Source: Scyliorhinus canicula (lineage: Eukaryota). From it: a stretch of 64,000 bases of DNA. This document shows positions 1-64,000 of this stretch, in pieces (position 1 is the stretch's first letter; each line of letters starts with the position of its first letter). Made by a program: the position numbers and the translations under genes. The stretch spans positions 178,731,262 to 178,795,261 of the forward strand of contig NC_052148.1 of assembly GCF_902713615.1 (NCBI RefSeq). The letters are read 5' to 3'. The notes under the pieces are model-generated. The model saw only the letters and a list, made by a program, of their open reading frames with translations. It did no database searches and was not told the origin of the DNA.

Positions 1-81
1 ACTCCGCACAGTGACCCAGCGGGGAATCGAACCTGGGACCCTGGAGCTGTGAAGCCACAGTGCTATCCACTCGTGCTGCCC
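1..81 (-). repeat. HE1/V-SINE-type SINE, 5' tRNA-like head
   Basis: Reverse complement of GGGCAGCAC...GGTTCGATTCCC head shared with the other copies. Confidence 0.8.
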
Positions 82-659
82 ACTCTGATTGGTCCGTTTG
101 GCTGCTGAGCTTTGATCCTGCTGGTCTGGCTTCTCCGCAGGAATCTTTCGTGGTCTGTGTAGTCTGGTGTTCGTGATCTTCTGCCTTGTAGTCTGGTAGA
201 AGCCCCGTAGCAAGAAGACCTTCTCTGCCCTGTGTCCCATATTCTTAAGGACAAAAAACCTGAATGGAGCTGACTGGCCCCTCCTACAGGTGAGTTCCAG
301 GACAAAGGCCTGCTAATTGCTGGCAGGATGAAACTGATTTCATCAGTTTCTCCACAAAGGTTCAGTAATGTCTCTGGAGACCGCTGATCTCTTGCAAATG
401 GCTCAAAGTGGGCATTGAGGACAATTTTAATAATTTCCCCATTAGTATAGTGCGATTTCGTCCGGTCAGGGAAAAACTCATTTCAATACCATTGTTTCTC
501 CTGTCCTTGATTTGGGCCGTCCAGACCCTCCCGCATAATTTTCCCGTTGGCCCTGTCATGACTCATGGCCCTTCTTTGTTCTTATCCAAGATGGGTCTGG
601 GGTGGGGGGGGGGGGGGGGGGTGTATATTCTGCTGTCTGCCTGCTTGCAGACATGTGAG

Positions 660-1310
660 ACAGAATTCTCTGTTAATGGGGCTATGTCCCCACACCCATG
701 AGAAAATGGGCAGGAATCACTCAGGACTTTCCTGAAGAATAGCTAGAGTGAGTGTCCATTTTGCAGGGTGCTAACAGAGTACTCCACGCAGCTCCGGCTG
801 CCGATACGGGGCCCTGCACTTCTGGACGTTGGTCCGCGCATGCGCGCGGCGGCCGCCTATGGTGGAGGCTTCGCGCAACATGGCAGACCCACACAGTGGG
901 CCGGCCCCAACAATATAGGCCTCCCCCTCAGATTGCGCGCACCCGCCGATCGGTGCCCACCAATCGCGAGCCTGGACGTCCCCCCCCCCCCCCACCCCAC
1001 CCCCGTGGCAGATTCCCCTGCCCCCCACCAGGGCGGCCGCAGACTATATCCGCAGCCGCCACTCTGAGTGCCCACTGGGTGGAACATGAGTGAACCACAC
1101 CGGCGGGAACTCGGCCAGTTGCCGACAGAGGATTGCCGTGGGGGCCTCTTTCAATGGCCCCCAACCGGTGCTGCATTGACCGCGCACACGCGATTGGCGA
1201 CGATTCTCCGGTCCCCGAAGAATCACGCAAAGGTGTCGGACCCGATCACGGGTCTGACACCCCATTCTCCGCCCCCGCGCCAAGCGTGGAGGCTCGGAGA
1301 ATCCCGACCT
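660..1310. mobile_element. GC-rich Harbinger-type MITE
   Basis: CAGAATTCTC ... GGAGAATCCCGACC termini; CpG-rich body like the other copies. Confidence 0.7.
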
Positions 1311-3017
1311 TGGTTTGGATGTTTTCTGTACAGCATTTATCCTATTAAAATGGAGCAGTATCCTTTTCCAATTCTTGTCCAGTTTTGTTCAGTTTTGCTC
1401 AGTTTGTTTTTGGTTCAGCTGATGAGTTGCAATAACTTACATAACCCAGAATAATTGGTATATGGAATCCAAGGTTTCCTTCTGTACTGTCTGCTGCTCC
1501 CGCCGCCCGAGAAGGAGCTACCATTAGTTCTGTTTTCTCTGCCAACTTGCGAGCAGGTAGGAAAACCTCTATCGAGGCTGAAGGCTTGGAACAAATTCAG
1601 AGAACACTGTGGCATCACATAAGACTGCCGTAGGTGAACTTAATTTTTAGTGATCTGGTTTTGTTACAAGAGAGTGAGACATAAAGAATGGAAAAGTCCA
1701 GAGAACATTTTAAGAAATGAGGGGAAAACGGTGATTATCTAATGTGGAATCAAGCAATAAAAGCCCATTTCTCAGGGGTCATCGTGATGAATTATAAATT
1801 TTCAAATACCGACAATGTTATAGAGGATGACAATGCACCTTCTCATATATTTTGTACAATGGGGCCAAAGGGATAAAATATGATAGATCAGGGATTAGAT
1901 GCCGGTAGAGAAACTGGTGAACAGGAATGGGCTATTTTATCTCAAGGCCAACGACCTAAAGTGAGTTCCTGGCAAACACACTGTCTAAGGATCGAATAAC
2001 TGGAGGGATGAAAAAACAGTGGGATTGGTGTGGAAATCCACTTGAAAACATAAAAATTGGCTGAATGTCCAGAATAGTTGCCAAGATGTAAGGGCCATGT
2101 TCTAGAAAGAATAGAGTTTGAAAATGAAAAATAAAGGACTGGATTCTCTGTCCTGCCGCACCCCACCAGCAGTGGGATTCCCCATCCCGGCAGCCGGCCA
2201 ATGGGGTTTCCCATTGTGTGCACCCCCTGCCGTCGGGAAATCTGCAGGCGTGACTGCACTGCTGCCGAAATGGAGGGTCCCGCCCATTGGAGTTCCAGTA
2301 ATGGGTCAGAGGATGAATCCCAATGGAGTAAACTGGAGGATCCCGCTCTGCACACTCATCACCTGCCATAACAGGAGTCCCTAGACCCCAGAATCCTGCC
2401 GGGAACATTAGGGAGATTGTCCTCAGGTGCCCTCCCCTGATATACACACTCCCCCTTTGGTTGCAGGGATAACTCCAGCGCTGAAGCCCTGTTTGAGAGT
2501 GTTTCATTGTTGGCTGCTGCCTATGTGGTTCTGATGTCTCCAGCGTTCAGGCAAAGTGTCCAGGACTCATAGTTTGATTGGAATGCTAGGCAATAACACT
2601 CATCTGAGAAATGGCACGTGTACCCACAAGAACGCACTTGAGAATATTTTGTTTATTAAACGGTCAACAGTAACAAAGATTTGAAAATCAACTACATAAT
2701 ATTCCACATATCACACGAACCATTGAACAACAAGGAAAGAAATCTGTTCCGTATTGGTACAATACAATACAAATTATATCAGTTCATTTTCACAAAAAGA
2801 CCAAACTCATGGTATCACCCCTCATAGGTGCCTCTACAGAAATGGAGGTGATTTGAAACAAACCTGTTGGACTTTAACCTGGTATTGTAAGACTTCTAAC
2901 TATGCTCACCCCAGTCCAACGCCGGCATCGCCATATCATTACAGAAGCGGAGGATAAGCCTGAGAATGTGTTATCATGTCCAGAACTTTGTTGTAGAAAT
3001 GATCTGTCCATCAAAGT

Positions 3018-4030
3018 GTTACTTGTTCCACAGATCAGTGCCATTCTCCGTTCAGGAGCCGCAACTGTGCAGGCTCTCCCAAATGGCCCGATCTCACCAG
3101 AACCAATTCCTGACATCCACATATTCTATTGGCGTTCAGGGTGCTGATGAACACCCTTGACTTCCAGCGTGTTTAACCCGCAGTGACGTGCCAGTTACAT
3201 GCAGCATTCGCCACACCAGCAACTAAAGCGTGAACCACTCCGGCGTCGGGCCGCCCCAAAGGTGAAGAATTCTCCGCACCTTTAGGAGCCAAGCCCTCAC
3301 ATTGAGGGGCTAGGCCCGCGCCAGAGTGGTTGCCACTCCGCCGGCTTGTGTGAAAGGCCTTTGGCGCCATGCCACCGGGGCCGAAAGGACTTCGCCGGCC
3401 GGCGTAAGTCCATGCATTCGCCGGAGCGTCAGCGGCTGCTGATGTCATACCGGCGCATGCGCAAGGGAGAGGGCCCAGACCATGGTGAAGGCAGAAGAGG
3501 TGAAGAGGTGAAGACCATGGCGAAGGCGGAAGAAAAAGAGTGCCCCCACAGCACAGGCTCGCCTGCCGATCGGTAGGCCCCGATCGTGGGCCAGGCCACC
3601 GTGGGGGCACCCCCTGGGGTCAGATCACCCCCCCCCCCCAGGACCCCGGAGCCCGCCCGCGCCTCCAATCCCGCCGGTCAGGTAGGTGGTTTAATCCACA
3701 CCGGCGGGAGAGGCCTGTCGGCGGCGGGACTTTGGCCCATCGCGGGCCGGAGAATCGCCGCGGGGGGCCCGTTGACCGGCGCGGCGCGATTCCCGCCCCC
3801 GCTGAATCTCGGGGGGGCGGACAATTCGGGACACGGCGGGTGCGGGATTGACGTCGGCCCCGGGCGATTCTCCGACCCCCCCGGGAGGTTGGGGGCGGAG
3901 AATCCCGCCTAACATCTTCATCAGGTGGCTCATTTGGATCAACGTTTCGTACGAGGTCCCGCAACGTCTTCTTGATTCAAACCGGATTGCGTTCTGGACT
4001 CATACTTCTCCCGGAGCACAGTGTTCTAGG
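3018..4030 (-). pseudogene. TAF12: Processed pseudogene of TFIID subunit TAF12, split by a MITE
   Basis: The minus strand reads SGRSMSPERNPV*IKKTLRDLVRNVDPNEPPDEDV (about 4030-3910), then VANAAC/frameshift/LARHCGLNTLEVKGVHQHPERQ*NMWMSGIGSGEIGPFGRACTVAAPERRMALICGT (about 3214-3018). This is colinear with vertebrate TAF12 (RLSPENNQVLTKKKLQDLVREVDPNEQLDEDV...VTAACQLARHRKSSTLEVKDVQLHLERQWNMWIPGFGSEEIRPYKKACTTEAHKQRMALIRKT). No introns; stops at 3977-3979 and 3126-3128; 1-nt deletion near 3197. Confidence 0.88.
3215..3909. mobile_element. GC-rich Harbinger-type MITE, left end missing
   Basis: Right TIR GGAGAATCCCGCC followed by TAA; interrupts the TAF12 pseudogene. Confidence 0.8.
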
Positions 4031-4829
4031 ACGCTGGTATCTTATAAAACATTGTCCTTCTTTCCGGCTGCAGAAAAGGAAGGAAACAGCAACAGCAGCC
4101 TCCAGGCATCTGCAGCCACCAGCAGGAGCAAGCAGCAAACACAACCTGCAGCTCTGAAATGCTAACAATACCAATTTCATATTAGCGATGGCCTTCAGCT
4201 ATGCAGCCAGAGGCTGCTCACAACCAAAGGGAGTTAAAGTGACCGTCAGCATATAACCAAGAACATGGCTTGGTCCTGGTAGTGTTTGATAGGACAGACA
4301 GGCAGCAGCTGTAGTTGCCCCAGTTATGGGTATGCACAATATTGGAGGATCGGTCTGTAGGCCCCACAGATGCCAAGTCCCTCACCCCCATCCCAGGGGC
4401 GACCCCCCACTTATAGAACCCAGCCCCATGCCTAGGCCCACCCCCCCCCCCCCCACCTGAGGTGCCCCTGGGCTGTATGCTGGGGAATGGAAATGGCTAC
4501 TCACCTCCTCAGATCTCTTCAGCAGCCATTGCGCTAGCTTCACATTTTTAAACTGGAGTGTTAAACACGCAACCTCTCGCTGAGGAGCTGGTTAATTCCT
4601 GGGAGGTCGTTAGATTGGGCTTCCATATCGTTAATGAGATGGAGATTGCTCCAACCTGGTCTCTATTGGTGTCTCAGCATGTCTGGGCGAATCCAGAACC
4701 CGCCAAAGGGAGCAGGCTGGTTAGATCGCGAACTGATTCATGCCCAGTGTGGTCATGATTTTGGCCTCTCGCGCGATTCTGGTATGCCTGGATCGGCGCT
4801 GGGTGCAACGCAGCTGTTAAATCGCACCG

Positions 4830-5900
4830 AAGGTATATTGGGCCTGGAGTGATTATCAGACAAAATGTTCAGAATATTTTTTATCTCAAGGTCAAGTTCA
4901 CAATGGAATGTTGCTAAGCTTCAGGGATACATAACAAGACACAATGGCATAGTGGTTAGCACTGCTGCCTCACAGCTCCAGGTTCCCGGGATCATTTCCG
5001 GCCTCAGGTGACTGTCTGTGTGGAGTTTGCACTTACTCCCAGTGTCTGCGTGGGTTTCCTCCGGGTGCTCCGGTTTACTCCCACAGTCCAAAGATGTGCT
5101 GGTTAAGTGGATTGGCCATGCTAAATTGCCCTTATTGTCCAAAAGTTTAAGTGAGGTTACTGGGTTACAGGGATGGGGTGGAGGTAGGGGCTTAAGTGCT
5201 CTGTCCAAGGGCTGGTGCAAACTCAATGGCCGAATGGCCTCCTTCTGCACAGTAAATTCTTTGATTCTAAGGCAAGTCAAACCATTAGGATGTTCCTGGA
5301 ATACTCATCAAAGGTATCTGCGTTTCTGTTAGATCCCCCATGATTTTACCATCTTGTCTGGCTGTGGACACCACCCTCTTCACATCCTTCTGTTCACTAC
5401 TGCATCAGAGCAAAGTTAATCACTGATTTATAAAGCTACTTGGAATATAAATTAACCTGATTTCCTGGAAGTCGCACGATTCACCAGCATTGGCTGCCGT
5501 TTGAGTGAATTCTGGCGCTGTAACTTTCTTAACCATTGCACAAACCCAACAGATGAGTCACCCCAGCTGCCGCCTCAACATTTAAACTGAGACTTGCATC
5601 AGCTCTGGTCATTACTCTTATTTAATTATATTTCATCTTGACTTTTGTTGAGGCAAAAAGAAAAATATCCACAAAGGCTTTCACCTATTATTAGCCAATC
5701 TCTCGTGGTTTTCCTCAGGTTAGCATTTCTTGGTGGGGGAAGGGTTTGTAAGAACAGGTTCTGAAAACATTGGTGAGGGAGTTCCCCCATAGCAGGTACA
5801 AATGGATTTTTATAGCGTGGTGAGTGGTTTCGCAGATGATTACCAGTGTCTGGCAGTGCTGAGAGTCAAGTTGCAGTGTGTGTCAACACTGCTGGAGATG
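4830..5900 (+). promoter_or_regulatory. Conserved distal non-coding block A, unit 1 (candidate enhancer)
   Basis: Aligns by eye with 24910-25560 and with 38170-38320 plus 46945-47760. GAS TTCCTGGAA 5462-5470, AP-1 TGAGTCA 5554-5560, NF-kB GGGAGTTCCC about 5777-5786. Interrupted by a SINE at 4945-5268. Confidence 0.6.
4945..5268 (+). repeat. HE1/V-SINE-type SINE
   Basis: A/B-box head; central GGTTTCCTCCGGGTGCTCCGGTTT..CCCACAGTCCAAAGATGTGC domain. Confidence 0.85.
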
Positions 5901-6621
5901 GCAGGTGAAGTAGATTACACAATACGGATGTATTCGAGGAGAATCCCCAGCTGAAATGATTCTGGGTTCTGGCAGCATTTAGAGATGGCCGATACGAAGT
6001 GATTTATTATATGTCACAGGGTCTGTAGGCAGTGAAAGTCAGCCTTCAGGCGTCAGCAATTACTGGCAAATTCAGGCACAAACAACATACAATAAATTGA
6101 TAGGATTAATGAAATTTCAGAAAGTTAGTTTGAAGGCTCGAGAGGAATGTTCTTTGGGAGGATGAAAGTGATTGGGGGCGGAGGGGGCAGAGGGCGGCTG
6201 ACAGTGTGTGATGAGATGAAGGATGACCATATAAAGGTTTGATGATGGATAATACCTTTGCGCAGTGGCTGCAGAAGCTCATGGTAGGTGGATGGCATTG
6301 GTGTGGGTTTTTGCCACATGATTTAGACAAATAACTCAGGGTAAGATTGGGAATAAAGGAATGCTATATACTATATATATATATGGTACAATATTGTCCT
6401 GTCAGTAATTCATCCCATTCCACACTTGAGAAAGTGCACAAAGTAAGAGACTTTAGAATTCTTTGGCACCATTAGGTGGTGGAGGAGAATTCTCCCAAGG
6501 TTGACTCTTATCTAACAATACTGGCTACTGCAAAAAGCCAATAAGACATGAGGCTCCCTGAAGACAAGAGGATAAAAAAGAAATGATTTTTTTTGACATG
6601 CCAATTTTCTAGCTGGACCTT

Positions 6622-6970
6622 GGGGCAGCACGGTAGCATTGTGGAGAGCACAATTGCTTCACAGCTCCAGGGTCCCAGGTTCGATTCCGACTTGGGTCAC
6701 TGTCTGTGAGGAGTCTGCACATCCTCCCCGTGTGTGCATGGGTTTCCTCCGGGTGCTCTAGTTTCCTCCCACAGTCCAAAGATGTGCAGGTTAGGTGAAT
6801 TGGCCATGATAAATTGCCCTTAGTGTCCACAATTGTCCTTAGTGTTGGGTTGGGTTATGGGTATAGGGTGGAGGTGTTGACCTTGGGTAGGGTGCTCTTT
6901 CCAAGAGCCGGTGCAGACTCGATGGGCCAAATGGCCTCCTTCTGCACTGTAAATTCTATGATCATCTATG
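6622..6970 (+). repeat. HE1/V-SINE-type SINE
   Basis: Full head, V-domain and tail. Confidence 0.88.
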
Positions 6971-8554
6971 ACCTGCAATGGTACTCACTTATTGTTACAG
7001 TTGTGTGTTTTTCTATTTAATTTATGTATCTAAACTGCTGCTTCTTACTAATGACCAAGATCACAACACAAAAGCAAAATACTGGGAATGCTGTAAATCT
7101 AAAATAAAAAACAAAACACGGCAAAAGAACCATCAGGTTAGTTAGCATCTGTGGAGAGAAACAAGTGTAACATTTAAGGTCAAGTGACATTTAATCCAAA
7201 CTAATGAAAAGCGAGGCCAGATCCCATTTTGTGTCATTTGTGTCTCCCAAAGTAAATCCTACAGTATTGAAAGAAGGTCAACATCAGTAGACTCTGTATT
7301 GAGTTTGAGTGTCTTTGCCCTCACGTGCAGGCCGGTAACTGCCTCAACATCAGCTCCGTTAGCCAACTCCTTCCCACCCTCAAATTGGTTGCAGCAACAT
7401 TGAGCACAGGTCATGGATAGGAAGAGGCCCTCTAGAAATAAGTAAGACCCGTAACCTCTGAGCTCCAAGGCATCATAGCTATGGAATAACCCAAACAAAT
7501 GCTGGGGAACCTCACCTTCCCCTTTGGAATCCCCAGGTAATGTTTGCACGGCAATTGCCCAGGATGCTGGAACTTCCACTGGGCAATTACCCTGCAATTG
7601 GGACCATCCCAAAGTATAATATAAAATCCCCAAATTCTGATAGTTCCAACTGTCTTGCAATAATAATTATCCAGGAAGAGTTAGGAGAAATAAAAATGCT
7701 TCCAACTTCTGGGTAATTATACTGCTGACACTACTCTCGCCTGTGAACCCCCACACTGGGCTCTACCTCAACCGCACAAGGGTGACCACACCTCATCTCA
7801 CAAGTTACCCAATCCCCTGACTCCCCTCTCCACCCTCACTGACCATGCACCCAGACTATCCCCCCCGACCAACCTCCTCCCCCGACCAGCCAAATCCAAC
7901 CCCCCCCCCCCCCCCCCCCCCCCACTCCCAATCCTACCCACTTCCCTTAAAAACATACCTTCTTCCTGGCTTCTAAAATTGGCTGGACTTTTAAAATTAC
8001 CTGTTTTATAGCAGCTAGTGCTGTAAAAATGGAGCGTAGCTTCCTTACCTCAAAGTCTTCTGCCCTAAATGGATCCTTGCTCCGTTACATTATTCTCGCC
8101 GGCTTGGGCCAGAGGTTCGAGTAACACAGGAGCAGCTTTATTTCCAGGTACGTAAGTAGAAGTGGAGTGGTAATCCGACTCTAATTGCCACTCCACGGAC
8201 GTTACAGGCCTAAGATTCTTTTCGTGTGGGTCTTGGACGGGCAGTGCCATGACATGACTAATGGTAAATGCCGCACTGCTGATACCCCAACAGAAAACTT
8301 GAAATGCTGCCAAAATGGTTTTTGTAATTTGTGTATTATGAGGAGAGATTCTGAAATAATGTCCTCAACAGCATGCGATGATATTACAGTAAAGTAAACG
8401 TTTATTAAAAATATAGAGGAAAAATAGAACAAGATTACACTTCTAAAGAAGAATGACTTCACATAATAAACAGTATTTTAAAACAGTTCCAAAAGATTTC
8501 AATTTCAGCTACCCTAGGGCTAATCTTCCCTTATTCTGTTCAGTAACTGTTTAG

Positions 8555-9065
8555 CTTGGCACAGTGGTTAGTTAGCACTGCTGTCTCACAGCGGCAGGGA
8601 CCCGGGTCCAAATCCGGCCTTGGGTGACAGTCTGTGTGGACTTTGCACTTTCTCCCCGTGTCTGTGTGCGTTTCTTCTGGGTGCTCCGATTCCTCCCACA
8701 GTCCAAAGATGTGCAGGTGTGGTGGACAGGCCATTCTAAATTTCCCTTAGTGCAGGATTTAACGGCAGTTCACGCCGGCGGGAAATTACGGTCCCACACC
8801 AGCGCACAGATTTACAGGTGATGAGGGGTGCTGTCATCAGGAAATCCCGTTGACAAAGGCGGGTTCGGATGATCCCGCTGGTGGGCTGCCTCTGAAAACC
8901 ATGTGGCAGGATGGTCAGTAAATCCCTCCCATTCAGTCCAAAAATATGTAGGTTTTGGGGATAGAGAGGGGGAGTGGGCCTAGGTGGGGGTGCTCTTTCA
9001 GAGAGTCGGTGCAGACTCGATGGGCTGAATGGCCTCTTCAGCACAGAAGAATTCAATGGTTCTAA
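8555..9065 (+). repeat. HE1/V-SINE-type SINE split by a small MITE (about 8752-8930)
   Basis: The SINE sequence resumes after the insert. Confidence 0.75.
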
Positions 9066-10083
9066 AAACCTTATAGGTTTTAAAATCTATAGAATTCCAG
9101 GAGCTTTCACCATACAGATGACTTGGGGTGTCCTCTGAGGTATATAACAACTGGTTGTCCAGGTCTGGTCTTGATCACAATTTCTGCTGTGAGATCTGAC
9201 CAGCTACCCTGCTGTTTTCAGGGTGATTGAAGCAGCTACCACCTCACATAGGCTTCAGTACTTCAATGTGTTTCTTCCTTTCAATCTCTGTTGGTTCAAC
9301 CACTCCCCTCAGAAGCACTCTCTTCCCAGAATAGATTAAAGTCCTTTCTTTACTTTAGATTTCAGGCTTTTATAAAAAAGTAAATGTATCCTACCCTTCC
9401 CTAACTTATTTATACCTTTTACAACTTGTATATATCCCACTTTGAACTAAAACAACCCACTTCAAAACTACTCCTGTTGGTGCCCAATATTCAATTGAAG
9501 TTTCCCTTGGGTCATTAACATATCAAAACCACTTCTTGGAGTCATCCTGTCTCTTACTCCAATTATCATAATTACAACCTCCAACTACCTCTGCACAGTT
9601 ACGTTACCAAAAGAAAATTATTCCAATTCCTTGCTTCCTTGCCAGGAGGGATGCAGAGCTGGAAGCAACAAAGACCATCTGCACTGCTGCCGCAGGGAAC
9701 GTGAAACTTTGTGATTATGCCCCCTAAAGTCTTATTATTGACCTTCTTGAAAGCGTCTCCAGCTCGATATTCAGGCTTCAATGTAGCAAACAGCATTGGA
9801 TTTGCTGTTTGCTGTCCCACAGCTCACCTGCTGGACCTATGCCTTTTTGTATGCCGGGGTAGAAATCCAAAACTGCCCCGGGCTCACATGACATGGGTGA
9901 GCTCAACCCTGAACTGTCTGATGTTGTTGAAATGGTGCATTAAATGTTTCATCTCGTTTCATATGCTGTTACAAACTCTGACTGAAAATGAAAAGTGTTA
10001 AATCATTGGCTGCAATCTTGAGACCACATTCTCCGACCGCAGAATGGGTGGCATTGGCGGAAAATATTGCGAGAATCGGGAAA

Positions 10084-10325
10084 CGTGATTCTCGCCAGAG
10101 AGATTGCATTTTCCGATTTTCTATGCCCCTCGCTGGTGATAACGCATGATTCACACCCTCATATTAATACATTTGAATGAATTTAAATGCTGTTGTCGCC
10201 CCCCCGTGATTCTCGCCAGAGAGATTGCATTTTCCGATTTTCTATGCCCCTCGCTGGTGATAACGCATGATTCACACCCTCATATTAATACATTTGAATG
10301 AATTTAAATGCTGTTGTCGCCCCCC
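10084..10325. repeat. Perfect 121-bp tandem duplication
   Basis: cgtgattctcgccagag...tgttgtcgcccccc at 10084 and again at 10205. Confidence 0.9.
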
Positions 10326-10559
10326 CCCCCCCCCCCCCCCCCCCTCCATGATGGATGGGTGGGGGGTGAGAGTGGACACTGAGTGGGGGAATGCTGGCAA
10401 GGATTGTCGGGGGTGTATGCCCGCGATGAATGTTGTTGTGGGGAGGGAGTTTTCAGCAATGAAAGCCGGTAGCGGGGGGAAGAGCCCCCAATACCTCTGT
10501 AGTGGGGTCTGGGGACCGTCAGGCTGCACCGCTCATCAGGGCGCTATCTTTAAAGATGG

Positions 10560-12355
10560 GTTCAAACAAGCCCGACATAAATTCCGCTACCTGGGGATCC
10601 AAATAGCCCATGACTGGAAAGGGATCCACAAATGGAACCTCACCAGCCTGACGGAGGAAGTTAAAAAGGACCTGCAAAGATGGAACACACTCCCGCTCTC
10701 CCTCGCGGGGAGAGTTCAGACGATCAAAATGAACGTACTGCCCAGGTTCCTCTTCCTGTTTAGATCCATTCCGATCTACATCCCCAAGGCCTTTTTCAAA
10801 GCGCTGGACAAACTCATCATGGCGTTCGTATGGGGGGGTAAAAATGCTAGGATCCCAAAGAAGGTCTTACAAAAAACAAAAACCAGGGGAGGGTTAGCCC
10901 TCCCGAATCTACAATTCTACCACTGGGCAGCAACAGCCGAGCGAGTAAGGGGATGGATCCAGGAGCCAGAAGCTGAGTGGGTGCGTGCGGAGGAGGCCTC
11001 CTGCATGGGAACCTCCCTCCGGGCCCTCGCCACGGCAGCACTCCCATCCCCACCCAAAAAACACTCCAGCAGCCCAGTGGTGACAGCCACCCTCCAATCC
11101 TGGAACCAACTGCGGCAGCAACTTGGCCTGACCAAAATGTCGAACAGGGCTCCCATCTGCAACAACCATAGGTTCAAATCAGCACTGACCGACGCCACCT
11201 TCAAAAGGTGGAGGCAGGACGGGGGGACACTGACAGTCAGGGACCTATACACGGACGACAGGATCGCAACACTGGACGAACTGACAGAGAAATTTCAGCT
11301 AGCTGGGGGGAACGAGCTACGGTACCTGCAGCTCAAAAACTTCCTACGAAAGGAGACAAGGACGTACCCACAACCGCCACGACAGACACTACTGGAAGAC
11401 CTACTGGACGCAAGTATCCTAGAGAAAGGGAACTGTAGTGACATGTATGACCGACTGGTAGATAGGGACGACACCGTACTGGACGCAACAAGGAGGAAAT
11501 GGGAGGACGACCTGGGGATGGAGATAGGGTGGGGACTCTGGAGCGAAGCACTGCATAGGGTCAACTCCACCTCCACGTGCGCAAGGCTCAGCCTGACGCA
11601 ACTAAAAGTGGTACATAGAGCCCACTTAACAAGAACCCGTATGAGTAGGTTCTTCCCGGAGGTGGAAGACAGATGTGAACGGTGCCAAAGAGGCCCGGCC
11701 AACCACGCCCACATGTTCTGGTCTTGCCCCAGACTCGTGGAGTACTGGACAGCCTTCTTCGAGGTTATGTCCAAAGTGGTGGGAGTGAGGGTGGAGCCAT
11801 GCCCGATAGTGGCGGTCTTCGGGGTTTCAGAACAGCCAGATCTATTCCTGGGGAGGAGGGCGGACGCCCTTGCCTTTGCCTCCCTGATCGCCCGCCGTAG
11901 AATCCTGTTTGGCTGGCGGTCAGCAGCACCGCCCAGAGCTGCGGACTGGCTGTCCGACCTCTCGGAATCTCTCCAAATGGAGAAAATCAAATTTGCCATC
12001 CGAGGGTCAGACGACGGCTTCCACAGAACGTGGGAGCCATTCATGCAGCTGTTCCGGGACCTATTTGTGGCCAATGTACAAGAGGAAGAATAGTCGGGGG
12101 AAGGTAGCGGGAGGGGGGGGGGCTACAGGTTCGTTACGGGGGTTCGATGGCTAGCTAAGGCCCAAAACCAAACTAAATAAACATGTTGAGGGGGGGGGGG
12201 GGGGGGGGCGCAGTTACTACTACGAAGATGCTTACCTGTAAATATGTATGTTAATTTTTGCGTGTTTGTTTTTTTTTTTCTCTCTCCTAACAATTTGTAA
12301 TTTGTTCAATATAAAATATGAAAACTGAATAAAAACATTTATAAAAAAAAAAAAA
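10560..12355 (+). mobile_element. Young 5'-truncated L1-clade LINE (ORF2 C-terminal part, G-rich 3' UTR, poly(A))
   Basis: Uninterrupted frame to the stop at 12093 with FRYLGI, W..LPLSLAGRV..IKMNVLPRFLFLF, GGLALPN and a CCHC (CERC..HMFWSC). Poly(A) 12343-12355; TSD ATCTTTAAAGATGG at 10546-10559 and 12355-12368. Confidence 0.95.
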
Positions 12356-12539
12356 TCTTTAAAGATGGCGCCTAATTGCTTCGGAGCCGATTCCTGACTC
12401 CACAAGGCCCCACACTGCCAGAATGATGGCAAAGCGGCTCATGATACTGTGAGAAAACTGGTCTCTGCAACTCGAGAGTTATATGCCAATATTCTGTCTG
12501 AACTTGACATTTGTCAAATTCTGCTGAGATTCCGTCCAT

Positions 12540-13140
12540 TGTATCTAACATACAGAAATATATTTGCCTATACAATCGGGACCTGAGACTTGTAATTGAG
12601 CAAGGATATACCTGAGCTGAGCAGTTTGTCTTATCATGGCTCATTTCCTATAATTCACAACTTTCAGCTCAGGAGTTTGTTTCCTTTTTCTTCTAATGCG
12701 TGGATCAGTGCCAAATCTGGAACGTGACACAATCCTCTGGGTCAACTGAAAAATGTGGAACTAACGTCTCCTGTAGCCATTCTGAAACGGCTCGTGTTGG
12801 GGATGTAAAATGATTTATAATCATATTTTGCGATAGGTGATTTCCTGCAAAGTCTCAGCCACATTTTAACTCTGTCAATCAGGCAATTTGAATAACATAT
12901 GATCAAGGAAATGCCTGACAGCGGAATAAAACAACTCTGCTGGTGCGAGATCATGAAAAATATATCTATTCCAGAAGTGACACTGCTGCACGCTCACACT
13001 AAAAATTCATTACAAGTGGCAACTCAGAAGAACTGTAAAACTATGTTTACACTATTGTACCCCTTTCCAAACCTGTATCATTAAACTCCAAAGAATCACA
13101 TTATAAAGTACAGACTGTGAAAGGGAGGGATGTTAGGACA
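12540..13140 (+). promoter_or_regulatory. Conserved upstream block D, unit 1
   Basis: Aligns with 29710-30330 and 55760-56745. Shared GGTGATT(T/C)CCTGCAAA, GTTTCCTTTTT, TGTGGA, TCTATTCCAG and GTGGCAACT (ETS/C-EBP-like cores). Confidence 0.55.
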
Positions 13141-13265
13141 CAAAGATATTCCGTGATTTATTTTCATGAGGAGATCCATAATTTGTCAGGTGTAAAAATA
13201 GGGGATGGTTTAGCTCCGTATGTTGGACGGCTGAATTGTGATGCAGAGTGAGGCCAGCAGCGTGG

Positions 13266-14062
13266 TGTGGCTGAACGGCCATCTAAAATGGCATCCTGCA
13301 AAGGATGCTGGGAGAATTGGCCAAATATAAGGATAAGCAGGCTACAGTTTAAAAAAACATTGAAGAGCAACCTACAGCCTAGACATCGCAATACACAGGA
13401 AAAAGACCATTTCCAGGCCATCCCAGGAACAATAGAATTATCCAGTCAATCACGCTTCCTTACCAGACACAGCGGAGCCTATACTCCTTATTTGGAAAGC
13501 CTACATATCCCCAACACCTGCAGGCATGGCCGTTGAGGGCCCAACCCGAAATCGGTGTGACAGCCCCTGATTGGACCTAATTGATCAGGGTGATCGAACC
13601 CTGATCAACTGATTGGCAATGAACCAGAGAACGCCCAAAAGCGCACAAAATCCTTGAAGGTAAAAGGTGCTGCATCATCTTAAAATCTCTCTCTGCAGCA
13701 GCCAGCTACAGCAACGGAATAGCGGTGATCTTCACCGGCCACCACAAGGAGGACCATCACGCCACCAACAGAAGGAAGACCAGAGTCAGAGCATCTGAAC
13801 CGACCGAGGACCAAACATCGAGGGCTACAGAAGTCGAATACAGATAAAGGCCAATATCTGTCTGGGTACTTGCTAGTCACTCAAATGTTAAGTTGAGGTC
13901 TAGTATGAACCTTTAGTACTCTGTAGAATAACTTGTGTTGATGGAGTGATTGATTAACTACAACATTGTGTGAGCGTGAATGAACATTATTTCATGAAGC
14001 AAAGTTGACTCACAGTCATTTGTTGACTGCATAATGGTTAAAGACAAACTGTGGTAGCAACA
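13266..14062 (+). mobile_element. Solo LTR nested in a tRNA-derived SINE (SINE head 13200-13265, body 14063-14190)
   Basis: TG...CA ends, flanks GTGG/ATGG; the SINE resumes after the LTR; the whole insert is absent from unit 2. Confidence 0.65.
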
Positions 14063-14429
14063 ATGGGTTCATATTCATGTACTGACTGAGGTTGTTTATG
14101 AAGGCCCTGCCTTCTCAACTTTGCTCGTGGGGAACTTTTCCCCTTGGGAAAACATACCTATGATCATCAGGGACTGTGGCAACTTTACTTATATTTGGCG
14201 CCTAAATCTCCTTCCCAGTGAAGCTCATTGAAAGAGAAACATGTCAGTATATAATTGGTGAATGATCTTCTCCCTCCCTCTTTACACCTTTGCCAAAGAT
14301 GAATATTAAACCACTTTTCCGAAATCAGTGATTTAATCTTTAGAATACAAGACAAAAATAATTCACTGCCCATGCAACAGGTTACCCGCCTGTTGCTGCT
14401 GCAAACTGCACAAGTTGTAAATATAATGA

Positions 14430-14550
14430 AAACTGCAAAAGTGAAAGAAGGATGACTCAAGAACAGGGAAATTCCCTCCCACAGAATCTTCACAGTTTTC
14501 ACTGCTCCTGATTATGCAAAACGAAAGTAGTGGATCTGAATAAATAGGAG
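14430..14550 (+). promoter_or_regulatory. Inflammatory proximal promoter of chemokine copy 1
   Basis: IRF-E-like AAAAGTGAAAG 14437-14447, AP-1 TGACTCA 14453-14459, NF-kB GGGAAATTCC 14466-14475, C/EBP-like ATTATGCAAA 14511-14520 and TATA-like AATAAATA 14539-14546, all 110-220 bp upstream of the ATG. Confidence 0.8.
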
Positions 14551-14655
14551 CTGATTGGAGCGCTTTACAACAGAACTTCATTCAACAGAGAGAGAGTCAC
14601 TGAGCTTGACAGAAGATCCTCCAGCAGAAATCTATTCAGCAGCACAAAGTCAAAG

Positions 14656-16950
14656 ATGATGAGAGCAACCGTTGTAATGATTCTCGTTCTGCTCCTGGGT
14701 GCCATTACTACACAGGGTATGTTGAGTATCTTGTGTTTTAGTTCTAATTGCTCTATAATGTGTAGAGAGGAGCCTTTCTATTGACGTATTGACCAGCGAT
14801 ACATGTCTGAGTGTGCAGTTTGATTATTCATTGAGAATTAAATAGTGACTGATGCTATACTACTGAGAATATAAAGCTTGTTTTAATACTGAATTGAATG
14901 CTGAAACAAAATACCAAAATTCTGTCAACTTCAGACAATATCTAACTATAAGTTAATTTAATCTTTTCACAGGTATCCCAATCCCGGGCACTCAAGGCCG
15001 ATGCCTGTGTCCTCGGACCAGCTCCATTCCTATCAATCCAAGGTACATCAAGAGTTTGAAATATATTCCCAAAGGACCGCACTGCGAGACACTGGAAATA
15101 ATGTGAGTACCTGTGTTAGAAAGTCAGCGTTAACCTTTCCCCTTCAGCTACACCCATTTAGATGCTGCACTCCATGTTGGGTCAATCACAATTTGTTTAT
15201 GAGGCAGATTGAAAGGATTTTGTTTCATAAATTTGCTGAATTCCCACCTCTCGGTGGGAAACATTTGAGTTCAATTTTAAACATTTATCTTCTCTTCACA
15301 GTATTACCATGAAAAACAGGAGCAGGGTCTGTGTGAATCCTGATGCTGATTGGGTGAAGATTATCATTAAAGCCACAAAAGGTTGGTGTCTGATGTTTGT
15401 TATGTGAATAAAAGAAGATGCATTGGATTTTTTTTACCATGTTTGTCCTCTTCTGGTCGCGGGCATTGAATCCCCTCTGCTGCACATTCTTAGAGGTTTG
15501 TGGGGCGAAATTCCCCGCACTCACGACGGTGCGGAGAATAGCGGGGGTCGTAAATTTTTACAACCACGCTAGTCTGACGCCCTCCCGCTATTCTCCCCCC
15601 CCCCCCACGCCCGATTCCCGACTCGAATCGCCGCCGCCGTTTTTTTACGGCAAGCAGCGATTCTCAGCTGTCCGATGGGCCGAAGTCCAAGCCCTTTACG
15701 ACCGTTTTTAGGAACGTCAAACACACCTGGTCTGACCGTTCGTAAAAACGGCCGTAAAGTTCGGATCTTGGCAACCATGGCACCGATTGGCACGGCAGTA
15801 CCATGGCCGTGCCAAGGGTGCCATGGGCCCGCGATCGGTGCCCACCGATCGTGGGCAGCGGGTCCGATTCCCGTGCACTCTTTGTCCTTCCGCCGCCCCG
15901 CTGTATCCATTCGTGGGGTGGCTGAGGGGCATCCCGGCCCGCGCATGCGCGGGTTTCGCGCAAATGCGCGATGATGTCATCCGCGCATGCGCGGGTTGGA
16001 GTCTTCCAATCCGCGCATGCGCGGCTGACGTCATGTGACGCGTCAGCCGTTGCAAACTCTGGCAAGCGGGCTTAACGAAATTCGTTAAGCCCGCGATGCC
16101 GGAGTTCACGGCCACGGCATGCTAGCCCCGACCGGGGACCAGAATCGGTTCCCGGTCGGGGGGGGGGGGGGGGGAGGCTGGCGTCAAACCCGCCCGTTTT
16201 TGACGCCAGCCTTACGATTTCTCCCTGTTTGGGAGAATCGCGCCCGTGGTCCTTTCTGGTGCTTTGCCCAAGTGTTCAGTATTTAGGTGTGATCCCTGGG
16301 AATGAACGCTAGTAAGCTATTCAACCACTGTTGGCACTAGGGCTTAGCCTTACACTGTCCTCACCCACTATCCATAAACGGTAATTCCAGGAAGAGGCGG
16401 ATGTTTCACTGAATAGCAATCTGGTGCAGGAATGTTGGGTGATGTCATGCTCCATCAGCCATAATGCTTTGACTCATTGTCATACCTTTAGTAACCAGCT
16501 GAGAACAGACAATTCAATCTCAGACCCCTGAGCAAACCAGGAGCTTTAAGAATAAATATTAAATGTGTATCTTCATCAATTTCACCTCGGTTTACTGCTG
16601 CCTTCCTTCTTTTATGGTCTGCTCAATGATTTTCTTCTTTGCATTGTAAATTGCCCTAAAGCCTATAATTTGTAACCTTTAATTATCTGTTCTATTTTAT
16701 TCTTCAACATAATATTCCTGCAGAATTAATCATTCACAGTAACCCCGTGGATCCTGCATGTTACAATCATATTGTAAAATCAATGAATTGTTAACAAAAT
16801 AACAACTGTGAGCAGTGCTGTGTGAACAGATCAATATTTAATTGCCCTTATATTGCTGAAGTTTGTCCTTGATATTAAAATGCTGCCTGCTGTTATGGGA
16901 AAGATTTTAATTTATTTAATTTTATTTCAGGTGCCAGACAACACAACTGA
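14656..16950 (+). CDS. CXC chemokine copy 1 (ELR-negative, CXCL8/CXCL13-like), 4 coding exons: 14656-14716, 14973-15102, 15302-15381, 16931-16950
   Basis: Manual splicing at GT-AG sites (intron phases 1,2,1; 61+130+80+20=291 nt) gives MMRATVVMILVLLLGAITTQGIPIPGTQGRCLCPRTSSIPINPRYIKSLKYIPKGPHCETLEIIITMKNRSRVCVNPDADWVKIIIKATKGARQHN*. It has a hydrophobic signal peptide, C-x-C, GPHC..EII and VCVNP.A.WV motifs, four Cys and the canonical CXC chemokine exon layout. Confidence 0.95.
15503..16245. mobile_element. GC-rich Harbinger-type MITE in intron 3 of copy 1
   Basis: TIRs GGGCGAAATTCCCC / GGGAGAATCGCGCCC, 3-bp TSD GTG; absent from the paralogous intron of copy 2. Confidence 0.88.
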
Positions 16951-17631
16951 GAAATGAAGCTGCAATGGGATGGACTCGATTCTACACCTGGAAACCTGCA
17001 GTACAATGAACACTGAAATGAGGGAAGCTCTGTCCACGGTGTTCACTCTCTGATGTCACCTTCTGAAGGGTGTTCAAGTAGTTACCCTGGACTGATTCCT
17101 GAATCTTGTTGCACTGATTAACCCTGTTGTCAAACTGTAATTGTTTACACATGGCCTAGGAAAGCAGGCTGATACTGTGAAATGTTGTGCCAGAACTCAG
17201 GTTTTTTTATTACAAGATGTGACTGATGTATGTGACTATTAAGTATGGAGTCTGGAATTGCTACTGCAAGTTGCTCTGTGACTGAAATCAATTTGTTAAC
17301 AGTTCTCAAGAAGCTTTGGAAAATAATTTTCAATCATCCAAATGTGCAGGTGGAAAGAAAATACTCACAGATGAATCTAAATTAAATGGATAATGTCAGT
17401 TGTTAAATTTTCATGTTCGAAATAGAGTTAGGAGTTGATGCCAGTTTTGGAATAACTGCTAGATTTTTGGAAAAAAAATTCACAAAATGTGAGCTTTACT
17501 GCCAAAACCAGCCCTTATCGCCCATCCTTAATTGCCTTTGTGCATGTTGTGGTGAGTTTTCTCCTTGTATCACTGTGCTCCTTGTGGTTGAGGTACAGGA
17601 ATCCTGCTGTGAGGGAGGGATGTTGAAAATT

Positions 17632-17747
17632 AACCTGAGGAAGGAGCAGTACTCCGAAAGCTCGTGTTTGAAACAAACCTGTTGGACTTTAACCTGGTGT
17701 TATAAGACTGTGCTCACCCCAGTCCAACGCCAGCACCTCCACATCAT
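17632..17747 (+). mobile_element. Short Penelope-like repeat end carrying a minimal hammerhead-ribozyme-like core
   Basis: CTGAGGA-A-GGAG(CAGTA)CTCC-GAAAGCTC at 17635-17663; the downstream part also occurs at 2848-2939. Confidence 0.55.
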
Positions 17748-17861
17748 GGAAATTAACTTGTAATCGTTTCTTTATGACACGCTACTTGCTTACTGCTATT
17801 TATGATACACGGAATTAATGGAATGACAATCCTTAAAGGTTCAAATTAGCAGAATTATCCA

Positions 17862-18050
17862 ATTATTTTTTCCAATTAAGGGGCAATTTAACGTTGCCAA
17901 TCCACCTATCCTGCACATCTTTGGGTTTTGGGGGTGAAACCCACGCAGACACGGGGAGATTGTGCAAACTCCTCACAGACAGTGACCCAGAGCCGGGATT
18001 GAACCTGGGACCTCAGCGCCGTGAGGCAGCTGTGCTAACCACTAGGCCAG
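17862..18050 (-). repeat. Short V-SINE variant, antisense, in the presumptive 3' UTR of copy 1
   Basis: Matches 23201-23412 and 24072-24275. Confidence 0.8.
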
Positions 18051-18146
18051 TGTCAAAGTTATGTTGAGTATGGATCATGTGACTAAATTATGTGTGAATG
18101 AATTGTTTCCATTTTTTGTTCCTTTATTCTGAAATGTAATTGAATG

Positions 18147-18157
18147 ATTAAAATAAA
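18147..18157 (+). terminator. Probable polyadenylation signal of copy 1
   Basis: Overlapping ATTAAA/AATAAA followed by GT-rich gaatgtgttgtcactgtttct; the block is conserved in copy 2. Confidence 0.6.
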
Positions 18158-18756
18158 TTAGATTTCTTCTGAAGAATGTGTTGTCACTGTTTCTCAATCT
18201 TTAGCTAAACAGGTGTGCATTTCTTGAGTAGACAATTTAACAACATCTTAAGGATACTCTTTGAAAAGTTCTATATGACTTATTTGCAGTGTGACAGATT
18301 GCAGAAACAAATTCTGCAAAATCTCAATAGGTGATGAGCTATTGTTAAATTACTACCACATCCACCTCCCAATTCATTCCCCCACCTCCCACACTGCCAG
18401 CTCCACAACCCTGGTGTACTGCAGTGAATGGGTTGTTGAGTTGCCCAGTGTGGGGATTGGGGGGGAATTGGGAGTGTGGGTAGATGTTTGCATCCTCTTT
18501 CCATTGTAACTCATCTCAAAATAACTGGGCAGGTTCTGCCCTGCACTCAGTATTGATTTGGGAAGGTCAGAAGCCCACGTTAGTTAAAGTTAGCAGTCAG
18601 ATAATTGCAAGAGGATGCAAGCTGGCCGGGTGATTCCTTCCGGAATCTGGCACATCATAATTGAAGATTCTTTTTTTTTTCTTCCTCTGTAGATAGTTCA
18701 GGCAGTGCCCTATTGGGCTCCCCCTCCATCAGCACCCCAACTCCCTCCCTCCTCAC

Positions 18757-19159
18757 TGTCATAATATACATCCATGTATATGATAGAGTGCAGACAGGTA
18801 GTGATTGACACACAGGATGACCAGTGAGCACACAGAACACAGCAGCCAATCACCAGAGAGGACACAACCACAATAAAGCCAGAGGGCACCGGTTTTCCCG
18901 CTCTTTTGGGATCCAGCCTCTGAGACAGTCAGAGCTCGTGAGCAGCAGCTAGTACAAACACCATGTGGTAGTCAGTTAGTCTGGTCAGGCTAGCCTCAGG
19001 TCTCCAGTCAAATCAGCATAGGGTCAACCCACAGTTAAGCATGTAATATAGTTAGCTGTTAAATAAAATTGTGTTGCATCTCATCGAGTGTTGGAAGCCT
19101 GTCTCTCTCTACACTGCATCAAATGCAGTCCACATAGACCCAGCCTGCCCAACACATCA
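18757..19159 (+). mobile_element. Solo LTR
   Basis: TGTCATAAT...ACATCA ends, internal AATAAA, 5-bp flanks CTCAC/CCCAC. Confidence 0.75.
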
Positions 19160-20644
19160 CCCACCACCCTCCTTGCCCTCTCTCCCCACCACCCTCCTTT
19201 TCCCTCTCTCCCCACCACTCCCTTCCTTTCCCTCCTGTTGATACAGAGGCGAGGGTATCTGATCTCTCCAGCGCAAAGTTTAGTGCTTGTACCATTTGTT
19301 CTTTGTAGAAACGTGTTGTGAACTGTTTTAATAATCAGAGTATTCACCGCCCCCCGCCCCCCCTCCTCCCCGTACATTGGTACTGAGGTGAGGGTACCCT
19401 GTTTCTCAAACACAAAATTAGTGTTTGTACCGTTTGGCGTTGTATATATTTTTTACTGTTTTAAAAAAAAAGCTATGGCTGGGGGATTCCATAGGAAGCA
19501 GTTTTATTTATCTTATCTGAGCATTCCATCTGGTCACAAGGACATACAGAATTCCTCCAAACTGTCAGTCCTCACCTGACCCCCAATCGCATGGACACCC
19601 TAGGGTCACCCTGGCCTCGGTCTCACTTCGCCTTCACATTAACAGCACCTTGTCCACACCACCTCCCCTGTGCAACCCAAACACTTGGTCGGTGATTTGT
19701 ACCCATGGGATCTCGGAGGCTTTGAATTCCCACTCAGGTCCCTGGTCCTACCCATCAGTCCTGACCATAACGTTTGGGAAGGAGGCAGTACCACACTTTA
19801 GAAATGATGCACAGCAATTAAAATAACCTGGGCTTCACACTCAGCTCTCCACAGAGTTTCCCTTCCATTTGTAAACTGCCCAAGGCAAACATGTCCCTGT
19901 ACGAGCTGCTTTCTCTCAAGAACCAGCCATAAGGAATTAATTCATTACGTTATCAGATCTGTGGGGTGAGAGGAACCAAATAGTTTTATTTTTAAAAAAG
20001 TAAACATTACAGTTGTACAAAGCCAAACGGCACAAGCACAAATTTTGTATTGTAGAAACTGGGTACCCTCCCCTCTGTATAAATGTATGGGGGCAGGGGA
20101 TATTCAGATTATTGAAACATTAAACAACACAGTTCTAGAAACACAAACATCAGTCAGTGACCTTTGATATTCAATAGCAGGGTGTTGATTGCATTCTCCC
20201 GCTGGTGCGTGGGAACGAATGCAATCTCGATGCCAGCAGTGGGCTGGAGCATTGGAAATGGATCTGTTTTCTCCCCGATGCTGGGTTCTCCGCCTCACTG
20301 GGAACTCCCCTATCGGCGACGCAAGGAGCAGAATTCTGCCCATATTTAGAAAGTTGGAGAGAGTTCGTGAAATATTCAAAGGTTTGGATTGCAGTCAGCC
20401 AACATTATTGCATCAATGGATCTGCCCAGAACAGCCAAAGCTAGGTTGGTGATCATGTGTTTGAAGAATGTTTAGGAGATGAAGAGGTCAGACCAGACAT
20501 GCCTAAAGTGGAAAAGGGAATTCTGAATTTCTTTTGGCCCATTTAGCAACACTTCCTTGATCAATTGACAATAAACATAGAAGCTGCAGAGGGAAGTGAT
20601 TCTCCAACTTCCTATGGAAGCGCCTGATGCAGGAAAAAAGCTTT

Positions 20645-20990
20645 GGGGTGACATTTTAGCACAGTGGTTAGCACAGTTGCTTCACAGCTCCAGGGTCCTA
20701 GGTTCGATTCCCGGCTTGGGTCACTGTCTGTGTAGAGTCTGCACGTTCTCCCTGAGTCTGTGTATGCTTCCTCCCGGTGCTCCGGTTTCCTCCCACAATC
20801 CCACAGTCCAAAGATGTTGCGGTTAGGTGGATTTCCATGTTAAATTGCCCTTAGTGTCCAAGAAGGTTAAGAGGGTTATTGGATTGTGGGGATGGGGTGG
20901 ACGTGTGGGCTCAAGTAGGGTCCTCTTTCCAAGGTCCGGTGCAGACCAATGGGCCGAATGGCCTCTTTCTGCACTGTAAGTTCTATGATA
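20645..20990 (+). repeat. HE1/V-SINE-type SINE
   Basis: Head, V-domain and tail. Confidence 0.85.
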
Positions 20991-21025
20991 AGTTGTCTGT
21001 GTTTGAACAGTGCTTCCAGGATATG

Positions 21026-21725
21026 GGGCGAAATTCTCCCAAAAGCAGTCAAAGTGCCGACACCGGAGTGAAAACCGGAGTGTTTCACTCCGGCATCGGA
21101 GGCCGCTCCTCGCCCCCTATTCTCCCACCCCCAGGGGGCTAGGAGCGGCGCCATGTCAATTTCATGCACAGGGCCTTGGCGCCGCGTCAAAGCGGCGCCG
21201 CGTAAATTACGCGGCCGGCGGCGCTAAAATGATGTCACCCGCACATGCGCGGTTGCCGTCCTCCCCGTGGGCATGTCGGAGTGATCTTGTGGGGCAGCAG
21301 AGGAAAAAGAGTGCGTCTTTTAGAGACGCCGGCCCGCCGATCGGTGGGAACCGATCGCGGGCCAGACCCCACTGAGCACCCCCCTGGTGCTCGATCCTCC
21401 CCCCCACCCCCCCCCCCCCCCCACAGGCCGCACATGCAGCGTTCACGCGCTGTTCACGCCGGCAGCGACCAGGTGTGGTCGGCGCTGGTGTGAACCGGTC
21501 GGATTGGGCAGGCCGCTCGGCCCATCCGGATGGAGAATCGCTGCTCAACCTTTAGAAACGGCAAGCGGCGATTCTCCGAGCGGCCTGTCGTAAAACTTGG
21601 CACGCGTTTTGGGGTGGGGGGTGGAGGGTGGGAGAATCGCGTGCGGGTGCCAGGGCGGCGTGGTAGGAATTGCCCGGCACTCCCGCGATTCTCCCACCCG
21701 GTGTGGGGGTCGGAGAATCGCGCCC
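21026..21725. mobile_element. GC-rich Harbinger-type MITE
   Basis: TIRs GGGCGAAATTCTCC / GGAGAATCGCGCCC; flanks ATG/ATT. Confidence 0.85.
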
Positions 21726-21864
21726 ATTATATTTTTCTGTTAGCTCAGTTTTGTTAAAGTTGGGCTGTTTCTAAATTGAAGCAGAACCGATGATGTTTTA
21801 TTGACAGTTTTATGATACATTTTGAGGACTTCTTTTTGCTGGTACTAATAAGTTCAAAAACATG

Positions 21865-23040
21865 GGGCGGCACGCTCTGTTTCTGAGACTAAGTGTTGCC
21901 ATCAACACAGAATCCGTAGACTTCCACGACAACAAAACTTACGCCAGACTTGGACCAATTCGGCTACTGTTAAGGGGCTAGCACCAGCGCCATATGAACA
22001 CAATTGATTCTCATAAGAAACAGTGCCACTTTGGCGATTGACACTCAAGACGCTGACATTCTGCAGCCACATTTAAACACTTCACTCCCCACACACCATT
22101 CCAGCCAACAAGATGGCAGCAAGTAGAGCAGCTCCACGCTTCACCAACGTCGAGCTGGAGACCCTCCTGGACGCTGTGGAGGAGATGAGGGTGACCCTGT
22201 ACCCCGGCCCAGGAAAGAGGCTGCCAGCTGCCACCATTCATCGTTCCGGGTGCAGGTGGCAGAGGCGGTCACCGCCACCAGCAACCCTGTCGGGACCGGC
22301 CATCAGTACTGGAAGAAACTCCATGACCTCCTCATGGTACATGGGGCTGGTTTAGCTCACTCGGCTAAATCGCTGGCTTTTACAGCAGACCAAGCAGGCC
22401 AGCAGCACGATTCGATTCCCGTACCAGCCTCCCCGGACAGGCGCCGGAATGTGGCGACTAGGGGCTTTTCACAGTAACTTCATTGAAGCCTACTCGTGAC
22501 AATAAGCGATTTTCATTTCATGGCAGCCAAGGTGTGTAGGAAACACTGTGCCCCTGGCACCAACCCCCATCCCACACACCCGTAACATGAACCTCGCAAC
22601 CCTGAGAGTGACTGAATCCCCACCCTGCATCCAGACCGGCCACCATGGCCGGGTGCCCTGGACGCTGAGGCCACCAGCTGCCCACCTCATGAGCTGCATG
22701 CGTCGGACTGCCTAACACTGTCGTCTTCTGTTTCTCTCCCCCACCTCAGCAGGAGGCTGCGCACAACAGCCTGAGAAGACACGAGATGGACTGCCAGACC
22801 TGCGGCCCCTCACTGTGACCGACAGAGGGCCCTGGATGTGATCGGTGGCCCAGAAGAAAGGGAGATCGCCGAGATGGAGCTCGGCTGCAGGCGAGGAAGT
22901 GAGGCCTGCTTAGTCGCAGTTCCCCATAACACGTGTGTCATGCCTACCAACAGCACCCTCGCCCCCATACCACCCTCACCCCCACATCACCCTCACCCCC
23001 GCAACTTCCCTCACTCCACATCACCCTCACCACCCATTTT
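21865..23040 (+). mobile_element. PIF/Harbinger remnant carrying a Myb/SANT-like ORF1 fragment
   Basis: MAASRAAPRFTNVELETLLDAVEE..LYPG..(W)QVAEAV..Q.WKKLHDL, typical of Harbinger Myb-like DNA-binding proteins; frameshifted, with a SINE inserted at 22343-22522. Confidence 0.8.
22343..22522 (+). repeat. Short tRNA-derived SINE with (TTTCA)n tail
   Basis: GGGGCTGGTTTAGCTC..TTCGATTCCC..GACAATAAGCGATTTTCATTTCA. Confidence 0.88.
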
Positions 23041-23200
23041 TTTTCCTTTATAAAAAATCTTTTCCAAGGAAGGCGCAATTTAACATGGCCAATCCACCAA
23101 CCTGCAAACATTTTGGATTCAAGGGGTGAGACCCATGCATTGGTTTGGAAATAAGGCAGTATGGGGCTGATGTTATTTTACATCAACAATTTTACTTCGA

Positions 23201-23425
23201 GGGCAGCACGGTGGCCTGGTGGTTAGCACAACCGCCTCACGGCGCTGAGGTCCCAGGTTCGATCCCGGCTCTGGGTCACTGTCCGTGTGGAGTTTGCACA
23301 TTCTCCCCGTGTCTGCGTGGGTTTCGCCCCCACAACCCAAAAATGTGCAGAGTAGGTGGATTGGCCACGCTAAATTGCCCCTTAATTGGAAAAATAATTG
23401 GGTAATCTAAATTAAAAAAAAAACA
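23201..23425 (+). repeat. Short V-SINE variant with A-rich tail
   Basis: Head plus shortened body; TSD-like ACAATTTTACTTCGA on both sides. Confidence 0.85.
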
Positions 23426-24071
23426 ATTTTACTTCGAAAGTGTTAACCTCATCACAGTCAATGGTGTAGCTTCTTCCAAGGCTGAGATGTAGCAACTGCA
23501 AAGCTTGATTTGACAATTGGATTGGCTGGACATTGACAGCTGCAGATTTTGATGTCTTAGAACGTAGTATTGCAATGATCGAGCACATTTTCTGGTCAAA
23601 CAACAAAATTAAATAATAAAGATTGGGAAATGTGTGCTGAAATTTCCACTGTTGGCTGACCCCAAGATTATAATTTTATTTTTGCTATTTTTCTTATTAT
23701 TTTTGTGATGCCACCTGGGAAAACCTACTTGATGCACTTTTGGAGCACAGCCGGTATTCTTACTGAAGTAGGAAGTGTTGCCCCTTGGCCTGGGAAGCTG
23801 GGAAACATTAAAGAGGGTAGCACACAAATATTGTGGTTGCTGGAACTCTTGAACTTATTAAGGCAGTTGATATGCCATTCATTTCAGCAAAGATATTTGG
23901 GGAAATACTTTATCAAGGAGATGACGAAGACCCCATACCTATTGAATGCCACATAGACAAGTTTTCACTTTGATTTAATGTGTATTTCACTAATTGTGTG
24001 AATGAGAAGAGATTAAGAATTGATATCATGAGGCTGAAACAAATGTTGGAGAAACAGCAAATCTCCAGACT

Positions 24072-36336: not shown

Positions 36337-38030
36337 CCCCAACCGCCTTCTTCCTAATCATGGCTATATTGGCCGCCCAATAGTAATTGCTAAAGTTCGG
36401 CAGCACCAACACGCTCTCCCCCCCCCCCCCCCGGCTACTCTCTAGCATCCCCTTTTTTACTTGCGGGGTCTTGCCCGTCCATACAACGCCAGAGATCACC
36501 CTGTTGACCCGTTTAAAAAAGGCCCGTGGAATAAAGATGGGGAGACACTGAAACACAAACAGGAATCTCAGGAGCACTGTAACTTTCACCGTCTGTACCC
36601 TCCCAGCCAGTGATAGTGGGAGCATGTCCCACCTTCGGAGGTCTTCCTTCATTTGGTCCACCAGTCGGGTCAAATTATCTTATGTAGCCTTTCCCATTCC
36701 CATGCCACCTGGATGCCTAGATACCAAAAGCTTCCCCCTACCACCCTAAATGGCAACTCCCCCAGTCACCTCTCCTGCCCCCTTGCCTGGATCCCAAACA
36801 CCTCACTTTTCCCCATGTTCAATTTATAACCCGAAAACCGGCCAAATTCCCCCAGAATCCTCATAATTTCTCCCATCCCCTCTAGTGGGACAGAAACCTA
36901 TAGGAGCAGGTCACCTGCTTATAGCGAGACTCTGTGTTCCACCCCTCCCCAAACCAGCCCCTTCCAGTCCCTTGAGGCTTTCAGCGCAATTGCCGCAGCT
37001 CTATGGCCAGCGCGAACAGCAGTGGGGAGAGGGGGCAACCCTGCCTCGATCCCCGGTGCAACCTAAAATAGCCCAATGTCAACATATTCGGCCGTACACT
37101 CGCCACAGGTGCCTGATACAGCAGCCTAACCCAGTTGATGAAACCTCGTCCAAACCCAAACCGCCCCAGCACCTCCCACAGATACGTCCATTCCACCCGA
37201 TCAAATGCCTTCTCTGCGTCCATTGCGACCATTACCTCTACTCCCCTACCCTCTGGGGGGCATCATGATCACATTCAACAGTCTTCTAACATTGGCCTGC
37301 CCTTAACAAATCCCGTCTGGTCCTCGTCAATCACATCCAGAATGCAGTCTTCTATCTTTGAGGACAAGATTTTGGCCAACAGTTTGGCGTCAACATTTAA
37401 TAAGGAGATCGGTCTGTAGGACCCGCATAGCTCCGGGTCCTTCTCCCACTTCAAGATCAGTGAGATCGTGGCCTGTGACATTGTCGGGGGTAGCACCCCA
37501 CTTTCCCTTGCCTCTTTAAATGTCCTCATCAGCAGCGACCCCAGCATCCCAGAGAACGTTTTATAAAACTCCACTGGGTACCCATCCGGTCCCGGGACTT
37601 TACCCGACTGCATGGCCTTCAGCCCTTCTGCTATTTCTTCAATCCCAATCGGGGCCCCCAGCCCTTCTGCCGAGCAATCGATTCCCTAATCGGGTCCCAA
37701 GCATTCCTGTTTCTGCTTGGCGAATCCCTGAATAAACTTCATCAACTGCTCCATCGACCGCTGGGTCGGCGAGCCAGGACTCTGGTCGTCCGCCATGCTT
37801 TTCCCGCTGCAGCTTCAACCCAGGCCTTCTCTGTTTGCCTAATTCTTCCTTTGCGAGCACTCCTGGTCCGCCTATCCATGCACTGGTGTGGGACTCCCCC
37901 TTACGGTCGCGTCCACCATCGATTTTTCAAGTAAAATCCAAGAAAAAATCGGGGAAAAGGTCCAAAGGTCCACCCCGAGCGGGAGCCACCAAATGTGAGA
38001 CCTACTCCTTCATGGCCACCACCGGAAGTC
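35044..38030 (-). mobile_element. Decayed, internally deleted L1-clade LINE with both termini
   Basis: RT fragments GKVPGPDGYPVEFYK, YRPISLLNVDAKLLAK, DAEKAFDRVEW, RQGCPLSPLLF and LPLSLAGRV. 5' end GACTTCCGGT. TSD CAATT(T/C)CTGGAATCTT at 35028-35043 and 38031-38046. Confidence 0.92.
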
Positions 38031-38973
38031 CAATTCCTGGAATCTTAACTGTGCTGGAACTTTGTCATTGCCTTTTAGACTATTTAATTAGATCATCAAA
38101 TTCCCAAATTACATCCTTTGTGACTGACATGGGAAACTTTCCCTCTCAATCCTTCTTAATGTTTCTGCAGACAGCAAGAGGGGCCATCCACAGATAATCT
38201 GTCAGCTTTAACAGGAATGTTTGGTATCATTTTTGTGGCATTTTAATGCAGTAGCATGGAAGGGATATGCTGTGATTGGAATGACTAAGAGGATTGTTGG
38301 TTAGAATATGTTCCTTATTCATTCACATTGTTAGTTAGCCCAACATTTATTTCCTACCTCTGATTGCCCTTTAGAAGGTGGTGGTGAGCTGCCCTCATGA
38401 ACTGCTGTGGTCTGTGTGATTCAGGAGCACCTCCAATGCCATTAGGAAAGGAGTTTCAGGATTTTGACCCTGAGATAGTGAAGCAACAACAACATAGTAC
38501 CAAGTTATGATGGTCTATGGCTTGGAGGTAACCTTGCAGGTGGTGGAGCTCCCATGCATTTGCTGTCCCTGTCCTCAAACAGGTAGAGGTCACTCATAGA
38601 CTTGGAAGGTGCTGTCGAAGGAGACTGGTTGAGTTACTGTAGTGCATCTTGCAGATGGTACACACTGCTGCCATTGTGCATCAGTGGTGGAGGGAGTGAA
38701 TGTTTCATTCAGGTAGTGGGCAGGGTGTCAATGAAGCGGACTGCTTTGTTGTGGATGGTATCAAGCTGCTTGAATATTGCTGGAGCTGCACTTATCCAGG
38801 TAAGTGGAGACTATTTGATCACAACCCTGATTTGCGCCTCCTACATCGTGGACAGGCCTTGGGAAGTCAGGGTGTGTGCTGCTCTCTGCAGAATTCCCAG
38901 TCTCTGACCTGCTCTTTTCGCCTCAGTATTTATATGGCTCGTCCAGTTCAGTTTACGATGAATGGTGTTGTGC

Positions 38974-39947
38974 AGCAGATTATTATACAAAAATAATCTC
39001 AGGCGATTCAGGTACACAATGATCCTTTTTTTTTGTCAACACATTGGGTGAGCACTTCTCAGTATTTCTGAAGCAGGACCCTACCCAACTGAAAATCCAT
39101 GAAATACTTATATATTGAGATTCATGTAGGCAGTACATTACTTAAATTCTAATGTTGCCTTTTTTTAGGTTTGCGTCAAACAATTTTCAGATGTTCACAA
39201 GACAGGGGGCGGGATTCCCTCACCCTGGGATTGGCAACTGGAGCAGCGTGGATCGCTCCAGTGCCGTGCTGGCCCCCTCTAGAGGTCAGAATCGCTGCTC
39301 CTGAAGCCATGTTCTCCACGGCTTTTACAACGGTGTCAACACTTAGCCTCAGGATCAGAGAATCCCGCCCAGGGTGCCTGTTACCCGAAGAATTATCTGC
39401 CTTCCCTATCTCTTTGAAGCTCCTCCTAATCTCTTGTTGTTGCCAGGTTCGGCCTTGCACTGCTAACTTTGTTTGCTAACTCAGGTCTTTGAAGTAGTAC
39501 AGAGGCTACCAGGCATTCAAGTTACTGATATGGACCCTAAAGACATCTGGGGTTCTGATACTAGCTGGTTTAACCACGTAAGCATTCAGCAAGTGGCTCC
39601 TAAGTATCTTTGCCACACCAGCATGTTAGCTGGGTGGTATTTTTTTACCCTAAATGTGGAAATTTACTTAATCTTTTCTGATGCAATTATGTAGTTTCAA
39701 ATCCCTCTAAAATTCCCTTTAGTAAATTACATGGATTCCCTAAATCCTTCTTTGATGTAAATATTTAATCCCTTTAAAGGTCCCTTAATAAACCAAATCA
39801 TTATCGATCCTAATAAATTGCTGTAATAAGCAATATTCATTATTTCCCTCTAACATTCTCTGAAGTAGTGCTCTCCCAATGTGTTGGCAAAATAAATGAT
39901 TCCTCTGTATCTGAGTTTCCTGAGTGTATTTTGTATAATAAACTGCT
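38974..39947. mobile_element. Non-autonomous DNA transposon with about 100-bp imperfect TIRs
   Basis: 38974-39075 (agcagattattatacaaaa...caacacattgggtgagcact) is the inverted counterpart of 39855-39947; a small MITE is nested at 39205-39370. Confidence 0.65.
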
Positions 39948-39954
39948 TTAGAAA

Positions 39955-42900
39955 AATGGTAACAACAGGGAAGACAGTGCAATGTTCCTCCTGCAGAGTG
40001 TTTGAGGTGAGGGACGCCGTCAGTGTCCCTGCTGATTTCACCTGTGGGAAGTGCACCTATCTCCAGCTCCTCAGAAACCGTGTTAGGGAACTGGAGCTGG
40101 AGCTGGATGAACTTTGGATCATTCAGGAGGCAGAGGTGGTCATAGATAGAAGCTTCCAGGGATGTAGTTACTCTGAAGAATAAAGATAGATGGGTGACGG
40201 TGAGAGGGGCTGGAAGGAAGCAGTCAGTATAGGGATCCCCTGTGGTCGTTCCCCTTAGTAACAAGTATACCGCTTTGGATACTGTGGGGGGGGGATGACT
40301 TACCAGGGGTAAGCCATGGGGTACAGGTCTCTGGCACAGAGTCTGTCCCTGTTGCTCAGAAGGGAAGGGGGGAGAGGAGTAGAGCATTAGTCATTGGAGA
40401 CTCCATAGTTAGGGGGATAATTAGGAGATTCTGTGGGAACATGAGAGACTCGCGGGTGGTGTGTTGCCTCCCAGGTGCCAGCGTCCGCGATGTCTCGGAT
40501 CATGTTTTCGGGATCCTTAAGGGGGAAGGGGAGCAGCCCCAAGTCGTGGTCCACATAGGCACCGACGACATAGGTAGGAAAAGGGATAGGGATGTAAGGC
40601 AGGAATTCAGGGAGCTAGGGTGGAAACCTAGATCTAGAACAAACAGAGTTATTATCTCTGTGTTGTTACCCGTGACACGTGCTAGCGAGATGAGGAATAG
40701 GGAGAGAGAGCAGTTGAACACGTGGCTGCAGGGATGGTGCAGGAGGGAGGGTTTCAGATTCCTGGACAATTGGGGCTCATTCTGGGGTAGGTGGGACCTC
40801 TACAAACGGGGTGGTCTACACCTGGACCAGAGGGGTACCAATATCCTGGGGGGGGGGGGGGGGGGGACATTTGCTAATGCTCTTCGGGAGGGTTTAAACT
40901 AGTTCAGCAGGGGTTTGGGAACCTGAATTGCAGCTCCAGTCTCCAGCAGGTTGAGAGTAGTGAGATCATGAGTAAGGTTTCTAAGTTGCAGGAGTGGACC
41001 AGCAGGTAGAAAGGTGGTTTAAAGTGTGTCTATTTCAATGCTAGGAGCATCTGGAATAAGGTGGGTGAACTTGCGGCATGGGTTGGTACCTAGGACTTCG
41101 ATGTTGTGGCCATTTCGGAGACATGGATAGAGCAGGGACAGGAATGGTTGTTGCAGGTTCCGGGTTTAGATATTTCAGTAAGCTCTGGGAAGGTGGTAAA
41201 AGAGGGGGAGGGGTGGCTTTGTTAGTCAAGGACAGTATTACGGTGTCAGAAAGGACGTTTGATGAGGACTCTGTCTACTGAGGTAGTATGGGCTGAGGTT
41301 AGAAACAGGAAAGGAGAGTTCACCCTGTTAGGAGTTTTCTATAGCCTCTGAAAAGTTCCAGAGATGTAGAGGAAGGGATTGCAAAGATGATTCTGGATAG
41401 GAGCGAAAGTAACGGGGTAGTTGTTATGGGGGACTTTAACTTTCCAAATATTGACTGGAAATGCTATAGTTCGAGTACTTTCGATGGGTCCGTTTTTGTC
41501 CAATGTGTGCAGGAGGGTTTCCTGATGCAGTATGTAGATAGGCCAACAAGAGGCGAGGCCATATTGGATTGGTACTGAGTAATGAACCAGGACAGGTGTT
41601 ACATTTGGAGGTAGGTGAGCACTTTGGTGATAGTGACCACAATTCGATTCCGTTTACTTTAGCGATGGAAAAGGATAGGTATATACCGCAGTGCAAGAGT
41701 TATTGCTGGGGGAAAGGCAATTATGATGCGATGAGGCAAGACTTAGGATGCATCGGATGGGGAAGCAAACTGCAGGGGATGGGCACAATTGAAATGTGGA
41801 GCTCGTACAAGGAACAGCTACTGCGTGTCCTTGATAAGTATGTACCTGTCAGGCAGGGAGGAAGTGGTCGAGTGAGGGAACCGTGGTTTACTAAAGTAGT
41901 TGAACCACTTGTTAAGAGGAAGAAGGAGGCTTATGTAAAGATGAGACGTGAAGGTTCAGTTAGGACGCTCGAGAGTTATAAGTTAGCAAGGAAGGAACTA
42001 AAGTGAGAGCTAAGAAGAGCCAGGAGGGGACATGGGAATTCTTTGGCAGGTAAGATCAAGAATAACCCTAAAGCTTTCTATAGATATGTCAGGAATAAAA
42101 GAATGACTGGGGTAAGTGTAGGGCCAGTCAAGGACAGTAGTGGGAAGTTGTACATGGAGTCTGAGGAGATAGGAGAGGTGCTAAATGAATATTTTTCATC
42201 AGTATTCACACAGGAAAAAGACAATGTTGTTGAGGAGAATACTGAGATACAGGTGGCTAGATTAGAGGGGCTTGAGGTTCATAAGGAGGAGCTGTTAGCA
42301 ATTCTGGAAAGTGTGAAAATAGATAAGTTCCCTGGGCCGGATGGGATTTACTTTAGGATTCTCTGGGAAGCTAAGGAGGAGATTGCTGAGCCTTTTGCTT
42401 TGATCTTTATGTCATCATTGTCTACAGGAATAGTGCCAGAAGACTGGAGGATAGCAAATGTTGTCCCCTTGTTCATGAAGGGGAGTAGAGACAACCCCGG
42501 TAACTAGAGACCAGTGAGCCTTACTTCTGTTGTGGGCAAAGTCTTGGAAAGGTTTATAAGAGATAGAATATATAATCATCTAGAAAGGAATAATTTGATT
42601 AAGGATAGTCAACACGGTTTTGTGAAGGGGAGGTGGTACCTCACAAACCTTATTGAGTTCTTTGAGAAGGTGACCAAACAGGTGGATGAGGGTAAAGCAG
42701 TTGATGTGGTGTATATGGATTTCAGTAAAGTGTTTGATAAGGTTCCCCACGGTAGGCTATTGCAGAAAATACGGAGGCATGGGATTCAGGATGATTTAGC
42801 AGTTTGGATCAGAAATTGGCTAGCTGGAAGAAGACAAAGGGTGGTGGTTGATGGGAAATGTTCAGCCTGGAGTCCAGTTACTAGTGGGGTACCACAAGGA

Positions 42901-43870
42901 TCTGTTTTGGGGCCACTGCTGTTTGTCATTTTTATAAATGACCCAGGGGAGGGCGTAGAAGGATGGGTGAGTAAATTTGCAGATGACACTAAAGTCGGTC
43001 GATTGTGGACAGTGCGGAAGGATGTTACAAGTTACAGAGGGACATAGATAAGCTGCAGAGCTGGGCTGAGAGGTGGCAAATGGAGTTTAATGCAGAAAAG
43101 TGTGAGGTGATTCATTTTGGAAAGAATAACAGGAAGACAGAGTACTGGGCTAATGGTAAGATTCTTGGCAGTGTGGATGAGCTGAGAGATCTCGGTGTCC
43201 ATGTACATAGATCCCTGAAAGTTGCCACCCGGGTTGAGAGGGTTGTTGAGAAGGCGTACGGTGTGTTAGCTTTTATTGGTCGGGGATTGAGTTTCGGAGC
43301 CATGAGGTCATGTTGCAGCTGTACAAAACTCTGGTGCGGCCGCATTTGGGGTATTGCGTGCAATTCTGGTCGCCGCATTACAGGAAGGATGTGGAAGCAT
43401 TGGAAAGGATGCAGAAGAGATTTACCAGGATGTTGCCTGGTATGGAGGGAAGATCTTATGAGGGAAGGCTGAGGGACATGAGGCTGTTTTCGTTAGAGAG
43501 AAGAAGGTTAAGAGGTGACTTAATTGAGGCATGCAAGATGATCAGAGGATTAGATAGGGTGGACAGTGAGAGCCTTTTTCCTCGGATGGAGATGTCTAGC
43601 ACGAGGGGACAGCTTTAAATTGAGGGGAGATAGATATTGGGCAGATGTCAGAGGTAGTTTCTTTACTCAGAGAGTAGTAAGGGTGTGGAATGCCCTGCCT
43701 GCAACAGTAGTGGACTCGCCAACATTAAGGGCATTTAAATGGTCATTGGATAAACATATGGATGTTAAGGGAATAGCGTAGATGGGCTTTAGAGTGGTTT
43801 CACAGGTTGGCACAACATTGAGGGCCGAAGGACCTGTACTGCGCTGTAATGTTCTATGTTCTATGTTCTA
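39955..43870 (+). mobile_element. Near full-length CR1-clade (HER1-like) LINE, frameshifted
   Basis: ORF1 zinc finger (CSSC..FTCGKC) plus SGNH-esterase motifs (GDS, VVHIGTDD, GLHL). ORF2 APE (MGDFNFP, SDHN) and RT ([34 protein letters not shown]). 3' tail (gttctat)n. Confidence 0.95.
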
Positions 43871-43939
43871 CACCCAGGGAAATTGATATTGGGGATTCCG
43901 CACTGCCATTGACATTGAATGTCAAGGGGAGATGGTCAG

Positions 43940-45470
43940 TGTCATGTTATTATACTGATATAATACCTTGGGCTTATGTACTGTACAAGAAACAAGGTAC
44001 CAATTGCTCATAAGGAAAGGAAACACATTGTGGGTTCATTTATTAAGACTCAGCACATGAGAACAGCTACACATTGGTATAAAGTGTGAAGACATCAAAG
44101 CTGTATACAGTGCTCTGCCTCAAAACAAATGTGAAACTGAGACTAAATCACATGACACACTTCTCTTCATGCTGATATTTCTTAAAGGCATATTACAACA
44201 TGCTTCTTTCTTTTTCAAAGGTGCTTTCCCCCTTCCAAAAAGTATAGCGGTTTACAATATATGTTCACCCTGGCTACTGGTACATAAGTGCACAGAACTG
44301 ATGAATCTTTGAGGATCTAAAGCTCAACCTGGTAATGCACTCAGATCTTGCAATAGTAAGCTTGTCTGTAGTTTTGTTAATTGCTCACGGTGATCTGGAG
44401 GATTGCAATTCTTGGATGTTGCTACTGGTTACATTTGAGGACCTTATCCCAGACATAAGAGTACTGTACAATGGTTGAGGAGCTGAAACGGATCTGATTT
44501 GTCTTCGGTTTGTCTGCGCGATGACTTCATAGGACATTGATTGTGAACAAATTCTTGTCACCTCGGCTGGTTGCCATGTACCTTCTGTAGGATGCTGGAT
44601 ACTAGCTTGTAAACTTGGCAATTCTATACCCAATTTTTATCATGATGTTGGTCACCTTCTCCTGTAGTTTTAAAAGTTGCCATCCAGTTTCTGAGATAGT
44701 AAAATGAGCAATGGAGGTAAATGGGGATGCACTGGTCGGCCAAAAATAAGCTATGACAGTGATGGACTAGTTGCATCACTGTCAGATGTAACATTGCGAT
44801 TTCTCTTGGTCTGTCTACATTGAGAATGAGAGATTTCACCCTACTTGCTCACTCAGTTAGACCATTAGATATAGGGGCATGATGGGGAGTAGAGGTGTGA
44901 TCGATATTCCAATTCTCATACACATTCTGAATTGGCTTACCAATAAATTGTCGACCGTTATCCATAATGATCTCTCTCGGTACAGCAAATAAACTGAAAA
45001 TAGTACTTTGAGTATGCACAACATTTATGAATGATGTTTTGTGCAACTGTTGAATAATGGGGTACTTGGTGAAGTTGTTGATGATGTTGAAGTCAGTGCC
45101 ATGGGCATGAAAGAGGTCAAATGTGACTTTGAACCCTGGATAAGTAAGGACGCCTGTATAGAATCAGTGGTGCTTTGTGTTGACTTGGTATATGTTCTTG
45201 ACATGCCTCGCACCTCTTGACAATGACTTTAATGTAATTGTTCAAACCCAGCAAATAGGCTGTCTCTCTTGTGAGTCCCCTTGTCTGATCTATGCCCATG
45301 TGTGAGTGATCAAGTTATTCAAGTATATCAGGTCACCAAGATTCTGGTACGAAGACCGGCCTGCCTTTAAAAATGACTAGGCTAACGTCCCGATAAGGCC
45401 AAAATGGTCTCACTTGATATTGGAGGTGCTGAATTGAATTAGATTATCTTTCAATGATGCTTTTCCACCG
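43940..45470 (-). mobile_element. Gypsy-like LTR retrotransposon remnant: integrase, PPT and 3' LTR (43940-44200)
   Basis: HMGIDQT..CEACQ integrase Zn motif; VPREIIMDNGRQF..SNGLTE rve core; purine tract next to a TG...CA LTR. Confidence 0.85.
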
Positions 45471-45955
45471 TTTCTGTCGTGTAGAATCATTCACTCCAAT
45501 TTTGCCAGGGCTCCTTGATGCCACAGTCACTCAAATGCTGCCTGGAAGTCAAGGACAGTCACTCTCATCCCACCTCTTGAGTTCAGCTGTTTTGTCAATA
45601 TTCAGACTAAGGCAACAGTGAGGTCAGAAGCTGAGTGGCCCCGAGAATCAGTGAACAATTTATTTGGTAAGACGTGCCGCTTGTTAGCAATAACTTTACT
45701 AATGATTGAGAGTAGACCGATTGAACGGTAATTGGCTAGGTTGGATTTATCCTGCTGTTGGTGGAGAAGATATAGATGAGCAATTGTTCGCACTGTGAAG
45801 CTGATGCCAGTGTTCTAGTTATGCTGGAACAGCTTGGCTAGGGGTATTGTTTCTTCCAAGTGGTGTTCAACATGGAGGGGTACTGATTCATCAGGTGAAG
45901 GGGTGTGGTGGGTAGTAATCAGCAGGAGTTTCCATGCCCATGTTTGACCTAATTG

Positions 45956-46352
45956 GGCGACACGGTAGTACAGTGGGTGGCATGGTAGCACAATAGGTGG
46001 CACGGTAGCACAATGGGTGGCATGGTAGCACAGTGGATAGCACTGTCGCTTCACAGCTCCAGGGTCCCACGATTGATTCCGAGCTTGTGTCACTGTCAGT
46101 GCGGAGTCTGCACGTTCTCCCAGTGTCTGCATGGGTTTCCTTCGGATGCTCCAGTTTCCTCCCACAGTCCAAAGACGTGCAGGTTAGATGGATTGGCCAT
46201 GCTAAATTGCCCTTAGTGTTCAAAGGGGTTTGGTGGGTTACGGTTATGGGGTGAAGGTGTGGGTTTAAGTGGGGTGCTCTTTCCAAGTGCCAGTGCAGAC
46301 TCAATGGGCCAAATGGCCTCCTTCTGCACTGTAAATTTTATGTCTATGTCTA
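45956..46352 (+). repeat. HE1/V-SINE-type SINE with a 4x20-bp tandem head
   Basis: Units GGYGRCAYGGTAGYACARTR at 45956, 45976, 45996 and 46016, then a normal SINE body. Confidence 0.85.
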
Positions 46353-46944
46353 ATGCCACAAGATTTCAAGGGATCTGGAGACAATGTTGAGGACTCCTAG
46401 GATAACTCCTTCCAAACTATATACCCCTGTGCTGGCACCTCTGGTGGGTTTGTCATGCAGGTGGGACAGGACATATCCAGGGTTGGTGATGGTGCTGTTT
46501 GGGACATTGTGAGGGATGATTTGGTGAGCAAGACTAGTCTATCATACAGCTCTCCCAATTTTGGCACATTCCCCAGATGTTGGTTAGGAGGACTTTGCAG
46601 GGTTGGCTGTTATCATTTCCAGTGACTTGGTCAATTCTGGGTGGCCTGTCTGGTTTTTAGACTTTTCAAAACTTTAATACAACTAGGACATTTCAGAGGG
46701 CATTTAAGAGTCAACAACATCACTGTGGGTCTCGTGTCATTTGGAGGTCAGCAGAATTCCTTCCCAAAAGGGCATTCGTGAGCCAGATAGGTTTTTATGA
46801 CAATCGTTTGGTCAACATTACTGCAACTAGTTCCTGATTTCATTAATTGATCCCAATTTCCAGCAGCTGCTCTTGTGAGATTTGAACCCACGACCACAGG
46901 ACATTAACCTGAATTGTTAATCTCTAGGCCACTGTCTCCCCCAT

Positions 46945-47760
46945 TATCAAGGCCGGATTCACAGTGGGAATTCTGTTAAGCCCCATGGATACCTAACAAG
47001 GAACATCAAGCCGTCAGAATATTTTAGGAATTAACTGTTGGAAAGAAGTATTTGCTTTCGTATCAGACTAACCAAGATGTTGTGATCTCTTCTGGCTGTG
47101 TGTTTAAAAGTCCCCTCGAGACCTTCCTGTCTACTACTACATTGGAGCAAAGTCAAACATGATCCAAAGAGCTACTTGGAATATAAAATAATCGGATTTC
47201 TTGGAATTCACACAGATTCTCCAACGCTGGCTGTGGTTTGAATAAAATCTGACTCTGGAACTTTCTTCACCACTGTACAAACCCAGGGGAGGAGTTACCA
47301 CAGCTGTAACCTCAGCCCTTTACAAATCATTAACTGAAACTTGAATCACCTCCTGGACTCTTATCTAATCACTGACCTGCTTGTGAACAGCTACTGTGGT
47401 GAAATTCTGTTCAAGGAAACAGAATGATTTCCTCTAAAGTTTTCATACATAGCCATGAAAATCTCTTGTGACCATGGCTGGGTGGGGGAGGGAGTAGAAG
47501 ACCTGGATCTGAAAACATTGGTGAGGGGCTTCCCCTGGAGCTGGTTTCAATGTGATTACATAATGTAGGGATTGGTTTATCAGGTGATTCCCAGTGTCGG
47601 ATAGCAGTGTAAAGGGTAGTTTAATGCTGCAGAATGGGTAATGTTCCTGCATTTACAAGCACAGGGGATGAAGTATTGGTGTCTCTTAACACTGTGGGAG
47701 GCGAATATTTGGAAATGGCAGGCTGGAGAAAAGAACAATTCTGGAATATTTGAAGGAGGC
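46945..47760 (+). promoter_or_regulatory. Conserved distal non-coding block A, unit 3 (its 5' part lies at 38170-38320)
   Basis: More diverged paralog. GAS TTCTTGGAA 47198-47206, NF-kB GGGGCTTCCC 47525-47534. Confidence 0.55.
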
Positions 47761-47769
47761 CTAGAACAG

Positions 47770-48375
47770 GGGGCGGGATTCTCTAATCCTGAGGCTGTGT
47801 GTTGACGCCATTATAAACGCCGTCTCGACGGCGTCAACATGGCCTCAGGAGCAGCAATTCTAAACCTTTCAGGGAGCCAGCACGGCTCTGGAGCGAGCCA
47901 CGCCGCTCCAGCTGTCGATTCCCGGCGTCAGATGGCCGCCGTGGGCCTGCGCATACGTAGTGGGACCGGCTAGATTGCAGCGCATGCGCAGTGGCTCCCT
48001 CCTCTGCGCTGGCCCTGACGCAACATGGCGTAGGGCTACAGGGACCGGTGCGGAACAAAGAGGCCCCCAGCCCGAGAGGCTGGCCCGCTAATCGGTAGGC
48101 CCCGATTGCGGGCCAGGCCACAGTAGAGGCCACCCCCGGAGTCGGACCCCCCTCCCCCCACCAGGTCGCCCCCTCCCCCCCCCCCCCAGATGCATCCACG
48201 CCGAAAGTCCCGCTGGCTAAGAGCAGGTGTGGACGGCGCCGGCGGGAGCCGGCTTTTTTTGCGGGGCCGCTCGGCCCATCCCGGACCGAGAATTGCCGAA
48301 TGCCGCACACCGTGGCAGGATTCGCGCCGGTCTCGTCGATTCCCCGGCCCAGCCCGGGGTGAGAGAATCCCGGCC
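47770..48375. mobile_element. GC-rich Harbinger-type MITE
   Basis: GGGCGGGATTCTCT ... GAGAGAATCCCGGCC TIRs. Confidence 0.8.
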
Positions 48376-50399
48376 TGGATTCCAGGTTCTGGAATGTTTA
48401 TTTTCATTCTTTCACAGGAGGTGGGCATTACTGGCTAGGGCAGCATTTATTGCCGACTCCTAATATCCTTTGAGAAGTTGCTGGTGGGCTGCCTTTGTGA
48501 ACCGCTACAGTCCACATATTGTAGGAACCTCCACAGTGCTGTTAGGAAGGCAGTTTTAGAATTTGAACCCAGCGACAGTGAAGGAATGGTGATATATTTC
48601 TAAGAAAGGATGGTGTGTAACTTGGAGGGGAATTTATAGTTGGTGGTGTTCCCATGCATCTTCTGCCTTTATGCTTCCAGATGGTAGTGTGCGCTGGCTT
48701 TGGAAGATGCTGTCAAATGAGCCTTGGTGAGTTGCTGGAATGCATCTTGTAGATGGTACTGTTATACCATGCTGAGCAAGTGTATGGTCAATTCCAGCTC
48801 CAAATGCCCCGGAGTCACAACACAATTGAATGAACCAATCATTCTTATAGAAACTCCCCAAATCTTTGGCCCATGGCTGCCTAATAATTACAGTCACCAG
48901 GTTTGTAGGTTGAAACACAATTACTGCTTATTTAAATCACGATTTATGGTGGAATATGCAGCAGATGCAGTTGGTTAAGTATTGATAAGTACCTAACCCC
49001 TACTGTAACATGCCCCCCCCCCCCCCCCCCCCCATCACCTGCGCATACACCCAAGACTGACAAACACAAAGCGGGGGAGGGAAAATATGTCAATGAAAGT
49101 GAAAACCGTCTTTGCTTCAAATGATGGGTCCTTACAGACTTTCTCCACATTAGGCTTGGGAATCACCGTCCTTGTTTTGCAGCTGTACTCACAATTTTCC
49201 TGGTGAGACAAAGTCCCTGTTTTACCAGACTTAGCTCTCAGTTTGAAGCTGACTTCTGGCCCTAATTTCTGGGATCCAACAATTCCTGCAGGTTCTTTGG
49301 TTGTTCCATTGTCTGGGGAGAACTGGAGGACACTGAAATCCTGGGGCTTGGAAGTACGAGCATAGTCGTTCTGAAATCAACACCGGGATTTCAGATTGAA
49401 ACCCTGACCTCGGGTGGGAATGGAGACAGCAGGTCTACTTGGTTGAGAGGGAATAACTTACATTGGGCCACCTGAGATAGCCAGTGGGAGTTGGGGCAGA
49501 AGGAAGGTGGGAAGGAAGGACAAGAGCCCACGTCATGAGTCTGTGGAATTTCCAAACCTGTATGTTTTGTGGGATGAAGGTTTGCAGAATCAAAACTTTA
49601 ATGTCACTCCGAAATCCCCTCAAATACTTCACATATAAGGATATATGTGTACAATGGAAGGTCTTCTCACGTTTGGGTTTCCAGATAGTTTGAGATTATG
49701 CACAGCTCCTCTTGTAGAAGTCCAAAGTTCTTTTCTTCAAACAAAGCTTTCACCACAACAAAAACTCCACTTCCATTTTAATGGGCGGTAGCTTTCAGGG
49801 GTATTGCATCACCAGATTTCCCACAGCGGGCCCAAACCATGTTGTTGATTAAAAACCTTCTATCATTTCAAATCAACAACATTTGAATCACAAAATTCAG
49901 TGAAACCAAACCTTCCCCGGTGAGCATAAATTAGGTTTGAGTTTGAGAGACTTCTGGTGTTAAGAAGGCAGTAACAGCCCAGTCCCCATCCTGCCCCCCC
50001 CCCCCCCCCCCCACCTCATCATGACCCAGTGTCAAGTATTTGAAGGTCTTTGTGTGTACGACTTTCATCCATCTAATGAAGGTGGCCCAGCCAGTGCAGA
50101 CATCATTGGCTCTGCATCTGTCATTGGCATCAGTCCTGCCTGCCATCCACCCCCCCCCCCCCCCCCCCCCCCCGAAGACTCGGTGGTTGGCACCGCACCC
50201 TCGCAACACAATACTGCACCTGTGCCCTAGGACACCCGGGCACCCACCTGCACACCCCACCCACGGTCCCTGCAGACTGCGGGGGTGACCGAGGACAGGG
50301 CGGTCACCAAAATAGAGCTTGGCCTGTGCTGCAGAGGTGACGGTCCATCAGCCCCCAACCAGTTGACCTGTCACATATCAGTTATTCATGCCAGACATA

Positions 50400-50580
50400 A
50401 TGAATGAAATGAAATGAAAATCGCTTATTGTCACGAGTAGGCTTCAATGAAGTTACTGTGAAAAGCCCCTAGTCGCCACATTCCGGCGCCTGTTCGGGGA
50501 GGCTGTTACGGGAATCGAACCATGCTGCTGGCCTGCCTTGGTCTGCTTTCAAAGCCAGCGATTTAGCGCAGTGTGCTAAA
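50400..50580 (-). repeat. Short tRNA-derived SINE with (TTTCA)n tail
   Basis: Reverse complement of the 22343 family. Confidence 0.88.
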
Positions 50581-51169
50581 AATGATCCTTCTCTCTCACT
50601 GACCGCATGTCCATTCTCAAGCAGGATCTCCATCTGATGGTGTTGGCCCATCCGGGGTGAACCCCCCCCCCAACCCCCTCCACCCAAGGGAACACTTTGG
50701 GGGGAGAGCTCCGTGGACGCCTCCATTGGGACATCACAGCTATTAACCGCACCATCCACCAGCGCAGACACACATCTCAGTGGGCGACATTAGTGGACAG
50801 GGTTCTGGAGCACAATCTGGTGAGAATCCACACAGTTGCTGATACACATCAGGTGGAGAATTGACAGATGACTTGTAGCTGGTCAATAATGTGCACAAGA
50901 CACCTGAAACCAGCATGGAATTTAATAGGCTGAACATCCCTGAAGAGACCTGACCCGTCGAGAATGATTCACTGAAAGGAAAACATTACATGTTCAAATG
51001 GCAGGAGATGAATTCAGAGGAAACACATGAGCAAGGTGTAGGCTTCGCTGTAAGGAACTTACTACTCACGATGATAGAAGTCCCCATAAATGATTCAGAA
51101 TGTGTTCTCTCCATTCTCCTCTCAAGGTTTCCAGGCGTAAGTGGCAGATGCCATGAGTGCTGTGGGCCC

Positions 51170-53735
51170 CAGCACCAGGAGTGGATAGCAGTGCAGGAAA
51201 AACTGTACAAACTCCTCAGGGCGGCCAAGGTGAGTAGGCACCGCCCCTGGCACTAATCGCCATCCCACACCCCACGACCAACCCCCCCCCCCCTCCCCCC
51301 CGCCCGCCACTGCCCACCCCATCCGAAGGGCGACCAAACCCCTACCCTGCACCACATGCTAGCACCCATACCGGATGTCATGGCTGGTTGCCCTGGCCAC
51401 GAAGGGCACCAGCTGCCCACCATCTGTGCTGCATGTGTCCGACTGTCTAGCATTGTGCGCTTCTTGTCTTTCGCCCCCACAAGAGAAGGGGGCTCACAAC
51501 TGCTGGGGGAGAGTCAAAAGACTGGAGGGGGACCGGCAGACCTGCGGCCCCTCACCACAGCAGATCAGTGGACACTGGACCTGGTTAGTGGGCTGGGAGA
51601 GAGGGCATTCGTTGTGGCGGAGATCAGCATCGGGAAAGCAAGTGAAACATCGCTGAGTTGCATTTCCCATGGCACGTGTGTCACCACCCCCCCCACCCCC
51701 CCCACCCCCCAGATGGACACCAACCCCCATGTCGCCTCCATCATCACCACCCCCACAACACTCCCAAACCACCCCCTCCACCACCAATCAATCCAAGGAC
51801 TTGCTGCCATCCAGATGTGTTTCGGGCTTCACTATCCTATTGATAGTGGAGATGCAGTCATAGAGCCAGGGACTGCATGGGGCGGGGGTGGGGGGGAGGG
51901 GGTGTCAGCAACCATCCCGCACCTGCAGGTGCAGTTGGAGGAGTACGACCACCCGCAAGAGCAGGAAGAGGTACCGACAATGCGTGCCACCCAGTTGAAC
52001 ACTGCACATGGGTGGCGTCCACAGTGGAGGTCTTGGGGGTGAAGGTACTGGCCATGGCTCAAGATGCCCAAGGCCTAGGGCATTCTGTTGCAGGCAGTGA
52101 TGAAGGCCCAGGGCAGGGCTTCCCTGCCATGTACTAGAACCACCTAGACATTACACAGTGCTCCAGAGCGTGGCCCAGTCACAGTGGGTCATGGCTGAGG
52201 GCGCCGGCGGCACTGCCCGGGCACTGGCTGACCTCAGCCAGATGCAGAGGTAGGATTGCACCATCTCTGGCTGATGTGGCACAGACCCAGAGGGAGGTGG
52301 TTTACTCCCTGTCCTCCATGGCCGCGAGATTCGAGACTCTGGCCAAGACTGGAGTGGGCCCCCAGCACCTGTAGCAGCATGTGGCAGGGGTGCCTCATGG
52401 ACTAGCTCCGCTCACACCCCCATCCTATGGAGTAGCCCAGGAGCCATCAGGCACACCAAGGGAGGAGGAGGAAGCGATGGGGCCTGTGCTGGTGACTCAT
52501 GCAGGGGAGTTGCTGGATCACCACAGGGCTTCAGACTCCCCCCTTCCTGTTGCTGGCACATCTGATGGGCAGCGGGCAGAACAGGATGGCACCACCCCAC
52601 CTAGGACACCCGAGCAGCAGCTGGGCCTATTCAGGCCGCCGAAAGGGACCCAGGTCACAGTGCGGGAATCGCAGCAGGCCGCCTCCACTCCTAATGTACC
52701 GCTTGGGGAACCACCTAGGTGCAGCATTAGGGCCCGTAAGGCCAGAAAGGTAGACATCAGTTGGGTTGGCATATTTGCAGCACATAGGATAGCGTTACGG
52801 GCTTGTTCATCATTGTACAATAAACACCTGTTCACAACATTTCAACCTCCTCGGTACTCTGTCAGACTGGGTGTGAGGGATGGCCTGGGCGTGGCTGGCT
52901 GCAGAGGAGCGCTGGGGGTGGAGGGGAGATGGGGACAGTGGGGGGTGGGCTTGGGCCAGGGACCCAGTTTTGACAGTGTCCCTCCCAACCTACTCGCGTT
53001 TCCCCAGCGACCACATCTCAGCCACCCCAGGGTTTGGGAGGGACCATGTGATGGAATGGCCAGCTCACATGCAGGGATCACACAGGTGGATGGTGGAAAG
53101 TGCTACAATGGGCAAGTGTCAGACGTTGTCAAACAGTGTGGAGCACCAGAGCTCATCGCAGTACAGGTCGTCCTCACCCTCCATCCCATGGACCAGACCC
53201 ACTGTTACTGTCAGCCCAGGGCTTGCACCCCATAGTTACGCAGGTAGGAAGCACGGAGGGGGCTGCAAGGCGGGGGGGGGGGGGGTGGTTGGCGGGGTGT
53301 ATATCACAGGGAGGGTTTTCATGTGAAGGGGTCGTCAGCTGGGGAGGGGGGGGGGGTGTCTGGGGGTGGGACAGGGTGTCCGTGCCACTGGCCAGGCCCC
53401 TTAGTCGGTGAACCCGGAGACGATTATAGGGTCCAATGCATGCTGGGCTAGGCACATACGTTGTGCTGCCCCCTGTCCCTGGGCCTCAAGTGCTGCCCAT
53501 CCTCGCCCTCCCCAGCATACTCCTGTTCGGACAAGGCCTTGCTTTCATCCTCCTCCTCCAGCATGTCGTCCCTTTGATGCGTTATGTTGTGGAGGACGCA
53601 GCAGGTCACCATGATGTGGGAGACTCATGGCATTCTGGTGTGCTCCGGGCGCCTGCCACGATTTCGCTTCACAACCAATTCTCCGCACAACCACATCTTC
53701 CCGATTCCGCTGTCGCCTGATGGAGAATCCCACCC
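51170..53735. mobile_element. PIF/Harbinger remnant (Myb-like gene on +, transposase C-terminus on -)
   Basis: + strand (Q)CRKNC/LLRAAK|gtgagt and TGGGPADLRPLT resemble the 21865-23040 element. The - strand at 53550-53625 reads VSHIMVTCCVLHNITHQRDDMLEED, similar to Harbinger transposase C-termini. Ends in GGAGAATCCCACCC. Confidence 0.75.
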
Positions 53736-53964
53736 TTGGTTTTTACATTGCTGCGAGCCAACAATAGTTAGCACTGCCGCCTCTCACTGCCAGAGACCCA
53801 GGTTCAATTCTGGCCTTGGATGACTGTTTGTATGGAGGTCGCCCTTTCTTCCCATGTCATAGAGCCATAATGGTCCACAGCACACAAAAGGCTCTTCAGC
53901 CCATCGTTTCTGCGCCGGTCAGAAACAACCACCTAAGTATTCTAATCCCATTTTCCAGCACTTT

Positions 53965-54345
53965 AGAATTTAGAATTTAGAACAGTACAGCACAGAACAG
54001 GCCCTTCGGCCCTCGATGTTGTGCCGAGCAATGATCACCCTACTCAAACTCACGTATCCATCATATACTCGTAACCCAACAACTCCCCCTTAACCTTACT
54101 TTTTAGGACACTACGGGCAATTTAGCAATCCCCCCATTAACCTTACACTACGGGCAATTTAGCATGGCCAATCCACCTAACCTGCACATCTTTGGACTGT
54201 GGGAGGAAACCGGAGCACCCGGAGGAAACCCACGCACACACGGGGAGGACGTGCAGACTCCACACAGACAGTGACCCAGCCGGGAATCGAGCCTGGGACC
54301 CTGGAGCTGTGAAGCATTGATGCTAACCACCATGCTACCGTGAGG
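53965..54345 (-). repeat. HE1/V-SINE-type SINE with internal duplication
   Basis: Near-identical to 58060-58393 and 61366-61716. Confidence 0.88.
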
Positions 54346-54524
54346 CCTATAGCCTTGTATGCCTTGGCATTGCAAGTGCATAGCTAAATACGTCTTAAGT
54401 GTTATGAGAGTCTTTGCCTCCACCACCCTTACAGGCAGTGAGTTCCAGTCTCCCATCACCCTCTGGGTGAAAATGTTTCTCCTCACATCCCCTCTCAACC
54501 TCCCGCCCCTGACCTTAAATCTAT

Positions 54525-54868
54525 GGGGAAGCGGTGGTGTAGTGATATTGTTACTAGACTAGTAAACCAGAAACCCAGGGTAATGCTCTGGGGACCTGGG
54601 TTTGAATCCTGTCACGGCAGATGGTGAAATTTGAATTCAATAAAAATCTGGAAATGAAAGTCTATAGATGACCATGAGACCATAGCCGATTGTCGTAAAA
54701 ACCCATCTCGTTCACTAATGTCCTTTCGGGAAGGAAATCTGCCATCTTACCTGGTCTGGCCTACACGTGACTCCAGACCGTCAACGATGTGGTTGACTCT
54801 TAACTGCCCCCTCAAGGGCAATTATGGATGGGCAATAAATACTGGCACAGCTTGCGACGCCCAGAAAA
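54525..54868 (+). repeat. DeuSINE-type (SacSINE1-like) SINE
   Basis: tRNA-like head; AAAAACCCATCT.GTTCACTAATGTCCTT..GGGAAGGAAATCTGCC central domain; decayed minus-strand copy at about 46690-46940. Confidence 0.75.
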
Positions 54869-55759
54869 AGGCCCTCGGGTCATTGATCCTTCCACCAAGG
54901 GGAAAACTTTCCTGCCTACTGTATCTATGCCCCTCATAATTTTATATATCTTGATCATGTCACCCCTCAGTCTTCTCTGCTCCGAGGAAAAGAACCCCAG
55001 GCTATCCAATCTCACTTCATAACTAAAACTCACTGGGCAACATCCTGGCAAATCTCCTCTGCACCCTTTCCAATGCTATCACATCCCTCCTATAATGTGG
55101 ATTCCAGAACTACGCACAATACTCTAGCTGTGGCCTAACCACTGTGTCTGCGTGGGTTTCCTCTGGGTACTCTGGTTTCCTCCCACAGTCCAATGATGTG
55201 CACGTTAGGTGGATTGGCCATGCTAAATTGCCCCTCAGTGACCAAAGATGTGCAGATTAGTTGCTGTGCGGAATAGGGCAGGGGTGTGGGCCTAGGTGGG
55301 GTGGTCTTTCGGAGGATCGGTGCGGACCCGACGGGTGAACGGCCTCCTTCTGCATTGTAGGGATTCTATGATTCTATGAACAGAATAAGCTGAAAAAGAG
55401 AAACAAACTATGTACAAAAGGAGCTAACTCCCCTCACCCACACACCAGATGCATCACATCATAATTCTAAACTCCAGGGTATTTATACCGAATCTAAATA
55501 TGATAAGATCTATTTGTGTGGTTGCTCATACGTTCAAGTCTGTGTGACAAGTGTGCTCAGTCCTGACCTTAATCCTGACATTGTTTAGTTGAAATACTGA
55601 AGGTGGGATTTTCTGTCTGTTCCTTCTGACGGGATCTTCTGGACCCGCCATAGGTTCTCCAGTTGCGGAGAGTGAAATCCAGCCAATGGCAGGCTGCCTC
55701 CGCCCTATCTAATATAGCCATTTTAATATGCTGGTGCAAATTCTTATTGAAAAGATGAA

Positions 55760-56745
55760 AATAATTGCAACTAACATCCGCAAATAGTTTTGCCTAAGTG
55801 CATTGCTTTACAATTGGAATGTGAACTTTTGTAAAATGAGCAGAGATATAGTTTTAACTCTGCAACCTGTATGGCTGGCATGGTAGCACAGTGGTTAACA
55901 CTGTTGCCTCACGGGTCCAGGGTTCAACTCCGGCCTCGGGTGACTGTGCGGAGTCTGCACGTTACACAGAACATAGAACAGTACAGCACAGAACAGGCCC
56001 TTCGGCCCTCGATGTTGTGCCGAGCAATGTTCTCCCCGTGTCTTCGTGTGTTTTCCTCCCGGTGCTCCGGTTTCCTCCCACAGTCCAAAGATGTGCAGGT
56101 TAGATGAATTGGCCATGCTAAATTGCCCCTTAATGTCAAAACAGTTATGTGTGTTACGGGATAGGTGGAGGCGCGGGCTCTTTCCAAGGGCCAGTGCAGA
56201 CGTGATGCGCCGAATGGCTTCCTTCCGCACTGTAAATTCTGTGAAATCACAGAACGGGCCGCTTCTTGTAATTCTCAAGTTTCAATTCAGGAGTGTTTCC
56301 TTTTTATAATAATCCTAAGAAATGGGGCCAAGTTTAGAAAATGACATTGTCCTTGGGGTCAGACGCCAAATGTGGAACTGAATTTTTCTGCAACCAATCT
56401 GAAACTTCATTTTGAGGAAGAACGTCTGATGTATAATTAATCAGACCTTGTGATTGGTGATTCCCTGCAAAGTCTTAGCCACGTTTTAACTCTGAGTCAA
56501 TTAGTCAGTTTGAACAACAAACAGCCAAGGAAATAGCTGACAGCAAAATAAAACATCTCCGCTCGTGCAAGAATATTGGCGACATTTCTATTCCAGAACT
56601 GAAATTGTTGCGTTGTCAAACTTAAATTCATGACAAGTGGCAACTTGAACCATCTTTTGAACTCCATTTACACCATTGTATCTCTTTCCAAACCGACACA
56701 TTAAGGTCCAAAGAGTCACATCATAAAGCGCAGCAAGTAACAGGC
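55760..56745 (+). promoter_or_regulatory. Conserved upstream block D, unit 3 (SINE inserted at about 55875-56245)
   Basis: Third, more diverged copy of block D; no chemokine exon follows within the window. Confidence 0.55.
55875..56245 (+). repeat. HE1/V-SINE-type SINE with a nested antisense SINE tail (about 55963-56027)
   Basis: The body is interrupted by a reverse-oriented 3' tail fragment. Confidence 0.82.
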
Positions 56746-56834
56746 AGAAATTATGGGCGGGATTCTCCGTCGGCTGACCCCAGAATCAGGAAACACAGTT
56801 GTGTGGAGAATTGGTTTTAATGCTAAATTCAAAA

Positions 56835-58900
56835 GACCATAAGACATATGAGCAGAATTAGACCACTCGGCCCATCTGCTTTGCCATTTTCTCATCTCCA
56901 TTCTCCATTCTCCTGCCTTCTCCCCATAACCCCTGATCCCCTTATCAATCAAGAACCTATCTGTCTCTGTCTCAGTGATTTGGCCTCCACAGCCTTCTGT
57001 AGCAAAGAGTTCCACAGATTCACCACCCTCTGGCTGAAGAAATTCCTTCTTATCTCTGTTTTAAAGGAACGTCCCCTTATTCTGAGGTTGTGCCCTCTGG
57101 TTCTAGTTTTTCCGACAAGTGGAAACATCCTGTCCACATCCAATAAGTATCCAATAAGTTGCAATAAGATCCCCCTTCATCCTTCTAAACTCCAATGAGT
57201 ACAGACCCAGAGTCCTCAACCGCTCTTCATATGACAAGCTCTTTGTTTCAGGTATCATTCTTGTGAACCTCCCCTGGAACCTTTCCAAGGCCAGCACATC
57301 ACTGGGCCTAAAACCGCTCACAATACTCCAAATGAATTCTGACCAGAGCCTTATACAGCCTCAGAGGTACATGCCTGCTCTTGTATTCTAGCCCTCTCAA
57401 CGTGAATGATAACAATGCATCTGCCTTCCTAACTGCCGAGTGAACCTGTGCGTTAACCTGAAGACAATCTTGAAAAAGGACTCCGAAGCCCCTTTATGCT
57501 TCTGATGTCCTAAGCATTTCCCCATTTGGAAAATAATCTATGCCTCCATTCCTCCTTCCAAAGTGCATAACCTCACACTTTTCCACATTGCATTCCATCT
57601 GCCACTTCTTTGCCCACTGTCTTAGCCTGTCCAAGTCCTTCTGCAGCTCCCCTGCTTCCTCAATACTTGTCCCTCTACAGATCTTTGTACCATCTGCAAA
57701 CTTAGCAACAGTGCCTTCAGTACCTTCTTCCAGATCATTAATGTATATTGTGAAAAGTTGTGGTCCCAGCACAGACTCCTAAAGCACACCACTAGTCACC
57801 AGCACCATTCTGAAAAGGACCCCTTTATCCCCGCTCTCTGCCTTCTGCCAGCCAGCCAATCCTCTATCCATGCTAGTACCGTACCCTTAACACCATTGGA
57901 ACTTATTTTACAGTCTCCTCTGCGGCACCTTGTCAACGGCCTTCTGGAAATCTAAATAAATCAAGCCCACTGGTTCTCCTTTGTCTAACTTCCTTATTGC
58001 CTCTTCAAAGAATTTGCAGACATGATGCCCCTTGATGAAGCTATGCTGACTCAAGGTAGTGGGGCCTCATGGTAGCATGGTGGTTAGCATCAATGCTTCA
58101 CAGCTCCACGGTCCCAGGTTCGATTCCCGGCTGGGTCACTGTCTGTGTGGAGTCTGCACGTCCTCCCTGTGTGTGCGTGGGTTTCCTCCGGGTGCTCCGG
58201 TTTCCTCCCACAGTCCAAAGATGTGCGGGTTAGGTGGATTGGCCATGCTAAATTGCCCGTAGTGTAAGGTTAATGGGGGGATTGTTGGGTTATGGGTATA
58301 CGGGTTACGTGGGTTTAAGTAGGGTGATCATTGCTCGGCACAACATCGAGGGCCGAAGGGCCTGTTCTGTGCTGTACTGTTCTATGTTCTATGTAATACT
58401 ATTTTATCATGCATTTCCAATTATTCTGCAATCTCATCTTTAATAATGGACTCTAAAATCCTACCAATGACCAAAGTCAGGCTAACCAGCCTATAATTTC
58501 CCATCTTTTGCCCCTCTCCCTTCTTAAACAGGGACATTACATCAGCCACTTTCCAGTCCTCTAGGACCCTTCCTGCCTCCAGTGATTTCTGAAAGATCAC
58601 CATCAATGCCTCCACAATCTCGTCAGCTAGCTATTTTAGATCGCCGAGGGTGTAGTCCATCTGGTCTAGGTGATTTATCCACCTTAGAGCTTTCAATTTC
58701 CACAGAACCTTCTTGTGATGGCCACTACACTCAGCTCTGCCCCCTGATTCTCCTGGAGCTCTGGTATCCCACTGGTGTCTTCCATGGATGATGCAAAGTA
58801 ACTATTCAGTTCCTCTGCCATTCCTTTGTTTCCTATTGCAACTGCTCCAACATCATTTTCCAGTGGTCCAGCATCTATTCTTGCCTTTGTGTCTTCTTTT
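56835..58900 (-). mobile_element. CR1-clade LINE remnant (RT and 3' end), with a SINE nested at 58060-58393
   Basis: LGPQLFTIYINDL..KFADGTK, GNYRLVSLT and RRNFFSQRVVNLWNSL fragments. Confidence 0.88.
58060..58393 (+). repeat. Young HE1/V-SINE-type SINE
   Basis: Intact head and V-domain; (GTTCTAT)n tail shared with the CR1 at 43810-43870. Confidence 0.9.
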
Positions 58901-61365
58901 ATCATGGCAGGCAGCGGCTTCAAGCCAAATCACAATTCTCTGGTGCCTCAACAGTGGTGTCAATGTGTTCCACTCCACACGCACAGTAAACTCCATTGGC
59001 ATATCATTGGAGGGCCTGACCCTGTATTTTCCAAGGCCTCCGCGATTCTTTGCCTCCACTGGGGTGAATCCCCAATGGCGAGGTTCACTTGTGCTTTCAA
59101 AAATAGTCAAATAGGTGCTGTGCCTTCTGAGGGAGAGAGAGGGGTATGGAAAGTGTGCAACATCACCACAGTGTGCTGTCAGTTGTGCCGATGGCTGGGG
59201 GTCTCCTGCCAGGGCCGGGGAGAGTAGCGGGGTTGGCCAGGAGCTGGGCTATGGGGTCAGGGTGGACGGGCACAATACACCTTTGCCGCAGCTTGCCAGG
59301 CAGTCATGCAGCTGTGCATGCCTCTGACTGTCCACTGTGAACTTAGGGCCACGGGACATGTGGGTGCCTCCCACCAGGCCACCCACCTTAGGTAACCCTC
59401 TGGCCCCAGTCGACCCATCAATGGGATGGGCATGCTCTAGCACAACCAGTGCCATATTGTTGGTTGGGATGGTGTGTTTGGTGAGTGCAGTGTATATATG
59501 CGGCTGCAGCTTGTCAGCCTTCTGAGTGTCAGTCGCGAATCCGGCACTGTTTTTCATTGTAACCGATTGTGATCCACTGGCCGCTGGTGCCAACCACGCA
59601 ACGATCACTGAATTTGTCCAGGTGAGGCGCCAGTTTTGCTGTCGTGGAAGTACACAAATCCTGCCCCGTGTTTGCACTTAGTCTCAAGAATGGAGAATCC
59701 CATTGGTGGTTATCTACTTTTGGAGGGATTGGGGAGGGTTTAACTAAAATGGCAGGGGGATGGAAACCTATGTAAGGAGATGGAGGAGGGGGAAAGAAGG
59801 ATAAGAAGAAAAGATAGAAAGGGGAATAAGGAAAGTGATAGGCAGAAAAAATAAGGGCCAGAGTCAAGCAGGGCCATAGTGTAATATAACGGAAATGGGA
59901 CAAGGAACGTTAAAAATACAACACTTAAGATTTCTGCCTTAATGCCCAGAGCATTCGCAAAAAAGTGGATGAATTAATCACGCAAATAGATGTAAATGGG
60001 TATGATATAGTTGGCATTATGGTGATGTGGCTGCAAGGTGACCATGGATGGGAATTGAACATCCAGAGATATTCAGTATTTAGGAAGTACAGACAATAAG
60101 GAAAAGGTGGTTGAGTAACATTGCTGGTTAGAAAGGACATCAATGTAATAGTGTAGAAGGTATTAGCTCCAACAATATGGAATCTGTATGGGCGAAGCTG
60201 AGAGACACCAAGGACCAAAAAAGGTTAGTGGGGGATGTATATAGATCCCAAACTGCAATGGTGATTTTGGGAATGGCATTGAACAGGAAATTAAAGACAC
60301 ATGCGATAAAGGAACATGTGTAATTATGGGCCTCTTTAATCTGCATATAAATCAAATTAGTAACAATATTGTAGAGGAAGAATTCCTGCAATGTGCATGG
60401 GATGTTTTTTTGGACCAATACATTAAGAAACCAATTAGCGAGTCAGGCCATCCCAGACTGGGTATTGTTTAATGAGAAAGGAATAATTGTCAGTATAATT
60501 GTACGAGAGTCTTTGGGGATGAATGACCATAACATGGTAGAATTTGTCATCATGATGGACGGTGATGTAGATTCTGAGACGAAGGTCCTGAATATAAATA
60601 AAAGAAATTACGATGGTATGAGGTATGAGTTGGCTATGATGGATTGGGGAGTGTAACTTAAAGGGATGATGGTGGATAAGCTATGGCGAACATTCAAAGA
60701 GCGCATGGGTTAACTACAACAATTATTCATTCCAGTCTGACGCAAAAATAAAATGAGAATAGGTGGCCAAACCATGGCTAACAAGGGAATTAGAGATAGA
60801 ACTGGATCCAAGGAAGAGGCATACAAATTGGCTGGAAAAAACAGCAGACCTGGGACTGGTAGCAGTTTAGAATTCAGCAAAGGAGGACAAAGGAATTGAT
60901 TAGGAAAGGGAAAATTGAATACAAGAGTAATCTGGTAGGGAACATAAAAACTAACTGTAAAAGCTTCTATAAGTGTGAGAAGAGGAAAAGATTGGTGAGG
61001 ATACATGCAGGTTCCTTACAGTCAGAATCAGGGGAATTTATAATGAAAGAAATGGATGACCAACCAAATACATACTTTGGTTCTGTTTTCACAAAGGAGG
61101 ACACATGTCATGTACCAGAAATGTTGGGGAACACAGGGTTTAGTGAAAGCGAGAAACTGAAGGAATTCAGTATTAGTAGGGAAATGTTGGGGACATTGAT
61201 TGGATTGAAGGCCGATAAATCACGAGGGCCTGATAATCTACATCTCAGAGTACTGAAGGAAGTGGCCCGAGAAATAATGGATCAATTTTTGGTTATCTTC
61301 CATGATTCGATAAATTCTGGAACAGTTCTTGCAGTTTGGAGGGTAGCTAATATAACACCAGTATT

Positions 61366-61716
61366 TAGAACATAGAACATAGAACAGTACAGCACAGAAC
61401 AGGCCCTTCGGCCCTCAATGTTGCGCCGAGCCATGATCACCCTACTCAAACCCACGTTACCACCCTATACCCGTAACCCAACAACCCCCCCTTAACCTTA
61501 CTTTTATTAGGACACTACGGGCAATTTAGCATGGCCAATCCACCTAACCCGCACATCTTTGGACTGTGGGAGGAAACCGGAGCACCCGGAGGAAACCCAC
61601 GCACACAGGGGGAGAACGTGCAGACTCCACACAGACAGTGACCCAGCCGGGAATCGAACCTGGGACCCTGGAGCTGTGAAGCATTTATGCTAACCACCAT
61701 GCTACCCTGCTGCCCC
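61366..61716 (-). repeat. Young HE1/V-SINE-type SINE
   Basis: Near-identical reverse complement of 58060-58393. Confidence 0.9.
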
Positions 61717-62854
61717 CCATTTAAAAAGGGAGATAGAGAGAAAACAGTGTATTATAGATCAGCGAGCCTGACGTCGGTAGTGGGAAAATTCTGACATCCA
61801 TTATCGAAGATTTGATAGCAGAGCATTTTGAAAATAATAGCAGGATCAGGCAGGTCAGCATGGATTTATGAAAGGGAAATAATGCTTGAAAAATCTACTG
61901 GAATTCTTTGAGGATGTAACTCATACAGTTGATGAGGGGGAGCCAGTGGATGTGATCTTTTTGAACTTTCAGAAGACTTTTGACAAGGTCCCACATAAGA
62001 GAGCAGTGTGTAAAATTTAAGTATCTGGGATTGGGGTAGAATATTGAGAGGGAAAGAAAGCTGGTTGACAGACAGGAAAAAAAGTGTAATAAATGCGTCT
62101 TTCACCAAGTGACAGGCAGTGGCTAAGGGTATCGCAGAGATGAGTGCTGGGACGCTAGTCATTCTCAATGTATATTAATAATTTAGATGAAGGAACTAAA
62201 TGTAATATTCCCAAAATTGCAGATGTTATAAAACTGGGAGGGAGGGTGAGCTCTGATGAGGATGCAGAGATGCTTCCTATGATTTGGACAAGTTGAATGA
62301 GTGGGTAAATGCATGGCAGATGTACATTGAGTGAGGGGAATGTGCAACAAGACTTGGGTGTCCTTGTACACCACTTGCATCCCGGTACAGCAGGCAGTAA
62401 AGGCAGCAAATAGTATGTCGGTCTTCATAGTGAGTACAGAAGCAGGGATATCAGGGCCTTGGTGAGACCACACCTGAAATATTGTGTGCAGTTCTGGTGT
62501 CCTTATCTGAGGAAGGATGTTCTTGCTATAGAAGGAATCCAGTGAAGGTTTACCAGGCTGTTTCCTGGATGGCAGGACTGATATACGAGAGATTGAGTCA
62601 GATAGGATTATATTCACTGGAGTTCAGAAGAATGAGGAGGGGTGTCTCATAGAAACATATAAAATTCTAACAGGACTAGACAGGGTAGATGCAGAAAGGA
62701 TGATCCTGATGGTGGGAGTGTTCAGAATCAGGGGTCAGAGTCTAAGGATAAGGGGTAAACCATTTCCGACTGAGATGAGGAGAAACATCTTCATCCAGAG
62801 AGTGGTGAGACTGTGGAATTCTCTATCTAGAAAAATGTTGAGACCAAAACATTG

Positions 62855-63502
62855 TGGGCAGGTTTCTCTGATCGCCGACGCCGAATTCGCATTAGTCGAT
62901 TGGCCGGAGAATCCCCGTTTACACCGGAATCTGTGGGTGGCACCTTTTTTGCAATGCTCCGCCCCCTCAAAAACAACGTACTCCGAGTATGGCACACACT
63001 GTATGGGCGGCCTCAGGCTGCCACCTGAGGCCCTCACCCGATGCTCTACCCCCGATGGGCTGAGTCCCCGACGGTGTGGGACACATGTGCTCACACCGTT
63101 CGGGGACCTCGCATGGTGGCTGCGGACTGAGTCCAGCACCACGACAGTTAGGGGGGAGCCATCCCGCTGGCAGTGGGGCATTCATCGTGGGCTCGGGGAC
63201 TGGTGAGAGGTGGTCCTGGGGTGGCATGGCTTGTCACAGGGGGCCAGGTTTTGGCAGGCTAGGTTCACGTGCGGCCGGCGCCATGTTGCACGGTGCGACT
63301 GCCGCTGTGTGAATGCGCAGCCATGAACCCGGCAATTCTGCGGCCGTATCCGCAGGTAAAGCTGGGGGCTTTACAATGCATGGCTGTTAGCCCCCCCACC
63401 CCCCCCACCGGACGGAGGATCGGTGCGGGTGCGGTGCTGACTTTCTGGTTATAAGACCAGACGGATCCTGTGGACATAGCCGCAGGATTGGAGAATCCAG
63501 CC
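62855..63502. mobile_element. GC-rich Harbinger-type MITE nested in a CR1
   Basis: GGGCAGGTTTCTCT ... GGAGAATCCAGCC; the CR1 sequence resumes on both sides. Confidence 0.75.
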
Positions 63503-63689
63503 TTGTATGTTTCAAGAAGGAGTTAGATATAGCTCTTGAGGCTAAGGGATCAAAGGATATGGGGGGAAAGTGAGAACAGGTTACTGAGTTGGATGTTCAG
63601 CCATTATCATAATGAATGGTGGTGCCCGCTTGAAGGCCCAAATGGCCTCCTCCTGCTCCTATTTGTTATGTTTCTATAGTGCTAAAAAA

Positions 63690-64000
63690 GGAAAGACGGT
63701 ACTTTCTACATGGTGAAACGCTTGAAGCAGTGAAGACATTTGGGGATCAGATACACACATCATTACCATGTGATGGTAAGAAAGGTTAATGAACTGTGGC
63801 CTTTATATCTGGAGGATTAAAATACAAGATGTCATGTTCCAACTATGCAAAGCCCTGGTCAACCACATCTGGAACACTGCAAGCTGTTTTGGACACCGCA
63901 GCTTAGGAAGCCTTGGATCAAGTGCAGTGTAGGTTTACCAGAATGATACGTGCACTCCAAGGATTAAATCACGAGGAGAGATTACATAAAGCAGTAGATT
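63690..64000 (+). mobile_element. CR1-type LINE fragment
   Basis: Resembles the CR1 ORF2 C-terminal region (ALVNHIWNT-like / RFTRMI-like segment); runs off the window. Confidence 0.6.

What the first reader, a model, noticed from the sequence alone, without database searches (positions are those of the whole stretch)
38170..56745. A third, gene-less copy of the upstream region predicts a third chemokine beyond the window
Seen: blocks preceding both genes recur in the same order and strand: A (38170-38320 plus 46945-47760), C (about 49640-49960 vs 28960-29200, and about 55550-55600) and D (55760-56745). In unit 2, block D ends about 400 bp before the ATG. In unit 3 it is followed by more than 7 kb of nested CR1/SINE/MITE up to the window end. 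This copy is the most diverged of the three. Inference: a third, older paralog (or its remnant) lies downstream of 64000 on the + strand.
Basis: partly seen in the sequence, partly recalled or inferred. Interest (0 to 1): 0.7.

Follow-up and report, generated by a model that had tools for sequence, protein, structure and literature searches.

The report
Upstream region of a third shark chemokine gene
This stretch is a real, old, transposon-swollen third copy of the DNA that sits upstream of each gene in a catshark chemokine cluster, and it most likely belongs to an already annotated 102-residue paralog just past the window, so it is ordinary.

Summary
The window matches Scyliorhinus canicula and carries two tandem CXC chemokine genes, at 14656-16950 and 30726-32440. 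Their upstream blocks A, C and D recur once more at 38176-56754. They keep the same order and strand, at 66-75% identity. Two blocks are split by a CR1-like LINE and by SINEs.

Unit 3 is equidistant from units 1 and 2 and more diverged than they are from each other. The blocks are not an interspersed repeat. They are low-copy in the window, and D and the promoter lie upstream of all five + strand genes of the whale shark cluster. No promoter or chemokine exon follows block D up to 64000; that stretch is nested LINE, SINE and other repeats.

I could not read beyond the window, so the predicted gene is inferred. S. canicula has three more paralogs on this chromosome. Whale shark DNA shows the order 96-aa genes, then a long-tailed paralog, then a third type, all on one strand. 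Accession numbers in two catsharks fit that order. Unit 3's blocks match the whale shark long-tail gene's upstream region best. The likely owner is XP_038648974.1 (about 0.7).

This is ordinary gene-cluster evolution and already annotated. The scan's notes hold no entry for this gene beyond the window.

The parts
38176..38309 (+). Unit 3, block A, first piece. It is cut off from the rest of A by an 8.7 kb insertion.
   Evidence: 73% identity to 24817-24960 of unit 2.
38310..46973 (.). Insertion that splits block A. It holds a CR1-like LINE at about 39800-43880 (+), a SINE at 46020-46342 and other repeat pieces.
   Evidence: Pfam RVT_1 (E 4.6e-23) and a GDSL esterase domain in its ORFs. The SINE has 11 or more copies in the window.
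46974..47738 (+). Unit 3, block A, main piece.
   Evidence: Matches 24995-26503 (unit 2) and 5386-5850 (unit 1). Best whale shark match is block A upstream of the long-tail gene, nhmmer score 169.
49348..49908 (+). Unit 3, block C.
   Evidence: 49704-49908 ~ 28967-29169 at 75%. 49348-49824 ~ L001:1422-1848, E 1.7e-43, and this is the only whale shark hit.
53962..55146 (-). LINE 3' fragment between C and D, with another repeat nested at 54521-54858.
   Evidence: nhmmer against the window's own LINE. The nested element has other copies at 45485-46935 (-) and in whale shark.
55723..55872 (+). Unit 3, block D, first piece.
   Evidence: Matches 29658-29789. Three-way alignment A1.
55873..56244 (.). 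SINE inserted into block D.
   Evidence: 12 or more copies in the window. Absent from block D of units 1 and 2.
56245..56754 (+). Unit 3, block D, main piece. This is the last homology to the other units.
   Evidence: 72% to 12645-13108 and 68% to 29824-30307. Best whale shark match is block D of the long-tail gene, score 168.
56830..58844 (-). CR1-like LINE fragment directly after block D, with a SINE nested at 58061-58399.
   Evidence: tblastn and nhmmer with the window's LINE. It belongs to a different subfamily (59% identity) from the LINE at the matching spot in whale shark, so the two insertions are independent.
58845..59931 (.). Repeat-derived spacer.
   Evidence: 59448-59701 ~ 21869-22120 (-). 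Weak collinear similarity to 62964-63570.
59932..62861 (+). Second CR1-like LINE fragment, with a SINE nested at 61361-61716 (-).
62862..63746 (.). Repeat-derived spacer.
   Evidence: 63026-63520 ~ 640-1149 (-). 62964-63222 ~ 58974-59244.
63747..64000 (+). Third LINE fragment, which runs off the window end.
   Evidence: nhmmer to LINE reference positions 43199-43465.
30726..32440 (+). Gene 2, a comparator. Exons at 30726-30786, 31233-31362, 31562-31641 and 32421-32440. It encodes XP_038647750.1.
   Evidence: The spliced translation equals P0024.
14656..16950 (+). Gene 1, a comparator. It encodes XP_038648972.1.
   Evidence: Read from the sequence; the translation equals P0002. The recorded gene span of 2295 bp agrees.

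Best explanation
Window 38176-56754 is the 5' flank of a third unit in a tandem array of shark CXC chemokine genes. The ancestral unit is compact, about 5 kb: block A, (C), D, promoter, a four-exon gene, then a 3' tail. In the catshark each unit has been stretched by LINE and SINE insertions.

Unit 3 split from the lineage of units 1 and 2 before those two split from each other. After its block D, at least 7.2 kb of nested retroelements lie where the promoter should be, so the promoter and gene fall beyond position 64000 on the + strand.

The gene is most likely the annotated 102-residue 'long-tail' paralog, XP_038648974.1. This type differs from the 96-residue genes in reading past their stop-codon position.

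- **Shown:** the homology, its order and strand, the relative age, and the repeat content.
- **Inferred:** that a gene follows, and which gene it is.
For: **The third unit is real and old**
- Blocks are collinear and on one strand.
- Unit 3 is equidistant from units 1 and 2 and further from both than they are from each other.

**The blocks belong to the cluster, not to a repeat family**
- They occur only 2-3 times in the window, against 11-13 for the SINEs.
- In 108 kb of whale shark sequence (L001-L004), block D and the promoter sit upstream of all five + strand genes.
- Block D's 31-mers are present in some low-coverage runs of one sample and absent in others, as expected for a single-copy locus.

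**More paralogs exist, in a conserved order**
- S. canicula has three further paralogs on the same 277 Mb chromosome: XP_038648971 (96 aa), XP_038648974 (102 aa) and XP_038648975 (CKCIR type). Gene 1 is XP_038648972.
- S. torazame numbers run 016 (CKCIR), 017 (long-tail), then 018, 019 and 021 (96 aa). This is the mirror order.
- Whale shark DNA gives P0036, P0015 and P0037 (96-aa type), then gene A (long-tail), then gene B (CKCIR), all on the + strand. Locus overlaps prove the orientation.

**Unit 3 resembles the long-tail gene's flank**
- Upstream of whale shark gene A lie A, C and D, then 3.3 kb of LINE insertions, then the promoter. So an expanded D-to-promoter spacer occurs at a gene with intact exons.
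- Unit 3 and gene A are reciprocal best matches for A, C and D. The long form of C is found only in those two.
- On the protein tree the long-tail paralog lies outside the clade of carcharhiniform and lamniform 96-aa genes, so it is the older paralog.
Against: - No S. canicula sequence beyond 64000 could be read. The gene, its distance and its strand are inferred.
- Accession order is only a proxy for position. Gene 2 itself has an out-of-series number, XP_038647750.
- XP_038648973 was not identified.
- Block trees leave unit 3 and whale shark gene A unresolved. The U3+geneA grouping has 55/43 support, and the alternatives are not rejected (p-AU 0.23).
- The LINE after block D is not a shared insertion with whale shark.
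- The whale shark cluster also holds degraded, inverted copies, so relics do occur in this family.
- 7.2 kb after D without any promoter trace also fits loss of the gene.
Confidence: 0.72

Rival explanations
1. Unit 3 is an orphan relic. Its promoter and gene were deleted, or were never part of the copied segment. The next chemokine gene downstream carries its own upstream module.
For: No promoter, exon or tail homology anywhere in 35000-64000. The whale shark cluster contains degraded, inverted partial copies.
Against: The whale shark relics keep promoter or exon fragments, and unit 3 shows none. In every other case seen, block D precedes a promoter. Two paralogs remain unplaced next to the window, and synteny puts one directly after the last 96-aa gene.
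Confidence: 0.15
2. Unit 3 belongs to the third 96-residue paralog (XP_038648971.1), not to the long-tail gene. In that case the long-tail gene lies further on or elsewhere.
For: In the five-sequence block A tree, unit 3 groups with units 1 and 2 at 92/93 support. Holding U1+U2+U3 together is not rejected. No 3' tail of an upstream unit 0 is visible in window 1-4800.
Against: Accession order puts 971 on the far side of gene 1 from 974. Whale shark and S. torazame place the long-tail gene right after the 96-aa genes. Unit 3 matches whale shark gene A's flank best, and it shares the long form of block C with that flank alone.
Confidence: 0.1
3. Blocks A, C and D are copies of an interspersed repeat, and their order is a coincidence.
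For: Block A occurs in both orientations within the whale shark cluster.
Against: The blocks are low-copy in the window. Seven pieces keep strict order and strand. In whale shark they are always tied to chemokine units, and the inverted A copies sit next to inverted tail blocks, which marks them as parts of inverted units. The blocks showed no similarity to the window's own CR1-like LINE and have no SINE-level copy number; they were not themselves put through Pfam. The run shares are patchy, as for a single-copy locus.
Confidence: 0.02

Closest known systems
Tandem CXC chemokine gene clusters of vertebrates, such as the CXCL1-8 and CXCL9/10/11 arrays on human 4q (my own knowledge)
   Same: Small four-exon CXC genes are repeated head to tail together with their flanks. 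Coding regions are kept alike within a species. Paralogs are of different ages.
   Different: In the catshark the units are heavily stretched by CR1-like LINE and SINE insertions. The third unit's distal blocks lie at least 7 kb from any promoter.
Whale shark 'interleukin-8-like' cluster, NC_063332.1:111.71-111.82 Mb (L001-L004)
   Same: The same A-(C)-D-promoter-gene-tail unit is present. The gene order is 96-aa type, then long-tail, then CKCIR type. The long-tail gene has A, C, D and a LINE-expanded spacer before its promoter.
   Different: The whale shark units are compact, with D about 1 kb from the ATG in the 96-aa genes. The cluster also includes inverted degraded copies. The LINEs in the D-to-promoter spacer are independent insertions.
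S. canicula XP_038648974.1 (P0022, 102 aa, 'interleukin-8-like')
   Same: It is on the same chromosome. Its accession is adjacent to gene 1's. It is an older lineage than the 96-aa genes.
   Different: Its position relative to the window was not seen. Its gene spans 7.2 kb, against 1.4-2.3 kb for the 96-aa genes.

Membership tests
Duplication unit of the shark CXC chemokine tandem array | Collinear, same-strand homology to the upstream regions of the other units | tested here: met
   Seven pieces in order on the + strand at 66-75% identity.
Duplication unit of the shark CXC chemokine tandem array | Preceded by the 3' tail of the previous unit | tested here: met
   The tail homology of unit 2 ends at about 34950 and block A of unit 3 starts at 38176. 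Whale shark P0037 to gene A shows the same tail-then-A arrangement.
Duplication unit of the shark CXC chemokine tandem array | Blocks restricted to the cluster and conserved in another shark | tested here: met
   Block D lies upstream of all five + strand whale shark genes. A and C lie upstream of gene A.
Duplication unit of the shark CXC chemokine tandem array | Followed by a promoter and a four-exon chemokine gene | not testable with these tools
   None within the window. DNA beyond 64000 was not available.
Interspersed repeat (transposable element) | High copy number, dispersed, in either orientation, with element-type coding or terminal features | tested here: not met
   One or two other copies in the window, against 11-13 for the SINEs. 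No similarity to the window's own CR1-like LINE by tblastn or nhmmer. Patchy 31-mer presence across runs.
Orthologue of the upstream region of the long-tail paralog | Groups with the whale shark long-tail gene's flank on a tree | tested here: inconclusive
   Reciprocal best nhmmer scores and a shared long block C. The U3+geneA clade has only 55/43 support and alternatives are not rejected.
Conserved cis-regulatory module | Islands of sequence kept well above the neutral level across copies | tested here: not met
   Only one 10-bp run is at least 85% conserved across 8 copies of D, and none across 10 copies of A. Block identity of about 70% is no higher than the 73% of the promoter-to-exon-3 stretch, introns included.

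The most novel reading that the evidence does not exclude
Blocks A, C and D could be distal regulatory modules kept upstream of this chemokine family since before catsharks and whale sharks diverged. In unit 3 they would still act on a promoter now more than 7 kb away, across nested retroelements.
Probability: 0.12. Interest if true: 0.4.

Novelty: already known. Interest (0 to 1): 0.2.

Why it matters
The finding shows that a gene just outside a sequence window can be predicted from a diverged, gene-less copy of its upstream flank. It also gives a unit-by-unit map of how a shark chemokine cluster grew by tandem duplication and was then stretched by retroelements.

The predicted gene is already in the public annotation, and the mechanism is textbook. 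The value is mainly as a worked annotation. It also gives three-way anchors (96-aa, long-tail and CKCIR types) for naming shark CXC chemokines.

Tried and rejected
**Routes that were blocked**
- Fetching DNA beyond the window failed for S. canicula, S. torazame (both assemblies) and Mustelus, because the sample files are too large.
- The scan's notes hold nothing beyond the window.
- Paper searches for catshark CXC chemokines and for the four accession numbers found nothing useful.
No read-depth or RNA evidence was obtained.
One local alignment script still used the whole window as its query. The later scripts that covered that stretch masked it or worked beside it; the rest did not touch it.

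**Ideas tested and dropped**
- Shared LINE insertion. The LINE right after block D in unit 3 and in whale shark gene A has the same orientation and a similar 5' truncation point. The two are only 59% identical and fall in different, fully supported subfamilies. The idea is rejected.
- Shared repeat between C and D (54521-54858 ~ L001:3952-4284). In the catshark it is nested inside a LINE, and in whale shark it is not. These are independent insertions.
- The LINE fragment at the window end as an orthologue of the one just before the whale shark promoter. The scores are no better than for other copies. Not used.
- A weak exon-2-like translation at 20283-20354 (E 0.05) has no DNA-level support.
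- ORFs in 51356-53720 and 56716-63206 gave no Pfam hit.

Full report
**What the window is.** The spliced product of the gene at 14656-16950 equals XP_038648972.1. That of the gene at 30726-32440 equals XP_038647750.1. Both are 96-residue 'interleukin-8-like' CXC chemokines of Scyliorhinus canicula, on a 277 Mb chromosome. No other chemokine exon exists in the window on either strand. This holds when searching with the 96-aa proteins or with the more distant 102-aa paralog.

**The observation.** A self-comparison of the window shows units 1 and 2 homologous over about 4832-20190 and 24915-34936. Seven further pieces of unit 2's upstream region, and two of unit 1's, recur at 38176-56733. They keep the same order and strand at 66-75% identity.

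- Block A is split by an 8.7 kb insertion. That insertion contains a CR1-like LINE with reverse-transcriptase and GDSL-esterase domains.
- Block D is split by a SINE.
- The blocks have one or two other copies in the window. The SINE family has 11-13.
- Three-way alignments give K2P distances of 0.35 (U1-U2) against 0.46 (U3 to either) for block A. For block D they are 0.18 against 0.36-0.37. Unit 3 is therefore the outgroup and the oldest.
- Block D of unit 2 ends 375-398 bp before the ATG.
- One sub-claim failed: no piece of block C was found at about 55550-55600.

**What follows block D.** nhmmer with the promoters, gene bodies and 3' tails of units 1 and 2 finds nothing in 35000-64000 except SINEs and other repeats. 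Mapping against the window's own LINE gives this layout:

| Window position | Strand | Content |
|---|---|---|
| 56830-58844 | - | LINE, with a SINE nested at 58061-58399 |
| 58845-59931 | . | repeat-derived spacer |
| 59932-62861 | + | LINE, with a SINE nested at 61361-61716 |
| 62862-63746 | . | repeat-derived spacer |
| 63747 to the end | + | LINE, running off the window |

The 'more than 7 kb of nested repeats' is correct. 'MITE' was not verified.

**Are the blocks a repeat family?** No. Whale shark DNA could be fetched as four overlapping loci, L001-L004. They stitch into 108 kb of NC_063332.1, and the overlaps prove that all are in the record's own orientation.

- Block D and the promoter lie upstream of all five + strand chemokine genes there.
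- Blocks A and C lie upstream of the long-tail gene.
- The 3' tail blocks follow four of the five + strand genes; none was found after gene B.
- Inverted A copies sit beside inverted tail blocks, so they are parts of inverted units.
- The ancestral unit is compact. In P0015, blocks A, D and the promoter fit within 1.9 kb.
- Block D's 31-mers are present in some low-coverage catshark runs and absent in others of the same sample. That is the pattern of a single-copy locus.

**Is there a gene beyond the window?** This could not be read directly. The indirect evidence is as follows.

- S. canicula has five paralogs on this chromosome: three 96-aa genes (XP_038648971, XP_038648972 and XP_038647750), a 102-aa gene (XP_038648974) and a CKCIR-type gene (XP_038648975).
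- The 102-aa protein belongs to a 'long-tail' lineage also present in S. torazame, Mustelus, Chiloscyllium, Stegostoma and whale shark. Its C-terminal extension corresponds to what is 3' UTR in the 96-aa genes.
- On a protein tree the long-tail lineage lies outside the clade of carcharhiniform and lamniform 96-aa genes. It is thus the older paralog.
- In whale shark the order on one strand is three 96-aa genes, then the long-tail gene, then the CKCIR gene.
- S. canicula accession numbers (971, 972, 974, 975) and S. torazame numbers (021, 019, 018, 017, 016) fit the same order and its mirror image.
- The gene after the last 96-aa gene is therefore expected to be the long-tail one.

**Does unit 3 match that gene's flank?** Upstream of the whale shark long-tail gene lie A (L001:1-450), C (1422-1848) and D (5906-6425). 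Then come 3.3 kb of LINE fragments, then the promoter at about 9740.

- Unit 3 is the best catshark match for each of these blocks, and they are the best whale shark match for unit 3. The long form of C is found only in these two.
- The trees are not decisive. U1+U2 form a clade and the whale shark 96-aa units form a clade. Unit 3 and gene A come off an unresolved node. The U3+geneA grouping has 55/43 support and the alternatives give p-AU 0.23.
- The LINE after block D is not a shared insertion.

**Mechanism and verdict.** This is ordinary tandem duplication followed by retroelement bloat.

- The coding regions of the 96-aa genes are kept alike within each species. The core is 94% identical against 72-84% in the flanks, and the proteins group by species.
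- The blocks show no islands of strong conservation, and their identity does not exceed that of the promoter-to-exon-3 stretch, introns included. Their survival is probably neutral.
- I put about 0.72 on unit 3 being the flank of XP_038648974.1 lying beyond 64000. I put 0.15 on an orphan relic, 0.10 on the third 96-aa gene, and about 0.02 on a repeat.

**Limits.** I sent those places to no search tool afterwards. One local alignment script still contained them. The later scripts that covered that stretch masked it or worked beside it; the rest did not touch it.

Noticed in passing
window 42520-43868 and L001:51170-52527: A CR1-like LINE is 92-93% identical between catshark and whale shark over 1.36 kb, and the whale shark copy has an open reading frame. 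Identity is the same in the coding and 3' non-coding parts, and the differences are spread over all codon positions. Blocks and the promoter-to-exon-3 stretch of the same loci are only 70-73% identical. This points to horizontal transfer or to an unusually stable active lineage.
   Followed up: partly
window 16948-17000 and 32438-32490; L001:16228-16314: The 3' UTR just after the stop codon of the 96-aa genes is homologous to the coding C-terminal extension of the long-tail paralogs. TGA in the catshark genes aligns with AGA in whale shark gene A, followed by ...QWDGL..PGNL in both. The two protein types differ by gain or loss of a stop codon.
   Followed up: partly
L001:10001-42670: The whale shark RefSeq model XP_048458695.1 (166 aa) fuses two neighbouring genes. 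It joins exons 1-3 of the long-tail gene to exons of the CKCIR-type gene 30 kb away. It skips the long-tail gene's own last exon at about L001:16228.
   Followed up: partly
window 13137-14189; L001:6425-9740; window 56755-64000: The junction between block D and the promoter has taken insertions independently in three units: about 1.05 kb in unit 1, 3.3 kb in whale shark gene A, and at least 7.2 kb in unit 3. It is intact in unit 2 and in the whale shark 96-aa genes.
   Followed up: partly
window 642-1433, 3521-4053, 21011-21864, 48057-48296, 63026-63520 (-): A further repeat family lies upstream of block A in units 1 and 2 but after block A in unit 3. It should not be counted as part of the duplicated unit.
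   Followed up: partly
L002:494-3303 (-) and L002:20472-20546 (-): The whale shark cluster holds inverted, degraded chemokine copies that are not annotated as genes. One has a stop codon inside exon 2.
   Followed up: no
window 15504-16251: A GC-rich insertion of about 750 bp sits in intron 3 of gene 1 and is absent from gene 2. It has poly-C and poly-G runs near its ends and GCGCATGCGC repeats. It is probably a DNA element.
   Followed up: no
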